From: Chloroflexota bacterium
GTDB lineage: Bacteria; Chloroflexota; UBA6077; FW602-bin22; JAMCYS01
Assembly: GCA_023473795.1 (NCBI GenBank)
Contig: JAMCYS010000152.1
Location: 1 to 25,755, forward strand
Direction of reading: 5' to 3'
DNA length: 25,755 nt
In this document: positions 1 through 25,755 of the stretch, piece after piece
How positions within the stretch are numbered: the first letter of the stretch is position 1
Layout of the letters: every line of letters begins with the position of its first letter
Made by a program: the position numbers and the translations under genes
The notes under the pieces: generated by a model
What the model was told of the DNA's origin: nothing
Seen by the model: only the letters and a program-made list of their open reading frames with translations
Databases searched by the model: none

Positions 1-225
1 GTATCAACTCGCACAAGTTGATGGGTTCGTAGCGATCCACTATCATGTGTCCGGGCCTCCCGTCGGGCTAGGTTGCGCCAGCAAACACATCCTATCCCAC
101 GGGGGCTCTTTTTGCACCAGAAACTAGCTAGAGATTAGCACCGGCGGTGCACCCAGTCAAACCGAACGACAGGCGCGACCACCCCCGGCGCAACGCCCGG
201 GGCATCAGCCGGGCGAGCATCGCCC

Positions 226-261
226 GACTGAGAGCGGCGCCCCGGCGGGCCGCTCTCAGTC
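226..261 (-). terminator. GC-rich hairpin (13-bp perfect stem gactgagagcggc/gccgctctcagtc, 10-nt loop) 5 nt downstream of the stop of the 267..716 gene
   Basis: The perfect inverted repeat was read directly at 226-238 and 249-261. The minus-strand stop codon (cta) is at 267-269. No U-tract follows, so it would be an I-shaped terminator of the kind common in high-GC genomes. Confidence 0.4.
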
Positions 262-266
262 GACGA

Positions 267-716
267 CTAGATGGTGTAGGCGAAAGGCCTGGGCCGAATC
301 CAGTTAGCCACTTTGAGGTAGCCACTTTCGTCTGCCTCGAGCAGCAGTTTGTGCATGAGCACGGCGTCCCCGTTGGGGATGGGCTCCACCGACCTCACGC
401 AGAGTAGCGAAGTAAGCATACCTCTCTCGTAGACCGCCACCGGACCCTGGAAGCGGGGAACGCGGTAGGTGCGGTCTTCGAACTGCTTGCTGGCAACCTC
501 GAGGTAGCCATGCTGACGCAGGCGCTGCAGGTCCTCTGCCGGCAGCATCTCAGCCAGCATCTGTTCAGCCCGCGATTCCGCCCGGCGCCACTCTGACCCG
601 TAAGCACCGCCCGGCGACCGCGCCGTTGAGAGCAGACGCGTCGCTACGGCGTAGGCCATTGCCAATCCAACCAGCGCCACCACCAGCAAAGTCGGCGACG
701 CCCAGCTGGGCAGCAC
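267..716 (-). CDS. Hypothetical protein with an N-terminal transmembrane helix (LLVVALVGLAMAYAVA) and a soluble C-terminal domain of unknown family; GTG start
   Basis: The 149-aa ORF starts with GTG at 716..714 and is preceded by a G-rich stretch. It is separated by 2 nt from the upstream 81-aa gene. No recognisable family motifs were found. Confidence 0.45.
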   Translation of the reverse strand: MLPSWASPTLLVVALVGLAMAYAVATRLLSTARSPGGAYGSEWRRAESRAEQMLAEMLPAEDLQRLRQHGYLEVASKQFEDRTYRVPRFQGPVAVYERGMLTSLLCVRSVEPIPNGDAVLMHKLLLEADESGYLKVANWIRPRPFAYTI

Positions 717-718
717 CT

Positions 719-964
719 CTACCCCCCCGCGATGCGAGGTACGACCACAATCTGTTCGGCTGTCGGGTCGAACTCAGCGATGCGTTGGGTGGGTTTGCCG
801 GCCTCCACCTTGAAGGCTGCGCTGCCACGCCGCAGCTGCTCCCGGAAGATGCGCTCCGCCTCAGCGACCGCAGCCAGGGCCTCAGGATCCCCATTCTCAA
901 CCTTCTCGTGCTCCCAGGTGACGAGTCTGTCGCCCTGAGAATTCAGCACTCGCAGCTTTGCCAT
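719..964 (-). CDS. Hypothetical small soluble protein (81 aa)
   Basis: ATG at 964..962 is preceded by AAGGGAGCAGAAGG. The gene is tightly linked (2-nt gap) to the downstream membrane-anchored ORF. No family was recognised. Confidence 0.4.
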   Translation of the reverse strand: MAKLRVLNSQGDRLVTWEHEKVENGDPEALAAVAEAERIFREQLRRGSAAFKVEAGKPTQRIAEFDPTAEQIVVVPRIAGG

Positions 965-1123
965 TGCCTTCTGCTCCCTTGTGTCATTGATCCCCTAACC
1001 GCCTTCACGTCAGGACCCGCCGCAACTCCCCGGCCGCACGGCGACCACAGCCGGCGCACTCGCAGCGGCTTCTTATCATTGCAGGCCCCGTGCCCCACGC
1101 GACGTATTCGGGGCAGATAGTGC

Positions 1124-1129
1124 TATAAT
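1124..1129 (+). promoter_or_regulatory. Candidate -10 box (perfect TATAAT) 41 nt upstream of the TTG start at 1171; weak -35 (gacgta) 17 nt further upstream
   Basis: TATAAT was read at 1124-1129. The region 965-1170 is a divergent intergenic region between the 719..964 gene and the FAD-oxidase gene. Confidence 0.35.
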
Positions 1130-1170
1130 GCGCTCTTCCCGAAATCAACAAGCTGCCAGGTACTAGCCGG

Positions 1171-2457
1171 TTGCTGTCCGCACAGATCAAGCATGAACTG
1201 AGAGCCATCGTCGGTGAGCGCATGGCGCTCACCGACCCCGCGGATCTGGCCACCTACGCCTACGACGCCACCCATTACACGCACACACCCGACGCAGTCG
1301 TCGTGCCGGCCAGTACCGACGAAGTATCCGCCGTGTTGCGCCTGGCGAGCCGAGAACGACTACCGGTGGTGGCCCGTGGCTCCGGCACCAGCCTCTGCGG
1401 CGGGGCCACCCCAATCAGGGGCGGCGTGGTCCTCTCCACGGCACGCTTGAGGCGCATTCTCGACATCAATGCCGCGAGGTCGTGCGCGACCGCCGAGCCC
1501 GGAGTCAATACGGCCGAGTTCATGCGAGCGGTAGAGACCCGCGGCCTCTTCTACCCGCCGGACCCCTCCAGCCAGAGCGTTTCCACGTTGGGCGGCAACG
1601 TCGCTCAGGGTGCGGGCGGGCCGCGCGGCGCCAAGTACGGCAGCCTGCGGGACTACGTCTTAGGCTGCGACGTCATTCTGGCCGACGGCAGCCGTCTGCG
1701 CACGGGCGCGAACACCGTCAAGAACGCCTCCGGCTACGACCTCACCCGCCTCTTCGTCGGCTCCAGGGGCACCCTGTGTTTCTTCAGCCAACTGCGCTTG
1801 CGCCTCTTGCCTCTGCCCGTGGCTCGCCGGCTTCTGCTATTGCCGTGCGCCGATTTGGCGGCAGCCGCCCGGCTGGCGCTGGCGATCACGGCCGCGGGGC
1901 TGCTGCCCAGCCGGCTGGAAGCGCTGAACGACCAGGCAGCGGCAGCTGCCGGCGCGGGACAGACCAGCGCCATCCTGCTTTGCGAACTGGACGGTTCCGC
2001 CCCCGGCGTCGACCGACAAGCGGCTATTGTCGCCAGGCTGGCAGGGGCGCAGAGCGGCGAAGACCGTGCCGGAGAGGCGGCCGAGGCCATTTGGAATCAA
2101 TTGCAGGGCTGGCCGACGCTGGCGCGCGTCCAGGTGCCACGCGACCGCCTACCGGCCCTGTTGGCCAAAGTCGGGGAACTCGGCGGCACGCTCCGCGGCG
2201 ATTGGGGCGTTGTGGCGGGCGCCGGCACGGGAGGCGTACGCTTGGTGGCGCTGCCGGGCACGAAGGACGCCGGGACCGAGCCGGAGGGGTCGGCTCCAGC
2301 GGCGGAGTTCGCAGCCCTGGCCGGCGAGTTCGGCCTCGTCCGACCCGCCGCTGAGCCGGCCGAGAGGTTGCGGCGCAGCCTCAAGTCGGCTTTCGACCCC
2401 CGGGGCATCCTCAACCCCCTGGTGCCGCTTGCGCCGGACGGGAGCCAGGCGAGATGA
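1171..2457 (+). CDS. FAD-binding oxidoreductase subunit of a glycolate-oxidase-like (GlcD/GlcE family) enzyme. The N-terminal half is GlcD-like (PDPSSQ..GGNVA..GG) and the C-terminal half is GlcE-like, lacking the canonical His-containing catalytic motif.
   Basis: FAD_binding_4-type motifs are present (RGSGTS, YPPDPSSQSVSTLGGNVAQGAGGPRGAKYG, NASGYDLTRLFVGSRG). The C-terminus contains SAFDPRGILNP. The gene starts with TTG, and its stop overlaps the downstream start (ATGA at 2454-2457). Confidence 0.8.
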   Translation: MLSAQIKHELRAIVGERMALTDPADLATYAYDATHYTHTPDAVVVPASTDEVSAVLRLASRERLPVVARGSGTSLCGGATPIRGGVVLSTARLRRILDINAARSCATAEPGVNTAEFMRAVETRGLFYPPDPSSQSVSTLGGNVAQGAGGPRGAKYGSLRDYVLGCDVILADGSRLRTGANTVKNASGYDLTRLFVGSRGTLCFFSQLRLRLLPLPVARRLLLLPCADLAAAARLALAITAAGLLPSRLEALNDQAAAAAGAGQTSAILLCELDGSAPGVDRQAAIVARLAGAQSGEDRAGEAAEAIWNQLQGWPTLARVQVPRDRLPALLAKVGELGGTLRGDWGVVAGAGTGGVRLVALPGTKDAGTEPEGSAPAAEFAALAGEFGLVRPAAEPAERLRRSLKSAFDPRGILNPLVPLAPDGSQAR

Positions 2458-3701
2458 GCGACCACAGGGAGGACGGCGAGGGACTGCAGGCGTACTACGA
2501 CGAGGCGCTGCGCTGCGTGCGCTGTGGGCTTTGCCAGGCGGTGTGCCCGGTGTACGCCGTGGAACAGAGCGAGGCCTCGGTTGCGCGCGGCAAGGTTCAG
2601 CTTGCCCGGGCCCTGCTGGAAGGCAGGCTGGAGCCGTCCCCCGCCGTGCGCGAGCGCCTCTTCCTCTGTCTCAACTGCGGCGCCTGCACGGCCAACTGCC
2701 CCAGCGGCGTCAACGTGGCCAAGTTGATGCTCGCCACACGGGCCCAGTTGCTGCGGGACGTCGGCCGGCCCGCCGTAGAAGGGTTGTTGTTACGTCAAGT
2801 TCTGGCCAATCCCCGCTCGCTGGGTCTGGCCGGGGCGGGGCTCGCCCTCTACCGGCGCAGCGGTTTGCGCTGGCTGGCCCACTACGTGGATGCCCTGGCC
2901 ACCCTACCGGCAGGGCTGGCGAAGGCGGAGGCGATGCTCCCCTCCCGGAGCCGCAGCCGGCCCAGGGTAGGACCGGCGCCAGAGCGCCCTCGCTACCGGG
3001 TCGCTTACTTCGCCGGCTGCGTCACCTCGGTGCTGTACCCGGACCTGGCCCAGTCGGTGGTCGCCGTGCTGCGGCAGGAAGGCTGCCAGGTCGTACTGCC
3101 ACGCGGTCTGGGGTGTTGCGGCACACCGCACCGTGCCTACGGCGACGCAGCGGCGGCCCAGAAGCTGGCAGATCGCAATACGCGGGCCCTGAACGAGGCG
3201 AGCGTCGAGGCTGTCGTCACCGACTGCGCGACCTGCGGGGCCGGCCTCAAGGATTACTCCGGCCTACGAGTGCCCGTCTACGACGTCAGCCAGTTCCTGG
3301 TGGAGGAGGCCGGCCTAGTGGCGCCGCGACGGCCACTGGCAGTGCGCGTCACCTATCACGACCCTTGCCATCTAGCTCGCGGCCAGGGAGTGCGCGAGGC
3401 GCCGCGGCGGCTTCTGCGGGCTATACCGGGGTTGGATCTAGTGGAGATGGCGGAAGCCGACCGCTGCTGCGGCGGCGCCGGCACCTTTGCCCTGACCCAC
3501 CCCGAGACCTCGCTGCGCATACTCGAACGCAAAGTGGCCAACGCCGCCGCCACGGGGGCCGCAATCGTCGCCTCCGGCTGTCCTGCCTGCTTGCTGCAAA
3601 TCGGCTATGGGCTGGGGCGACTGGCGGCCGGCGGTCAGGACGGCCCCCGCGAGGCGCTACATCCAGTCGAACTACTGGCGCAGGCCTATGCTCCGCCCTA
3701 G
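2454..3701 (+). CDS. glcF: Glycolate oxidase iron-sulfur subunit GlcF-like (2x 4Fe-4S ferredoxin motifs plus two CCG cysteine-rich domains)
   Basis: The protein has CVRCGLCQAVCP and CLNCGACTANCP ferredoxin motifs. Downstream are two CCG domains (GCCGTP and DRCCGGAG). It is translationally coupled to the upstream FAD subunit. Confidence 0.85.
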   Translation: MSDHREDGEGLQAYYDEALRCVRCGLCQAVCPVYAVEQSEASVARGKVQLARALLEGRLEPSPAVRERLFLCLNCGACTANCPSGVNVAKLMLATRAQLLRDVGRPAVEGLLLRQVLANPRSLGLAGAGLALYRRSGLRWLAHYVDALATLPAGLAKAEAMLPSRSRSRPRVGPAPERPRYRVAYFAGCVTSVLYPDLAQSVVAVLRQEGCQVVLPRGLGCCGTPHRAYGDAAAAQKLADRNTRALNEASVEAVVTDCATCGAGLKDYSGLRVPVYDVSQFLVEEAGLVAPRRPLAVRVTYHDPCHLARGQGVREAPRRLLRAIPGLDLVEMAEADRCCGGAGTFALTHPETSLRILERKVANAAATGAAIVASGCPACLLQIGYGLGRLAAGGQDGPREALHPVELLAQAYAPP

Positions 3702-3964
3702 CTCGCTACCGCCACCAGTCCCATCTTCTCCAGAGCGTCGCCCACTACCTGGCCGGAGACGCCGCCCGCGAAACGGGGTTTGCCGTCGATGCTGATGATC
3801 GGCAAGGGTATGTCGCCCCTGGCCAGCACCCGCATCGTGTCCGGATGCTGATTGGCGTCTAGGGTGTAGACATCCAGGTACTCCACCGTGACGGCCTCGC
3901 CGAAGCGCTCTTGCAGCTCGGCCCTCATCTGGATCGTTTGCTCTTCCTGGGTCGGCTGGCTCAC
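3698..3964 (-). CDS. Small cysteine-free hypothetical protein (88 aa) with thioredoxin-fold-like layout (ArsD/YuzD-like architecture without Cys)
   Basis: GTG start at 3964..3962 is preceded by AGGAGG. Its stop overlaps the convergent glcF stop (3698-3701). Family assignment is tentative. Confidence 0.45.
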   Translation of the reverse strand: MSQPTQEEQTIQMRAELQERFGEAVTVEYLDVYTLDANQHPDTMRVLARGDIPLPIISIDGKPRFAGGVSGQVVGDALEKMGLVAVAS

Positions 3965-3991
3965 TTCCTCCTCGCCCTCAGCGCAGTCGGA

Positions 3992-4051
3992 CCCACAACT
4001 TGGGCCGCAACTGCTGCCTCAGCCACAACTCTGCAACGGCACGTTCGTGCC
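3992..4051. repeat. Short direct repeats C(C/G)(A/G)CAACT x3-4 (3992-4000, 4005-4012, 4022-4030, 4031-4037) followed by 14-bp palindrome GGCACGTTCGTGCC (4038-4051), upstream of the 3698..3964 gene
   Basis: Read directly from the sequence. The repeats lie in the intergenic region between the adh terminator and the small-protein gene. Confidence 0.4.
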
Positions 4052-4183
4052 GAATACTTGAATTAGCACTCCGCGCTCCCCGTTCTCCACCACTTGTTCC
4101 CTTCTCTCACGAAATGCCCGCCAAACCGGCGGGCGCAGCGTAATCATAGCCCGCTCGAGCCGACCGGTCAAATAGACACAGAA

Positions 4184-4212
4184 GAGCCGGCCGGGGAGTT
4201 CCTGGCCGGCTC
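4184..4212 (-). terminator. Intrinsic-terminator-like hairpin (9-bp GC stem gagccggcc/ggccggctc, 11-nt loop) 16 nt downstream of the Fe-ADH stop, followed on the minus strand by a U-rich tract (UUCUGUGUCUAUUU)
   Basis: Inverted repeat read at 4184-4192 and 4204-4212. The minus-strand stop codon is at 4229-4231. Confidence 0.45.
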
Positions 4213-4228
4213 ACGCCCGGGGCGCCGC

Positions 4229-5395
4229 CTACCAGGCGCGCCGATAGATGTCCAGCACTTCCTTTTCGGTAAGCCTGCGGGGGTTGTTGTCCATCAGGCG
4301 CGCCGTGGCCATGGCGCCGGGCACGAAGGCCTCGACCGCCGAGTCCGGCACGCCCACGTCGCGCATGCGCTGCGGAATGCCCACGTCCTGTGACAACTTG
4401 CGCACCGCCTCCACTGCCTTGTAGGCCGCCTCGCGCGGGCAGAGGCCGTCCAGGCACTCCCCCATCGCCTCGGCGACCTTAGCGAACTTGGGGATGTCGG
4501 CCAGGTAATTGTACTCCAGTACGTAGGGCATCATCATCGCATTGGAAACGCCGTGGGCCACTCGGTACGTGCCGCCCAGCGGGTAGGCCAGGGCGTGCAC
4601 CGAGCCGGCGCTGGCGTTGGCCAGGGCGATGCCGGCGTCGAGGCTGCCCAGGGCCATGTCGTAGCGCGCCTGCAGGTCGCCCCCGCGGCAGACGGCAGTG
4701 CGCAGGCTCTTGGCAATCAGCCGGATGGACTCCAAGGACCACAGCTCGGTCAGCGGCGTGGCCTTGACGGCCGTGTAGGACTCGATGGCGTGCGTGAGGG
4801 CATCCATGCCGGTGGCAGCGGTCACCGAGGGCGGCATGCTCACGGTCAGCAGTGGGTCGACGATGGCCACGTCGGCCAGACAATGCGGGCTCACGGTGCC
4901 GACTTTGAGCTTCTGCTCTACGTCCAGGAAGACCGCGTTGTTAGAGATCTCAGCGCCCGTACCGGCGGTGGTTGCAACCAGTATGTAGGGCAGGCCGCGC
5001 TGGGGCACCTTGTCGATGCCGAAATAGTCGCGGATCGAGCCGCCATTCTTGAGAAGGACGGACACGCCCTTGGTGGTGTCCATGGCGCTGCCGCCGCCGA
5101 CGCCGACGAGCAGGTCGAACCCGCCCTGGCGCACCCACTCCACGCAGCGGTCGAGGCTGGCCACGGTCGGCTCCGGCTCAACCTGGTCGTAGACCTCGGC
5201 TGTCAAACTGGCCTTGGACAGTATGCCCTGTATCTGAGCTGCTAGCCCGGCCTTCGCCACCCCAGGGTCGCAGATGATCACCGGTCGCTTGGCCTGGCAG
5301 CGAACCGCTTCGTCGGCGACCTTGTTGACGGCATCGATGCCAAAGTAGATAGTAGCCGGCAGGCGAAATGGCAGAACCTGAGTCGGTAGCACCAT
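4229..5395 (-). CDS. Iron-containing (group III) alcohol dehydrogenase, e.g. 1,2-/1,3-propanediol or butanol dehydrogenase type
   Basis: The GGGSAMD metal/NAD motif is present, and the His-rich metal site and overall 388-aa length match the Fe-ADH family. Confidence 0.85.
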   Translation of the reverse strand: MVLPTQVLPFRLPATIYFGIDAVNKVADEAVRCQAKRPVIICDPGVAKAGLAAQIQGILSKASLTAEVYDQVEPEPTVASLDRCVEWVRQGGFDLLVGVGGGSAMDTTKGVSVLLKNGGSIRDYFGIDKVPQRGLPYILVATTAGTGAEISNNAVFLDVEQKLKVGTVSPHCLADVAIVDPLLTVSMPPSVTAATGMDALTHAIESYTAVKATPLTELWSLESIRLIAKSLRTAVCRGGDLQARYDMALGSLDAGIALANASAGSVHALAYPLGGTYRVAHGVSNAMMMPYVLEYNYLADIPKFAKVAEAMGECLDGLCPREAAYKAVEAVRKLSQDVGIPQRMRDVGVPDSAVEAFVPGAMATARLMDNNPRRLTEKEVLDIYRRAW

Positions 5396-5592
5396 CGTTC
5401 CCTTCTCCCTATCGCAGTCTGGCCCGCGGCGCTCCGCGGATGAAGCGTGCGGGCGTCCCGCCGCCTAGTTTACATCAGGTGTGCCCGCGACGAAAGGGCA
5501 AGAGTAGCCGGCCGGAAGAACGGACAGTCGCCAGCGGACAGTGCTCCGGGCTGCCTCGTAGCTGCGAAAATGCACTGGCCATGGGACCCGTT

Positions 5593-6003
5593 CTAAGCCG
5601 GCTGGCCGGCCAAACGGGCGCGGATGAAGTTGGCGATGTCGGCAGTGGAGCTGCCGGGGCCGAAGGTCGCCGCCACACCCATTTCCTGCAAGGCGCGCAT
5701 GTCCTCGTCGGGTATGATCCCGCCCACGAGGACGACGATGTCCGTCAGCTGCTTCTGCCGCACCAACTCCATTACGCGCGGTACCAGGTCCATATGCGCC
5801 CCGGAGAGGATGCTCAAGCCAATGACGTCGGCGTCTTCCTGCAGCGCCGACTCGACGACCATTTCGGGGGTCTGCCTGAGCCCGGTGTAGATCACCTCCA
5901 TCCCGGCGTCGCGCAGCGCCCGGGCGAGGACCTTGACCCCCCGGTCGTGGCCATCCAGCCCCGGCTTGGCCAGCAGTACCCTGATTTTGCCTCTCTCAAC
6001 CAT
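5593..6003 (-). CDS. icmB: Coenzyme-B12-binding small subunit of a split acyl-CoA mutase (IcmB-like, 136 aa), with DxHxxG motif (DGHDRG)
   Basis: ATG at 6003..6001 is preceded by GAGAGGTG. The ORF-track start at 6012 is GTG without an RBS. Rossmann-like B12-domain motifs are present ([14 protein letters not shown]). Confidence 0.8.
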
Positions 6004-6037
6004 GGTCCACACCTCTCACGTGCTGAGAGCCGAGGCC

Positions 6038-7711
6038 CTAGAGCACCGGCACCTCCATATAGGATCCGTAGACCTCGCGCAGCGCCTGAGTCATCTCGCC
6101 CAGCGTGCAATAAGCACGCACCGCGTCCAGCAGATAGGGCATCACGTTCTCCCCAGCCGCGGCCGCCTTGCTCAGAGCGCGCAGGCAGCGCTCGGCCTGC
6201 GCCCGGTCGCGCCGGCGGCGCACCTCCGCCAGGCGCGCCAGCTGCCGGCGCTCGCCCTCGGGGTCCATGCGCAGCAGAGGCACCTGCACCGGCTCGTCCG
6301 TGGTAAAGCCGTTGACCCCCACGACGATGCGCTCCCCGCTCTCCACTTCTTGCTGGTAGCGGAACGATGCCTCGGCGATCTCCTGTTGCGGGTAGTTGAC
6401 GCCAATCGCCGCCACCATCCCGCCCAGACGGTCGATGCGCTCGATGTACTCACGCGCCTGGCGCTCCAGCTCGTCGGTCAACGCTTCGACGAAGTACGAT
6501 CCCCCCAATGGATCGACGGTGTTCGTCACGCCGCTCTCATTGGCGATGATCTGCTGAGTGCGTAGGGCCACCCGCACGGCGCTTGCCGAGGGCAGGGCCA
6601 GGGCCTCGTCCATGGAATTAGTGTGCAGGGACTGGGTACCGCCCAGCACCGCCGCCAGGGCCTGCAGGGCCACCCGCACCACGTTGTTCTCCGGCTGCTG
6701 GGCCGTCAACGAACAGCCCGCCGTCTGGGTATGGAAGCGCAGCATCCAGGAGCTCGGGTCCTTGGCGCCGAAGCGCTCGCGCATGATCTTGGCCCATAGC
6801 CGCCGGGCCGCCCGGTACTTGGCGATCTCCTCAAAGAAGTCGCTATGGGCGTTGAAGAAGAACGAGAGCCGAGGGGCGAAGTCATCCAGGGCCAGGCCGC
6901 AGTCGAGCGACGCCTGCACGTAGGCGATGCCATCGGCCAGTGTGAAGGCCAGTTCCTGCGCCGCGGTCGAGCCGGCCTCCCGGATGTGATAGCCGCTGAT
7001 CGACACCGTGTTCCATTTGGGCAGGTGGCGGCTGCCAAATTCGATGGTGTCAATCACCAGTTTGAGCGCCGGCTCGGGCGGAAACAGGAACTCCTTCTGC
7101 GCTGTGTACTCTTTCAGGATGTCGTTCTGAAGGGTGCCGCCGAGCTCACCGAACGGGATGCCCTGCTTCTCGGCCGTCACCAGGTACATCGCCCAGATGA
7201 TGGCCGCTGGGCCGTTGATCGTCATCGAGGTCGTGACCTCGTCGAGGCGGATCCCATCGAAGAGGATTTCCATGTCGGCCAGCGAAGAAACGGCCACTCC
7301 GCACTTGCCGAACTCCCCCAGCGCCTGGGGGTCATCGGTGTCGAGCCCATACAGAGTCGGCATATCGAAAGCCACCGACAGGCCGCTCTCGCCGTGAGAC
7401 AGCAGGTATTTGAAGCGCTCGTTCGTTTCTTCAGCGGCGCCAAAGCCGGCGAACAGGCGCATCGTCCAGAGCCGGCCGCGATACATCGTGGGGTGGACGC
7501 CCCGGGTGAAGGGATACTCGCCGGGGAAACCGATTTCCCGCTGATAGGCGGCGACCTCGTCCGCCCCGGGCTCGTAGAGTCTCTGGGTCTGTACCCCGGA
7601 GATGGTGGTGAACTCAGATCGGCGCTCGGGCAGGCGCTCCAGCGACTTCGCCAGAGTAGTCTTCTCCCAGCGCGCGCGGTCGGCGGCGAGCCGTTCGCGG
7701 TCGTCCTGCAT
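6038..7711 (-). CDS. icmA: Acyl-CoA mutase large (catalytic TIM-barrel) subunit with an isobutyryl-CoA-mutase-type active-site signature. In methylmalonyl-CoA mutase the corresponding positions are Tyr89 and Arg207; here they are Phe (TMRLFAGFG) and Gln ([12 protein letters not shown]).
   Basis: Strong similarity to the methylmalonyl-CoA mutase alpha catalytic domain throughout ([33 protein letters not shown]). Specificity residues were read from the alignment-equivalent motifs. There is no C-terminal B12 domain, so this is a split enzyme. Confidence 0.8.
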
Positions 7712-7728
7712 GGCGGGCCTCCCCTAGC

Positions 7729-7788
7729 TGGGCGCTATACCAGCAATTGCCTGTGAGAAACGCTCTTCAATTTCAAGTATAGCGCCCA
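7729..7788. promoter_or_regulatory. 12-bp perfect inverted repeat TGGGCGCTATAC ... GTATAGCGCCCA flanking a 36-nt, comparatively AT-rich spacer, 18 nt upstream of the icmA start. On the minus strand the distal arm overlaps a TGGTATAGC extended -10-like element.
   Basis: Read directly (7729-7740 and 7777-7788). It lies in the 96-nt gap between the mce stop and the icmA start. Confidence 0.45.
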
Positions 7789-7807
7789 ACCTCAAACGGC
7801 TCCCAAC

Positions 7808-8230
7808 CTAGGTCTCAGGCTCGTGCCCCTTCTCCGCCAGCTCGACGAGCACGCCCCCGGTGGCTTTAGGGTGCAGAAAACCGACCCGCGAGCCGTGCGC
7901 GCCCGGCGCCGCCGCTCCCGAGCCGATCACCGCGCCCCGGGCCGATAGTTCGCCGAGCAGCTCGTCCAAACCTTCCACTTCCAGGCAGATGTGGTGTATG
8001 CCTTCACCACGCTTGTCGAGGTATTTGCCAACGGGGGTGTCCGGGCCGGTCGGCTCGAGCAATTCCAGCGTGGCCTCGCCCAGGGGCAGGAAGGCGACCT
8101 TCACCCCCTGGGCGGGCACGGTTTCGTAGTGATCGGCCGCGAGTCCTAGCGCCTCCTCGTAGAAGCGCACCGCTGCCTCCGCATCCCTGACGGCGATGCC
8201 GACGTGGTCGATCTTCTTGACACGTGGCAT
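7808..8230 (-). CDS. mce: Methylmalonyl-CoA epimerase (VOC/glyoxalase-fold)
   Basis: IDHVGIAVRD...HHICLEV...GGVLVEL metal-ligand pattern and 140-aa size. It is in the same operon context as a mutase. Confidence 0.8.
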   Translation of the reverse strand: MPRVKKIDHVGIAVRDAEAAVRFYEEALGLAADHYETVPAQGVKVAFLPLGEATLELLEPTGPDTPVGKYLDKRGEGIHHICLEVEGLDELLGELSARGAVIGSGAAAPGAHGSRVGFLHPKATGGVLVELAEKGHEPET

Positions 8231-8239
8231 TGGCGGAAC

Positions 8240-9757
8240 CTAGCCCTCGTGCCCGTTGCCGGCAGCCGGGGCCTTGGCAGTTGTGTCTTCCGCCTGCAAG
8301 TCGGCTAACGCCGGTATCTTGCGCAGAACGTCCTGCAACTTGAGCCCGGTGAGCGCCTCGATAACCGCCGGCATCTGGGCCATGATCTCGGTTATGTCCC
8401 GCGTAATCTTAGACGCTCCAGCGCCGTGACCGTCAGATCCGCCAATCATGACGATGCGGTCCGTCTTGCTGAGTGGTTCGGCGACGGCCCTGGCCAGCTC
8501 CGGCAGGCGCTCGACGATCATCTGGATTATGGCCGCCTCGTTGTACTCGTGCCAAGCCTCCGCCTTGCTCGACATAGCCGTCGCCTCGGCCGCGCCACGG
8601 GCCTTGGTCACGTCGGCGGCGGTCAGGCCGCGCGCGCGCTCGATGTCGACCTGCGCCAGGCCCTGCGCCCGCTCGGCGTCGGCCTGGCCCTGGCCCATCA
8701 GCCTTGCCGCCTCGGACTTGCCAGTCGCCTCGGCCCGCAGCTTGTACTGCTCGGCCTCGGCCAGCGTCTGGATACGAGTGCGCTCCGCCTCGGCCGGTTT
8801 CTGGACGTTGGCGACCAGTTCCCGCTCCCGACGGGCAACTTCCTTCTCCTGAACCAGGGTCTCCTGTTCCTTCTGGACTATCTGGACCTTCACCTCTTCG
8901 GCCTTGACGAGCTGCTCCGTCTTGTACTTCTGCAGGTCGTAGGCGAGGTCGGCCTCAGCCTTCTGCTGGTTGACTAGCATGTTGTACTGAGCGACCTTGA
9001 CGTTGTAGTCACGCTGCGACTCAGCAATTTTGGTCTGGGCCTCGATCTCGCCGATCTTGCCCAGCTGTTCGGCCTGCGCCCGCTTGATCTGGGTCTCCCG
9101 AGCGGCCTCGGCCTCGGCGATGGCCGCGTCGCGGCGCACCTCGGCGATGCGCGGCTTGCCCAGGGCCTCCAGGTAGCCCTGCTTGTCGTGCACGTCCTTG
9201 ATGGTGAAACTGATGACGGTGAAGCCCATGTTGCTGAAGTCGGTCGAGGATACTTCCTGTACCCGCTGGGCGAAGGCCTCGCGATTACGATAGACTTCCT
9301 CGACGGTCATCGTACCCATAATGGCCCGCAAGTGGCCCTCGAGGGTTTGCTTGACGACCTCTTTGCGCTCCTCGACGTTCTTGGAGAGGAACTGCTCTGC
9401 CGCGGTCGCGATCGAAACCAGGTCGCTTTGCACTTTGATCTGGGCCACGCCTTCCACGATGATGGGCACACCTTGCGAGGTGTAGACGTCCGGCGTGCCC
9501 ACGTCGATGGTCATCGTCTCCATCGACAGGGTCTTGAACGACTCGACGACCGGCATGACTATCGTGCCGCCGCCGCGCACGATGCGAAAGCCGACGTCCC
9601 GCGCCTGCCCACTCTCGTCGCGCAGCTTGCCGCCCCGACCATAGATGATCAGCGCCTCGTTGGGACCGACCTTACGATAGCGCGAGGCTGCCAACGCTAT
9701 GAGAAGAAAGATGCCTAGGACGATGCCTGCCACTAGCAGCGTGCTGGTGAAATCCAC
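8240..9757 (-). CDS. floT: Flotillin-like SPFH/band-7 protein (FloT/YuaG type) with N-terminal membrane anchor and Ala/Glu-rich coiled coil
   Basis: Close resemblance to B. subtilis YuaG along the SPFH domain (IVRGGGT, IATAAEQFL, GHLRAIMGTMTVEEVYRNRE, LGKPRIAEV). GTG start at 9757. The upstream nfeD partner is present. Confidence 0.9.
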   Translation of the reverse strand: MDFTSTLLVAGIVLGIFLLIALAASRYRKVGPNEALIIYGRGGKLRDESGQARDVGFRIVRGGGTIVMPVVESFKTLSMETMTIDVGTPDVYTSQGVPIIVEGVAQIKVQSDLVSIATAAEQFLSKNVEERKEVVKQTLEGHLRAIMGTMTVEEVYRNREAFAQRVQEVSSTDFSNMGFTVISFTIKDVHDKQGYLEALGKPRIAEVRRDAAIAEAEAARETQIKRAQAEQLGKIGEIEAQTKIAESQRDYNVKVAQYNMLVNQQKAEADLAYDLQKYKTEQLVKAEEVKVQIVQKEQETLVQEKEVARRERELVANVQKPAEAERTRIQTLAEAEQYKLRAEATGKSEAARLMGQGQADAERAQGLAQVDIERARGLTAADVTKARGAAEATAMSSKAEAWHEYNEAAIIQMIVERLPELARAVAEPLSKTDRIVMIGGSDGHGAGASKITRDITEIMAQMPAVIEALTGLKLQDVLRKIPALADLQAEDTTAKAPAAGNGHEG

Positions 9758-9822
9758 TTAGTTCACCCTCCCTTTGCGACACTCGAATGCCCGCCCGAAC
9801 GACGGCTACGAACCCGCCAACT

Positions 9823-10449
9823 CTACCCCTCGTCAGAGGCCGAACCGAGGGCCTCGTCCTCCATTGACACTACCTCGGCCACACCCTTGTGTAAGCGTAC
9901 GATCGCCACCCTCGTGCCACTGGCCAAGGGCACGCCGCTGGCAGACCGCGCCGGCAATTGCATGCGGCTGCCACGGGCGGAGAAGACGATCTCGCCCAGC
10001 CCCTCGGCCGGAATGCTGACCCGCACCTTGGCCAGAGCCTGGGCCACCTCTCTCATGTCCGGCGAGCTACTGCCCTGGGCCCTCACTAGCGGCCGCCACA
10101 CCGCTAGGAAGAATGCCCCGGCAACCAGTACCGCCCCGACCGTGGCGAGAAGGAGCGAAAGCCAATCGGGCAGGCCAATATACCTGTAGGTCAACAGGCC
10201 AATGCCCCCCACGGCCAGAGAGAAAGCCGCTATGGTAAGAGAGTTGACCGGGGATACATGGTGGGCGCCGACGTCGTGGCCAGCGTCAAGCTCGTGCCCG
10301 CCGCCCAAGTCGTGCGACAAGTCCACGTCGTGGCCGCCGGCTATGTCGTGGCCGCCCAGACCACCGGCGAGCAAGCCGAACACGCCGTAGCCGAGCCCAA
10401 AGAGGAACGCCACCCAATAGAACAGTTCCAGCCCGTTTAGCCCACCCAT
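9823..10449 (-). CDS. nfeD: NfeD/YuaF-like membrane protein (3 TM segments plus C-terminal OB-fold beta-barrel), partner of flotillin. It contains an unusual His/Asp-rich GHD repeat loop.
   Basis: TM helices plus C-terminal VRVSIPAEGLGEIVFSARGSRMQLPARS...VAIVRLHKGVAEVV OB-like domain. Gene order nfeD-floT matches yuaF-yuaG. Strong RBS GGGAGGAGGG before ATG 10449. Confidence 0.75.
   Translation of the reverse strand: MGGLNGLELFYWVAFLFGLGYGVFGLLAGGLGGHDIAGGHDVDLSHDLGGGHELDAGHDVGAHHVSPVNSLTIAAFSLAVGGIGLLTYRYIGLPDWLSLLLATVGAVLVAGAFFLAVWRPLVRAQGSSSPDMREVAQALAKVRVSIPAEGLGEIVFSARGSRMQLPARSASGVPLASGTRVAIVRLHKGVAEVVSMEDEALGSASDEG
10255..10356 (-). repeat. In-frame nucleotide tandem repeats GTCGTG(G/C)CC(GCC) encoding GHD/HD units (GGHDIAGGHDVDLSHDLGGGHELDAGHDVGAHH) inside nfeD
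   Basis: gtcgtggcc/gtcgtgccc/gtcgtgcga motifs recur about 6 times at roughly 18-21 nt spacing on the plus strand. Their reverse complement encodes Gly-His-Asp. Confidence 0.6.
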
Positions 10450-10472
10450 GCCACCCTCCTCCCGCGGGCGCC

Positions 10473-11227
10473 CTAGCCGCGTTTGCCCTCGCGGTACTCC
10501 TGAGCGTAGCGCCGGTTGTTGCTGACCACCTGAGCGGCGAAGTCCCGCAGGTGATTCGTCACCGGCGCCAGCGACCGAGCCCGCTCCGGCGTGTCCACGA
10601 TCGCCCCTGCCGGCACCAGGCGCCCATCCGGTATCTCTACGTCGGAGATGAACGCGCCGTGCCAGACTACGCAGCCGCGTCCGATCGTGCTGTTCACCAC
10701 CATCGTCCGAAAGCCGACGAAAGCACCGTCGCCGATAGCCACCGGGCCGTGCACGAACGCTTGGTGGGCCAAGGATACGTTCTTCCCGACCCAGACGGCA
10801 TACTGCTGGCCGCCCACGACAACCGAGCGCCCTTCCATGGCGTGGACGACGACCCCGTCCTGCACGTTACTACCATCGCCAATGGCTATCGGCGCCCCGC
10901 TGTCACCCCTGATTGAGGACCCCGGGGCGACGAAGACCTCGGCCCCCAATTGTACGTCGCCCACCACGCTCGCGGCAGGACTGATGAAGGCGCCCCGACC
11001 GAGGCGAACGGTGCGACCCACCTCTGCCGCCGGCATGGCGGCTGCCGCGGGTGGCGCGGGCCGGGCCGGAGGAGCAGCGACCGGCGTCTGAGCCGCAAAC
11101 GCCTCGCTCCCTGGGGCATCCGGCTCGGTTAGAGAACGCCCCAGGTTACCCCCGCCAGCCGGCAGGTCTGAGCCCGGCATGGGCATGTAGCCGATGGGCT
11201 GCATGCCCCCTTTGGGTTGGCCCTCGC

Positions 11228-11231
<4 letters not shown>
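10473..11231 (-). CDS. Gamma-class carbonic anhydrase family (left-handed beta-helix, hexapeptide repeat) protein with about 95-aa Pro/Ala-rich low-complexity N-terminal extension; all three Cam-type zinc-ligand His positions conserved
   Basis: [11 protein letters not shown] and [12 protein letters not shown] match the Cam motifs (H81, H117, H122 equivalents). The start ATG 11231..11229 overlaps the upstream mutase stop (ATGA). The ORF-track upstream extension has no RBS and is rejected. Confidence 0.75.
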
Positions 11232-12919
<1,688 letters not shown>

Positions 12920-12930
12920 CCAATCCTCGC

Positions 12931-13461
12931 CTATGAAACGATCGCCAGCACATCCCCGGCGTTCACCGTGGAGCCGGCGCTCACCGGCAAGGAGGTCACC
13001 CGGCCGGCGGCGGTGCTCTTGATCTCGTTTTCCATCTTCATGGCCTCGAGGACCACCAGCCCGGCGCCGTAGGCCACGTTGTCGCCCACTTTGACCTGCA
13101 CGCGCAGGATCTTGCCGGGCATCGGCGCCCGCATCACCGTGCCCGAGGCCGCGGGAGCCGTCGGCGCGGTGGCAGGAGCGGGTGACGTCCGCGGCCCCAC
13201 GGCTGCCGGGGCAGGGCGTGGGGCAGCAGGGGCGAGCGCCGGCGCGGGGCGGGTCGCCGAGTCCAGCCGAACCGCGTAGGTCTTGCCGTCCAGCGTCACC
13301 TGGTCGCCCTTCAGCTCGACCTGGAGCGTCTTGCCGCCCACCTCGACCGTGGCCGAGTTGCCGCGGCGGCGGGCGCTAGCGGGAACCGGTTTGCCGTCGA
13401 CAGTCACCTCGCCCGGTTTGACCGTGACCTCGTAGTCTTTGCCGTCGATCGTTATCTTCAC
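12931..13461 (-). CDS. Biotin carboxyl carrier subunit, transcarboxylase 1.3S / decarboxylase gamma type (N-terminal [12 protein letters not shown] domain, Ala/Pro linker, C-terminal biotinyl domain with EAMKM)
   Basis: AMKM biotinylation motif. The N-terminus resembles the P. shermanii 1.3S and GcdC N-termini. GTG start at 13461. Confidence 0.85.
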
Positions 13462-13476
13462 TGTCGCAACCTCACC

Positions 13477-14961
13477 CTACCTCATCAGTCCCAGACGGCC
13501 GGATAGCTTCCAGCCAGAGAGTCCGGCCAGGGCCTCGGGCACGCGCTCCCGCTGCGCCGGGGCGAGAAACGCCGCGGCAATGGCAGCGACCGTCTCCGCG
13601 TCCAGCTTGGGCTCGGGCTCAACCTCGCCCGCCCGCCGTTTGAAGAACTCCAGGGCCACCTGGGGGAAGATCGCGTAGGAGATCACGTCCTCGTCGCTCT
13701 GCGCATAGGGCTTGGACCCCTCCACGGCCTTGTCCCACTCGGGCTCCAACAGGTCGGCGGGGCGGACGTCGATCGTCTCCTCGCCGTCGATGGTCTTCTC
13801 CTTGATGGCAGGGTCGACCGGAATCGCTGGCCGGCCGTAGAACCCCTTCACGTACAGCTTGACCTCTTTGGGCACCATCTTGTAGCGCTCGCCCAGGAGG
13901 ACGTTCAGCACCGCCTGCGTGCCCACGATCTGACTGGAGGGGGTGACCAAAGGCGGGTAGCCAAGGTCCTGGCGCACCCGCGGCACCTCGGCCAGCACTT
14001 CCTTCAGGCGGTCTTCCGCCTTCTGCTCACGCAGCTGGGAGACTAGGTTAGAGATCATCCCGCCCGGAATCTGGAAGGTGAGCACGTTCGTATCGACGGG
14101 CGCCATACCCATCTCGAACTTGCCGTATTCCTTGCGTACCTTGCCGAAGTACTCCGCGATCTCCGACAGCAAATCGAGGTCGAGGCCCGTGTCGCGAGGC
14201 GTGCCCTTGAGCGCGGCCACAATGCTCTCCGTGGGCGGCTGACCAGAGCCCATCGAGATGCTGGAGATGGAGGTATCGACGACGTCGATGCCCGCTTCCG
14301 CCGCCTTGAGGTAGGCCATCGACGCCATACCGCTGGTGTAGTGGCAGTGCAACTGCACCGGCAGGCCGACCTTCTCCTTCAGCTGCTTGGTAAGATCGTA
14401 TGACTCGTAGGGGTCGATGAGACCGGCCATGTCCTTGATGCAGATCGAATCGGCGCCCATGTCGCGCAGCGTCTTGCCCATCTCCACAAACGTGTCGATG
14501 TTGTGGTAGGGGCTGCGCGTGTAGCAGATCGTCGCCTGCACGTGGCCGCCGACATGCTTAGTCACTTCCATCGCATAGCGCATGTTGCGCACGTCGTTCA
14601 AGGCGTCGAAGATGCGGAAGATGTCCATGCCATTTTCTTTGGCCTTGACGACGAAATGCTCCACGATGTCGTCGGCGTAGTTGCGGTAGCCGACGATGTT
14701 TTGGCCGCGCAACAGCATCTGCAGCTTAGTGTTCTTGAACGCCCCGCGCAGTTGGCGCAGGCGCTCCCAGGGGTCTTCGTTCAAGAAGCGCATGCAACTG
14801 TCGAAAGTCGCGCCGCCCCAGACCTCGAGGGAGTGGTAACCCACCCTGTCCAGCTTCTCGGCAATGGGCAGCATGTGCTCGATGCGCATGCGCGTCGCCA
14901 GCAGCGATTGGTGCGCGTCGCGCAGGATTGTGTCGGTGATGCCGAGCGGGTTCTTCTCCAC
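13477..14961 (-). CDS. Transcarboxylase 5S subunit / oxaloacetate-decarboxylase-alpha-type carboxyltransferase (pyruvate carboxyltransferase TIM barrel, no fused biotinyl domain)
   Basis: ILRDAHQSL, IKDMAG (carbamyl-Lys motif) and LHCHYTSG metal-site motifs. The 494-aa length matches the 5S subunit. Confidence 0.9.
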   Translation of the reverse strand: MEKNPLGITDTILRDAHQSLLATRMRIEHMLPIAEKLDRVGYHSLEVWGGATFDSCMRFLNEDPWERLRQLRGAFKNTKLQMLLRGQNIVGYRNYADDIVEHFVVKAKENGMDIFRIFDALNDVRNMRYAMEVTKHVGGHVQATICYTRSPYHNIDTFVEMGKTLRDMGADSICIKDMAGLIDPYESYDLTKQLKEKVGLPVQLHCHYTSGMASMAYLKAAEAGIDVVDTSISSISMGSGQPPTESIVAALKGTPRDTGLDLDLLSEIAEYFGKVRKEYGKFEMGMAPVDTNVLTFQIPGGMISNLVSQLREQKAEDRLKEVLAEVPRVRQDLGYPPLVTPSSQIVGTQAVLNVLLGERYKMVPKEVKLYVKGFYGRPAIPVDPAIKEKTIDGEETIDVRPADLLEPEWDKAVEGSKPYAQSDEDVISYAIFPQVALEFFKRRAGEVEPEPKLDAETVAAIAAAFLAPAQRERVPEALAGLSGWKLSGRLGLMR

Positions 14962-14979
14962 TGCTTCCTCCTTCCGATC

Positions 14980-16539
14980 CTACAGCGGTATATTGCCGTG
15001 CTTCTTCGGCGGCAGGGTATCGCGTTTGTCCTTGAGCATCTCCAGGGCGGCGATCAGCTTGGGCCTGGTGTAGCGAGGCTGGATCACATCGTCCAACAAG
15101 CCGTGGGCCGCGGCGACGTACGGGTTGGCGAACTTGTCGCGGTACTGCTGCACCTTCTCCTGCAAAGTAGCCTCAGGGTCGGGCGAGGACTCGATCTCCC
15201 GCCGGAAGAGGATGTTGGCCGCCCCGTCGGGGCCCATCACCGCGATTTCGGCCGTGGGCCAGGCGAGGTTGATATCGCCGCGCAGGGCCTTGCTACTCAT
15301 GACGATGTAGGCACCGCCGTAGGCCTTGCGCGTGATCAGCGAAATCTTGGGCACGGTCGCCTCGCTGTAAGCGTAAATCATTTTGGCCCCATGACGAATG
15401 ATACCGCCCTGCTCCTGGTCGAGACCAGGCATGAAGCCCGGCACGTCGGCGATGGTGACGAGCGGCACGTTGAAGCAGTCGCAGAAGCGAACGAAGCGCG
15501 CTGCCTTGTCGGAGGCGTTGATATCGATGACCCCCGCTAGCACCTTGGGCTGCTGCGCCACTACGCCCACCGGCCGCCCGCCGAGACGCGCGAAGCCGAC
15601 GATCATGTTCTGGGCGAACTCCTTGTGGACCTCGAACAGGTCCCCGTCGTCCACGATGCGACCGATCACTTCCAGCATATCGTAGGGTTGGTTAGGGGAA
15701 TCCGGGATCAGCACGTCCAGCTCGGGGTCCGTGCGATCCGCCGGATCGAGCGAGACTCCCAGGGGCGGGTCGTCCATATTGTTGGAGGGCAGGAAGCCGA
15801 GCAGGCGGCGGATGTCCTGCAGGCAGGTCTGCTCGTCCGGCTCGGCGAAATGGGCGACGCCGCTGATGCCGGCGTGCGTCTGTGCCCCGCCCAGCTGATC
15901 GAAGCTGACGTCCTCATGGGTGACCGCCTTGACCACGGCCGGGCCGGTGATAAACATGTGGCTAGTGCCATTGACCATAAACACGAAGTCCGTCAGGGCC
16001 GGCGAGTAGCAGGCGCCGCCGGCCGAGGGGCCGAGGATGGCCGAGACCTGGGGAATGACGCCCGAGGCCAGCGTGTTGCGCAGGAAGATCTCGGCGTAGC
16101 CGGCAAGGCTGAGCACGCCCTCCTGGATGCGCGCGCCGCCGGAGTCGTTCAGCCCGATCAACGGCGCCCCGTTCTTCATCGACAGGTCCATCACCTTGCA
16201 GATCTTGTTGGCATGCACCTCGGACAATGAGCCGCCGAAGACGGTGAAGTCCTGCGAAAATACGTACACCAGTCTGCCGTCCACCTTGCCAAAGCCCGTG
16301 ACCACGCTGTCGCCTAGGTACTGCTGCTCGGCCAGCCCGAAGTCGGTGCAGCGATGCAGGACAAACTGATCCAGCTCGCTGAACGAACCGGGATCGAGCA
16401 AGGCGTCGATCCGTTCGCGGGCGGTCAGCTTGCCTCTCTTGTGCTGCTGCTCGACGCGCTGGGGGCCGCCACCCTGCTCCGCCTGCCGCTGCAGTTCCCG
16501 CAGCTCGGAGATGCGATTGGCCTCAACCATACTGTTCAC
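14980..16539 (-). CDS. Methylmalonyl-CoA carboxyltransferase 12S subunit (propionyl-CoA carboxylase beta family)
   Basis: High similarity to the P. shermanii 12S subunit, including the C-terminal KKHGNIPL. Carboxyltransferase motifs are present ([22 protein letters not shown]). The annotated start is GTG at 16539. ATG at 16530 (MVEANRI) has a better-spaced GAGGTGA RBS and may be the true start. Confidence 0.9.
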
Positions 16540-16563
16540 TCACCTCAATCGGTACTAGGGAGC

Positions 16564-17433
16564 CTAGGTGCCATACTCGTAGAAGCCGCGGCCGGACTTG
16601 CGTCCCAGGTGTCCCGCCTCGACCATCCGGTGTAGCAGAGGGCAGGGGCGGTACTTGGAATCGCCGAAGCCCCGGTGCAGCACCTCCATCACCTGTAAAC
16701 ACACATCCAGACCAATCAGATCGGCCAACTGTAGCGGGCCAAGCGGATGATTCATCCCCAGGTGCATGACGGTGTCGATGGCCTCCCGCTGGGCAACGCC
16801 CTCCATGAGGCAGTAGATGGCTTCGTTGATCATCGGCATGAGCACCCGGTTGGACACGAAGCCTGGATAGTCGTTCACCGCCACCGGCGTCTTGCCCAGG
16901 CGCTCCGCCAGCTGCTGTACCAACCCCATGGTGGCGTCGCTCGTCAGTTCGCCGCGCACCACTTCCACTAGCGCCATCACGGGCACCGGGTTGAAGAAGT
17001 GCATGCCGACCACCTGACCCGGCCGCCGCGTTCCGGCCCCCAAGGTAGTGACGGAGATCGAGGAGGTGTTGGAGGCCAGGACGGCCTCATGGCGGCACAA
17101 GGCGTCCAGGCGCCGGAAGACGTCAATCTTGACCGGCAACTGCTCCACCGCCGCCTCGACCACCAGGTCGCAGCGGGACAGGTCCTCCAAAGACAGAGAA
17201 GGGGCAATGCCGGCCAGCGCCGCCTCGCGTGCCGCCGGTTCGAGGCGCCCCTTGTCCACGGCGCGGTCGAGGTTGCGCCGGATGGTGGCCAGGCCGCGGT
17301 CGAGGGCGGCCCGGTCCACCTCGACCAGGGTCACGGCGAAGCCGGCACCGGCGAACACCTGGGCAATGCCGTTGCCCATAGTACCTGCCCCAACCACCCC
17401 AACCTTCCGAATCTCCTCAGCTTCCATTGCCAT
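16564..17433 (-). CDS. hbd: 3-hydroxybutyryl-CoA / 3-hydroxyacyl-CoA dehydrogenase (NAD-binding)
   Basis: KVGVVGAGTMGNGIAQVFA Rossmann motif and typical Hbd length. The start is probably ATG 17433 or 17427 (AGGAAAGG RBS). The GTG at 17463 in the ORF track is less likely. Confidence 0.85.
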   Translation of the reverse strand: MAMEAEEIRKVGVVGAGTMGNGIAQVFAGAGFAVTLVEVDRAALDRGLATIRRNLDRAVDKGRLEPAAREAALAGIAPSLSLEDLSRCDLVVEAAVEQLPVKIDVFRRLDALCRHEAVLASNTSSISVTTLGAGTRRPGQVVGMHFFNPVPVMALVEVVRGELTSDATMGLVQQLAERLGKTPVAVNDYPGFVSNRVLMPMINEAIYCLMEGVAQREAIDTVMHLGMNHPLGPLQLADLIGLDVCLQVMEVLHRGFGDSKYRPCPLLHRMVEAGHLGRKSGRGFYEYGT

Positions 17434-17483
17434 CCTTTCCTGGTCCAACGGGAGACGAACCACGGATCAACGCGGATCCTGGA

Positions 17484-17573
17484 GGATGAACATGGATGGA
17501 TGAGACACCTCGGAGAGCCGGGACCTCGCCACACGTTCCGTCCTCGCCACACCTCCCTCATCTGTGTTCATCC
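17484..17573. promoter_or_regulatory. 9-bp perfect inverted repeat GGATGAACA ... TGTTCATCC separated by 72 nt that contain two copies of the direct repeat CCTCGCCACAC, in the thiolase-hbd intergenic region
   Basis: Read directly: arms at 17484-17492 and 17565-17573; direct repeats at 17524-17534 and 17542-17552. Confidence 0.4.
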
Positions 17574-17611
17574 GCTCCCAACGGTGTGCATCTGTGGCCG
17601 TTGTCCTCATC

Positions 17612-18802
17612 CTAGGCTAACTCGACGCTCAGGGCGACGGCCTCGCCCCCGCCGAGGCAGGCCACGGCCAGGCCGCGTTCGCCGCCTCGCTGGCGCAAGG
17701 CATAGATCAGTGTCGTCAAGATGCGCGCGCCGCTGGCGCCGATAGGATGGCCCAAGGCCACCGCGCCGCCGTGGACGTTTACCTTCTGCCAATCCCAGCC
17801 CAAGTCCTTGCCGTTGGCCAGCACCTGGGAGGCGAAGGCTTCGTTGATCTCGATGAGGTCGAAATCGTTCAGACCCAGACCGGTCTGGGACAGCAGTTTG
17901 CGAATGGCCAGCGGCGGGGCAGCGAAGAGCAGCAGCGGCTCCAGGGCAGCCGTGGCATAGCCCGTGACGCGCGCCAGCGCGGGCAGGCCGAGCTCCCGGC
18001 CGCGCCCGCCCTCGACTACCACTAGGGCGGCGGCGCCGTCGCTCAGGCCGGGGGCGTTGCCGGCCGTCACCGTGCCGCCCTCCGGCTGGAAGGCCGGCTG
18101 CAGACGCGCGAGCGCCTCCAGGCTCGTGTCGGGGCGGGGCGTCTCGTCGGCGGCGACGACCACGCTGCCCTTCTTCTGCGGCACCTCGACCGGAACGATC
18201 TCCGCCGCGAACCGGCCCGACGACGCCGCGGCGACGGCCTTGCGGTGGCTCGCCAGGGCGAACTCGTCCTGTTCGCGACGGCTAATACCATAGAGCTTGG
18301 CGATGTGTTCGGCGGAGTTGCCCATGTGGTGGTGCTCGAATGAGCACCAGAGGCCATCGTGTACCGTGGCGTCTACGATCTCGCCGTTGCCCAGACGGTA
18401 GCCGGTGCGGGCACGGGGCAGTAGGTAGGGGCCGTTGCTCATGCTCTCCATGCCCCCAGCCACGTAGATGGAGCCGTCTCCGGCCTTGATGGCTTGCGCC
18501 GCCAGCATGACCGCCTTCAGGCCCGAACCGCAGACCTTGTTGACGGTGACGGCCGGCACGCTCACGGGCACACCAGCCCGGACCGCGGCCTGGCGAGCAG
18601 GGGCCATGCCCACGCCCGCCTGGACGACGTTGCCCATTATCACTTCGTCCACGGCGGCGGGGTCGACACCCGCCCGGCGGATAGATTCACGAATGGCGAC
18701 GGCGCCCAACTCGGGCGCCGTTAGTGGTTGGAGGGCACCGAGGAAACGGCCCGTGGGAATGCGCGCGGCACTAGCGATCACAACCTTAGGGGAGTCCGCC
18801 AT
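17612..18802 (-). CDS. Acetyl-CoA C-acetyltransferase (thiolase II)
   Basis: VNKVCGSGLKAV (nucleophilic Cys), GHPIGASGARIL (His) and C-terminal Cys in ACLGGGEAVA. ATG at 18802 with GGGAGGAAGG RBS. The 25-aa ORF-track extension is rejected. Confidence 0.9.
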   Translation of the reverse strand: MADSPKVVIASAARIPTGRFLGALQPLTAPELGAVAIRESIRRAGVDPAAVDEVIMGNVVQAGVGMAPARQAAVRAGVPVSVPAVTVNKVCGSGLKAVMLAAQAIKAGDGSIYVAGGMESMSNGPYLLPRARTGYRLGNGEIVDATVHDGLWCSFEHHHMGNSAEHIAKLYGISRREQDEFALASHRKAVAAASSGRFAAEIVPVEVPQKKGSVVVAADETPRPDTSLEALARLQPAFQPEGGTVTAGNAPGLSDGAAALVVVEGGRGRELGLPALARVTGYATAALEPLLLFAAPPLAIRKLLSQTGLGLNDFDLIEINEAFASQVLANGKDLGWDWQKVNVHGGAVALGHPIGASGARILTTLIYALRQRGGERGLAVACLGGGEAVALSVELA

Positions 18803-18867
18803 TGCCTTCCTCCCTTGACGCAACTCCGCGCCTCGCCGTGCAGCGTCTGGCCCTGGGTATCCCGCAC

Positions 18868-18876
18868 ATAATAGCA
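18868..18876 (-). promoter_or_regulatory. Extended -10-like element TGCTATTAT (minus strand) about 66 nt upstream of the thiolase ATG
   Basis: Plus-strand ataatagca at 18868-18876. There is no clear -35, consistent with an extended -10 promoter. Inference only. Confidence 0.3.
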
Positions 18877-18963
18877 CAACGCAACCTGCCCCGCCAGAAC
18901 GAAGATCCCCTTCCCGCTAGGCAGGAAGGGGGTTGTCAGTAACCAGCAGATGTTGGTCTGTTG

Positions 18964-19155
18964 TTTGTGGTGAGCGCTCATCTGCCCCAGCGGCTATGGG
19001 GTCAGCGTTTTCCCGGGTGCCCGAAGAGGCACAAAGCACTAAAGTGCTCACTACGAACCCGTAGCACGGCTGCGTTTGTAGTGAGCGCTTTAGCGCTTTC
19101 CCCAGCGCATGAGGCGGCACGAAGCACTGAAGTGCTCACTGCGAGCCCGGAGTGC
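18964..19155. repeat. Two tandem copies (about 110 nt and about 82 nt) of a palindrome-rich intergenic element. Each unit has TTTGT(G/A)GTGAGCGCT ... CCCCAGCG ... GAGGC.CA.AAGCACT(A/G)AAGTGCTCACT(A/G)CGA.CCCG.
   Basis: Read directly. The palindromes are GTGAGCGCTCA (18970-18980), AGCACTAAAGTGCT (19035-19048), AGCGCTTTAGCGCT (19084-19097) and AGCACTGAAGTGCT (19123-19136), plus hairpin CCCCA-gcggcta-TGGGG (18985-19001). Unit 2 lacks about 30 nt present in unit 1. Confidence 0.6.
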
Positions 19156-19162
19156 GGCCGAG

Positions 19163-21130
19163 CTAGCACATCGGCGGGCGCTCGACCATCCTCTTCAATC
19201 GCTCGACGTTGCGACGCAGGGCCTGCAACTCCTTCACCCGGGCGTCGGGATCCTCCAAGGCCTGGTAGATGACTGCCCCGTCGCACTTATCGGGAACAGG
19301 CAGTTCGGCCACGTGGCAGACCGTGGGCACCAGATCGGTGAGCCAGACGTTGCGCTCGATCACCACGCCCTGCCTGATGCCGGGGCCGGCGAACATTATC
19401 AGGCCGCGCAGGTCGCCAAAGCCGAACTTGTTGGTCGTCAGGTAGGGGCCATGCTCCTTGCCGAAGCGTGGGTCCTCGGCGTAGATCACGTCGCCCGCTC
19501 TGGGGCCCCAGATGCCTAAGATACGGGCGTCCTCGTTCTTCAACGCCAGAGCGACCGGGTGCAGGCCGGTCTGGGGATCGACGTACTCGAGGAGGGCTTT
19601 GATGATTTCATCGCGGACCTTCTCGTACTCCTCTCCCGGCTCGACGATGCCCTGTGGGTCTCGGCCCTTGACGTTCACGTAGATGTGAACCGTGCGCTGG
19701 CTCACGGCCTTCGTCTTGGACCAGTCGACTTTCCGCACCTTCGGCATGAGGCCAGCGCCCTTCGTTTCGAGCCCGGCCGCCTTGTCGCCCGGCTCCTCCG
19801 GCACATAGGCCAGCAGGCCGGCCTTCGCCAGAATCGAACCGACGTCGAACTTGTGGCCGCGCGCCTTGACTCCGTGGTCCGACATGACAACCACCAACGC
19901 ATCGTCGCCGGCCGCCTCGATGATCTCGCCCAGGCACCGGTCCACGCCCTGATGCAGCCTTAGCTCGATGTCCTGGTAGTAAGGAATCAGCTCTTGATTC
20001 CGCGCCAGCAGAGGCTCCAGCTCGACCGAGAAGGTGTGGTAGATCCAGTCGATGGTGTGGATGTGGAGGAAATACATATCCCACGGCTTCTGGAAGAGGG
20101 TCTTGGTGGCGTCCACCAGCCAGTTGTGGTGCAGGTCGTAGGCCTCGACCAGCGTCTGGCCGTCGATCCACTCCGCCAGGAAGGCCTCGTAGGCCGTGCG
20201 AGCGGTGGGCAAGCCGCGCTCGGACGTAATCTCTTGCTCCAGCTCGGCCGGGAAGCCCCAGCCCGAGAGAGAGAAGATGCCCGGGCAGTAGACACGGAAC
20301 TGTTGGGCGTCAGGCGAGAGCTCGAGCAACTTGAAGCGCGTCGCCGCCTGCTTGGGGCCCTGCTCTGTCTCGAAGGTATCGTAGACGTTCGGGCTCCACT
20401 CGCCGACCTTGAGGCGAGCGTAGGCGCCGGCCTTGGTCTTGTCGCGGGCGATGACCACCGTATCGAAGGCCGAGCCGCCCGACTTGTCGACCAGCACGTA
20501 CCAGGTTATCGGCTGAACCGGGATCTTGGGCCGCCAGAGGTTGACGTTGACCTTGGCCTCGAGGGCCTGCGGGCCGTGCTCCACGCCCTGCCAGCCGCTA
20601 GCCTTCTGCCACACCACCTCGCTAAAGTGAGGGTAGTACTCTGTGGAGAGCAGTATGTCCTGCGCGAGGAGCGTTGAGGTCAGGTCCTCGATGGGTATGC
20701 CCTCGCGCCAGTCGGTGATGTTCAGGCCATAGCCGGCGATCTGGTAGCCTTCCTTCATCCGCTTGGGCCAGCTGGTGGGCCAGTTCATCACGATGCTGCG
20801 TTTGCCGGCGCGCTCGCCCGCCTCCCAGATGGTCTCAGCCGCGATGTCGCGCGAATCGAAGCCTTGGTGGGTCACATCCAGGGGCGTTCCTGGAGTGTGC
20901 ACATCGAAATCGGTAATGCCGTGGGTGCCCGGCCAGGCGCCCGTGGCGATCGAGGTCCAGTTGGGGGGCGTGATCGTCGGGAAGGGCACCAGGCCATTCT
21001 CACAAAACACGCCGCGGTCCATCAACTTCTTCAGTGCCGGTAGCTTGCCCTCTTGCGCCCATTTGAAGATGGTAGGCGCGACGGGCGAGTCGATGCCCAG
21101 GAACAGCACTTTGCTCGGGGCTTTGCTCAT
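19163..21130 (-). CDS. Alkaline-phosphatase-superfamily protein of the nucleotide pyrophosphatase/phosphodiesterase (NPP, type I phosphodiesterase) family; no signal peptide, so predicted cytoplasmic (655 aa)
   Basis: TITPPNWTSIATGAWPGTHGI matches the NPP nucleophile-Thr motif (TxTxPNHxSIxTG type). ATG at 21130 with GGAGGAG RBS. The 78-aa upstream extension in the ORF track is rejected. Confidence 0.7.
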   Translation of the reverse strand: MSKAPSKVLFLGIDSPVAPTIFKWAQEGKLPALKKLMDRGVFCENGLVPFPTITPPNWTSIATGAWPGTHGITDFDVHTPGTPLDVTHQGFDSRDIAAETIWEAGERAGKRSIVMNWPTSWPKRMKEGYQIAGYGLNITDWREGIPIEDLTSTLLAQDILLSTEYYPHFSEVVWQKASGWQGVEHGPQALEAKVNVNLWRPKIPVQPITWYVLVDKSGGSAFDTVVIARDKTKAGAYARLKVGEWSPNVYDTFETEQGPKQAATRFKLLELSPDAQQFRVYCPGIFSLSGWGFPAELEQEITSERGLPTARTAYEAFLAEWIDGQTLVEAYDLHHNWLVDATKTLFQKPWDMYFLHIHTIDWIYHTFSVELEPLLARNQELIPYYQDIELRLHQGVDRCLGEIIEAAGDDALVVVMSDHGVKARGHKFDVGSILAKAGLLAYVPEEPGDKAAGLETKGAGLMPKVRKVDWSKTKAVSQRTVHIYVNVKGRDPQGIVEPGEEYEKVRDEIIKALLEYVDPQTGLHPVALALKNEDARILGIWGPRAGDVIYAEDPRFGKEHGPYLTTNKFGFGDLRGLIMFAGPGIRQGVVIERNVWLTDLVPTVCHVAELPVPDKCDGAVIYQALEDPDARVKELQALRRNVERLKRMVERPPMC

Positions 21131-21212
21131 CGATCTCTCCTCCATATCTGCTGCCGAAGCGAACCGACCCTCCCCGGGTCCAGTCGCCCAGTGATGCCCG
21201 ACGGCGCCAGAG

Positions 21213-21914
21213 TCAGTCGCCGAACGTGCCGCCGGCGCTGGCCAGCGCGGCCTCCAGGTCTTGCCTGGTGTGCTGGTGATGCCAGCGGAGACGGCGCTCG
21301 GCCTCAGCCGCATCGCCCGCGAGGAAGGCGGCGAGAATCTCCTTGTGCTCCAGGTGGCCGGCAAGCGGTCTGCCGGGCACGTCGAAGGCCCGCCAGCGGA
21401 TCATCAGGAACTGGTCGTGCATGTTCTCGAAAACGCGCAGCAAGCGGCGGTTGCCCGAGGCCTGCACGAGCAGGCGGTGCAACTCCATGTCCAGGCGGCT
21501 GAAGCCCCGCTGATCGCGAGCCGCCACAAGCGGTTCCGCCTCCGCCACCAGCTCCGCGAGGCGACGGTCCAGCCCCGGCGTGCGCCTCTGTAAGGCCCGC
21601 ACGATAGCGTGCGCCTCCAGGACCTCACGGACCTCCAACACCTCGCGAATGTCCTCGGCGGTAATGGAGACGACGACGGCGCCCCGCCGGGGCAGGTACT
21701 GCACCAGGCCCTCCCGTTCCAGGCGCGAGATGGCCTCACGCACCGGCGTGTTGGAGACGCCAATCTGTTCGGCCAGGGCAGCCTCGGTGAGGCGGGAGCC
21801 GGCAGCCAGGGTATTCTCGATGATGGCGGTCTTGAGGGTGGCGTAGACCGAGTCGGTCAGGTTGAGATGGCGCTCGACCCGGGGTAGACTCAACAGCTCC
21901 ACTGGCACCTCCAA
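21213..21914 (-). CDS. GntR-family transcriptional regulator with FadR-type C-terminal (FCD) ligand-binding domain
   Basis: N-terminal wHTH (SRLTEAALAEQIGVSNTPVREAISRLEREGLV) plus C-terminal all-helical FCD-like region. The start may be GTG 21908 (better-spaced GGAAG RBS) rather than TTG 21914. Confidence 0.85.
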   Translation of the reverse strand: MEVPVELLSLPRVERHLNLTDSVYATLKTAIIENTLAAGSRLTEAALAEQIGVSNTPVREAISRLEREGLVQYLPRRGAVVVSITAEDIREVLEVREVLEAHAIVRALQRRTPGLDRRLAELVAEAEPLVAARDQRGFSRLDMELHRLLVQASGNRRLLRVFENMHDQFLMIRWRAFDVPGRPLAGHLEHKEILAAFLAGDAAEAERRLRWHHQHTRQDLEAALASAGGTFGD

Positions 21915-21945
21915 GCTTCCAACGGGGAAAACCGTCTATAGTAGG

Positions 21946-21966
21946 CAGCATACAGCGGGTATGCTG
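21946..21966. promoter_or_regulatory. 8-bp perfect inverted repeat CAGCATAC-agcgg-GTATGCTG between the MFS stop and the GntR start; candidate GntR autoregulatory operator or MFS terminator hairpin
   Basis: Read directly. It is located 32-52 nt upstream of the GntR start codon. Confidence 0.35.
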
Positions 21967-22027
21967 TCCTGTCAAGCAAGGCCAGGGCATCCACCGCTTT
22001 CCGCGGGGGCGCGGCGCCCGGCGACGG

Positions 22028-23254
22028 TCAGTCGGGCCCAGCGACGGCGGCCCGCCCTCTCGGTGCCTCGCGCAGCGCCACCAGGGCCAGTACCGTCACA
22101 ATCCAGATCAGAGCCCCCGTGACGTAGACGGCCGCTCCCAGTTCGAAGTGGTCTATCACCCAGCCCAGCGCCAGCGGCCCCAGCACCGCGCCCAGGTCTC
22201 CGGTGAAGCGGTTGATGCCAAGCGTGCGCCCCCAGAGGCGCGGCGGCGTCTGGTCGATGATGAGAGTCGTCGGCAGGCTGTTGCCGAAGCGACCCATCGC
22301 CATCACTACGATCCCCGCTAGGTAGAGGGTCAAACCGCCCGTCTGGCTAAACAGCAGCACGCCGGTGCCGGTAAGCGCCAGGCCAGGCAACAGCACCCGC
22401 CGCCTGCCGAAGCGGTCGGACAGGTTCCCACCCACAACCGAGGTGAAGAAGCGCACCACGGTGCCGAGGGAGATGGCCAGGCCGATCGCCGCCGCGTCCA
22501 AACCAAATCTAGTGTCGCCAAACAATGGTACGAAGGTGTTGACGAAGCCGCTGGTGTGGAAAAACATAGCAAAGGTGATGCAATTGATCACCAGCAGATT
22601 GGCTAACAAGCCCGGCGCCGTGGTCTGGGCGCCGGCTTGACGGACAGCACGCACGGCCTGGCCAGCCGAAACCGCCAGCGGACGTCGCTGAGTCAACACG
22701 ACTGAGAGGAAGGCGAGCAGCGCGGTGAAAGCGCAAAAGGCGAAGGACGAGCGCCAACCGGCGACGACGGCGATGGCCCCGCCGATGGCCGGACTGAAGG
22801 ACGAGCCCGCGAGCATCGCCGCCTGGTAGTAGCCCAGCACACGCCCGCGGTTCTCGGCAGTGGAAAGACGGCTCAGATTGTACTGGGAAGTCAGCATGCA
22901 CAGCGCCGAGCCGGCCCCCATCACGGCGCGCGCCAGAATGACCAGTTCGAAGCGCGTGGCCAGGGACCCGAGCAGGGCGCCCAGCGAGATGATGGCCGTG
23001 CCGGCGAGGAAGAGCCGGAAAGGCGGCAAGCGCTCCACGAAGACGCCCGCCGGCAGGTCCAGTGCCAGACGGGCAAAGCCGTAGGCCGATATGGTGAGCG
23101 AGACCGCCGCGGTGGACACGCCGAAGGTGTCCTTCACCTCCGGCAGCACGGGCGCCATGATGCCCATCCCCAGTTGGAGGAGAAAGGCCATCAAATAGAG
23201 CGCCGCTTCCGCCGCGCTCACTCCACCCAAGCGGCCAGACAGGCTGTCGTTCAT
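22028..23254 (-). CDS. Major facilitator superfamily transporter (12 predicted TM segments)
   Basis: Hydrophobic periodicity and MFS loop 2-3 motif-like GRLSDRFGRRRVLL. 408 aa. Confidence 0.8.
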   Translation of the reverse strand: MNDSLSGRLGGVSAAEAALYLMAFLLQLGMGIMAPVLPEVKDTFGVSTAAVSLTISAYGFARLALDLPAGVFVERLPPFRLFLAGTAIISLGALLGSLATRFELVILARAVMGAGSALCMLTSQYNLSRLSTAENRGRVLGYYQAAMLAGSSFSPAIGGAIAVVAGWRSSFAFCAFTALLAFLSVVLTQRRPLAVSAGQAVRAVRQAGAQTTAPGLLANLLVINCITFAMFFHTSGFVNTFVPLFGDTRFGLDAAAIGLAISLGTVVRFFTSVVGGNLSDRFGRRRVLLPGLALTGTGVLLFSQTGGLTLYLAGIVVMAMGRFGNSLPTTLIIDQTPPRLWGRTLGINRFTGDLGAVLGPLALGWVIDHFELGAAVYVTGALIWIVTVLALVALREAPRGRAAVAGPD

Positions 23255-23368
23255 GGCCAGGTATTGTAGCGCCCACGCCCCGAGAAGTCATTCCCTCAAG
23301 CGCGGCAGACCAAGCAGGTCCGGCCAACAGTGGGCTTGCCGCCGGCACCCGCCTGGTCGCACGGCGAG

Positions 23369-23398
23369 TTGCCGCCACCGATTCGGCCCGGCTATAAT
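23369..23398 (+). promoter_or_regulatory. Sigma-70-like promoter for recF: -35 TTGCCG (23369-23374), 18-nt spacer, -10 TATAAT (23393-23398), 36 nt upstream of the ATG
   Basis: Read directly; perfect -10 hexamer. Confidence 0.45.
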
Positions 23399-23434
23399 CC
23401 CTGGGTAAAGTAACAGCGGAGCGCAGCCGCCAGC

Positions 23435-24634
23435 ATGCATCTTTCCCACTTGTCTCTGGAGAACTTCCGCAACTACTCTCGCCTCGAACTCGACCTGCCC
23501 CCCGGCACGGCCGTCGTCTTCGGCCGCAACGCGCAGGGCAAGACGAACCTACTTGAATCGATCTATTACCTGGCCACGAGCAAGTCTTTCCGCGCCAGCA
23601 GCGACAAGGAAGTAATCAACTGGCTGGCGCAAGGTGAGGAGCCCGCCTATTCTCGGCTGGTGGGCCTGTGCCAGCGCGCCGCCGGGCCCGCGGAGATCGA
23701 GATCGCCCTCCGGCTAGAGCGAGGCGAACTGGGCGGGGGCGAGCAACTCCCCAGCCTGAGCAAGCGCATTCGCGTCAACAAGGTCGCCCGTCGCGCCATC
23801 GACCTCATCGGCCAGATGACGGTGGTCAACTTCTCGCCCCAGGATATCGAGATAGTGGACGGCGCGCCGCAGCTGCGCCGCCGGTACCTCGACGTGACCA
23901 TTTCTCAGGTGGACTCGGAGTACTGCCGCACCCTGGCGCACTATAACAAAGTCGTCCTGCAGCGCAATCACCTGCTGCGCCAGATGCGCGACCGGCGGGC
24001 AAAAGGCGATCAACTGGAGTTCTGGGACGAGGAGATGGCCAAAGACGGCGCCTTCATCGCCCAGGAGCGCCGCCGGGCGACCGAGGAGCTGAACGAACTG
24101 GCCGGGGAGTTCCACCGCCGCCTGACCGGCACGGCCGAGCGGCTGCGCCTAACCTACCGGCCCGGTTTCGCCTGGAAGCCCGCCCTGGAGAGCGTGACCG
24201 ATGTTATGTCCAGCCCGGCGGCGGCGCTGGCGCGCTCGCTGCGCGAGCAGATGCGCCGCCTGCAGGCACGCGAGGTGGCCCAGGGGGTCTCGCTGCTGGG
24301 ACCGCATCGCGACGACCTGGCCTTCGTCATCGATCAGGCCAGTGTCACTCTCTACGGCTCGCGAGGCCAGCAGCGCACGGTAGCGCTTTCCTTGAAATTG
24401 GCGGAGAGCGCCTACCTGCAGCGCCACACGGGGGAGAAGCCGATCCTCTTGCTGGACGACGTACTCTCGGAGCTAGACCAAGAGCGGCGCGACTTCGTGG
24501 TCGAAACCATCAAAGACGGCCAGCAGGTGGTGCTGACCGGCACCGAACTGCGGGCGGTGCCGCGCGCCTTGTTGGCCGAGGCCACGCTGCTGGAAATCGC
24601 CAAGGGAGCCGTCTACGAACGCGTCCAGCCCTAG
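23435..24634 (+). CDS. recF: DNA replication and repair protein RecF (SMC-like ABC ATPase)
   Basis: N-terminal Walker A FGRNAQGKTNLLESIYYL. C-terminal signature and Walker B region ILLLDDVLSELD. 399 aa. Confidence 0.9.
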   Translation: MHLSHLSLENFRNYSRLELDLPPGTAVVFGRNAQGKTNLLESIYYLATSKSFRASSDKEVINWLAQGEEPAYSRLVGLCQRAAGPAEIEIALRLERGELGGGEQLPSLSKRIRVNKVARRAIDLIGQMTVVNFSPQDIEIVDGAPQLRRRYLDVTISQVDSEYCRTLAHYNKVVLQRNHLLRQMRDRRAKGDQLEFWDEEMAKDGAFIAQERRRATEELNELAGEFHRRLTGTAERLRLTYRPGFAWKPALESVTDVMSSPAAALARSLREQMRRLQAREVAQGVSLLGPHRDDLAFVIDQASVTLYGSRGQQRTVALSLKLAESAYLQRHTGEKPILLLDDVLSELDQERRDFVVETIKDGQQVVLTGTELRAVPRALLAEATLLEIAKGAVYERVQP

Positions 24635-25551
24635 GCCGAGCGCTTACCCAGCAGCGCGGGCAGAGCGGCCCGCGCCGCCTCCTCGCCGGCGGCGATGCAC
24701 TCCTCGACTCGGTGGAACTGGTCGGTCAGCACCAACCCCACTTCGGGCCGGATGAGCAGCGTCGGCGGTACGGCCGCCAGGCGCATCTCCAGGAGCTCGC
24801 GGGACTGCACTTCGGTTGACTTGACGATGACGTCGATGTGGCGGGAGCGCCCGAAGAGCCGCAGGAAGGCCAGCGACGACGCCACCTGGCGAGGGACCAT
24901 GCCGTGGAAGGCATCCGGCGCCAGGGGCCGGTCGCGATTTGGAGTCACGTCCACCGCTACGACGCGGCGAGCGCCCAGCTCATAGGCGGCCTGCACCGGT
25001 ATTGGCTCCAGGATGCCGCCATCGACGAGCATGCGGTCCCCGTCGGGCACCGGGCTGAGGACGCCCGGGATGGCGATAGTCGCACAAACAGCCTTTTCAA
25101 CGGACCCGCTAGCGATCGTGACTCTAGCCCCCGAGTTGATGTCTACGGCCACGACGGCACAGCGGCGGGGCAGGTCTTCGAGGTTGGGCACGCCGGCGAT
25201 GCGCGAGGCGAGGGCGCCGACCTTTTCCGTGCCCGCCAGGGCGAGTCCGGTCTTGTCGAGCGTGAAAAGACGCATGACCTGGGTGCGTCTTGCCAGTTCC
25301 TCCATGGCCGCGGCCGGCATGCCCGCGCCCCAGGCCAGGGCGACCAGGCCACCCATGCTGGTGCCAGTCACAAAGTCGACTTCGATGCCGGCTTCCTCGA
25401 GTACTTTCAGCACGCCGATGTGAGCCAGGCCGCGGGCGCCCCCGCCGCCTAGGGCCAGGCCCAGAGCGCCGGCTGCCCTGCCCTTGGGCAGCAACCAAGC
25501 CCAGGCCACGGGAGTAGACGCAGGGCCGCGGGTCTTGCCGCTCTCCCTCAT
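24631..25551 (-). CDS. Patatin-like phospholipase (GGGxRG oxyanion motif GGGGARG; GTSMG nucleophile elbow)
   Basis: Motifs read in the translation. ATG 25551 is preceded by GGGAGG. Its stop overlaps the recF stop convergently (24631-24634). Confidence 0.8.
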   Translation of the reverse strand: MRESGKTRGPASTPVAWAWLLPKGRAAGALGLALGGGGARGLAHIGVLKVLEEAGIEVDFVTGTSMGGLVALAWGAGMPAAAMEELARRTQVMRLFTLDKTGLALAGTEKVGALASRIAGVPNLEDLPRRCAVVAVDINSGARVTIASGSVEKAVCATIAIPGVLSPVPDGDRMLVDGGILEPIPVQAAYELGARRVVAVDVTPNRDRPLAPDAFHGMVPRQVASSLAFLRLFGRSRHIDVIVKSTEVQSRELLEMRLAAVPPTLLIRPEVGLVLTDQFHRVEECIAAGEEAARAALPALLGKRSA

Positions 25552-25755
25552 ATGCCACCGCCTCCCTCGTCATCAGTATAAGCCGTGACCAGCCACCGAG
25601 CAACGGGCTCTTGACATCCGTGCATAACTGGCAGGTATGGCGGTAGGGGCGGGGCTCCGTACCCGCCCGCCCGTCTAATCCCCACGCCGAGCTGGCAACT
25701 ACGCCGCTACGGCGGCCGCGGCCGCCCCCTTCGCTACGCTTCGGGGACATGGCTG

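Follow-up and report, generated by a model that had tools for sequence, protein, structure and literature searches.

Within the 25,755-nucleotide stretch of Chloroflexota DNA analysed here, called the window below, two adjacent minus-strand genes encode the large and small subunits of a split acyl-CoA mutase. The large, substrate-binding subunit (7711..6038, minus strand) is a 557-amino-acid open reading frame with an ATG start, in agreement with the locus proposed in the initial annotation, and matches TIGR00641 over its full length (7.6e-233; 773.5 bits, cutoff 303.8), with residues 34-553 corresponding to the substrate-binding TIM-barrel domain. The small subunit (6003..5593, minus strand) carries a TIGR00640-type B12-binding domain (1e-50) and the sequence GLDGHDRG, which represents the DxHxxG motif of base-off/His-on adenosylcobalamin (AdoCbl) binding. 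Its open reading frame reaches back to a GTG at 6012 (6012..5593, 139 aa), but the likely start is the ATG at 6003, which has GAGAGG just ahead of it and gives the 136 aa originally proposed, the length also given by the gene call in locus L001. According to tblastn, this is the single B12-binding domain in the whole window. PF01642 is precomputed for all homologues of the large subunit, and NCBIfam covers it with the generic subfamily model only: the methylmalonyl-CoA mutase (MCM) equivalog NF006944 scored 624 bits, short of its cutoff of 876, and the IcmF equivalog NF045497 matched with its C-terminal part alone (388.6 bits, cutoff 1500).

The neighboring genes, likewise on the minus strand, start with an acetyl-CoA acetyltransferase/thiolase (18877..17612; TIGR01930, 457 bits) and a 3-hydroxybutyryl-CoA dehydrogenase (Hbd, 17463..16564; NF004474, 432 bits, above cutoff), which together form the head of the array. 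NCBIfam further identified carboxyltransferase 12S (16539..14980), carboxyltransferase 5S (14961..13477) and biotin carrier 1.3S (13461..12931) genes, and since a biotin carboxylase is absent, this set (12931..16539) is best described as transcarboxylase-like. A second mutase large subunit (12919..11228, 563 aa; TIGR00641, 3e-239), which the initial annotation did not mention, shows the Tyr/Ala/Arg residues of MCM-type enzymes, with the motif RQYAGY around the first position and an 11-residue motif around the last. Its stop codon overlaps, as ATGA, the start of a hexapeptide-repeat, gamma-carbonic-anhydrase-like gene (10473..11231; NCBIfam and Pfam matches) that is kept in two relatives (L018 and L019). 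A methylmalonyl-CoA epimerase (7808..8230; TIGR03081, 2.1e-41, above cutoff) lies immediately upstream of the 7711..6038 gene, a position kept in six other loci (L018, L019, L020, L143, L145 and L029). Methylmalonyl-CoA pathway genes thus do adjoin the mutase, as had been noted, and the context is that of this pathway because a Tyr/Arg large subunit is part of the same operon. An iron-containing alcohol dehydrogenase (Fe-ADH, 4229..5395; NCBIfam matches all below equivalog cutoffs) is found 197 nt downstream of the small subunit. No G-protein gene and no crotonase, butyryl-CoA dehydrogenase or CoA-transferase gene was found in the window; neither was a cobalamin riboswitch or other Rfam family, and a promoter and terminator scan around the genes returned nothing above chance.

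MCMs are characterized by Tyr89 and Arg207 (Propionibacterium shermanii MutB numbering), the latter binding the substrate carboxylate. The large subunit encoded at 7711..6038 instead carries Phe87, within a ten-residue motif, and Gln205, within a 14-residue motif. Both motifs and the DxHxxG sequence are present as first reported, and the alignment check confirmed that the two residues occupy the homologous positions. Using phmmer against the PDB, Phe87 aligned with residue 89 of P. shermanii MutB, with the Tyr of human and Mycobacterium tuberculosis MCM and with Ile90 of HcmA, the corresponding column being Phe also in 5req, the Y89F mutant of MutB. Gln205 aligned with Arg207 of the MCMs and with a Gln of HcmA, while the position of HcmA Asp117 is occupied by Ala (Ala114), as in MCM and IcmF. 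BLASTP against the Ideonella IcmF homologue, itself aligned to 4xc6, placed Phe87 and Gln205 on chain positions 618 and 762, equivalent to native IcmF Phe598 and Gln742 after a 20-residue tag. Phe and Gln at these positions reportedly define isobutyryl-CoA mutases (ICMs; Ratnatilleke 1999, Cracan 2010 and Jost 2015), with Phe80/Gln198 in IcmA and Phe598/Gln742 in IcmF; the rule is applied here on this background together with the IcmF alignment. The signatures of hydroxyacyl-CoA mutases (HCMs; Ile/Asp) and of the putative pivalyl-CoA mutase (PCM; Leu/Asn) are excluded by the residues found at those positions. Xaut_5043, which we take to be this PCM, has Leu/Leu/Asn where the window protein has Phe/Ala/Gln and is 38% identical to it.

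The remainder of the sequence is that of an intact mutase. Tyr241, His242 and Gln195 represent the equivalents of the scaffold residues Tyr243/His244 and Gln197, and there are no deviations in the 85 superfamily columns conserved at 97% or more. At all columns that discriminate the Phe/Gln clade (87, 96, 120, 137 and 205-207) the protein shows the state of that clade, with whose 90% consensus it agrees everywhere. The Leu preceding Phe87 (RLF), where most of the clade has Gln or Met, might have pointed to a change of specificity, an idea that we rejected because the site is variable (Gln 64, Met 27, Leu 2). The equivalent residue also follows a Met in Tyr/Arg MCMs and in IcmF, the latter reading R-M-F-A-G like most Chloroflexota homologues.

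Phe and Gln are tightly coupled, occurring together in 93 of the 94 Phe-type proteins among 113 aligned large subunits. The closest 120 database homologues, all from Chloroflexota (68-99% identity), carry Phe without exception, and Gln was read in 119 of them, the remaining one being missed by the motif search. In a neighbor-joining tree, one clade unites IcmF and the HCMs with every Phe/Gln sequence, and the split Tyr/Arg MCMs lie outside it, including all 15 Tyr/Arg proteins sampled and the paralogue in the window. The bipartition between Phe/Gln plus HCM and Tyr/Arg sequences received 73% bootstrap support without two long-branch taxa and 30% with these, IcmF and Xaut_5043, kept in. The IcmF substrate domain is nested within the Phe/Gln clade in the neighbor-joining tree, at the 30% support obtained with IcmF included and with Streptomyces cinnamonensis IcmA absent from the tree. 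Judged by its sequence, the window protein is a canonical representative of a large Phe/Ala/Gln clade found in no fewer than twelve phyla of Bacteria and Archaea. The survey found split Phe/Gln mutases in Actinomycetota, Acidobacteriota, Gemmatimonadota, Planctomycetota, Myxococcota, Nitrospira and Thermus as well as in haloarchaea, Bathyarchaeota and Asgard archaea. No Streptomyces was among the matches listed from the genome contig scan, and the Streptomyces plasmid matches inspected (S. parvulus, S. canus and Streptomyces sp. N50) are Tyr/Arg proteins. An origin of the 7711..6038 gene as a recent duplicate of its Tyr/Arg neighbor was rejected, as the two belong to different clades and the protein is as close to Phe/Gln proteins of other phyla (62-65% identity) as to the neighboring paralogue (61-62%).

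Among characterized systems, IcmA/IcmB of S. cinnamonensis (EC 5.4.99.13) shares the split architecture: its large subunit is about 560 aa long, and its small B12-binding subunit, of about 136 aa, carries DxHxxG. IcmA also resembles the window protein in its specificity residues, reportedly Phe80 and Gln198, which correspond to Tyr89 and Arg207 of MutB. The two systems differ in phylum and in gene arrangement: icmA and icmB are presumably unlinked in Streptomyces, whereas the genes in the window are adjacent and located inside an MCM/transcarboxylase operon. IcmF (Cupriavidus metallidurans, 4xc6; Ideonella homologue L142) has the same Phe/Gln pair but is only 39% identical and has its B12, MeaB-like G and substrate domains fused into one chain of about 1090 aa. 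The split MCMs (the window paralogue and those of Ilyobacter, Brevibacillus and Acetoanaerobium) are of equal length, 58-62% identical, and share epimerase, carboxyltransferase and MeaB as operon partners; they differ in carrying Tyr/Arg, with coupled changes at positions 96, 120, 137, 206 and 207, and in forming a separate clade.

Based on the Phe/Gln coupling, the retention of invariant columns and the separation from Tyr/Arg MCMs, specificity for butyryl-CoA/isobutyryl-CoA is the best reading, and 7711..6038 and 6003..5593 probably encode the large and small subunits of a split ICM-type acyl-CoA mutase. The alignments therefore side with the ICM-type interpretation of the active-site signature made at the outset. 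The large subunit would provide the TIM-barrel substrate side and the small subunit would bind AdoCbl. Since Gln and Phe stand in for the carboxylate-binding Arg and the Tyr of MCMs, an uncharged alkyl substrate should fit the pocket, and butyryl-CoA and isobutyryl-CoA would be interconverted via the usual AdoCbl radical 1,2-shift, with C5 acyl-CoAs as a possible side activity. The most economical physiology would be a module for short and branched-chain acyl-CoAs. In one branch, the Tyr/Arg enzyme would connect propionyl-CoA, methylmalonyl-CoA and succinyl-CoA reversibly; in the other, the Phe/Gln enzyme, Hbd and thiolase would likewise connect valine-derived isobutyryl-CoA via butyryl-CoA, 3-hydroxybutyryl-CoA and acetoacetyl-CoA with acetyl-CoA.

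Gene context supports this C4 link in part. Thiolase, Hbd and Fe-ADH had all been proposed to contribute to it. Thiolase and Hbd do recur as neighbors of Phe/Gln mutases in other phyla, one or both being found beside the Phe-type large subunit in 16 of 120 8-kb blocks, and downstream of an annotated IcmF gene lie genes for Hbd and an acyl-CoA dehydrogenase. Fe-ADH is weak evidence because its adjacency is confined to the closest relatives (present in L001, L018 and L019, not in L020, L143 and L145). The immediate neighbors, an epimerase upstream and genes of the MCM pathway, fit an MCM operon and count against the ICM reading, as does the lack of crotonase, butyryl-CoA dehydrogenase and CoA-transferase genes in the window.

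The unusual point of the locus is that an ICM-type pair shares an operon with a true MCM large subunit that has no B12-binding partner of its own. The window contains two large subunits and one small subunit, and the Tyr/Arg large subunit, which groups with the split Tyr/Arg MCMs, has no adjacent small subunit. The order MCM-type large subunit, epimerase, ICM-type large subunit and one small subunit is seen again in five of the six distinct contexts compared within Chloroflexota (68-83% identity), with ATR and MeaB joining the module in some relatives; another locus (L029) also has two large subunits and one small one, and the Tyr/Arg large subunit is never accompanied by its own small subunit in these loci. 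The recurring order suggests a shared B12 module in which the single small subunit may also serve the MCM-type large subunit. Tentatively, we hypothesize that MCM-type and ICM-type large subunits of Chloroflexota are co-transcribed with one small subunit so that one cofactor-loading module serves two mutases, or that they assemble into a mixed complex whose active sites are of two kinds. One adenosyltransferase gene and one MeaB gene accompany them in the operons of many lineages.

The same layout, together with the 62% identity of the two large subunits (BLASTP), could indicate that the Phe/Gln chain is a partner of the Tyr/Arg chain in a MutA/MutB-like hetero-oligomer built on the single small subunit, either as a structural or regulatory chain or as the second of two different active sites. 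We consider this improbable. Unlike a degenerate MutA-type subunit, the Phe/Gln chain keeps all superfamily-invariant columns, and MutA itself matches it at only 1e-28 to 1e-34. In many other phyla a Phe/Gln large subunit has a small subunit of its own, and no Tyr/Arg partner is encoded close by; a Phe-type large subunit is followed by its own small subunit in 45 of the 120 8-kb blocks and by MeaB in 16. The small subunit in the window also shows slightly higher identity to small subunits linked to Phe/Gln proteins (median 58%) than to those linked to Tyr/Arg proteins (53-55%).

A comparably small chance is given to an ICM-type pocket acting on another uncharged substrate, isovaleryl-CoA/pivalyl-CoA or 2-methylbutyryl-CoA/valeryl-CoA, in place of butyryl-CoA/isobutyryl-CoA. 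Known ICM-type enzymes are promiscuous, and IcmF, whose Phe/Gln pair is identical, acts on isovaleryl-CoA/pivalyl-CoA as well (PMC10481361; PMC9974510), so the physiological substrate could be another alkyl-CoA. The operon context would suit general branched-chain acyl-CoA metabolism, but the recurrent neighbors thiolase and Hbd are C4 enzymes, and the candidate dedicated PCM differs from the window protein at all three signature positions.

Conversion of Hbd-made 3-hydroxybutyryl-CoA to 2-hydroxyisobutyryl-CoA by an HCM/RCM-like enzyme is very unlikely, even though HcmA (4r3u) is the best solved-structure match (7e-169) and Hbd lies within the same array. HcmA/HcmB of Methylibium petroleiphilum and Xanthobacter autotrophicus (Xaut_5021) are split and have Gln at the Arg207 position, HCMs nest beside the Phe/Gln clade, and a gamma-carbonic-anhydrase-like gene also occurs in the HCM clusters of both organisms. 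The identity is 47-51%, however, the window protein has Phe and Ala where each of the three HCM-type references has Ile (position 89/90) and Asp (position 117), and the 2-hydroxyisobutyrate-CoA ligase of HCM clusters is missing from the window. Least probable of all is a plain MCM, as implied by the source name 'methylmalonyl-CoA mutase (family protein)' and by the epimerase directly upstream, given that Arg207 and Tyr89 are both replaced, that every Tyr/Arg protein sampled falls outside the Phe/Gln clade and that the operon already has a gene for a genuine Tyr/Arg large subunit.

The ICM-type pair is unexceptional within its family, which is very widespread and annotated in generic terms; public records give the whole clade the name 'methylmalonyl-CoA mutase (family protein)'. 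Split Phe/Gln mutases are much more common across phyla than the few Streptomyces and syntroph cases usually cited, and our literature search found no paper tying ICM to Anaerolineae or Dehalococcoidia. The two-large/one-small layout offers a concrete route to ask whether mutases share B12-binding subunits and chaperones. An ICM-type assignment would alter metabolic reconstructions of Anaerolineae and Dehalococcoidia metagenome-assembled genomes, adding a link between valine or isobutyrate and butyrate in organisms found in large numbers in digesters and sediments.

A single long co-directional array on the minus strand of the window runs from a thiolase (18877..17612) down to an Fe-alcohol dehydrogenase (5395..4229). 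The thiolase is followed by 3-hydroxybutyryl-CoA dehydrogenase (Hbd, 17463..16564), the carboxyltransferase 12S (16539..14980) and 5S (14961..13477) subunits, the biotin carrier (1.3S, 13461..12931), a 563-aa mutase large subunit (12919..11228), a hexapeptide/gamma-carbonic-anhydrase-like protein (11231..10473), an NfeD-like protein (10449..9823), a FloT-like flotillin of 505 aa (9757..8240), methylmalonyl-CoA epimerase (8230..7808), a 557-aa mutase large subunit (7711..6038) and a B12-binding small subunit (6003..5593), with a 197-nt gap before the Fe-alcohol dehydrogenase. The small subunit gene is the sole B12-binding gene in the window, and neither MeaB nor adenosyltransferase is encoded there. 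The nearest named homologues of the 557-aa protein are MAG proteins of Chloroflexota, Anaerolineae and Dehalococcoidales, and ENA assembly ERZ27236928 contains an identical 7.4-kb piece of the window, a metagenome contig of Chloroflexota type. The initial annotation placed thiolase, Hbd and Fe-alcohol dehydrogenase in one array; all three are present, but the last is linked to the mutase genes in the closest relatives only. Because of this restricted linkage, and since no equivalog model matched the dehydrogenase above its cutoff, it argues only weakly for any alcohol end product.

The flotillin/NfeD-like membrane protein pair (8240-10449) splits the acyl-CoA array between the 563-aa large subunit and the epimerase; this insertion is kept in the Chloroflexota loci L018 and L019 (78-83% relatives) and missing from L020, L143 and L145. 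The ATG of the gamma-carbonic-anhydrase-like gene overlaps the stop codon of the 563-aa large subunit (ATGA). Genes of this family also occur in the 2-hydroxyisobutyryl-CoA mutase (HCM) clusters of M. petroleiphilum (L004) and X. autotrophicus (L005), and may be recurrent companions of acyl-CoA mutase or carboxylase operons. Outside the array, a paired GlcD-like FAD oxidase and Fe-S/CCG-domain protein (LdhH- or GlcF-like; 1171-3701, plus strand) suggests lactate or glycolate oxidation; in L019 the same pair is also found close to the mutase array. A 733-aa protein (19163-21364, minus strand) has as its sole match a type I phosphodiesterase/nucleotide pyrophosphatase domain (PF01663) in its N-terminal part, the remainder being without a family match.

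The motifs previously quoted for the 557-aa protein (24 residues) and DGHDRG in the small subunit were both found in the sequence. The reported small subunit length of 136 aa holds with an ATG start at 6003, preceded by a GAGAGG ribosome-binding site, while a mechanical ORF from GTG 6012 gives 139 aa. The claim that Phe and Gln occupy the positions homologous to MutB Tyr89 and Arg207 was borne out by two concordant alignments. Using phmmer against solved structures, Phe87 shares a column with residue 89 of P. shermanii MutB, which is Phe in 5req (Y89F mutant), Tyr in human and M. tuberculosis methylmalonyl-CoA mutase (MCM) and Ile in HcmA, and Gln205 falls on Arg207 of MCMs, a Gln in HcmA. By BLASTP against a plasmid-encoded Ideonella protein annotated as IcmF, whose alignment with C. 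metallidurans IcmF (PDB 4xc6) spans the full length, the two residues fall exactly on IcmF Phe598 and Gln742 (chain Phe618 and Gln762 less a 20-residue tag, counted along the alignment). The HcmA Asp117 position is Ala in the 557-aa protein, MCM and IcmF. In S. cinnamonensis IcmA, the corresponding residues are Phe80 and Gln198.

Among the best 120 homologues in a 5.8-billion-protein collection (68-99% identity), Phe was present in all 120 and Gln was read in 119, the remaining one having been missed by the motif search. A degenerate DNA pattern for WTMRxFAGFG matched in at least 120 species genomes, the matches listed including Actinomycetota, Acidobacteriota, Gemmatimonadota, Planctomycetota, Myxococcota, Nitrospira, Thermus and Chloroflexota as well as haloarchaea, Bathyarchaeota and Asgard archaea. 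Aligning the listed matched proteins with reference mutases (113 sequences) gave the three-position signature Phe/Ala/Gln in 93, Tyr/Ala/Arg in 15 and Phe/Ala/Lys in one, with Ile/Asp/Gln in all three HCM-type references and Leu/Leu/Asn in the putative pivalyl-CoA mutase (PCM) Xaut_5043; 93 of 94 Phe-type proteins thus couple Phe to Gln. The residue ahead of Phe varies (Gln 64, Met 27, Leu 2; Met also in IcmF and some Tyr/Arg MCMs), so the unusual RLF of the 557-aa protein is uninformative. This protein has the Phe/Gln state at all seven columns that best separate the two types (87, 96, 120, 137, 205, 206 and 207), keeps all 85 superfamily columns conserved at 97% or more, including the Tyr243/His244 and Gln197 equivalents, and agrees throughout with the Phe/Gln clade's own 90% consensus. 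It is a canonical clade member, and presumably active.

Neighbor-joining trees put every Phe/Gln protein into one clade together with the IcmF substrate domain and the HCMs; outside this clade lie the split Tyr/Arg MCMs, including those of Ilyobacter, Brevibacillus and Acetoanaerobium and the 563-aa paralogue. Support for this split is 73% (146/200) without the long-branch IcmF and Xaut_5043, and 30% with them. Support is 100% for grouping the 557-aa protein with its two closest orthologues and 83% for grouping it with the Chloroflexota R-M-F proteins. Although 62% identical to its Tyr/Arg neighbor, it is no recent duplicate of that gene product, since the two fall on opposite sides of the split. 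That it belongs to a large and coherent Phe/Gln clade, IcmF included, is shown by sequence; its grouping with characterized isobutyryl-CoA mutase (ICM) is shown in part, ICM being represented in the trees by IcmF. Streptomyces plasmid homologues that could be read are of the Tyr/Arg type. Haloarchaeal megaplasmids (L014 and others) encode Phe/Gln-type large subunits (WTMRQFAGFG, KEYIAQKEW) labeled methylmalonyl-CoA mutase; the tree, with weak support, sets these beside the HCM group and apart from the bacterial Phe/Gln proteins.

The 557-aa protein and the small subunit constitute a split AdoCbl mutase whose pocket has the uncharged pair Phe/Gln at the two positions where MCM binds the substrate carboxylate. 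The enzyme would isomerize butyryl-CoA and isobutyryl-CoA, feeding isobutyryl-CoA from valine or isobutyrate into the Hbd/thiolase branch, while the Tyr/Arg enzyme, epimerase and transcarboxylase would handle propionyl-CoA, methylmalonyl-CoA and succinyl-CoA. Flux could serve branched-chain acyl-CoA catabolism or isobutyrate and propionate formation, the direction not being readable from sequence. Alternatively, the physiological substrate may be another alkyl-CoA, as IcmF also acts on isovaleryl-CoA/pivalyl-CoA (PMC10481361), or the Phe/Gln chain may pair with the Tyr/Arg subunit in a MutA/MutB-like mixed complex. A hydroxyacyl-CoA mutase is excluded at the sequence level by Phe/Ala in place of Ile/Asp, and a plain MCM because Tyr89 and Arg207 have been replaced.

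The pair, belonging to neither HCM nor MCM, is predicted to work as IcmA/IcmB do, every sequence-level ICM feature that could be tested being present; unlike the fused IcmF, its genes are split. Outside Chloroflexota, among the matches listed, 120 8-kb blocks around Phe-type large subunits contained an own small subunit in 45, MeaB in 16 and thiolase and/or Hbd in 16, and Ideonella icmF is followed by Hbd and acyl-CoA dehydrogenase genes. Phe/Gln mutases are recurrently linked to C4 beta-oxidation enzymes. The clade is widespread, yet generically annotated. Since earlier work has proposed gene clusters for isobutyryl-CoA mutase in syntrophs, Syntrophothermus lipocalidus among them (PMC5017805), and has documented ICM-type genes wrongly annotated as MCM (PMC7764203), the 557-aa protein adds a member to a known type. 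A literature search for ICM in Anaerolineae or Dehalococcoidia found no linking paper.

The initial annotation omitted the large subunit at 12919..11228, whose RQYAGY and second, 11-residue motif give the Tyr/Arg MCM signature. Both large subunits recur in related Chloroflexota loci. L018 and L019 (83% and 78% identity to the 557-aa protein) keep the gene order of the window. L020/L021 (~70%) encode 12S, 5S, BCCP, Tyr/Arg large subunit, epimerase, adenosyltransferase, Phe/Gln large subunit, small subunit and MeaB; L143 and L145 (~70%) have thiolase and propionyl-CoA carboxylase (CT, BC, BCCP) ahead of the same series from the Tyr/Arg subunit to MeaB. L029 (68%, BLASTP) shares the core order, and L144 (~70%) has the Phe/Gln large subunit by itself. 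From the synteny of L018-L021, L029, L143 and L145, the Chloroflexota Tyr/Arg large subunit is consistently without a dedicated small subunit, the single one lying 3' of the Phe/Gln gene. The window small subunit is marginally nearest to the Phe/Gln-linked kind (median 58% identity in other phyla, against 53-55% for Tyr/Arg-linked small subunits and 47-50% for HcmB). On Brevibacillus laterosporus plasmid L011 (6643-7485), a gene annotated 'mce' (281 aa), directly 3' of a Tyr/Arg split MCM large subunit, encodes a fusion in which a B12-binding small subunit (DGHDRG) forms the N-terminal part and methylmalonyl-CoA epimerase the C-terminal part. Only the operon layout kept across the Chloroflexota loci, with two large subunits to one small subunit, goes beyond routine; it raises the possibility, open to testing, that both large subunits share one B12 subunit and chaperone module.

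Follow-up and report, generated by a model that had tools for sequence, protein, structure and literature searches.

The inverted repeat considered here occupies the 96-nt gap between two minus-strand genes of an uncultured Chloroflexota bacterium, a methylmalonyl-CoA epimerase gene (mce) and the gene for the large subunit of an icmA-type acyl-CoA mutase; the window, by which we mean the whole stretch of DNA that was analysed, is 25,755 nt long, and the features at the junction are collected in Table 1. Read along the forward strand, the repeat consists of TGGGCGCTATAC at 7729-7740 and GTATAGCGCCCA at 7777-7788, two perfectly complementary 12-bp arms with 36 nt between them and 48 bp from centre to centre, and an initial annotation that had described exact reverse complements at this spacing was correct in coordinates and sequences alike. 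Beyond the 12 bp, imperfect complementarity extends the arms to 21 nt at 86%. The spacer had also been called AT-rich relative to its surroundings, and so it is, with 42% GC where the gap as a whole has 56% and the window 66%. Neither the repeat nor the gap around it differs between three independently assembled sequences of the species: the window itself and two near-identical contigs, L081 (ENA ERZ27236928, with 5 mismatches in 7.4 kb) and L162 (GCA_027399255.1).

The product of the gene downstream of the repeat has Phe and Gln at the positions of Tyr89 and Arg207 of MCM, a replacement that we take to mark an IcmA-type mutase; the MCM residues are instead present in a second mutase paralog encoded in the window (12919..11228), with the motifs RQYAGY and KEYYARGT. 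Together with the separate 136-aa B12-binding subunit encoded downstream, these residues make the icmA label given earlier a reasonable one, and the sequence would also be compatible with pivalyl-CoA or 2-hydroxyisobutyryl-CoA mutase specificities. An Fe-alcohol dehydrogenase gene, likewise on the minus strand, is listed after the mutase and the B12-binding subunit. On the other side of the junction, the genes running from mcm through a flotillin gene to mce are tightly packed, with gaps of 9, 65 and 23 nt flanking the last three, and this spacing suggests an operon that ends in mce. No regulator gene lies next to icmA; the nearest is a GntR/FCD gene (21914..21213), about 13 kb away.

Table 1. 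Features at the mce-icmA junction, with positions numbered along the window
Feature	Position	Strand	Remarks
mce, methylmalonyl-CoA epimerase, upstream gene	8230..7808	-	TIGR03081, 141.5 bits, above cut-off
-35-like hexamer TTGGGA	7801..7806	-	1 nt past the mce stop; separated from the -10 box by 19 nt
Complete hairpin that read-through RNA could form	7726..7791	-	16-bp outer stem including 3 G.U; -32.1 kcal/mol
mce-side arm, the 5' arm in sense RNA, TGGGCGCTATAC	7777..7788	-	last 7 nt of the promoter spacer and first 5 nt of the -10 box
-10 box TATACT (predicted)	7776..7781	-	64 nt before the ATG; form TANNNT
AT-rich spacer or loop, 36 nt	7741..7776	-	42% GC; inner stem AAUUG/CAAUU; mini-hairpin GAG-CGUUU-CUC at 7755-7765
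icmA-side arm, the 3' arm in sense RNA, GTATAGCGCCCA	7729..7740	-	leader; ends 4 nt before the Shine-Dalgarno sequence
Shine-Dalgarno sequence GGGGAGG of icmA	7718..7724	-	invariant in the alignment; start codon at 7709-7711
icmA-type acyl-CoA mutase large subunit, downstream gene	7711..6038	-	TIGR00641; RLFAGF and KEYTAQKE signatures
icmB-type small B12-binding subunit	6003..5593	-	136 aa; 34 nt 3' of icmA; PF02310 gene call in the identical contig L081

Comparison with related loci shows how much of this arrangement is shared. Four syntenic relatives with mutase identities of 78-99% were used, and three that keep the whole gene order are informative (L163 at 83%, L164 at 81% and L165 at 78% mutase identity); in L164 a pyrophosphatase gene, ppa, is inserted between mce and icmA. 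A further 160 mutase loci, drawn from species-representative genomes and JGI metagenomes, were examined, all of them at 71% mutase identity or less. The motif is absent from the junction in all 160, mce lies directly upstream of the mutase in only four (L005, L027, L089 and L110), and each of these four junctions is unrelated. Closer to the window the picture is different: over roughly 92 nt ahead of the ATG, the window, L163 and L165 can be aligned with 74% column identity. The elements common to this alignment are a G-rich run with a TAyACT box (TTGGGCGC, GTGGGTGT, GTGGGCAG), a small GAGG...CCUC hairpin that starts about 7 nt past the box (columns 41-44 with 51-54), and a C-rich run (GCGCCCAG, CCGCCCAC, CCGCCTAC) right before an invariant GGGAGG Shine-Dalgarno (SD) sequence. 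Within the repeat, TATAC survives on just one of the arms, and the icmA-side arm has a counterpart in the relatives for its GCGCCCA part alone (CCGCCCAC, CCGCCTAC), its GTATAG part being specific to the window. Conservation upstream of icmA orthologs, which the initial annotation had named as a check, was thus found in part: the nTGGGCG portion is present on both arms in L163 and L165, whereas the second site is absent from L164 and from orthologs at 72% identity or below, in which no conservation of the repeat was detected.

The perfect match also has to be seen against what chance supplies. Under a first-order Markov null, and counting perfect inverted repeats with arms of at least 12 bp and spacers of 3-60 nt, 0.19 repeats are expected per 25.7-kb window, at least one occurs in 13% of null windows, and the chance of finding such a repeat in the 96-nt gap alone is about 7e-4. 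The real window contains three, one of which (1210-1236) lies within the coding sequence of a GlcD-like protein, so that the Markov null understates the natural background. The earlier statement that a 12/12 match is very unlikely by chance agrees with the figure calculated for the gap, but that figure comes from this same null, and the perfect repeat is by itself no proof of function.

No segment of the junction is better conserved than the 5' arm, with window-specific changes in 2 of 16 columns against 6 of 16 in the 3' arm, and it is here that a -10 box is found in four lineages (TATACT in the window, L164 and L165, TACACT in L163). A -35-like hexamer stands upstream of it at a spacing of 18-19 nt (TTGGGA in the window, TTGGAG in L163 and L164, CTAGGG in L165); the version in the window is weak, with three of six matches and a long 19-nt spacer, and a consensus promoter and terminator scan reported no promoter at the repeat. 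What is conserved in the mce-side arm is the box together with the G-rich run in L163 and L165 and the box alone in L164. In this last lineage TTGGAG-18-TATACT lies directly upstream of the inserted ppa, with 8 nt between the box and an ATG located ahead of the called ppa start, and the box has no significant complement downstream (p = 0.29). Because L164 keeps the box before ppa without a pairing partner, the box behaves as an autonomous element, as expected of a promoter. Clear -10 boxes (TATAAT, TAAAAT, TACAAT) are also found in distant orthologs, 40-75 nt before the mutase ATG.

These comparisons identify the mce-side arm as the end of the spacer and the -10 box of a conserved, putative sigma-70-type internal icmA promoter. 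The initial annotation was right, then, in placing the repeat over the icmA promoter region, but its choice of box has to be moved to the opposite arm: the extended -10 sequence that it proposed, TGGTATAGC, lies at 7734-7742, in the icmA-side arm, whereas the conserved TATACT box lies in the mce-side arm. As a -10 element TGGTATAGC is missing the near-invariant final T, has no counterpart in the relatives, and contains a hexamer that ends 22 nt before the ATG; it was rejected on account of the missing T and the lack of conservation. Transcription from the TATACT box is predicted to start near 7766-7769, within the 36-nt spacer.

Although the promoter is shared, the perfection of the symmetry is not. 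The inner six pairs (TATAC with GTATA, plus a C-G pair) are present in the window lineage only and absent from all relatives. Four window-specific substitutions fall within 6 nt of the 3' arm, at columns 69, 70, 71 and 74, and each of them makes a Watson-Crick pair with the unchanged 5' arm and -10 box. Judged from the alignment, the G/C-rich half of the stem is probably ancestral, and the TATAC/GTATA half would have been added in the window lineage, by change on the 3' arm only. Clustered changes confined to one arm look like the trace of a replication template-switch-like event that perfected an imperfect stem. Template switching can generate perfect stems in a single event (PMC8794818), and it has been proposed to expand inverted repeats in promoters (PMC13100816). 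The resemblance to these cases is that adjacent substitutions on one arm convert an imperfect stem into an exact complement (PMC8794818; PMC13100816). The difference is that the event here is deduced from only two outgroups, from which the switch points are not reconstructable. The locus offers a clean bacterial example of a stem in regulatory DNA that was apparently perfected by clustered change on one arm.

Any RNA that contains both arms could fold into the long hairpin listed in Table 1. The fold of the 96-nt intergenic RNA has a z-score of -3.97 and the window hairpin one of -5.9 against shuffles; the corresponding hairpin reaches -3.3 in L165 and only -1.35 in L163, where it is not clearly beyond shuffles. 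When the 5' box is paired with the leader, the resulting duplex has z = -6.2 in the window and, in two relatives, p = 0.07 and 0.04 against shuffles. The outer ten pairs (columns 18-27 with 74-83) are in the same register in the window, L163 and L165, and 90% of the cells in this outer stem are paired, compared with 41-55% when the partner is slid, a control biased by the derivation of the structure from the window sequence. Two outer pairs are altered on both sides and three on one side; as a signal of covariation this is not significant, 108 of 500 shuffles reaching the observed score with three sequences only. Likewise, RNAalifold recovers the outer stem unaided, with a covariation term that is unfavourable (+1.34) for these three sequences, and it adds a base extension in which the SD is paired with a segment upstream of the 5' arm. 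Two further features of the alignment bear on the level at which pairing might operate. Wobble positions are compatible with G.U on the sense strand in six cases and on the antisense strand in one, and loop length differs by 4 nt among the lineages; the variable loop and the sense-strand bias favour RNA over duplex DNA. Because it is drawn from three sequences, the shared structure is put forward provisionally, but a long stem-loop in the mce-icmA junction RNA, which the initial annotation had offered as its second choice, accounts best for the comparative data.

Some observations belong beside these results. G-rich and C-rich runs pair readily in a genome of 66% GC, and the conservation of both arms extends to their sequence (consensus nTGGGCG), as would also be expected if a protein bound the DNA. 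A broader statement, that a hairpin precedes the SD in every lineage, was abandoned, the hairpin in L164 being no better than shuffles (z = -0.1), and cruciform extrusion was dismissed on general grounds, the 36-nt spacer being unfavourable to it. The gaps that follow mce also differ: they measure 300 nt in L163 and 181 nt in L165, where each contains a separate strong hairpin just after mce and the junction stems are weaker, and the window combines a gap of 96 nt with the strongest stem and no other hairpin. The pattern is consistent with the stem acting as a junction hairpin.

The reading we favour, tentatively and with a confidence that stops somewhat short of even, is that a promoter and a leader element together make up the repeat, and that the resulting junction hairpin insulates icmA from read-through. 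With a start near 7768, the icmA-icmB mRNA would carry the 3' arm only, with the GAG/CUC mini-hairpin at its 5' terminus and the SD free; since an mRNA made from this promoter would have no 5' arm, the hairpin could form only in read-through RNA from mce. RNA entering from the mcm...flotillin-mce operon would contain both arms and could fold into the 16-bp stem of about -32 kcal/mol, the base of which would abut the SD and may extend to include it. Such a hairpin may protect or process the 3' end of the upstream message, keep icmA poorly translated, or do both, with the consequence that icmA expression would follow its own promoter and the two transcription units would be separated. The symmetry of the repeat would then act, if at all, at the RNA level. 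What seems slightly unusual is that one arm of the hairpin is also core promoter, so that folding would depend on where the transcript starts. The feature is nevertheless of an ordinary kind and restricted to a single small clade: a promoter with a junction hairpin, and not a new type of operator.

A sharper form of discrimination between transcripts by their origin can be imagined, which we regard as improbable. Read-through RNA would fold with the base of the helix covering the SD, or with the stem open to cleavage by RNase III, while promoter-started mRNAs would have the SD free, and icmA-icmB would be translated only from its own promoter. If this were the case, a silencer arm embedded in a core promoter would be a compact means of uncoupling a gene from its operon.

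The favoured junction hairpin has familiar counterparts. Intercistronic stem-loops set transcript boundaries and the stability of segments in polycistronic mRNAs, examples being the malE-malF REP hairpin and the hairpins of the Rhodobacter puf operon. The present element is like these in being a long, stable hairpin that has no U-tract, lies between co-oriented genes of metabolic operons just ahead of the downstream SD, and appears more conserved in structure than in sequence. It is unlike them in that its 5' arm also serves as -10 region for a putative internal promoter, which would restrict the hairpin to read-through RNA, and in being a single-copy element that belongs to no REP family. By analogy, then, it would seem to resemble the intercistronic hairpins that delimit segments of polycistronic mRNA, combined with an ordinary internal promoter.

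It is also possible, although we think it doubtful, that the perfect repeat is a neutral by-product, in which a promoter and a leader happened to have imperfect complementarity and a template switch copied the -10 region in reverse complement, with the copy remaining unused. The four clustered, window-specific changes that create the inner 6 bp on one arm speak for this, as do the restriction of the perfect TATAC/GTATA pairing to the window and the lack of significant covariation, and the perfect 12-bp repeat in coding sequence at 1210-1236 indicates that such repeats arise without regulatory meaning. Furthermore, under the promoter model the hairpin would be wholly out of reach for the main transcript. 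A neutral by-product fits less well with the older part of the stem, the outer half of which pairs in the same register in two relatives (Fisher-combined p of about 0.02) and shows the sense-strand preference at wobble positions; nor does it account for the strongest stem occurring where the gap is shortest and no other hairpin follows mce, or for the identity of the repeat across the three assemblies. In either case the lesson is mainly cautionary: a striking perfect repeat appears to be a -10 box and its recent reverse complement, and not a two-site operator.

That a two-site operator is present had been the first proposal of the initial annotation, and we now consider it unlikely. In its most developed form, a regulator bound to inverted nTGGGCG(CTA) boxes, one in the spacer and -10 region of the promoter and the other near +35, would bend the intervening DNA and repress icmA. 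Looping operators of this general kind, such as gal OE/OI, lac O1/O3 and AraC I1/O2, form loops of about 90-210 bp in which helical phase is kept. The likeness is that the transcription start lies between two copies of a site, one of which overlaps the core promoter, and here that box overlaps the -10 region, the classic position for a repressor; half-sites can be written for three lineages (TTGGGCG, CTGGGCG, GTGGGTG, GTGGGCG, GTGGGCA and GTAGGCG), and the spacer between them is the most AT-rich stretch nearby. The geometry is where the comparison fails. With 48 bp between the centres, a loop mediated by protein would be very short, and the distance from GGG to CCC is 57, 56 and 53 nt in the window, L163 and L165, a variation of 4 bp, or about 135 degrees of helical phase, which means that phase is not kept among the relatives. 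The sense-strand G.U compatibility, at 6 to 1, would be meaningless for duplex DNA, the promoter box of L164 stands without a partner, no regulator is adjacent to icmA, and neither a cognate regulator nor, in about 34 kb of the species, a regulon was found.

A lead for a regulon came from the same conserved cluster, where the heptamer TGGGCGC also precedes the -10 of an MFS gene that heads an MFS-GntR pair, and where the 9-mer TAGCGCCCA upstream of this pair was considered as a third operator. That 9-mer proved to be the context of a leaderless MFS -10 region: GTGGGCGC-TACAAT lies 8 nt before the MFS ATG (23263-23276), and a TANNNT motif about 12 nt before the start codon is a signature of leaderless genes, those of Chloroflexi included (PMC3160421). 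The MFS -10 box is conserved in L166, L168 and L169, but its G-run is not, the sequence at this place varying among relatives as GTGGGCGC, GGGGGCGC, GCGGCGGC and AACAGGC, and the GntR gene has a different, compact palindrome of its own, CAGCATAC-N5-GTATGCTG (21946-21966), over a textbook promoter. The only other arm-like site in the species, of which about 34 kb was covered, is TTGACA-17-TATACT upstream of an Rce1-like gene (L162:13297), so that the recurrence the initial annotation had named as a check amounts to two sites, both of them ordinary, sense-oriented -10 regions of unrelated genes. As a bipartite operator, then, the repeat has no regulon within this sequence, no constant phase and only half of each arm shared with relatives, and most of the checks made on that proposal came out against it.

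Returning to RNA, but to a design distinct from the favoured junction hairpin, the repeat might belong to a cis-regulatory leader, transcribed from a start upstream of the hairpin, in which TATACT is an RNA motif and the hairpin controls access to the SD; we judge this very unlikely. The region of about 90 nt at 74% identity, with its conserved stem, mini-hairpin and CCUC(C) tract resembling an anti-SD, gives the idea some substance, and folding the L163 leader by itself pairs UUCCUCC with the SD. L164, however, retains TATACT without the hairpin, and no conserved alternative -10 box is present upstream of the hairpin. Searches of RNA families were likewise negative: Rfam 15 gave no match at gathering thresholds anywhere in the window, and at E<=10 the region 7650-7870 gave only chance-level matches, with E of 0.8-2.4 at the repeat. 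A search of 97 sources, 0.7 Mb of related loci in total, with a covariance model of the three-lineage alignment brought up nothing beyond those three lineages, and the pattern GGGCGCTATAC-N26-46-GTATAGCGCCC had 0 matches in metagenome contigs and 0 in viral contigs.

An intrinsic terminator of the mce operon is a still poorer candidate. The hairpin is the only strong one in the 96-nt gap, the relatives have strong hairpins right after mce, and a G/C-rich stem downstream of a stop codon is what Rho-independent terminators share with it; but the absence of a U-tail (the stem is followed by GCUAGGGGAGG) and the 36-nt loop mean that it is not a canonical terminator, a terminator scan returned nothing at the repeat, and the genome has canonical U-tailed terminators elsewhere in the window (for example at 18931..18907, and at 4184-4212 with UUCUGUGUCUAUUU after it). 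That the repeat is one copy of a dispersed palindrome (REP or MITE), to which its palindromic layout of about 60 nt between two genes might point, is largely refuted and hardly to be credited: neither the window nor about 8 kb of additional sequence from the same species contains a second copy, and the region is orthologous and alignable in the relatives. The element is not a member of a curated RNA family, an intrinsic terminator or a dispersed repeat.

The promoter that underlies the favoured reading has a significance of its own, in that it places an internal icmA-icmB start within a conserved acyl-CoA/propionate gene cluster of considerable length, in a Chloroflexota lineage that is poorly sampled. 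The leader it would produce invites one further comparison. Stem-loops of the ompA type are stabilising hairpins at the 5' end of a leader, and the arrangement here is similar in that the TAyACT box stands about 65-70 nt before the ATG and the small GAGG...CCUC hairpin begins at the predicted +1; the 12-bp repeat, which spans promoter and leader, is not that 5' hairpin. In the distant orthologs L002 and L083, a hairpin also begins right after the -10 box.

The operon around the mce-icmA gap is otherwise one of acyl-CoA metabolism, and between its MCM and mce genes lie genes for a flotillin (FloT-like), an NfeD-like membrane protein and a hexapeptide/gamma-carbonic-anhydrase-like protein, an order kept in all four lineages compared (the window and three relatives). 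The same cluster holds two paralogs of the acyl-CoA mutase large subunit, which differ in their residues and gene neighbors (see table); no B12-binding subunit gene of the MCM-type paralog's own was found within the window. In one relative, L164 (mutase identity 81%), mce and icmA are separated by an inserted gene for inorganic pyrophosphatase (L164 positions 9399-9928), which has taken over the icmA promoter box, TTGGAG-18-TATACT.

Features of the window, with positions on the forward strand
Feature	Position	Strand	Remarks
14-bp perfect inverted repeat, 10-nt loop	225-262		CGACTGAGAGCGGC...GCCGCTCTCAGTCG
12-bp perfect inverted repeat, 3-nt loop	1210-1236		encodes ...GERMALT...
Hairpin GCCCGCCGGTTTGGCGGGC	4116-4134	-	begins ~8 nt past TATGAT -10 box
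Promoter TTGACC-17-TATGAT	4143-4171	-	directly after terminator
U-tailed terminator	4184-4212	-	downstream of Fe-ADH gene
ICM-type mutase paralog	6038-7711	-	Phe/Gln; small B12 subunit accompanies
Flotillin, NfeD-like and hexapeptide genes	8240-10449	-	between MCM and mce genes
MCM-type mutase paralog	11228-12919	-	Tyr/Arg; adjoins transcarboxylase 12S/5S/BCCP genes
Direct and inverted repeats	19004-19158		5′ of thiolase gene
Promoter TTGACA-17-TATGCT	21946-21975	-	textbook match; upstream of GntR/FCD regulator gene
GTGGGCGC-TACAAT	23263-23276	-	8 nt, then ATG of MFS transporter gene

Two further perfect inverted repeats occur in the window. The longer spans the stop codon of a minus-strand gene for a 130-aa product (as called in L162, a near-identical contig of the same species) and has no U-tail on either strand, which gives this genome a second gene junction with a long hairpin that lacks a tail. 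The other lies within the coding sequence of a GlcD-like FAD oxidase, and thus perfect repeats arise here without a regulatory context.

Elsewhere in the cluster, the GntR/FCD gene promoter is overlapped by a palindrome, CAGCATAC-N5-GTATGCTG, that is likely an autoregulatory operator; TTGACAGG and GCTGTA at this promoter are kept in two relatives' loci, L166 and L168. The MFS transporter gene appears to be leaderless; its -10 box is kept 6–9 nt 5′ of the ATG in the same two loci, and in a third, L169, the leader is longer. The gap 5′ of the thiolase gene carries a direct repeat of 67 nt (two copies, 78% identical), with internal palindromes of the type AGCACTnAAGTGCT, and a 26-nt inverted repeat (88%). 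L166 and L168 lack this repeat in the corresponding gap; it may be either a small repeat element specific to the species or an operator pair. Beyond the Fe-ADH gene, the hairpin that follows the terminator and promoter precedes an 88-aa ORF of unknown function.

Follow-up and report, generated by a model that had tools for sequence, protein, structure and literature searches.

A YuaF-type nfeD-floT pair lies between the mutase and epimerase genes of a methylmalonyl-CoA operon in an uncultured Chloroflexota clade

Gene content and layout of the locus

We analysed a stretch of 25,755 nt from a Chloroflexota genome (the window). The following features are described from upstream to downstream on the minus strand.

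16564..18877, minus strand: thiolase and 3-hydroxybutyryl-CoA dehydrogenase genes (Pfam and NCBIfam matches)
14980..16539, minus strand: 12S-like carboxyltransferase of the PccB/MmdA family (PF01039, 664 bits)
13477..14961, minus strand: 5S-like pyruvate/oxaloacetate carboxyltransferase (PF00682 and PF02436)
12931..13461, minus strand: 1.3S-like biotin carboxyl carrier protein (PF00364)
11228..12919, minus strand: mcmA1, methylmalonyl-CoA mutase catalytic subunit (PF01642, 760 bits)
10473..11231, minus strand: gamma-carbonic-anhydrase-like protein of the Cam/CcmM type (matches to CcmM 3KWC and Cam 1QRG)
9823..10449, minus strand: NfeD2 (YuaF-type), the flotillin's membrane partner (profile match to YuaF 2K14; Foldseek)
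8240..9757, minus strand: FloT-like flotillin, SPFH2 family (PF01145, Band_7, 112.6 bits)
7808..8230, minus strand: mce, methylmalonyl-CoA epimerase (TIGR03081, 141.5 bits)
7712..7807, minus strand: conserved post-mce intergenic element (promoter-like motif and/or structured leader)
6038..7711, minus strand: mcmA2, isobutyryl-CoA-mutase-like second acyl-CoA mutase catalytic subunit (PF01642, 730 bits)
5593..6012, minus strand: B12-binding small subunit of the mutase(s) (PF02310, 99.7 bits)

The genes from 12S to mce thus follow each other in the order 12S, 5S, 1.3S, mcmA, gamma-carbonic-anhydrase-like (gamma-CA-like), nfeD, floT and mce. When recomputed and read off the sequence, the successive gaps are 18, 15, 11, -4, 23, 65 and 9 nt, which exactly reproduces the gene calls and gaps of a preliminary description of this locus. 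The gap of -4 is an ATGA overlap that places the ATG of the gamma-CA-like gene on the stop of mcmA1. The mce gene falls just beyond the range 8240-16539 covered by that description, which also did not mention the genes for mcmA2 and the B12-binding subunit downstream of mce. At the other end, the gap between the dehydrogenase gene (hbd) and 12S is 24 nt, and a terminator-like hairpin (18931-18907) is found just upstream of the thiolase gene (thl). The thiolase and 3-hydroxybutyryl-CoA dehydrogenase genes probably head the same transcription unit as 12S and the genes behind it; in the related locus L013, both are absent upstream of 12S.

The 12S-like protein scores 813 bits against the mmdA model TIGR01117, which is under the cut-off of 998.8; its best solved relatives are PccB chains, and transcarboxylase 12S (1ON3) is matched at 1.3e-175. 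The 5S-like protein combines HMGL-like and PYC_OADA domains without a biotin-carrier domain and reaches 611.7 bits against the NCBIfam 5S equivalog (cut-off 827), with solved relatives among PycB (5KS8, 1e-165), OadA (2NX9, 6.4e-158) and transcarboxylase 5S (1RQB, 4.8e-153). In the translation of the 1.3S-like gene, we find a Biotin_lipoyl domain, a Pro/Ala linker and the biotinylation motif EAMKME with its AMKM core. The locus groups genes for a methylmalonyl-CoA carboxyltransferase, a pyruvate carboxyltransferase and a small biotin carrier, without one for a biotin carboxylase, next to the mutase and epimerase genes. In this it resembles the methylmalonyl-CoA:pyruvate transcarboxylase (12S/5S/1.3S) of Propionibacterium freudenreichii and the mmc-type methylmalonyl-CoA pathway clusters. 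In contrast to the Propionibacterium subunits, the 12S-like protein is nearer to PccB and the 5S-like protein nearer to PycB and OadA. Furthermore, two different genes encode the catalytic and B12 subunits of a split mutase, and membrane-scaffold genes and a carbonic-anhydrase (CA)-like gene are interleaved, unlike in the Propionibacterium transcarboxylase or mmc-type clusters. The name transcarboxylase used in the preliminary description agrees with the gene content, whereas it does not extend to an equivalog-level assignment, as the 12S and 5S models both stay under cut-off; we thus infer this label from gene content.

The mcmA1 protein scores 794.7 bits against TIGR00641 and has no fused B12 domain. 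It carries the motifs RQYAGY and YARGTYIF, whose Tyr and Arg we take to be marks of methylmalonyl-CoA specificity. The corresponding motifs of mcmA2 are RLFAGFG and TAQKEFLF, with Phe and Gln, which are presumably marks of Icm. The epimerase lies above the TIGR03081 cut-off of 114.95. Among the relatives described below, mcmA2 is absent from L004 and L013, and the gene for the B12-binding subunit is present in all full-length relatives, even in those without mcmA2.

The 208-aa NfeD had no match in a local Pfam search; its precomputed Pfam match is PF25842 (NfeD_TM). The family profile matches Bacillus subtilis YuaF (2K14, E 7.2e-8), and the best Foldseek matches of the AlphaFold model are 2K14 (YuaF), 8Z5G (YbbJ) and 3WWV (1510-C). 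Family profile and predicted fold thus confirm a YuaF-type NfeD. It consists of three hydrophobic helices followed by a C-terminal five-strand barrel, and residues 31-64 form a His/Asp-rich loop. FloT is a flotillin-family SPFH protein with a hydrophobic anchor at residues 1-28 and a middle region rich in Ala, Glu and Gln. It scores 24.8 bits against PF15975 (Flot), under the cut-off of 27, and aligns end to end with the NCBIfam FloT model at 495.8 bits, under the cut-off of 700.

The pair resembles the SPFH2/NfeD2 pairs described by Hinderhofer et al. (2009; PMC2636767), such as yuaF-yuaG (nfeD2-floT) of B. subtilis and yqiJ-yqiK of Escherichia coli: nfeD precedes the flotillin gene, the three N-terminal helices of NfeD are followed by a C-terminal OB-fold with YuaF as its closest solved relative, and the flotillin combines an N-terminal anchor with an SPFH domain and a coiled-coil region rich in Ala and Glu. 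In contrast to those pairs, it is not free-standing but lies between mutase and epimerase genes, with gaps that are too short for own signals in most lineages; FloT remains under the equivalog cut-off, and this NfeD is marked by a long loop rich in His and Asp and by an acidic tail at its C-terminus.

Conservation of the layout and its origin

We detected the same layout in nine distinct metagenomic contigs, in which FloT is at least 71% identical to that of the window (71-87%). The carriers are L003, L004, L005/L006, L007, L008, L013, L115 and the P0006 contig. Synteny in related genomes, which the preliminary description had put forward as a check, is thus conserved, and this recurrence excludes an accidental insertion in one genome. 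The clade consists of uncultured Chloroflexota, some of whose records are labelled Dehalococcoidales. The identity levels of floT and nfeD vary in step with those of the flanking enzymes. The dN/dS ratios are 0.07-0.24 for floT, 0.11-0.34 for nfeD and 0.07-0.17 for 12S, 5S and mcmA1, at a dS of about 0.7-1.6; all genes of the layout are under purifying selection. The measured gaps between floT and mce range from -17 to +11 nt across the clade; in P0006, one base belongs to both the stop of floT and the start of mce. The gamma-CA-like gene precedes nfeD by 8-25 nt in the window, L003, L004, L005 and L115 and by 163 nt in L007, and L013 retains mcmA1, nfeD, floT and mce but has no CA gene.

Outside the clade, none of 25 outgroup flotillin loci (FloT 30-60% identical) contains methylmalonyl-CoA genes (mutase, carboxyltransferase, epimerase), and those with FloT 49-60% identical have a plain pair with nfeD immediately upstream of floT. 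Flotillin is likewise found in 0 of 80 loci anchored on mutase relatives. The association of flotillin with the methylmalonyl-CoA operon therefore looks like a single evolutionary event. In five sister operons with mcmA1 60-66% identical (L038, L040, L042, L052 and L080), mcmA1 is directly followed by mce at 46-97 nt (tblastn coordinates), which shows that this is the ancestral state. Other sister operons have unrelated genes at this junction: L033 contains a 153-aa ORF with no family assigned, and L036 and L037 contain a putative HTH regulator, which makes the insertion site a permissive one. In the same clade, the biotin carboxylase was replaced by the 5S subunit and the gamma-CA-like gene was gained. 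NfeD2 and flotillin are reported to co-evolve and to be transferred laterally as a unit, at times with extra genes aboard (PMC2636767). In full-text searches, we found no paper that links flotillin/NfeD with methylmalonyl-CoA genes in bacteria, in agreement with the earlier statement that the arrangement had not been described.

Transcription of the embedded genes

In the window, we found no consensus terminator between any of the genes from 12S to mce and no conserved promoter between mcmA1 and mce; the single promoter-like match, which lies within floT, lacks conservation. Co-transcription of nfeD-floT with the pathway operon, as proposed before, is thus the default reading and appears likely. 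As mce starts at most 11 nt past floT or overlaps it, the only source of the epimerase would be a transcript that also spans floT, and flotillin and NfeD would thus be made whenever the pathway operon is on.

Alternatively, nfeD-floT might be transcribed from its own promoter with mce behind it, so that the embedding would be purely positional and flotillin expression uncoupled from the carboxyltransferase and mutase genes. This finds some support in two lineages with a loose junction upstream of nfeD (163 nt in L007, at least 66 nt in L013). The L013 spacer contains a CAGTATAGTT motif, which is similar to the promoter-like TAYACTT element located after mce in the other loci, and a GGGGTCAGC...GCTGACCCC hairpin. 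However, the spacer is just 23-25 nt in the window, L003, L004 and L005 and holds only a ribosome-binding site, and the spacers of the window, L007 and L013 contain no consensus promoter or terminator. The L007 spacer also folds no better than shuffled sequence (z-score -0.77), and an internal promoter, if present, would still leave mce co-transcribed with floT. We consider independent transcription unlikely.

The element behind mce contains a promoter-like TTGGAG-N18/19-TAYACTT motif and is conserved in the window, L003, L004 and L005 and partly in L007. RNAalifold predicts a long stem with an inner hairpin, in which only three pairs are changed on both sides among four sequences; no Rfam family matches the element at its gathering score.

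Probable membrane function of the embedded pair

We favour a captured, co-transcribed nfeD-floT cassette that performs an ordinary membrane job and probably leaves the soluble propionate-pathway enzymes untouched (probability of about 0.55). A laterally mobile cassette of a YuaF-type nfeD and floT would have been inserted once into the short gap between mutase and epimerase genes, in the ancestor of one uncultured Chloroflexota clade, and would have been passed on vertically and intact since then, with a Cam/CcmM-type gamma-CA-like gene in front of it in most members. NfeD binds the coiled coil of flotillin and thereby stabilises flotillin oligomers (PMC11222466). For this clade, we infer the generic function: most likely, as in pairs elsewhere, NfeD would sit in the membrane with its OB-fold binding flotillin, and flotillin oligomers on the cytoplasmic face would organise or stabilise membrane proteins, probably without contact to the soluble carboxyltransferase, mutase and epimerase.

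The preliminary description had instead suggested a membrane-tethered metabolon, in which FloT and NfeD recruit the carboxyltransferase-mutase-epimerase complex to a membrane microdomain. Intermediates could thereby be channelled to or from a membrane enzyme, for example fumarate reductase, or towards a transporter or a subunit of a sodium-pumping decarboxylase whose gene lies elsewhere. Such recruitment would fit the conserved embedding, the tight floT-mce junction in all clade members and the purifying selection on floT, which is as strong as that on the enzymes. In addition, the acidic C-terminal tail SMEDEALG is conserved in the NfeD proteins of the clade, whereas those of the outgroup do not have it. 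A published precedent is given by flotillin-associated rhodopsins, where the flotillin gene belongs to a conserved cluster with a specific partner (PMC10308929). As in this cluster, which occurs in SAR11, HIMB59 and Pseudothioglobus, the flotillin gene studied here keeps its syntenic neighbours, which serve another function and are probably transcribed together with it. However, the rhodopsin is itself located in the membrane as a protein partner, and its association with flotillin extends over several distant taxa, whereas the flotillin studied here has soluble enzymes next to it and does so in a single clade. The single origin (0/25 outgroup flotillin loci, 0/80 mutase-anchored loci) argues against a metabolon, as does a mcmA-mce junction that accepts unrelated inserts in sister lineages. 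Furthermore, a hydrophobicity scan of the operon proteins revealed credible membrane segments only in FloT and NfeD; a single window just at the threshold in mcmA1 (residues 168-186; 1.70 vs 1.6) is read as buried core. The enzymes have no credible membrane segment, nor an obvious clade-specific docking extension, and bacterial flotillins are known to have membrane proteins as clients (PMC11222466). The suggested coupling to a membrane decarboxylase or ion pump is not borne out either, since neither the window nor the fetched flanks of five relatives (up to about 10 kb on each side) contain an OadB/MmdB-type subunit. The layout is real and inherited; the joint working of scaffold and enzymes is an unsupported proposal, and we regard the metabolon as unlikely.

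Some observations nevertheless speak against a captured cassette with an ordinary function. FloT is conserved no less strictly than the enzymes, at a synonymous divergence near saturation, and a purely neutral passenger might have been lost or moved in at least some of the nine lineages. The junction between floT and mce is also very tight throughout. The several remodellings within one clade (5S swap, gamma-CA gain) could also reflect a new integrated function.

Carbonic anhydrases next to nfeD-floT

A further possibility is that the functional unit comprises the gamma-CA-like protein, NfeD and FloT, which would form a membrane-attached platform for CO2/bicarbonate or pH that was recruited to a carboxyl-centred operon, with an indirect link to mutase and epimerase. 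The gamma-CA-like protein has a hexapeptide fold, with CcmM (3KWC, 8.9e-45) and Cam (1QRG, 7e-40) as best solved matches. In common with Cam of Methanosarcina thermophila and the N-terminal domain of CcmM, it has the left-handed beta-helix, the three metal-binding His residues, Arg59, Asp61 and Gln75; the acidic loop is deleted, leaving the short form as in CcmM. In contrast to both, the position of Cam Glu62 is Ser or Thr in all five clade members compared, the gene is located in a biotin-enzyme/mutase operon, and the protein carries a 75-residue N-terminal extension; the RbcS-like repeats of CcmM are absent. As Glu62 has been reported to be catalytically important in Cam (PMC4519908), the activity of the protein is uncertain, which weakens the idea of a platform, and in L013 nfeD-floT lies between mcmA1 and mce without a CA gene.

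The short distance of 8-25 nt to nfeD in five of the loci supports such a unit. The same holds for the extension, where a peptide with the largely conserved motif GG[IM]QxIGY[IM]PMPG (substitutions in L005 and L007) is followed by a variable Pro/Ala linker, as in the layout of a docking peptide. In addition, two unrelated lineages have beta-class CA-like genes one or two genes away from nfeD-floT. L011/L012 (Limnocylindrales) show nfeD, floT, PLDc_N and Pro_CA in this order (gaps of -4 and 9 nt), and in L031 (Planctomycetota) Pro_CA is immediately upstream of nfeD. Two such adjacencies among about 25 loci compare with an expectation of about 0.1, which is a rough estimate and not computed. However, a CA is nearby in only 2 of about 25 outgroup loci, the L031 CA reading frame is seemingly damaged past residue ~140, and we found no paper that links CA with NfeD or SPFH proteins. 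A CA/flotillin unit is thus improbable as the explanation of the locus. Still, CAs of two different classes next to nfeD-floT in three unrelated lineages are a lead of interest, and for the captured cassette this recurrence hints that its neighbours are not always random.

Gene order of the operon

The window carries an unbroken series of minus-strand genes that runs from a thiolase gene to an iron alcohol dehydrogenase gene. Within this series, nfeD is the immediate upstream neighbour of the flotillin gene floT, which starts 65 nt past the end of nfeD. When we read the sequence again, the gaps from the 12S gene to the epimerase gene mce were 18, 15, 11, -4, 23, 65 and 9 nt, identical to those in the preliminary description. 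The existing annotation gives the flotillin no more specific name than 'SPFH domain-containing protein [Chloroflexota bacterium]' and lists the two genes upstream of it as hypothetical proteins.

Genes of the operon in the window (coordinates, strand, product)
17612-18877, minus, thiolase
16564-17463, minus, 3-hydroxybutyryl-CoA dehydrogenase
14980-16539, minus, 12S-like carboxyltransferase
13477-14961, minus, 5S-like carboxyltransferase
12931-13461, minus, 1.3S-like biotin carrier
11228-12919, minus, mcmA1, mutase catalytic subunit
10473-11231, minus, gamma-carbonic-anhydrase-like (gamma-CA-like) protein
9823-10449, minus, NfeD, membrane protein of 208 aa
8240-9757, minus, flotillin (floT)
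7808-8230, minus, methylmalonyl-CoA epimerase (mce; TIGR03081)
6038-7711, minus, mcmA2, second mutase catalytic subunit
5593-6012, minus, B12-binding small subunit
4229-5395, minus, iron alcohol dehydrogenase

The operon is flanked by genes for FAD-linked oxidases and an Fe-S/CCG-domain protein (1171-3701, plus strand, and 21213-23254, minus strand), which are of the glycolate or D-lactate dehydrogenase type, and by genes for a GntR/FCD regulator and an MFS transporter. Among the loci of relatives, L001, L004 and L005 also have oxidase genes close to the operon, and L001 alone has the Fe-S/CCG gene. These flanks fit a lactate- or pyruvate-to-propionate setting.

Conservation in related Chloroflexota

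A neighbourhood comparison for flotillin beside mutase or mce genes, as suggested in the preliminary description, revealed conserved synteny. Every FloT homolog with 71-87% identity and a readable context has the same arrangement, which amounts to nine distinct contigs including the window (hereafter the focal clade). The complete gene series, thiolase through B12-binding subunit, is present in L003, L004 (without mcmA2), L005/L006 and L007, and L008 has the same order in an assembly riddled with frameshifts. L115 contains the gamma-CA-like gene, nfeD, floT and mce, and on the contig of the protein homolog P0006 floT overlaps mce, and the next gene is encoded on the other strand. L013, a species representative labelled Dehalococcoidales, has neither the gamma-CA-like gene nor mcmA2. 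An inorganic pyrophosphatase gene follows mce in L007, L008 and L013. The invariant core consists of mcmA1, nfeD, floT and mce, and the gap between the last two never exceeds 11 nt in the gene calls.

In pairwise comparisons within the clade (dS about 0.7-1.6), dN/dS was 0.07-0.24 for floT and 0.11-0.34 for nfeD, compared to 0.07-0.17 for 12S, 5S and mcmA1. Furthermore, the identity levels of the operon genes covary across relatives. The low dN/dS and the covarying identities thus indicate that nfeD-floT is functional and has been vertically inherited with the operon. We also considered a recent horizontal transfer of the cassette. The proportion of GC at third positions (GC3) is 0.79 in the gamma-CA-like gene and nfeD and 0.84 in floT, near the 0.82-0.88 of their neighbours; with no clear foreign signature, we rejected this possibility. 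Another NfeD homolog (P0145, 43% identical) is encoded on a 485-kb Chloroflexota contig.

Origin of the arrangement

Mutase, carboxyltransferase and epimerase genes are absent at all examined flotillin loci whose FloT is at most 60% identical to that of the window; these outgroup loci come from Armatimonadetes, Limnocylindrales, Anaerolineae, Planctomycetota and others. Where the identity is 49-60%, nfeD is again found directly upstream of floT. A metagenome scan anchored on mcmA1 detected a flotillin gene beside the mutase in none of 80 loci. The nearest relatives of mcmA1 (60-66% identical) reside in operons with the same backbone, that is, carboxylase genes, mcmA1, mce, mcmA2 and the B12 subunit. 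In the sister loci L038, L040, L042, L052 and L080, mce comes directly after mcmA1, at a distance of 46-97 nt in tblastn coordinates. The same junction is occupied by a 153-aa ORF in L033, and L036 and L037 have a putative HTH regulator there. Judging from these gene orders, nfeD-floT would have entered the operon once, at a permissive site. Compared with the sister operons, the focal clade shows several derived changes: 5S appears to have replaced biotin carboxylase, and both the gamma-CA-like gene and the nfeD-floT pair have been gained.

Locus L037 additionally contains a cob(I)alamin adenosyltransferase-like gene with CobO-like ends (4507-6324) that is split by some 430 inserted residues resembling an intein with a homing-endonuclease region. 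The homologous gene in L036 (3015-3542) is unbroken and encodes 175 aa.

A published study describes SPFH2/NfeD2 pairs as units that co-evolve and are laterally transferred (PMC2636767). The best-supported reading of the locus is that a mobile nfeD-floT cassette would have been captured in the gap between mcmA1 and mce, that it would be transcribed by read-through from the operon, and that the pair would work as NfeD/flotillin pairs do elsewhere. There, NfeD binds the coiled coil of flotillin with its OB-fold and makes flotillin oligomers more stable at the cytoplasmic membrane face (PMC11222466). Under read-through, flotillin amounts would track the expression of the pathway. Should the link be one of position alone, the locus would be a clean case of a mobile two-gene cassette that has long been kept at a permissive operon junction.

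The preliminary description had proposed a membrane-tethered metabolon, or a coupling to a membrane decarboxylase or pump. We found no positive support for such a physical or energetic coupling: the association of flotillin and mutase arose once, the enzymes have no credible membrane or docking features, and a pump subunit was not found nearby, with no integral-membrane beta subunit (OadB/MmdB) of a sodium-pumping biotin decarboxylase (Mmd/Oad/Gcd) among the scanned ORFs of the window or the called genes of L003, L004, L005, L007 and L008.

In the literature on flotillin and methylmalonyl-CoA, NfeD neighbourhoods, carbonic anhydrase with NfeD or SPFH proteins, and Chloroflexi transcarboxylase, our searches did not turn up the arrangement. 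The locus is a new context for two well-known systems and is limited to one clade of uncultured Chloroflexota.

Identity of FloT and NfeD

FloT has an SPFH/Band 7 domain (PF01145, 112.6 bits, cut-off 23.6) and an N-terminal anchor of hydrophobic residues (1-28, mean Kyte-Doolittle 2.8), and Ala, Glu and Gln are abundant in its residues 201-400. The match to PF15975 (Flot) is below the cut-off (24.8 versus 27 bits), and close homologs have a precomputed match to this family. The NCBIfam FloT model NF058507 aligns to residues 10-481 with 495.8 bits, below its cut-off of 700. By these domain scores, the protein is best classified as a member of the flotillin family and not as an equivalog of Bacillus subtilis FloT.

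The hydrophobic segments of NfeD cover residues 9-32, 68-88 and 91-124, and the protein has a precomputed Pfam match to PF25842 (NfeD_TM). We generated an AlphaFold model using 19 database homologs, which has a mean pLDDT of 74.5 and comprises three helices (6-27, 70-91 and 95-128) and a five-strand barrel within residues 139-195 (block-mean pLDDT about 86-92 across 141-190). The family profile matches the soluble domain of B. subtilis YuaF (2K14, E 7.2e-8), which is the partner of B. subtilis FloT. Furthermore, the best structural matches of the model in Foldseek are 2K14 (3.2e-6), 8Z5G (YbbJ of the QmcA-YbbJ complex, 2.2e-4) and 3WWV (P. horikoshii 1510-C, 8.4e-4). Based on the YuaF profile match and these structures, we conclude that the earlier call of this gene as nfeD was correct. 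The Pfam NfeD family (PF01957) has no match in the window protein in a local search, even at E up to 10, and matches one of eight aligned family members. This is expected, since YuaF-type proteins have been described as minimally conserved NfeD homologs (PMC2636767).

Two further features of NfeD are a low-confidence loop rich in His and Asp between helices 1 and 2 (residues 31-64, with repeated GHD/HD motifs), which could bind metal, and an acidic C-terminal tail, SMEDEALG (within 196-208), which is specific to the clade and not present in outgroup NfeD proteins.

Carboxyltransferase, epimerase and mutases

The 12S, 5S and 1.3S subunits of a putative transcarboxylase occur together at the domain level, but none of the equivalog models was reached. 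The 5S-like protein scores 611.7 bits against NF008984 (cut-off 827) and resembles PycB, OadA and the 5S subunit of Propionibacterium to about the same degree, and the 12S-like protein scores 813 bits against mmdA TIGR01117 (cut-off 998.8) and is nearest to PccB chains. We detected no biotin carboxylase gene in the window or the other loci of the focal clade, which, together with the shared biotin carrier, would argue for carboxyl transfer without ATP or bicarbonate. The complex is thus a putative methylmalonyl-CoA:pyruvate transcarboxylase (EC 2.1.3.1), a name that we base on gene content.

Biotin carboxylase is present in the sister loci L033, L038, L052 and L046. In the first three, it is placed between the 12S and carrier genes, i.e. 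in the 5S position of the focal clade, which gives the layout of a propionyl-CoA carboxylase (12S, biotin carboxylase, biotin carrier; L033 504-4114, L038 2505-6315, L052 3-3745). Because the sister operons encode this layout, the focal clade appears to have exchanged an ATP-dependent carboxylase for a carboxyl-transferase layout (12S, 5S, 1.3S).

The epimerase exceeds the cut-off of its model (TIGR03081, 141.5 versus 114.95 bits). At the positions of Tyr and Arg in methylmalonyl-CoA mutase, mcmA2 has Phe and Gln, which we take to be the signature of isobutyryl-CoA mutase (Icm), with Tyr and Arg marking methylmalonyl-CoA mutase. Due to these replacements, we consider mcmA2 to be isobutyryl-CoA-mutase-like. 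The window has one B12-binding small subunit gene for two mutase catalytic subunits, and this gene is retained in L004 and L013, where mcmA2 is absent.

Carbonic anhydrase genes beside flotillin

The gamma-CA-like protein finds its best solved matches in the gamma-CA domain of CcmM and in Cam, and has the left-handed beta-helix and the three metal-binding histidines. For the alignment to Cam, the Cam sequence was entered by hand. In this alignment, H130, H156 and H161 are invariant and correspond to His81, His117 and His122 of Cam. All five clade members have Ser or Thr at the position of Glu62; four of the five have a Glu at the position of Glu84, and the acidic loop is absent in all five. 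Glu62 and the proton-shuttle residue Glu84 are reported as catalytically important in Cam, and CcmM209 is active in spite of a short acidic loop (PMC4519908). Since Glu62 is replaced, it is uncertain whether the protein catalyses as a carbonic anhydrase. Its N-terminal motif, GG[IM]QxIGY[IM]PMPG, is largely conserved, is followed by a variable Pro/Ala linker, and could be a docking peptide.

An association between carbonic anhydrases and flotillin deserves attention as a third reading. In two unrelated lineages, genes similar to beta-class carbonic anhydrases (Pro_CA) lie one or two genes from nfeD-floT. A Limnocylindrales MAG has the order nfeD, floT, PLDc_N, Pro_CA (L011 9423-12621, identical to L012 5818-9016) with gaps of -4 and 9 nt. 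In L031 (6599-10265), which is from a Planctomycetota MAG, Pro_CA is immediately upstream of nfeD. These Pro_CA matches score about 41 bits, and the frame in L031 looks damaged after about residue 140. The gamma-class gene of the focal clade is in an equivalent place; however, L013 keeps flotillin in the operon without a carbonic anhydrase gene. Three independent adjacencies exceed what we would expect from chance, in a small sample. We consider it unlikely, at roughly one chance in eight, that FloT, NfeD and the gamma-CA-like protein with its conserved N-terminal peptide form a membrane-attached SPFH platform or cage that recruits enzymes of carbon dioxide and carboxyl transfer, with carbonic anhydrases as recurrent clients of bacterial flotillins. 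If true, this would be a prokaryotic membrane-tethered carboxylation metabolon.

To our knowledge, well-defined physiological clients of bacterial flotillins are lacking beyond a few model Firmicutes. The focal clade, which would tie flotillin expression firmly to one metabolic operon, offers a concrete and testable place to search for clients, as would the three lineages with a carbonic anhydrase beside nfeD-floT.

Transcription signals

A consensus scan found no terminator-like sites in the intergenic stretches from mcmA1 to mce of the window. The sole good hairpin on the minus strand is located at 18931-18907, shortly before the thiolase gene, and is probably the end of the preceding gene. 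In L007, we examined the 163-nt spacer before nfeD as a candidate terminator and rejected it, as it folds no better than shuffled sequences (z = -0.77) and the consensus scan is silent. A promoter-like match inside floT (8555-8526, score 10/12) lies within the conserved coding motif AWHEYNEAAIIQ, and L003, L004 and L005 have not retained its hexamers; we therefore take it as a chance match. In L013, a CAGTATAGTT motif, similar to one found after mce in other loci (see below), is instead located between mcmA1 and nfeD, so that an internal promoter may be present upstream of nfeD in this locus. Co-transcription, which the preliminary description had deemed almost unavoidable, is probable given the lack of a consensus terminator between mcmA1 and mce.

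Between mce and the next gene, we found a conserved element of about 95 nt that contains TTGGAG-N18/19-TAYACTT.

Positions of the element after mce
7712-7807, minus, window
12160-12258, L003
11943-12040, L004
12042-12136, L005
about 11936-11990, L007 (partial)

Judged by its motif, the element looks like a promoter. If so, nfeD, floT and mce would be the last genes of the first unit, and a second unit would comprise the genes for the Icm-like mutase and the B12-binding subunit. The element can also be folded into a long stem with an inner hairpin, with weak covariation (three pairs changed on both sides among four to five sequences), and matches no Rfam family. Across the window and five relatives, Rfam families were not detected in or near the operon, and the only matches are a tRNA in L013 and a molybdenum-cofactor riboswitch (RF01055, 63.5 bits) in L004, which lies at 15771-15924 on the minus strand, upstream of an MFS_MOT1 transporter gene.

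Follow-up and report, generated by a model that had tools for sequence, protein, structure and literature searches.

The window analysed here, a 25,755-nucleotide stretch of a Chloroflexota contig, contains on its minus strand a complete open reading frame (ORF) whose product, called here the gamma-carbonic-anhydrase-like (gamma-CA-like) protein, is 100% identical in protein database comparison to 'hypothetical protein M1401_18805 [Chloroflexi bacterium]'. The gene follows genes of biotin-dependent carboxyl transfer and a mutase subunit and precedes those of a membrane protein and a flotillin. In the order of reading, the features of the locus are as follows:

12931..16539, minus strand: biotin-dependent carboxyl-transfer gene block upstream of the mutase gene, consisting on profile matches of a 12S carboxyltransferase (14980-16539), a 5S PycB/OadA-type subunit (13477-14961) and a biotin carrier (12931-13461)
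11228..12919, minus strand: methylmalonyl-CoA mutase large subunit (MCM1, 563 aa, without B12 domain; Pfam PF01642, 1.3e-228; TIGR00641)
11228..11243, minus strand: translational-coupling junction, with Shine-Dalgarno (SD) sequence GGAGG at 11239-11243, a 7-nt spacer and ATG at 11229-11231
10473..11231, minus strand: complete gamma-CA-like ORF, 252 aa, stop codon at 10473-10475
9823..10449, minus strand: NfeD/YqiJ-type membrane protein, 208 aa, 23 nt downstream of the gamma-CA-like gene
8240..9757, minus strand: flotillin (FloT-type SPFH protein, 505 aa; PF01145 Band_7, 2.8e-32; NCBIfam FloT, 1.5e-148)
4229..8230, minus strand: remainder of the operon past the flotillin gene, with a glyoxalase-family (methylmalonyl-CoA epimerase-like) gene (7808-8230), a second mutase large subunit (6038-7711), a B12-binding small subunit (5593-6012) and an Fe-alcohol dehydrogenase (4229-5395)

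Intergenic gaps in the mutase-to-epimerase core (11228-8230) range from −4 to 65 nt, and the gamma-CA-like gene appears to be co-transcribed with the NfeD/flotillin pair. The membrane scaffold pair that an earlier note had placed downstream of the gene was recognised by profiles and by AlphaFold2 secondary structure, with the NfeD_TM profile (PF25842) found on an identical database protein. The NfeD-type protein has three predicted transmembrane helices, a loop rich in His and Asp, and a barrel of five strands at its C-terminus. On the upstream side, the mutase TGA (11228-11230) shares bases with the gamma-CA-like ATG in an ATGA overlap behind the GGAGG sequence, in agreement with the translational coupling to the mutase that had been proposed, and the mutase stop overlaps the gamma-CA-like gene start by 1 or 4 nt in 11 of 12 homologous contexts.

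The ORF product is a Cam/CcmM-type gamma-carbonic-anhydrase homolog with a similarity far beyond chance. Comparison with the PDB returned CcmM (3kwc, 8.9e-45), Cam (1thj, 7e-40) and YrdA (4.1e-09), while the NCBIfam profiles for the CcmM N-domain and Cam-type carbonic anhydrase matched at 2.1e-57 and 1e-46, respectively; with Cam, CamH, YrdA, PaaY and CcmM as the subfamilies to be told apart, these scores put the protein in the Cam/CcmM branch. A Foldseek search with the AlphaFold2 model gave Cam 1thj and CcmM 3kwc as best matches with a probability of 1.00, and the modelled domain (pLDDT about 70-90) is a left-handed beta-helix followed by a C-terminal helix. Hexapeptide-repeat acyltransferases of the LpxA/LpxD/GlmU type gave only marginal matches, with E-values of 1e-10 to 1e-3, which were limited to parts of the helix. 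The bit scores nevertheless lie far below the family cut-offs, being 194.8 versus 550 for the best-scoring family, the CcmM N-domain (NF053794), and 159.4 versus 380 for the Cam family (NF040597). No SSUL (RbcS-like) repeat was detected by PF00101, and the protein stops 5 residues past the C-terminal helix.

In a neighbour-joining tree the protein falls into a small, monophyletic clade of 16 Chloroflexota sequences that is the sister of a short-loop CcmM-like group. Judged by sequence, it represents a lineage-specific offshoot of the short-loop CcmM-like branch within the family of Cam-type gamma-carbonic anhydrases. Among the matches listed from GTDB genomes and JGI metagenomes there were only ordinary Cam/CcmM-type genes (37-53% identity), none of them with the N-terminal motif described below, and the clade is probably phylogenetically narrow.

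The N-terminal part of the protein can be divided into three segments that precede the domain:

11172..11204, minus strand: conserved N-terminal motif of 11 residues (residues 10-20), consensus I-x-P-I-G-Y-[IM]-x-M-P-G
11082..11171, minus strand: disordered Pro/Ala/Gly-rich linker (residues 21-50), AlphaFold2 pLDDT 51-63
11007..11081, minus strand: predicted ordered N-terminal arm (residues 51-75), pLDDT 84-87, matching the N-terminal segment of mature Cam
10476..11006, minus strand: left-handed beta-helix domain and C-terminal helix (residues 76-252)

This division revises the previous description of a disordered tail of about 95 residues, since only about 50 residues are predicted to be disordered (pLDDT 51-56 up to residue 40 and 63 from there to residue 50), with residues 51-75 (pLDDT about 85) ordered as in Cam, the beta-helix beginning near residue 76 and Cam residue 31 aligning with residue 80. 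Nor is the tail merely of low complexity, because residues 10-20 hold a conserved motif that had been overlooked. The motif is shared by 13 full-length homologs and 2 further sequences taken from loci. Mean pairwise identity was 70.5% for the motif, 17.6% for the linker and 65.7% for the domain, with Ile13, Gly14, Tyr15 and Met18 invariant, and the poorly conserved Pro/Ala-rich stretch between motif and domain varied in length from 37 to 53 residues. The idea of a flexible tether thus gains support and becomes sharper, in that a well-conserved peptide is carried on a poorly conserved linker. In the window and in a set of homologous loci, only the N-termini of gamma-CA-like proteins matched the motif pattern, and no neighbouring protein there had it as a shared targeting peptide.

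One could argue that the extension is an annotation artefact and that the true start lies downstream, for example at Met66, leaving a plain gamma-CA domain. An in-frame ATG is indeed present at codon 66, and one database homolog (191 aa, on a 1.5-kb contig) has been called without the tail. However, the motif codons differ synonymously among loci, indicating conservation at the protein level in the 15 homologs, and the linkers vary in length with the reading frame kept open. Together with the strong SD sequence in front of codon 1, the lack of one in front of codon 66 and the mutase stop overlapping the start in nearly all loci, this makes a wrong start, which the earlier note had named as a possible refutation of the tail, hardly credible at all. 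A cause of the motif conservation at the RNA level was rejected as well, because the candidate element, a 12-bp palindrome (11181-11208) under the motif codons, was not kept in 10 homologous loci.

The motif did not dock in cis onto its own domain in the AlphaFold2 monomer model. Docking on NfeD was not seen either in an AlphaFold2 prediction of a fused NfeD and gamma-CA-like chain, in which NfeD was well folded and the motif had a pLDDT of about 30; this is weak negative evidence because the fused chain was modelled with no paired alignment and its gamma-CA part was poorly modelled.

Alignment to Cam in the PDB located the active-site residues, of which the following are discussed here:

10842-10844, 10764-10766 and 10749-10751, minus strand: metal-ligand codons His130, His156 and His161
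10899-10901, minus strand: Ser111, in place of Cam Glu62
10833-10835, minus strand: Glu133, aligned with Cam Glu84

The three histidines correspond to Cam His81, His117 and His122, so that the Cam-type ligands claimed previously are in place, and the NVQDG motif that had been pointed out with them supplies Asn122 and Gln124 as the equivalents of Cam Asn73 and Gln75; Arg108 and Asp110 correspond to Arg59 and Asp61, and Asn239 to Asn202. Across the clade (48-78% identity) Arg108, Asp110, Asn122, Gln124, Asp125, His130, His156 and His161 are invariant and Asn239 is kept at 90% or more. We argue from this invariance of metal-site and second-shell residues that the metal site is a working rather than a decayed one. 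The proposed loss of a proton-shuttle glutamate in the IRGDSG segment held in part: a Cam glutamate is replaced there (Glu62 by Ser111), but the main proton shuttle, Glu84, still has an aligned glutamate as its counterpart, Glu133. Glu62 has been described as catalytically important in Cam (PMC4519908). At its position all 16 clade members have Ser, Thr or Ala (Ala in two), in contrast to Glu in 106 of 106 other close homologs, while the Glu84 position is Glu in 11 of the 16 and Asp, Ser or Pro in the rest. The acidic loop (Cam Leu83-Asn96) is about 10 residues shorter in the gamma-CA-like protein, as in CcmM, and there are clade-specific substitutions near conserved positions, namely Gln120 to Leu/Phe, Met135 to Phe, Phe140 to Val and Pro152 to an invariant His.

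These residues could be read as those of an ordinary active soluble gamma-carbonic anhydrase that supplies or removes bicarbonate for biotin-dependent (de)carboxylation, with an arm that acts as an unspecific spacer or contributes weakly to membrane binding or self-association. Carbonic anhydrases feed bicarbonate to biotin carboxylases, the 12S, 5S and biotin carrier genes lie close by, and the equivalents of Asn73, Gln75, Asn202, Arg59, Asp61 and Glu84 are all kept along with the three histidines. In addition, the metal-bound water might still be hydrogen-bonded by a Ser or Thr that stands in for Glu62, and CcmM209, which has a short acidic loop, shows carbonic anhydrase activity (PMC4519908). 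By contrast, this reading leaves unexplained a clade-wide loss of Glu62 found in no other close homolog, the Ala of two members included, as well as scores far below both NCBIfam equivalog cut-offs, and an invariant I-G-Y..M core is not expected of an unspecific spacer. The operon also provides little for such an enzyme to serve, as discussed below, and we regard this account of the sequence data as unlikely. Carbonic anhydrase activity of the protein is uncertain from its sequence, and the loss of Glu62 may have abolished it altogether.

The opposite reading would make the protein a catalytically dead scaffold like the gamma-CA-like domain of CcmM, its three arms cross-linking pathway enzymes or flotillin assemblies and possibly driving their clustering, with no chemistry at the metal site. 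The best-scoring profile, the sister position to CcmM-like sequences, the loss of Glu62 and a trivalent motif-plus-linker architecture all fit such a role, and the CcmM gamma-CA-like domain organises through peptide binding (PMC8580825). However, an unused site would not be expected to keep its metal-binding and second-shell set invariant over 48-78% identity, and the motif was not predicted to dock onto the protein's own domain, which leaves a purely structural function distinctly unlikely.

The clade-specific substitutions raise a further alternative, a neofunctionalised acyl-CoA metalloenzyme that might, for example as a PaaY-like proofreading thioesterase or a decarboxylase, dispose of the mutase's dead-end or wrongly formed CoA esters; the loss of Glu62 would then let larger or anionic substrates into the site. 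Some gamma-CA-family members, PaaY and CaiE among them, serve pathways of CoA thioesters, the gene is coupled to that of a mutase, and the PaaY and CaiE profiles do match weakly. Those matches, however, reached only 59.5 bits against a cut-off of 319.6 for PaaY (TIGR02287) and 49.7 bits against 305 for CaiE (NF010150), consistent with a protein of the Cam/CcmM rather than the PaaY/CaiE/YrdA branch; no CoA-binding feature was found in it, and a change of chemistry of this kind, being pure conjecture, is very unlikely.

Gene order was then compared among homologous loci. The order MCM1 (methylmalonyl-type mutase), gamma-CA-like gene, NfeD gene and flotillin gene occurred in 12 of 12 contexts, inside a transcarboxylase/mutase/epimerase operon, and persisted even where NfeD was only 43% identical; the same gene is thus found beside a mutase gene elsewhere, with an MCM1-type ortholog upstream every time. 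As a negative control, none of 160 loci of other Cam/CcmM-type genes, among the matches listed from GTDB/JGI, had a mutase, NfeD or flotillin gene nearby. A seeming link of a Dehalococcoidia Cam-type gene to 5S and BCCP genes (loci L031 and L035) was dismissed, since the L031 gene does not share an operon with them and encodes a Cam of the ordinary kind, with Glu62 and a membrane anchor. As the clade is small and probably narrow, common descent may account for part of the conservation of gene order.

The 25.7-kb window and the homologous loci contained no carboxysome genes (ccmK/L/N, rbcLS) and had CoA-pathway, NfeD and flotillin genes instead. No biotin carboxylase gene was found in the operon, and its gene set is, as read from the sequence, that of a transcarboxylase. 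A true transcarboxylase (EC 2.1.3.1) is not known to exchange free CO2 or bicarbonate, which weakens the rationale for the local inorganic-carbon handling suggested by the earlier note and counts against a soluble bicarbonate-supplying enzyme. The NfeD/flotillin linkage is at least as informative as that to the carboxyl-transfer genes.

Given a motif resembling a docking peptide on a floppy arm, a missing catalytic residue and a fixed place between mutase and NfeD/flotillin genes, the gamma-CA-like protein is probably not an ordinary soluble carbonic anhydrase but a tethered accessory of the mutase/flotillin pathway. The protein is made by translational coupling directly behind the methylmalonyl-CoA mutase large subunit and has undergone two linked changes, the loss of catalytic Glu62 and the gain of a disordered arm of about 50 residues ending in the 11-residue peptide. 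In the mechanism that we propose, it should, by homology, assemble as a homotrimer whose subunit interfaces hold three His3 metal sites. The motif on each arm would be a short linear peptide that docks on a partner from the same operon, most likely the cytoplasmic face of the NfeD/flotillin assembly or, alternatively, the mutase, and the docked metal site would bind or slowly interconvert CO2/bicarbonate beside the biotin-dependent carboxyl-transfer enzymes. Two precedents are in line with this scheme: trimeric gamma-CA-like domains of CcmM on flexible linkers organise multi-enzyme assemblies via short peptides, such as the C-terminal peptide of CcaA (PMC8580825), and NfeD binds flotillin with a barrel that lies in the cytosol, with client proteins being held by flotillins (PMC11222466). 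Trimer formation, docking, partner identity and catalysis, if any, are what we infer here, and to the whole mechanism, in which a trimeric metalloprotein is anchored through its motif to an operon partner as a potentially trivalent accessory, we assign a probability of roughly 0.5. A bolder extension, in which Wood-Werkman-type methylmalonyl-CoA enzymes are gathered at a flotillin/NfeD assembly, the trimer acts as a CcmM-like adaptor outside carboxysomes with arms docking on flotillin/NfeD or on the enzymes, and the remodelled metal site handles CO2/bicarbonate or a carboxylated intermediate locally, lies well on the improbable side.

Bacterial flotillins and NfeD proteins are widespread, and their specific clients and mode of recognition are poorly defined; a gamma-CA-like protein joined to an NfeD/flotillin pair in a central-carbon operon offers a concrete, testable candidate for a client together with its targeting signal. 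A literature search found no paper linking gamma-carbonic anhydrases or CoA mutases with flotillin/NfeD. The clade also amounts to a natural experiment for research on gamma-carbonic anhydrases: related to the CcmM domain and with an active site intact save for Glu62, it can show whether carbonic anhydrase activity was retained or gave way to scaffolding or other chemistry. If the adaptor reading were true, the operon would encode the first metabolic module that is organised by flotillin and has a genetically encoded targeting peptide of its own, while a weak carbonic anhydrase with a spacer would be a minor family variant.

Compared with Cam of Methanosarcina thermophila (PDB 1THJ, 1QRG), the gamma-CA-like protein has the same fold and C-terminal helix with about 40% identity over the domain and shares the conserved active-site residues named above. 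It differs from Cam in the Ser at Glu62 and the shortened acidic loop, in carrying, instead of a signal peptide, a disordered arm in the cytoplasm that bears a conserved motif, and in its CoA-mutase/flotillin operon context. The CcmM N-terminal domain (PDB 3KWC, 7O4Z) is the best profile and PDB match, and the two have in common the short acidic loop, signature residues at Cam positions 120, 135, 136, 151, 158 and 195, and a trimeric hub (here by inference) on flexible linkers, which in CcmM is assembled via short peptides. By contrast, CcmM keeps Glu62, and the gamma-CA-like protein lacks SSUL repeats, nearby carboxysome/Rubisco genes and the Cys pair of the redox-switch helix; its flexible element is N-terminal and carries a peptide rather than receiving one. 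CamH-type proteins (PaaY thioesterase, CaiE and YrdA) belong to the same superfamily with the same metal-ligand scaffold and are encoded by accessory genes in acyl-CoA operons, but they represent a different subfamily without the N-terminal arm and without a flotillin link. The NfeD and flotillin genes form the same two-gene module as bacterial pairs of the yqiJK/yuaFG type and FloA-NfeD of S. aureus; a more distant NfeD-flotillin pair among the loci compared stands alone. Here a third specific gene is always joined to the module, as one report describes for flotillin-associated rhodopsin clusters (PMC10308929), but unlike the known client genes the joined gene encodes a soluble gamma-CA-like protein and the module sits inside a central-metabolism operon.

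The 252-residue product of 10473-11231 on the minus strand (the gamma-CA-like protein) is a homolog of the Cam/CcmM-type gamma-carbonic anhydrases by several independent searches, Cam being the enzyme of Methanosarcina thermophila and CcmM the beta-carboxysome organiser. Pfam detected hexapeptide repeats only, while the best NCBIfam model was the CcmM N-terminal domain (194.8 bits, cut-off 550), followed by Cam-type carbonic anhydrase (159.4 bits, cut-off 380). Models for PaaY, CaiE and acyltransferases scored far below these two, and we consider a PaaY-like role on acyl-CoA substrates, gained by neofunctionalisation, very unlikely. A PDB sequence search gave Thermosynechococcus CcmM (3kwc, 8.9e-45) and M. 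thermophila Cam (1thj, 7e-40) as best matches with CamH/YrdA-type proteins at 1e-19 or worse, and Foldseek also returned Cam and CcmM as top matches of the AlphaFold2 model. Given that the Cam Glu62 residue is absent, that the scores lie far below the cut-offs and that, unlike CcmM, the protein has neither SSUL repeats nor a carboxysome context, it falls outside the Cam and CcmM equivalog families in good standing, yet it is clearly descended from that branch.

Residues were mapped by counting along the printed Cam alignment, in which Cam chain residue 31 equals query residue 80:

His130, His156, His161: Cam His81, His117, His122; metal ligands
Arg108, Asp110: Cam Arg59, Asp61; conserved active-site residues
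Asn122, Gln124: Cam Asn73, Gln75; hydrogen-bond network
Asn239: Cam Asn202; hydrogen-bond network
Glu133: Cam Glu84; main proton shuttle in Cam
Ser111: Cam Glu62; catalytically important glutamate in Cam, replaced here

The alignment bore out the three His ligands, the NVQDG motif and the replaced Glu described in the earlier note, but the principal shuttle is not the residue replaced, because the lost Glu is Glu62 and Glu84 is kept as Glu133. According to a review of thermostable carbonic anhydrases, both glutamates are proven participants in catalysis and proton transfer, and Glu62 is termed "catalytically important" (PMC4519908). Relative to Cam, the acidic loop past His81 lacks about ten residues, a trait shared with CcmM; CcmM209 is active despite its short loop according to the same review (PMC4519908).

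A search of 5.8 billion proteins returned 14 sequences at 48-78% identity, 13 of them full length, and two further full-length homologs were recovered from loci reached via a neighbouring gene. In the resulting clade of 16 Chloroflexota sequences, every member carries Ser, Thr or Ala at the Glu62-equivalent position (Ala in two), whereas this position is Glu in 106 of the 106 remaining aligned sequences (104 of 106 when a stricter regular expression is applied). Arg108, Asp110, Asn122, Gln124, Asp125, His130, His156 and His161 are invariant within the clade, Asn239 is conserved in at least 90%, and the Glu133 position is Glu in 11 of 16 members. By homology the protein is probably a trimer with interfacial metal sites, and the strict conservation of ligands and second shell argues that the metal site is still used; a dead scaffold, which such conservation speaks against, is quite unlikely. 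The missing Glu62 carboxylate speaks against standard, fast CO2 hydration, and an ordinary active carbonic anhydrase whose tail is a spacer is unlikely. A Ser/Thr at this position could hydrogen-bond to metal-bound solvent, although two members have Ala.

In a rough neighbour-joining tree without support values, the clade was monophyletic and sister to a short-loop group containing CcmM sequences. The sister group also holds P0015, a 408-aa database protein in which a short-loop gamma-CA domain is joined to a region of the sulfate-transporter family (PF00916). When 1.84 billion cluster representatives (50% identity) were searched exhaustively with HMMER, the clade was recovered as one full-length sequence (P0012) and one fragment (P0147), and no clade member was among the matches listed from GTDB species representatives and JGI metagenomes. 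Two secreted-looking proteins of about 820 aa (P0144, P0146), with three tandem Cam-type domains and extra insertions in the acidic-loop region, scored highest in the representative library only because their domains are repeated. Other Chloroflexota (L026 among the loci) encode a separate Cam-type group of about 315 aa (P0017, P0026, P0033, P0038) with its own conserved N-terminal region, …RKAEGGL(S/T)L(R/Q)F(A/S)FD(L/I)PK…W(T/S)HQQ(M/L)(I/L)NG…, followed by a transmembrane helix. Both Glu62 and the long acidic loop are retained in this group, which suggests canonical Cam enzymes anchored in the membrane.

The earlier note, largely correct overall, mis-sized the N-terminal tail and missed a conserved motif within it. 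The beta-helix starts near residue 76, and AlphaFold2 pLDDT was 51-56 for residues 1-40, 63 for residues 41-50 and 84-87 for residues 51-70, the last corresponding to the ordered N-terminal arm of mature Cam. The flexible Pro/Ala part thus exists but spans about 50 residues rather than the 95 that had been described as disordered. Nor is the segment merely of low complexity: I-x-P-I-G-Y-[IM]-x-M-P-G (residues 10-20) begins all 15 full-length sequences, with Ile13, Gly14, Tyr15 and Met18 invariant. Mean pairwise identity in the clade is 70.5% for this motif and 65.7% for the catalytic-type domain, and 17.6% for the variable linker after the motif (37-53 residues, about 30-60% Pro+Ala). Short linear motifs for docking or targeting usually show up as such a conserved island beside a variable, proline-rich spacer, and we infer one here.

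A 12-bp near-perfect palindrome at 11181-11208, GGGCATGTAGCC-GATG-GGCTGCATGCCC, resembles a terminator when read on the plus strand. It coincides exactly with the motif codons for GMQPIGYMP, and the hairpin that it would form on the mRNA strand, 25 nt inside the ORF, has a computed energy of -15.9 kcal/mol. However, the palindrome was not conserved across 10 homologous loci, ruling out the hairpin as the cause of motif conservation. As motif codons also vary synonymously among loci (ATC/ATT/ATA, CCC/CCT/CCG, TAC/TAT, CAG/CAA), selection acts on the peptide rather than on an RNA hairpin. The same preservation of the peptide indicates that the tail is not a wrong-start artefact, a possibility raised earlier that was not borne out. 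Codon 66, the sole internal ATG close to the domain, lacks a ribosome-binding site, and an annotation artefact can hardly be credited. A longer GTG-started ORF (to 11279) is mechanically possible, but every homolog begins at the ATG position, and a database entry, "hypothetical protein M1401_18805 [Chloroflexi bacterium]", is 100% identical. The ATG (11229-11231) overlaps the TGA (11228-11230) of the upstream mutase as ATGA, with a Shine-Dalgarno GGAGG at 11239-11243, 7 nt upstream; G+C of the window is 60-72%. This overlap upholds the translational coupling proposed earlier, and a 1- or 4-nt overlap is found in 11 of 12 contexts.

The gene lies in the following operon:

17612-18877, minus: thiolase
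16564-17463, minus: 3-hydroxybutyryl-CoA dehydrogenase
14980-16539, minus: 12S carboxyltransferase
13477-14961, minus: 5S PycB/OadA-type subunit
12931-13461, minus: biotin carrier
11228-12919, minus: mutase large subunit MCM1
10473-11231, minus: gamma-CA-like protein, 252 aa
9823-10449, minus: NfeD-type membrane protein
8240-9757, minus: flotillin
7808-8230, minus: glyoxalase-family epimerase-like gene
6038-7711, minus: second mutase large subunit MCM2
5593-6012, minus: B12-binding small subunit
4229-5395, minus: Fe-alcohol dehydrogenase

Within the mutase-to-epimerase core (11228-8230) neighbouring genes are separated by -4 to 65 nt, and in the rest of the operon by up to 197 nt. As to the placement noted earlier, after the transcarboxylase and mutase genes and before a membrane-scaffold pair, MCM1-type mutase, gamma-CA-like gene, NfeD and flotillin kept this order in 12 of 12 contexts examined, including one genome in which NfeD identity falls to 43%. 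On the four homologous contigs that span them the flanking pathway genes are conserved too, with small differences that include absence of the second mutase or insertion of a pyrophosphatase, but nothing ever breaks up the three-gene block. A remoter NfeD (34% identity) belongs to a simple pair of two genes, NfeD and flotillin. No mutase, NfeD or flotillin was found in 160 control loci (1.88 Mb) around other Cam/CcmM-type genes, indicating that the association is specific to the motif-bearing, Glu62-lacking clade. Beside the operon, 1171-3701 (plus strand) carries FAD-binding oxidase and Fe-S/CCG-domain genes (glycolate or lactate oxidase-like), an MFS transporter and a phosphodiesterase-family gene; this set recurs in two homologous contigs (L001 and L175), so synteny reaches beyond the operon.

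The operon encodes two mutase large subunits but a single B12-binding small subunit. MCM1 has RQYAGY and ARGTY, whose Tyr and Arg we take to occupy the positions of MCM Tyr89 and Arg207, and MCM2 has RLFAGF and AQKEF, a Phe/Gln pair presumably typical of isobutyryl-CoA-type mutases. In the PDB, MCM2 matched 2-hydroxyisobutyryl-CoA mutase HcmA best (4r3u; 566 bits versus 520 for MCM). Combined with the thiolase and 3-hydroxybutyryl-CoA dehydrogenase genes, these features suggest a second, C4 acyl-CoA rearrangement. The 12S/5S/1.3S set without biotin carboxylase is the gene set of a transcarboxylase, and transcarboxylase handles no free CO2 or bicarbonate, which weakens the earlier rationale of local inorganic-carbon handling.

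We reasoned, at a probability of roughly 50%, that the gamma-CA-like protein is an accessory metalloprotein tethered by its motif to an operon partner. Three motif-bearing arms per trimer would create a trivalent tethered module; translational coupling would provide it in a fixed ratio with the mutase, and its gene is apparently co-transcribed with the flotillin/NfeD pair. The motif would dock on NfeD/flotillin, the favoured partner, or possibly the mutase, and the docked protein would bind CO2 and bicarbonate, or slowly convert one into the other, beside the biotin-dependent carboxyl-transfer enzymes. In an AlphaFold2 model of NfeD fused to the gamma-CA-like chain, NfeD formed three transmembrane helices and a five-strand barrel (pLDDT 65-94), while motif pLDDT was about 30, weak negative evidence from a single chain with an unpaired alignment. 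In NfeD, predicted transmembrane helices one and two are connected by a His/Asp-rich loop (residues about 31-65; GGHDIAGGHDVDLSHDLGGGHELDAGHDVGAHH), which consists of H-D/H-E repeats that differ in number among homologs and could bind metal.

The NfeD barrel of S. aureus is cytosolic and binds flotillin, which holds client proteins (PMC11222466), and flotillins form large cage-like membrane assemblies (PMC11260169). Literature searches gave no link between gamma-CAs, flotillin/NfeD and CoA mutases. That flotillin organises a metabolic module here, through a CcmM-like adaptor whose targeting peptide is genetically encoded, is a long shot that would be of high interest if true. The gamma-CA-like trimer of CcmM organises a multi-enzyme assembly via short peptides and flexible linkers (PMC8580825). 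It is the closest structural relative, and other clade-specific substitutions, at Cam positions 120, 135, 136, 151, 158 and 195, match the residues of Thermosynechococcus CcmM.

Follow-up and report, generated by a model that had tools for sequence, protein, structure and literature searches.

A likely biotin-dependent methylmalonyl-CoA:pyruvate carboxyltransferase encoded in a Chloroflexota gene row

Introduction

A 25.7-kb stretch of DNA from an uncultured Chloroflexota bacterium, referred to here as the window, carries a row of genes on the minus strand from 18802 to 4229; the row raises the question of whether its 12S-like, 5S-like and biotin carrier genes (16539..12931) encode a transcarboxylase or a decarboxylase. 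Together they probably encode a biotin-dependent methylmalonyl-CoA:pyruvate carboxyltransferase; this reading is drawn from gene context, as no biotin carboxylase (BC) or OAD_beta gene occurs in the window or within ±10 kb in five Chloroflexota relatives and the module recurs across phyla. An earlier note had favored a transcarboxylase over a decarboxylase on the basis of three features offered as diagnostic; the function it chose is the most likely one, but the three features do not discriminate. The same gene triad has been read as a propionate/transcarboxylase step in genome reconstructions of Asgard archaea (PMC7015854) and in the Pelotomaculum mmc cluster (PMC8892533). Clusters of this kind are already known, and the result is a sound annotation rather than a discovery.

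Organization of the gene row

The gene content and domains of the row are observed directly; from 18802 to 4229 it encodes a thiolase, Hbd, the 12S-like and 5S-like subunits, the biotin carrier, an MCM-type large subunit, a γ-carbonic anhydrase, an NfeD-like protein, a flotillin, an epimerase, an ICM-type large subunit, a B12-binding small subunit and an Fe-ADH. All features described below lie on this minus strand. Open reading frames and domain matches place every gene named in the earlier note where it had been reported, and the intergenic gaps at 17434-17611, 7712-7807 and 5396-5592 (96-197 nt), at which the earlier note divides the row into at least four putative transcription units, are likewise present; the array described as contiguous does keep the named genes on one strand, but is broken by three genes that had gone unmentioned (γ-carbonic anhydrase, NfeD-like and flotillin). 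A terminator-like hairpin (18907..18931) with an 11-bp stem containing 8 G-C pairs separates the thiolase gene from an upstream phosphodiesterase gene, and is likely the upstream limit of the row; it is the sole such hairpin found, with none in the three intergenic gaps.

The thiolase is a 396 aa acetyl-CoA C-acyltransferase (17612..18802) with Thiolase_N/C domains and a TIGR01930 score of 456.8 (cutoff 240.55); its longest ORF begins at 18877, and the start at 18802 is the one used by gene callers on identical contigs. Hbd is a 287 aa 3-hydroxybutyryl-CoA dehydrogenase (16564..17427) that matches 3HCDH_N/3HCDH and NF004474 (432.2, cutoff 408), with an ORF that stays open to 17463. The 388 aa iron-containing alcohol dehydrogenase (4229..5395) contains Fe-ADH and ADH_Fe_C domains and scores under all NCBIfam equivalog cutoffs.

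The probable Cam/CcmM-type γ-carbonic anhydrase is a 252 aa protein (10473..11231) with matches to NF053794 and NF040597; its gene is translationally coupled to that of the MCM-type large subunit (mutase 1), the ATG overlapping the mutase stop codon (ATGA), and the coupling is also seen in the related locus L087. Alignment to Cam and CcmM209 shows that HAME and SLAHQxxVHGP are retained while the RSDEG of Cam reads RGDSG; in Cam numbering, the retained motifs presumably hold the three His ligands, and E62 is taken to be the residue replaced by Ser. The NfeD-like membrane protein (208 aa; 9823..10449) has a His/Asp/Gly-rich loop and drew zero Pfam matches in the window search; the equivalent gene of L089 has PF25842 NfeD_TM. 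The flotillin, a 505 aa FloT-like SPFH protein (8240..9757), features Band_7 and Flot domains and scores 495.8 against NF058507, under the cutoff of 700.

The arrangement had been called unusually compact, which finds no support, as many MAGs carry the module and a precedent, the mmc cluster of Pelotomaculum, has been published (PMC8892533). Calling the row most of a Wood-Werkman cycle was also too generous: three of about seven steps are present, namely transcarboxylase, mutase and epimerase, and the window lacks malate dehydrogenase, fumarase, fumarate reductase and CoA transferase.

The carboxyltransferase subunits and the biotin carrier

The genes for the 12S-like subunit, the 5S-like subunit and the carrier are adjacent, with spacers of 18 nt and 15 nt. 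The 12S-like protein (14980..16539) is a 516-519 aa member of the MmdA/PccB/12S family, starting at 16539 or 16530, with a Carboxyl_trans match of E 1.5e-199; it scores 813 against TIGR01117 mmdA, under the cutoff of 998.8, and among PDB entries the PccB proteins (694-675 bits) exceed P. shermanii 12S (588 bits). As had been noted, its C-terminus reads KKHGNIPL, the first of the proposed transcarboxylase markers, but Thermotoga and Streptomyces PccB end in the same way. The 12S-like protein stops there, lacking the longer C-terminus that we take Propionibacterium 12S to possess, the solved chain of the latter presumably being truncated.

The 5S-like pyruvate/oxaloacetate carboxyltransferase (13477..14961) contains HMGL-like and PYC_OADA domains and, as had been claimed, is 494 aa in length without a biotinyl domain; this too fails as a marker, as Clostridial Na+-pump clusters hold 5S-like proteins of 465-470 aa that also lack the domain. 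The positions of the active-site motifs are directly observed: LRDAHQS, IKDMAG and LHCHYTSG, which presumably hold the metal ligands, are intact and align with their counterparts in P. shermanii 5S, OadA and PycB. The protein falls short of the NCBIfam 5S equivalog (611.7, cutoff 827) and passes NF008985 "oxaloacetate decarboxylase subunit alpha" (724.7 vs 718), the name that its close homologues carry in databases; by similarity score PycB and OadA stand above P. shermanii 5S. An NJ tree places it in a Chloroflexota/archaeal clade (56/100 bootstraps, weak support) away from all three characterized references, where it groups with 12S-linked proteins separately from the Clostridial clade adjoining OAD_beta. 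The label "Propionibacterium-type" is therefore not upheld, given the failed equivalog, this tree placement and the higher scores of PccB, PycB and OadA over P. shermanii subunits; the earlier note had also held that a 5S grouping with OadA alpha subunits beside a beta subunit would speak for a decarboxylase, and the protein instead lies outside the OAD_beta-associated clade with no beta subunit nearby.

At its C-terminus the 5S-like protein has a tail (residues about 447-494; 13480..13623) bearing the motif ETVAAIAAAF ... GWKLSGR, which is kept in more than 80 homologues. The tail resembles ACC_epsilon and the OadG C-terminus, and is fused to a soluble 5S that has no transmembrane helix. Among Pfam families, only PF13822 recurs on the tails (4/36, best E 0.0024); the tail profile matches a stand-alone 90-aa OadG-C-terminal ORF in L086 (E 9.4e-5) as well as genuine OAD_gamma proteins. 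The OadG C-terminus is an assembly peptide for 12S-type carboxyltransferases. The epsilon subunit of acyl-CoA carboxylases has the same role (PMC13118682). Of the 13 tail-bearing loci with enough flanking sequence, 11 were found to have a 12S gene, and an epsilon/OadG-like tail on the 5S proteins of this clade counts for the pairing of 5S with 12S in a transcarboxylase.

The 1.3S-like biotin carboxyl carrier is a 176 aa protein (12931..13461; Biotin_lipoyl E 5e-19) in which about four hairpin motifs in tandem are joined by an Ala/Pro linker to a biotinyl domain whose EAMKME keeps AMKM intact; the hairpin copy that aligns with canonical carriers begins at residue 54. These repeated motifs may be docking elements that, along with the 5S tail, hold the complex together. 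The N-terminus had been described as MK(I/L)xxxxNGxxYxV, which it resembles but does not match literally, being two residues shorter with DG for NG; nor is such a motif specific, as MRKFxITVNGKSYEVEVEE starts the carriers of Clostridial mmdA-oadG-carrier-oadB clusters (Na+-pump decarboxylases). The nearest solved biotinyl domain is P. horikoshii "Mmd gamma" (61 bits), ahead of P. shermanii 1.3S (35 bits).

The transcarboxylase of P. freudenreichii subsp. shermanii (12S, 5S, 1.3S; EC 2.1.3.1; PDB 1ON3, 1RQB, 1DCZ) has the same subunit types, and its cluster likewise contains no biotin carboxylase or membrane subunit; its 5S metal-ligand motifs and carrier AMKM are conserved in the window proteins, and its 1.3S N-terminus has a similar hairpin motif. 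It differs in that the window 5S is non-orthologous at the NCBI level and has the epsilon/OadG-like tail, and in that its subunits are less similar to the window proteins than are PccB, PycB and OadA. The carrier of the window is also longer and has more hairpin copies than Propionibacterium 1.3S, which we take to be 123 aa with one copy.

Conservation of the module

The 12S-5S-carrier-MCM(Tyr/Arg)-epimerase module is found in Chloroflexota loci L087, L089, L090, L091, L092, L012 and L034, in Bathyarchaeia (L009, L021, L024, L068) and in Asgard MAGs (Thorarchaeota L011, and L014, an archaeon MAG bearing 'Hermod' as its isolate name). Relatives at 75-88% identity, as well as L012 from a different class, preserve the order 12S-5S-carrier-MCM with 11-18 nt between genes; in L091, L092 and L011 the 12S and 5S genes are 1-2 kb apart, with called genes between them in L091 and L092. 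The module is observed to be conserved without BC or a beta subunit: no biotin carboxylase, OAD_beta or OAD_gamma occurs in the 25.7-kb window, and neither BC nor OAD_beta lies within ±10 kb in the five Chloroflexota loci with gene tables (L087, L089-L092). A BC does stand beside the subunits in L007 (Chloroflexia, 5S 65% identical), which reads 12S-BC-BCCP-5S-carrier, and in L024 BC and BCCP lie 5 kb upstream, so that relatives of these subunits can be parts of ATP-dependent carboxylases.

The mmc cluster found in Pelotomaculum thermopropionicum and in related syntrophs that oxidise propionate similarly brings together a split MCM (mmcE/F), epimerase (mmcG), 12S-type subunit (mmcH), epsilon element (mmcI), carrier (mmcJ) and 5S (mmcL) (PMC8892533). 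The epsilon-like element is a separate gene there and 5S-fused in the window. The published mmc cluster (PMC8892533) further contains succinyl-CoA synthetase, fumarase and malate dehydrogenase, joined in Pelotomaculum but not Desulfofundulus by pyruvate:ferredoxin oxidoreductase; none of these is in the window, which adds thiolase, Hbd, ICM-type mutase, Fe-ADH, carbonic anhydrase and NfeD/flotillin. Na+-translocating decarboxylases (MmdABCDE, OadABG; Clostridial L048, L013) have homologous carboxyltransferase subunits and carrier, and share the carrier N-terminal motif and an OadG-like 'EELVAVIAAAVA ... W..AR' motif with the window; the window, however, is without OAD_beta or a transmembrane gamma/delta subunit, and its 5S falls in a different clade.

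Predicted function and alternatives

The mechanism proposed for the transcarboxylase is drawn from established knowledge of these families. The 12S-like protein, as a hexamer, would transfer the carboxyl group of (S)-methylmalonyl-CoA to biotin on the 176-aa carrier, yielding propionyl-CoA, and the 5S-like subunit would pass it from biotin to pyruvate, yielding oxaloacetate; the transfer would be reversible and need neither ATP nor free CO2. The epimerase and the split MCM (563-aa large and 139-aa B12 subunit) would provide the link to succinyl-CoA; the ICM-type large subunit, probably with the same B12 subunit, would join isobutyryl-CoA and butyryl-CoA, and thiolase and Hbd would join the C4 acyl-CoAs to acetyl-CoA. 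We infer the enzyme activity, and flux may run towards either propionate formation or propionyl-CoA oxidation. Counting against a transcarboxylase are the probable carbonic anhydrase coupled to the mutase, as a pure transcarboxylase needs none, the lack of a specific relationship of either carboxyltransferase subunit to the Propionibacterium enzyme, the NCBI model name of the 5S, the BC genes near the subunits in L007 and L024, and the weak bootstrap value of the clade containing the window 5S.

Both carboxyltransferases could instead be parts of ATP-dependent carboxylases, with BC encoded elsewhere charging the carrier from bicarbonate, the 12S-like protein acting as PCC beta and the 5S-like protein as a split PycB. 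This is unlikely, though it is the alternative that survives best: the coupled Cam-type carbonic anhydrase, here and in L087, could supply bicarbonate, PccB structures are nearest to the 12S-like protein, and BC genes occur in L007, in L024 and in 5S-carrier-BC clusters at L047, L050, L053, L054, L060, L061, L064, L069 and L074. However, 5S-like proteins that are linked to BC fall into clades of their own and mostly have fused biotinyl domains, BC is missing from the window and from ±10 kb in L087, L089, L090, L091 and L092, and there is a single carrier gene for two different, adjacent carboxyltransferase genes; even a BC-charged carrier would still permit carboxyl transfer from one carboxyltransferase to the other.

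A chance neighbourhood of separate acyl-CoA enzymes, in which the 12S-like and 5S-like proteins are not partners in a complex or one of the two has no activity, is improbable; the unrelated carbonic anhydrase, NfeD-like and flotillin genes, the three gaps and the 1-2 kb between 12S and 5S in L091, L092 and L011 would fit it, but the tightly spaced gene order retained at 75-88% identity and in L012, the intact catalytic motifs and the presence of the module across bacterial and archaeal phyla would not. Least probable of all is that these genes supply the soluble portion of a Na+-translocating methylmalonyl-CoA/oxaloacetate decarboxylase with its membrane beta subunit encoded elsewhere, as public annotation implies: the NF008985 match, the database names, the many Clostridial homologues in mmdA-oadG-carrier-oadB-5S clusters and the "Mmd gamma chain" nearest to the carrier biotinyl domain are outweighed by the lack, in the window and within ±10 kb in five Chloroflexota relatives, of both OAD_beta and any membrane-anchored OAD_gamma, a 5S outside the beta-associated clade, an OadG-like motif fused to soluble 5S with no transmembrane helix, and mutase and epimerase neighbours that point to methylmalonyl-CoA conversion.

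Mutases and epimerase

Methylmalonyl-CoA epimerase is a 140 aa protein (7808..8230) with a TIGR03081 score of 141.5 (cutoff 114.95). Mutase 1 is a 563 aa large subunit (11228..12919; MM_CoA_mutase E 1.3e-228) and mutase 2 a 557 aa large subunit (6038..7711; E 1.8e-219). The ICM signature is Phe/Gln, which mutase 2 displays (RLFAG, TAQKEF, SVAFD) without the HCM-specific Asp. Mutase 1 is Tyr/Arg, its RQYAG and YARGTY aligning with P. shermanii MCM at Tyr89 and Arg207, residues cited as MCM determinants (PMC7238569); the two signatures bear out the MCM-type and ICM-type assignments already made. The closest relatives, L087 and L089, lack the ICM-type gene, which does occur in L091, L092 and L014.

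The window holds two mutase large subunits and a single B12-binding small subunit of 139 aa (5593..6012; B12-binding E 1.3e-28, TIGR00640 171.1 vs cutoff 57.45), which may be common to both. Known split mutases (archaeal-type MCM, IcmA/IcmB of Streptomyces cinnamonensis, and HcmA/HcmB of Aquincola tertiaricarbonis, PDB 4R3U) have the same layout, with ~560 aa in the large subunit and ~140 aa in a B12 subunit of its own; among PDB entries HcmA matches both window large subunits best, and neither of these has the HCM Ile/Asp pair. The window differs from these systems in its one small subunit for two large ones, in the absence of MeaB, the chaperone type concerned, from the window, and in a gene-conversion patch, about 400 nt of the ICM-type gene (about 6473-6877) having been converted from the MCM-type gene (11660..12064; aa about 286-420). 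In the patch, nucleotide identity between the two reaches 94% and third-position identity 78-90%, against 40-60% elsewhere; there the ICM-type gene also matches the MCM gene of L087 at 85-89% identity, against 50-60% outside the patch.

Organization of the gene row

Thirteen genes on the minus strand, in DNA with a GC content of 60-72% (1-kb windows), form a row without a break from 18802 to 4229. The row begins with a thiolase (18802..17612) and a 3-hydroxybutyryl-CoA dehydrogenase (Hbd; 17427..16564), followed by a 12S-like carboxyltransferase (16539..14980), a 494 aa 5S-like carboxyltransferase (14961..13477), a 176 aa biotin carrier (13461..12931) and a mutase large subunit (mutase 1; 12919..11228); further downstream are a gamma-carbonic anhydrase (11231..10473), an NfeD-like membrane protein (10449..9823), a flotillin (9757..8240), a methylmalonyl-CoA epimerase (8230..7808), a second mutase large subunit (mutase 2; 7711..6038), a B12-binding small subunit (6012..5593) and an Fe-ADH (5395..4229). 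The earlier note on this DNA was accurate on its gene coordinates, the KKHGNIPL ending of the 12S-like protein, the 5S-like protein without a biotin domain and the three intergenic gaps; missing from it were the carbonic anhydrase, NfeD-like and flotillin genes within the row and the provision of one small subunit for two mutase large subunits. A terminator-like hairpin lies at 18931..18907, upstream of the thiolase; a promoter and terminator scan of the three intergenic gaps gave no such hairpin and nothing useful, and an Rfam scan of the window found no riboswitch or other RNA element.

Carboxyltransferase subunits

The 12S-like, 5S-like and carrier genes are best read as a predicted methylmalonyl-CoA:pyruvate carboxytransferase (EC 2.1.3.1), an assignment considered somewhat probable on the strength of gene context; the interpretation in the earlier note thus holds in part. 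The row contains the three components expected of this enzyme. The 12S-type subunit (MmdA/PccB/12S family) matches PF01039 over its full length (E 1.5e-199) and gives full-length alignments with PccB and 12S structures; the 5S-type subunit contains PF00682 and PF02436, and its motifs RDAHQS, IKDMAG and LHCHYT, where the metal-binding Asp, the carbamylated Lys and the His-x-His are located, are intact and align with the sequences of 1RQB, 2NX9 and 5KS8. The carrier is small and separate, with a Biotin_lipoyl domain, an intact EAMKME (AMKM) motif and N-terminal hairpin motifs as a docking peptide; its first 14 residues resemble the pattern MK(I/L)xxxxNGxxYxV that had been quoted for it, but do not fit it literally.

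For each of the three subunits, the P. shermanii protein is a poorer match than other characterised homologues. With PccB proteins the 12S-like protein reaches 694-675 bits, versus 588 with the P. shermanii 12S; among solved structures the 5S-like protein scores 555 bits with PycB, 530 with OadA and 514 with the P. shermanii 5S, and it fails the 5S model NF008984 (611.7, cutoff 827); the carrier domain scores 61 bits with Pyrococcus 'Mmd gamma' versus 35 with 1.3S. The label 'Propionibacterium-type' is therefore unsupported. Against TIGR01108 (oadA) the 5S-like protein reaches 731.2, below 756.5.

Three features had also been offered as diagnostic of a transcarboxylase, and each is found in other kinds of enzyme. 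The KKHGNIPL C-terminus is common to Thermotoga and Streptomyces PccB; 5S-like proteins lacking a biotin domain (465-470 aa) occur in Clostridial Na+-pump decarboxylase clusters; and the N-terminal motif of the carrier is shared by decarboxylase carriers, those starting MRKFxITVNGKSYEVEVEE being found in Clostridial clusters with the order mmdA - OAD_gamma - carrier - OAD_beta - 5S-like. Many of the at least 80 5S-like loci from other genomes have this Clostridial order; others have 5S - carrier - biotin carboxylase (BC), a split pyruvate carboxylase, and a Chloroflexia locus (L007) has 12S - BC - BCCP - 5S - carrier. One protein family thus occurs in three kinds of enzyme, and sequence alone fails to tell them apart. 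The position of PccB Asp422 was tried as a substrate marker and found uninformative; the window has Ile there, but Val or Ile is found in the PccB of Ruegeria and Thermotoga too, and the PccB chain 1xnw also has Ile.

The Clostridial loci include hybrid mmdA - oadG - carrier - oadB - 5S-like clusters (L048, 6291-11383; L013, 6425-11398; and many others), which suggest Na+ pumps served by two different carboxyltransferases; a variant without the beta subunit, 12S-like - carrier - 5S, is present in L042, L045, L062, L067 and L083. In L007 the second of the carrier genes, which follows the 5S gene (11443-12037), runs across two overlapping ORFs that differ in reading frame, probably because of a frameshift or an assembly error.

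Gene context and conservation

Pfam searches of the window genes and tblastn located no BC, OAD_beta, OAD_gamma or MeaB in the window. For OAD_beta, no gene in the window matches PF03977 and tblastn with two verified seeds returned only short chance matches; the membrane gamma/delta subunit (PF04277) is likewise absent from the window, where the soluble 5S merely ends in a motif resembling the C-terminus of OadG. Neither BC nor a beta subunit lies within ±10 kb in the five relatives with gene tables (L087 and L089-L092).

The order 12S - 5S - carrier - MCM ... epimerase ... B12 subunit is kept in L087 (88% identity) and L089 (75%), and the module is kept in the more distant Chloroflexota loci L090, L091, L092, L012 and L034; it recurs in Bathyarchaeia (L009, L021, L024 and L068). 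Among Asgard MAGs it is present in L011 (Thorarchaeota) and in L014 (from an archaeon MAG with the isolate name 'Hermod'). In a neighbor-joining tree the 5S of the window groups, with modest support (56/100), with proteins linked to the module and is separate from the Clostridial clade linked to OAD_beta; the three characterised references, including the P. shermanii 5S, cluster elsewhere. A 5S grouping with oxaloacetate decarboxylase alpha subunits, with a membrane beta subunit nearby, had been named as the outcome that would count against a transcarboxylase; since the 5S falls outside the OAD_beta-linked clade and no beta subunit lies near it in the window, this is not what is seen.

Published work assigns the transcarboxylase step to the same triad, both for Asgard archaea (PMC7015854) and for the mmc cluster of Pelotomaculum, which likewise joins split MCM, epimerase, 12S-type, epsilon, carrier and 5S subunits (PMC8892533). 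Given this precedent, the arrangement in the window is not unusually compact, as had been proposed; clusters of this kind are already known, and some features of its assembly are possibly new. The proposal that the row encodes most of a Wood-Werkman cycle proved too broad, as the row covers 3 of about 7 steps; malate dehydrogenase, fumarase, fumarate reductase and succinate/propionate CoA transferase are all lacking among the window genes.

The alternative that survives best, although unlikely, is that the 12S-like and 5S-like proteins are parts of ATP-dependent carboxylases; BC is present in the clusters of the relatives L007 and L024, and the carbonic anhydrase gene, coupled to a mutase gene, would be of no obvious use to a pure transcarboxylase, but there is no BC among the genes of the window itself. 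That the genes are unrelated neighbours is very improbable. A Na+-translocating decarboxylase pump is highly improbable: the 5S-like protein passes NF008985, 'oxaloacetate decarboxylase subunit alpha' (724.7, cutoff 718), which is a naming rule and no test of function, but such a pump would lack its PF03977 and PF04277 subunits in the window, and its beta subunit in the loci of the relatives as well.

The 5S tail, the carrier repeats and assembly

The predicted methylmalonyl-CoA:pyruvate carboxytransferase has a 5S subunit with a C-terminal tail (residues about 447-494; 13480-13623, minus strand) that contains the motif ETVAAIAAAF ... GWKLSGR, kept in more than 80 homologues; the consensus for the clade is E-E-h-V-A-A-I-A-A ... 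P-W-K-L-A-G-R. ACC_epsilon is the sole Pfam family that recurs on the tails of the clade, with weak matches (4/36, best E 0.0024); the tail of the window protein taken alone has no Pfam match, and a profile search for a solved structure of the tail found none. A profile built on the tails finds a 90 aa stand-alone ORF in another locus, L086 (E 9.4e-5), where it is flanked by the 12S and carrier genes; this ORF matches the C-terminal part of OAD_gamma, the N-terminal part of that profile being absent. Genuine OAD_gamma proteins are matched by the tail profile as well, in their C-terminal part. The tail may be a fused assembly peptide resembling ACC_epsilon and the C-terminus of OadG/MmdE, a putative link that rests mainly on these tail-profile matches. 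Epsilon subunits stabilise complexes on 12S-type carboxyltransferases (PMC13118682).

The carriers of the window (residues 1-66) and of L087, L089, L091 and L092 contain two to four tandem copies of a hairpin (xVxVDGxxYxV); the N-terminus of the Propionibacterium 1.3S has a single copy. Together, the 5S tail and the repeated carrier motifs would fit a physically joined 12S-5S complex. In the assembly envisaged, the 5S would dock on the 12S hexamer through its fused epsilon/OadG-like tail, the carrier would bridge 12S and 5S through its two to four tandem 1.3S-type docking hairpins, one B12 subunit would serve the MCM-type and ICM-type large subunits, and gene conversion between the mutase genes would keep the shared region matched; this combination, which would be unlike Propionibacterium, is put forward tentatively as a whole and is more doubtful than the enzyme assignment. 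The tail, the carrier repeats and the shared small subunit provide testable ideas on assembly; they are refinements of known enzymology and do not amount to a new kind of system.

Mutases and the B12-binding subunit

Mutase 1 retains the Tyr89 and Arg207 of P. shermanii MCM (in RQYAG and YARGTY), as expected of a split, archaeal-type MCM; mutase 2 has Phe and Gln at these positions (RLFAG and TAQKEF), which we take to be the ICM signature. Tyr and Arg are cited as specificity determinants of MCM in PMC7238569. Thiolase and Hbd beside a mutase prompted an HCM reading, which was rejected, as the Ile/Asp pair is missing from both large subunits; HcmA has RQIAG and ISTDFD, whereas the window mutases have Tyr or Phe in the former and LSVAFD in place of the latter. 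Because it keeps LSVAFD, mutase 2 is classed by its residues as ICM-type and not HCM-type.

The B12-binding subunit belongs to the TIGR00640 family and lies 25 nt downstream of mutase 2. In L087 and L089 there is no ICM-type gene and the small subunit is kept alongside the MCM-type large subunit alone, therefore the small subunit partners the MCM-type large subunit; in L091 and L014, as in the window, a single small subunit occurs with large subunits of both types. We infer that the small subunit is shared by the MCM-type and ICM-type large subunits. L090 and L091 each have a MeaB nearby.

Over codons about 286-420 the two mutase genes reach up to 94% nucleotide identity, with third positions 78-90% identical versus 40-60% elsewhere; the paired patches, of about 400 nt, lie at 11660-12064 in the MCM-type gene and 6473-6877 in the ICM-type gene. 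Within the patch the ICM-type gene is 85-89% identical to the MCM gene of L087, which indicates gene conversion with a donor from the MCM-type lineage.

Database naming

The closest named homologues of the 5S-like protein (88% identity, Chloroflexota MAGs) are labelled 'oxaloacetate decarboxylase subunit alpha', and for the clade (proteins P0001-P0120) the databases use 'oxaloacetate decarboxylase (Na+ extruding) subunit alpha'. No beta subunit is present in the sequence read at eight clade loci (the window, L087, L089-L092, L012 and L034); the public name is probably wrong throughout the clade, with NCBIfam NF008985 as the source of the error. If the transcarboxylase reading is true, many Chloroflexota, Bathyarchaeia and Asgard genomes would connect propionyl-CoA with succinyl-CoA independently of ATP, and the label would distort metabolic reconstructions of how propionate is formed and oxidised in sediments and digesters. 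We propose a rule based on context, namely 12S with a tailed 5S and a carrier, no beta subunit and no BC, which splits the three uses of the 5S-like family better than current models. The MAG GCA_027372045.1 and contigs of several metagenome assemblies encode identical copies of the 5S-like protein.

Carbonic anhydrase and neighbouring genes

The gamma-carbonic anhydrase is of the Cam/CcmM type and shares with Cam the motifs HAME and SLAHQxxVHGP, which by Cam numbering we take to supply the three His ligands, with Ser at the E62 position. The gene begins within the end of the mutase 1 gene, start and stop codons overlapping as ATGA, and is conserved in L087 and not in L089; the N-terminal region, about 70 aa, is rich in Pro and Ala and has no signal peptide.

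The NfeD-like and flotillin genes form a pair between the mutase and epimerase genes (8240-10449), the epimerase starting 9 nt past the flotillin stop; the pair is kept at the same place in the relatives at 75-88% identity (L087, 14566-16799; L089, 13974-16049). The flanks of the row (1171-3701, plus strand; 19163-23254, minus; 23435-24634, plus; 24631-25551, minus) hold genes for a GlcD-like FAD oxidase and a CCG iron-sulfur protein, which resemble a lactate or glycolate dehydrogenase, a 733 aa protein of a phosphodiesterase family, a GntR/FCD regulator, an MFS transporter, RecF and a patatin-like lipase.

Follow-up and report, generated by a model that had tools for sequence, protein, structure and literature searches.

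Two tandem units behind an NPP-like gene of a Chloroflexota bacterium very probably form a small cluster of GTAG-tagged REP doublets

The window analysed here, 25,755 nucleotides from a Chloroflexota bacterium, carries a pair of adjacent, palindrome-rich units between two minus-strand genes. The upstream gene (19163-21130) encodes a 655-residue 'NPP-like' protein of the Phosphodiest/alkaline-phosphatase family (Pfam PF01663, 1.1e-34); it is a called gene in L115, and homologues were found. Its TAG stop codon occupies 19165-19163, and the nearest arm of the units follows 15 nt on. Downstream, a 396-residue thiolase (17612-18802, minus strand; Pfam Thiolase_N/C), whose exact product is present on 15 contigs, heads a CoA-pathway cluster. 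The thiolase promoter element TTGTGCTATTATG (18867-18879, minus strand), with the extended -10 TGCTATTAT at 18868-18876, is near-invariant in a four-way syntenic alignment. The units leave the extended -10 uncovered; a gap of more than 85 nt separates them from the -10, which lies downstream. A GntR gene is found two genes upstream. The preliminary description of this DNA had placed the units correctly relative to the NPP-like stop, the thiolase start (18802) and the extended -10.

A terminator scan identified one terminator-like hairpin on the gene strand, the GC-rich CCCCTTCCTGCCTAGCGGGAAGGGG followed by ATCTTCGTTC (18931-18907, minus strand), which lies downstream of the units. Terminator sites on the plus strand are weak and antisense, and no promoter-like site was found in the unit region. 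NPP-like transcription probably ends at this hairpin, which would place the units in the 3′ UTR of that gene. Similar CCCCCTTC...GAAGGGGG hairpins can be read in the alignment just past the stop codon in two syntenic relatives (L121 and L122); a strict terminator scan of the relatives did not flag them, and therefore we only infer that the terminator is conserved. An intrinsic terminator cluster, one of the identities first proposed for the units, is not supported, as the only gene-strand GC-rich hairpin with a T-run lies outside them.

The two units occupy 18963-19147. Each pairs two ~25-nt arms in inverted orientation, the arm being GTTYGTAGT-GAGCRC-TTNA-GYGCTC. Unit 1 spans 18967-19054 (88 nt) and unit 2 spans 19078-19142 (outer length 65 nt); the spacing in the window is 88/111 nt. 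A repeat search returned direct repeats of 67 nt (78% identity; 19004-19070 and 19092-19158) and 16 nt (94%; 18963-18978 and 19074-19089), together with inverted repeats of 26 nt (88%; 19033-19058 and 19074-19099) and 19 nt (84%; 19080-19098 and 19122-19140). The core AAGCACTNAAGTGCTCACTRCGA occurs in two exact copies and one inverted copy with three mismatches, against 0.00 expected from window shuffles, and GTTTGTRGTGAGCGCT occurs three times against 0.29 expected. The direct repeats bear out the two adjacent palindrome-rich copies of the preliminary description. Its ~100-nt unit with scattered palindromes holds as regards the palindromes, and the unit itself is better described as an inverted arm pair around a variable spacer. 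Tandem Repeats Finder missed the two units owing to their strong divergence and the indels between them, and returned only AGCGCTTT x2.

Individual arms were scored with R1, a covariance model derived solely from partner arms picked independently in other genomes; it found three of the four window arms. The degenerate left arm of unit 1 (18963-18985, plus strand) matches GTTTGTRGTGAGCGCT and carries the tag GTGG; its hairpin has shrunk to GAGCGCTC, an 8-nt palindrome that resembles GAGC[GCTTTAGC]GCTC minus 8 internal nt. It scores only 7.7 bits (E 2.8) and does not fold as single-stranded DNA. The unit 1 spacer (18986-19030) holds the hairpins GTGCC..GGCAC (19017-19032) and CCCCA-gcggcta-TGGGG (18985-19001), the latter being the extra hairpin already noted for this unit. 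The right arm of unit 1 (19031-19059, minus strand), GGTTCGTAGT-GAGCAC-TTTA-GTGCTT, is intact (38.1 bits, E 4.1e-7; single-stranded DNA hairpin z = -2.9). It is followed by the inter-unit linker CGTAGCACGGCTG (19060-19072), which was duplicated with the unit (compare 19148-19160) and through which the 67-nt direct repeat runs. Unit 2 begins with an intact left arm (19073-19101, plus strand), CGTTTGTAGT-GAGCGC-TTTA-GCGCTT (35.9 bits, E 1.2e-6; z = -3.1), of which 24-25 nt are identical to arms in many cyanobacterial and Chloroflexota loci. The spacer CCCCAGCGCATGAGGCG (19102-19118) separates it from the right arm (19119-19147, minus strand), GGCTCGCAGT-GAGCAC-TTCA-GTGCTT, in which the tag is mutated to GCAG (24.4 bits, E 4.8e-4). 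GTAGT, with a 6-bp/4-nt hairpin after it, opens the arms at 19078 (plus) and 19054 (minus); the other two tags are GCAG and GTGG.

The GC content of the units is 0.56-0.61 versus 0.65-0.80 in the flanking genes, the drop noticed at first sight. Folding of the region on both strands, as the preliminary description had proposed, beats shuffles (z = -5.1 on the plus strand and -4.0 on the minus strand). The repeat search found no direct repeat flanking either unit that would represent a target-site duplication. In a whole-unit BLAST against all fetched loci the arms alone matched (≤27 nt), with no closer REPIN relative. The spacers of both units had no match in the other fetched loci and are therefore lineage-specific. 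A generic scan for GTAG plus a hairpin, run on the window and the relatives, returned only chance hairpins outside the units.

Comparison with related genomes is informative on the history of the site. In three syntenic relatives (L121-L123), whose upstream protein is 80-84% identical, the GntR gene is present, the NPP-like gene and the thiolase stand in the same order and the thiolase promoter, leader and RBS are retained, but the units are missing. R1 finds no match there even though promoter, leader and RBS align, and the intergenic region measures 213, 254 and 219 nt as against 360 nt in the host. Such presence/absence polymorphism between related genomes is what a mobile insertion would be expected to show; the missing units mark a lineage-specific insertion rather than a conserved operator or RNA. 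The units are identical in six near-identical assemblies, but since these are 99.8-99.99% identical overall, their shared units are uninformative on selection. R1 located a single REP cluster in the roughly 33 kb of host sequence. Elsewhere in the window, in the 7.5 kb of host DNA on the far side of its start (L124) and in 66 kb from relatives, it had no further match. Searching metagenomes for the host-specific spacer-plus-arm GGCACRAAGCACTNAAGTGCTCACT yielded 0 matches and missed even the host locus, so this search says nothing about copy number.

Other genomes contain many copies of the arm, the outcome to which the earlier idea of a REP/MITE-like element had pointed. The matches listed for an exact 22-nt version of the arm come from more than 114 cyanobacterial and Chloroflexota stretches, the Chloroflexota including Dehalococcoidia MAGs (L013, L101), and from up to five different contigs of the same genome (e.g. 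MAG-37, P_ANAE and Coleofasciculus C1-SOL-03). In Scytonema HK-05, the arm is found at three sites 0.4-2 Mb apart. Arm pairs of the family are arranged head-to-head in 77 cases, tail-to-tail in 20 and head-to-tail in 10, and head-to-head outer lengths are 26-77 nt (5th-95th percentile). Arms often form tandem arrays of 86-106 nt, and they are found inside ORFs of at least 150 aa in 46 of 231 cases (20%), versus 78% of the DNA covered by such ORFs. Covariation was analysed in 87 partner arms from other genomes, chosen solely on GTAGT and CT..AG. Their stems pair in 90.6% of cells, versus 68.5% in shuffles and 24-48% in slid controls, with 122 double-change stem cells at five of the six pairs. 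The hairpin stem of the REP arm covaries strongly.

The family is linked to genes of REP-associated tyrosine transposases (RAYTs). R1 matches flank the RAYT gene on both sides in all seven loci examined (L032, L033, L084, L111, L127, L128 and L129), four of which are Chloroflexota, with matches within a few hundred nt; the arrays at RAYT loci have periods of 89-106 nt, resembling the 88/111-nt spacing of the window. One REPIN array adjoins type III cas genes (L129). The encoded proteins, of ~198 aa, pass the NCBIfam model NF047646 (REP_Tyr_transpos; 80.5-101.2 bits, cut-off 80) and fall far under the cut-off of the IS200 model (17-23 bits versus 55). They share the invariant motifs NHYH (N84 H85 Y86 H87) and NY[IL]HYNPVKH (N144 Y145. 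H147 Y148 N149 P150) and a proline-rich N-terminus, GYPPHAPPHP, and in Nostoc the RAYT gene carries an in-frame REP insertion. A database search at E ≤ 1e-10 gave 1752 relatives of the clade, and clade members with flanking REP arrays occur in Caldilineaceae, Anaerolineaceae and other Chloroflexota. Cyanobacterial and Chloroflexota RAYTs are 57-68% identical. The window itself encodes REPs only and no RAYT. The literature yielded no experimental demonstration of transposition by the NHYH RAYT clade.

These enzymes correspond to TnpA_REP subclass 2.8, described as having NHYH, YIHYNP, a proline-rich N-terminus, GT[AG]G REP flanks and, in some members, a REP insertion (Quentin et al. 2018, PMC6006769). 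The family RAYTs show the NHYH and YIHYNP motifs, pass the NCBIfam model, and match the subclass 2.8 REPtrons in the length of ~198 aa, the GYPPHAPPHP N-terminus, the GT[AG]G flanks and the Nostoc in-frame insertion. That study counted eight members, all cyanobacterial, and merely remarked on relatives in other phyla, whereas the relatives found here number 1752. Di Nocera et al. 2013 (PMC3733652) describe GTAG REPs in Cyanobacteria (GTAG-12/15/16) and Chloroflexi (GTAG-23, in Thermomicrobium, Roseiflexus and Chloroflexus), mostly as head-to-head dimers or clusters downstream of genes, and accept the tag variants GYAG, GTRG and GTGG. As described there, those families resemble the present one in carrying the GTAG tag on stems of 6-9 bp that come in complementary variants, in forming head-to-head dimers whose members lie 20-100 bp from each other, and in sitting between unidirectional or convergent genes. 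The Chloroflexi elements are called 'largely clustered', as the window units are. Peptides from intragenic copies, as given there, suggest that the GTAG-23 arm differs from the arm found here and is more GC-rich.

The REP/BIME/REPIN elements and RAYTs of Escherichia coli and Pseudomonas fluorescens have the same architecture: a 5′ GTAG tag beside a short, imperfectly palindromic sequence, doublets of inverted copies around a spacer, clusters formed by tandem reiteration with some flank, an extragenic location preferring the 3′ sides of genes, and an HUH/Y1 transposase gene flanked by its own repeats. The arm of the present family, GTAGT-GAGCRC-TTNA-GYGCTC (6-bp stem, 4-nt loop), differs from theirs. 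Its hosts are Chloroflexota and Cyanobacteria, not Gammaproteobacteria, and its RAYT subclass carries NHYH, in contrast to Bertels groups 2 and 3, which have DHLH/DH[LF]H. IS200/IS605 elements and their non-autonomous derivatives (PATEs) likewise use a single-stranded DNA hairpin for an HUH/Y1 enzyme and make no target-site duplication. However, in those elements tnpA (and tnpB) lies between two subterminal end hairpins that differ from each other, unlike the short symmetric doublets seen here, and the enzymes of the present family pass the RAYT model and fail the IS200 model. The MITEs Nezha (cyanobacteria), RUP and ERIC are also small, non-coding, intergenic and foldable when transcribed, with inverted termini; they stem from DDE-transposase insertion sequences and make target-site duplications, whereas the present units have none and their partner is a tyrosine HUH transposase.

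The window arms have the features of REPs: they are short imperfect palindromes, within the 20-40 nt of REPs, with an unpaired 5′ GTAG-type tag; their stem shows compensatory changes across copies; and they are extragenic, between the stop at 19163 and the start at 18802. Both units have the form of REPIN doublets. We therefore regard it as highly probable that the element is a small REP cluster of the GTAG-tagged superfamily, made of two tandem REPIN-type doublets behind the NPP-like stop. Each doublet is two head-to-head REP arms with GTAG tags outward and a lineage-specific spacer between. The arm is a 5′ flank GTTY plus the GTAG tag, then T and a 6-bp hairpin, in which the top C-TTNA-G is conserved and the lower stem is free to covary. 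By analogy with established REP/RAYT systems, the arms would fold as hairpins in single-stranded DNA, and GTTCGTAGTGAGCGCTTTAGCGCTC, with its GTAGT tag and hairpin, is the putative single-stranded substrate. A RAYT of the HUH/Y1, NHYH/YIHYNP type would recognise hairpin and tag, cut and rejoin the strand, and so could spread REPs and REPINs into new extragenic sites. At this locus, a doublet would have inserted between the NPP-like stop codon and its terminator hairpin, the doublet with ~15 nt of flank would then have been duplicated in tandem, and decay since would have truncated one arm, mutated two tags and left the units 78% alike. With two tags out of four departing from GTAG (GTGG, GCAG) and a hairpin cut short, this copy may have lost its mobility. 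The units are ordinary small selfish DNA, not a dedicated regulator of the neighbouring operon. They are probably co-transcribed as 3′ UTR; should they alter mRNA stability or affect read-through into the thiolase operon, this would be a side effect and not the reason for their presence.

The regulatory identities offered in the preliminary description fare poorly against this evidence. Palindromic arms with GT..AC-like half-sites and a GntR gene two genes away could suggest an operator array at which the local GntR/FCD regulator or another factor controls the thiolase/CoA-pathway operon. We consider this very improbable: the three relatives with the same GntR gene, gene order and promoter lack the units, the arms themselves recur in hundreds of unrelated settings across two phyla and flank transposase genes, and the units lie upstream both of the -10, by more than 85 nt, and of the preceding gene's terminator. 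A transcription-factor operator array is not supported, its position not being kept in the orthologous regions that retain the regulator (three relatives). The strong predicted structure and the TIR-like inverted termini would also fit two small RNA genes, a riboswitch or a MITE of the DDE-transposase kind with terminal inverted repeats, yet such readings are equally hard to credit, since the units are not conserved in syntenic loci (all three relatives lack them). The RNA readings find no Rfam match, neither for the whole window at gathering thresholds nor for 18700-19300 at E ≤ 10, where only chance miRNA-like hairpins appeared (E 1.9-7.6), and small RNA genes would lack a promoter-like site in the region. 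Against the MITE stand the missing target-site duplication and the termini, which are GTAG-plus-hairpin and tied to Y1/HUH RAYT genes, not DDE transposases.

Two further readings accept or accommodate a REP origin. The units might have been exapted as cis-acting RNA, retained because 3′ UTR hairpins shield the NPP-like mRNA from 3′ exonucleases, or attenuate or insulate before the thiolase promoter. REPs in other bacteria are reported as mRNA-stabilising or attenuating elements (background in PMC3733652), and the position on the gene strand between stop codon and terminator-like hairpin, the folding better than shuffles and the identity of the units in six assemblies are all compatible with such a role. 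We nevertheless think it unlikely: the locus works without the units in its three closest syntenic relatives, the identity of the six assemblies carries no information on selection, the mRNA-sense strand folds worse than the antisense, and the arms show decay. Somewhat less unlikely is an orphan relic, a decaying remnant or horizontally acquired fragment in a genome without a cognate RAYT, where other copies would be rare or absent. In its favour are the single cluster within 33 kb of host DNA, the lack of any cluster in 66 kb from relatives, the two mutated tags and truncated hairpin, and a GC content below that of the genome. However, even genomes that bear REPs normally have 30-kb stretches poor in them, the conserved arm sequence itself imposes the low GC, and the family is present in other Chloroflexota, including the Dehalococcoidia MAGs.

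Beyond the reading as a REP cluster, a single REPIN-RAYT lineage with a near-identical arm might be common to Cyanobacteria and several Chloroflexota classes and be a recent arrival in the host lineage, an idea that we hold only tentatively and rate as doubtful; recent entry is suggested because the three relatives show an empty site. REPIN-RAYT systems are viewed as almost strictly vertical and confined to single lineages. If such a common lineage were real and repeated horizontal transfer between phyla had occurred, it would counter that view of near-strict vertical, single-lineage inheritance. For annotation, the palindromes are a false lead as an operator of the CoA-pathway operon or as a riboswitch, and should be masked as repeats there and in motif searches; REPIN arrays of 86-106 nt can pass for CRISPR arrays or for genes of small RNAs. 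Earlier descriptions of the GTAGT-hairpin REP family and the NHYH RAYT clade drew on eight cyanobacterial proteins; the clade proves large, with its 1752 relatives, and well established in Chloroflexota. The clade could serve as a second, phylogenetically remote model of how REPIN populations and their transposase coexist with their hosts.

In this MAG of an uncultured Chloroflexota bacterium, the 360-nt gap between two minus-strand genes, a Phosphodiest/alkaline-phosphatase-family ("NPP-like") gene (stop codon 19165-19163) and the downstream thiolase gene (start 18802), contains at 18963-19147 a cluster of REPIN-type doublets. Its repeats belong to the GTAG REP superfamily and are of the kind found with REP-associated tyrosine transposases (RAYTs) of the NHYH type (subclass 2.8). 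The repeats reported in the preliminary description are all present: two tandem units are delimited by direct repeats (67 nt at 78% identity; 16 nt at 94%), and inverted repeats of 19-26 nt occur inside each unit and across units. The lower GC of the element is likewise confirmed, falling to 0.56-0.61. The core AAGCACTNAAGTGCTCACTRCGA occurs in two exact copies and one inverted copy with three mismatches (0.00 expected from shuffles), GTTTGTRGTGAGCGCT occurs three times (0.29 expected), and the region folds better than shuffles on either strand. Each unit consists of a spacer with a ~25-nt arm on either side, the two arms being inverted relative to each other. Intact arms have the sequence GTTYGTAGT-GAGCRC-TTNA-GYGCTY, in which the GTAG tag is followed by a single T and then by a hairpin with a 6-bp stem and a 4-nt loop.

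The search for further copies proposed in the preliminary description was run on other genomes, and the pattern AGCRCTNAAGYGCTCACTRCRA, scanned across one genome per species, was found in at least 114 stretches. Among the matches listed, nearly all sources are Cyanobacteria (Nostocales, Coleofasciculus and others) or Chloroflexota (Anaerolineae, Caldilineaceae, Dehalococcoidia and unclassified MAGs), and several genomes carry the pattern on up to five different contigs. The flanks of these listed matches are all alike, with an inverted second arm at a distance of 0-50 nt; the hairpin of this partner arm varies by genome (GGACTTTAGTCC, GCGCTTTAGCGC, GCACTTCAGTGC, GGCTTCAGCC, GGGCTTCAGCCC) with pairing always kept, and Chloroflexota doublets are frequently reiterated in arrays of 86-101 nt. 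A census of the same listed loci gave 231 arms, with 77 head-to-head doublets (tags outside) compared with 20 tail-to-tail and 10 head-to-tail pairs. Long ORFs (150 aa or more) make up 78% of the DNA but hold only 20% of these arms. The arm family is thus organized in doublets and arrays and is biased towards extragenic positions.

To avoid circularity, hairpin maintenance was assessed on 87 distinct partner arms without search-pattern overlap, chosen on GTAGT and the loop-closing CT..AG only, with the stem unconstrained. In these arms 90.6% of stem cells are paired, versus 68.5% after shuffling (reached by 0 of 500 shuffles) and 24-48% with a slid partner, and two-sided changes occur at five of the six stem pairs (122 cells). 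The arm hairpin is therefore maintained. A covariance model (R1) made from the 87 arms was run unfiltered on the window. It recovered the unit 1 arm at 19031-19059 (minus strand; 38.1 bits, E 4e-7) and the unit 2 arms at 19073-19101 (plus strand; 35.9 bits, E 1e-6) and 19119-19147 (minus strand; tag GCAG; 24.4 bits, E 5e-4), which places the window arms in the GTAG REP family. Nothing in the rest of the 25.7-kb window exceeded about 10 bits except palindromic reverse readings of those hairpins. Folded as single-stranded DNA, the two intact arms form the expected hairpin (z about -3). The degenerate unit 1 arm at 18963-18985 (plus strand) scores only 7.7 bits and forms no hairpin when folded in the same way; from its sequence it looks like a REP minus 8 nt at the hairpin top (GAGC[GCTTTAGC]GCTC), with the tag now GTGG. 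On the plus strand of 18963-19147, antisense to the genes, each unit forms one long REPIN hairpin via G-T/G-U pairs; on the mRNA-sense strand A-C mismatches bar this hairpin, and small hairpins or a cross-unit hairpin form instead.

Other repeats were also observed in the window. A 33-nt tandem repeat (8624-8696; about 2.2 copies, 77-80% matches) sits within the minus-strand ORF 8240-9757, a Band_7 family gene, and ~1 kb at 77% nucleotide identity is shared between 6486-7533 and ~11690-12740 (13019-14066 in the near-identical host contig L115), covering two methylmalonyl-CoA-mutase-family genes that are paralogues in one cluster.

The arms are physically tied to one RAYT clade in two phyla. 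In four loci found by the DNA pattern, the repeats adjoin a ~200-aa ORF with an LPNHYHLL motif. In a Caldilineaceae MAG, at least seven REPIN units of 89 nt abut the RAYT start codon. In Coleofasciculus (locus L032), two REP doublets lie about 30-150 nt 5' of the start codon, and the REP hairpin on the 3' side begins with the last base of the stop codon TAG (1782-1806). In two Nostoc loci (L033 6739-7371, minus strand; L111 5944-6579, plus strand), a REP arm, AGCGCTGAAGCGCTCACTACAA, lies in frame inside the RAYT as a 12-codon insertion (peptide …GVSGNEETSAEALTTN…) that is absent from the other six aligned RAYTs and fits the "REP insertion in tnpA_REP" of subclass 2.8 (PMC6006769). The proteins pass the NCBIfam equivalog NF047646 (REP-associated tyrosine transposase) at 80.5-101 bits (cut-off 80). 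Against the IS200 model they score far too low. Three further Chloroflexota loci were picked by protein, independently of the DNA pattern, and scanned with R1: matches are dense on either side of the RAYT and nearly absent from the remaining 10-20 kb. Counting the four loci found by the DNA pattern, R1 matches flank the RAYT in seven of seven loci. Array periods at these loci are 89, 92, 99 and 106 nt, which the 88/111-nt spacing of the window units matches. At one of the Chloroflexota loci (L129 7138-11311) the RAYT (10001-10594) and its REPIN arrays, which have periods of 99 and 89 nt, follow directly 3' of type III CRISPR-Cas genes (Cas10/Csm1, Csx3, Cas_NE0113); regular REPIN arrays beside cas genes could be mis-called CRISPR arrays.

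A database search with a Chloroflexota RAYT returned 1752 relatives at E <= 1e-10; those among the matches listed are about 198 aa long and include proteins named Chloroflexota and Anaerolineaceae. Most of the listed homologues lie on very short contigs (about 1-3 kb). This would be expected if metagenome assemblies break at the flanking REP arrays, and it will bias any MAG census of the family.

The host locus was compared with its relatives. An identical thiolase is found on 15 contigs (including GCA_023382155.1 and GCA_027372045.1), and six contigs were read. These match the window at 99.8-99.99% identity and have the same intergenic region but for one mismatch in L117 and L119. Two host assemblies that are otherwise nearly identical disagree on an extra short-chain-dehydrogenase ORF of 190 aa, located 5' of a 243-aa one (L124 2996-3568, compared with L125); a duplication or an assembly difference could explain it. 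In the next more distant relatives (NPP-like protein identity 84, 80 and 81%), the order NPP-like, thiolase, 3HCDH, carboxyltransferase is kept in all three, with GntR upstream (two ORFs in L122) and intergenic lengths of 213, 254 and 219 nt. A four-way alignment matches the last NPP-like codons, the block TTGTGCTATnATG (extended -10), the leader and the RBS/ATG; none of the three relatives has anything corresponding to the ~190 nt that the two units occupy, and no R1 arms occur in 66 kb of their loci. The units were inserted at this locus and are not among its conserved parts. The real conserved regulatory core is the thiolase extended -10 (TTGTGCTATTATG, 18867-18879, minus strand) and RBS (AGGGAGGAAGG, 18804-18815, minus strand), both kept in the three relatives; the rest of the intergenic region differs. 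The only terminator-like hairpin on the gene strand (18931-18907) lies downstream of the units, and CCCCCTTC..GAAGGGGG hairpins follow soon after the stop codon in relatives L121 and L122 (seen by eye; unflagged by a strict scan). The insertion therefore most likely falls between the NPP-like stop codon and its terminator, within the 3' UTR, with the thiolase promoter further downstream.

These comparisons decide between the four readings proposed earlier. An operator array is not supported, as the three relatives carry the GntR gene and the aligned extended -10, leader and RBS without the units; small structured RNAs fare no better, the units lacking a counterpart there, and a terminator cluster is disfavored by the position of the sole gene-strand hairpin outside the units. 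The REP/MITE-like reading proved right, given the R1 matches and the RAYT association of the family. A variant in which the doublets are an orphan relic, with few or no other copies and no cognate RAYT in the host, is the less likely one but would fit the finding that R1 detected only one REP cluster in about 33 kb of host DNA. When metagenomes were scanned for the host-specific spacer-plus-arm, there were 0 matches; as the host locus was missed too, this result does not bear on copy number.

The TnpA_REP of E. coli is known to bind its REP. For a RAYT-mobilized REPIN cluster, analogy with REP/RAYT systems (PMC3116915, PMC6006769) suggests that an HUH/Y1 enzyme would recognize the hairpin and GTAG tag on single-stranded DNA, and that its cutting and rejoining would spread the doublets. 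The direct repeat reaches about 15 nt past the arms (CCCG.AG..CGGC), which points to the second unit having arisen by tandem duplication of the doublet with its flank; later decay is suggested by one truncated arm, two mutated tags and a between-unit identity of 78%. The units may have a side effect on mRNA stability or read-through.

The REPIN concept is that of Bertels and Rainey (PMC3116915). GTAG-tagged REPs were catalogued in Cyanobacteria and Chloroflexi by Di Nocera et al. 2013, mainly as head-to-head dimers or clusters downstream of genes (PMC3733652); they also describe tandem duplication of a doublet with its flank in REP clusters, the pattern proposed here for the window units. By their diagnostic features, the RAYTs studied here match TnpA_REP subclass 2.8 (Quentin et al. 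2018; eight cyanobacterial members; PMC6006769): NHYH and NY[IL]HYNPVKH are invariant in their alignment, and the N-terminus is proline-rich (GYPPHAPPHP). What is new is mild and concerns the family: the REP/RAYT pair greatly exceeds the eight members originally reported from Cyanobacteria, and it is widespread in Chloroflexota, where the arm is nearly identical. Horizontal spread of the pair between the two phyla is thus conceivable.
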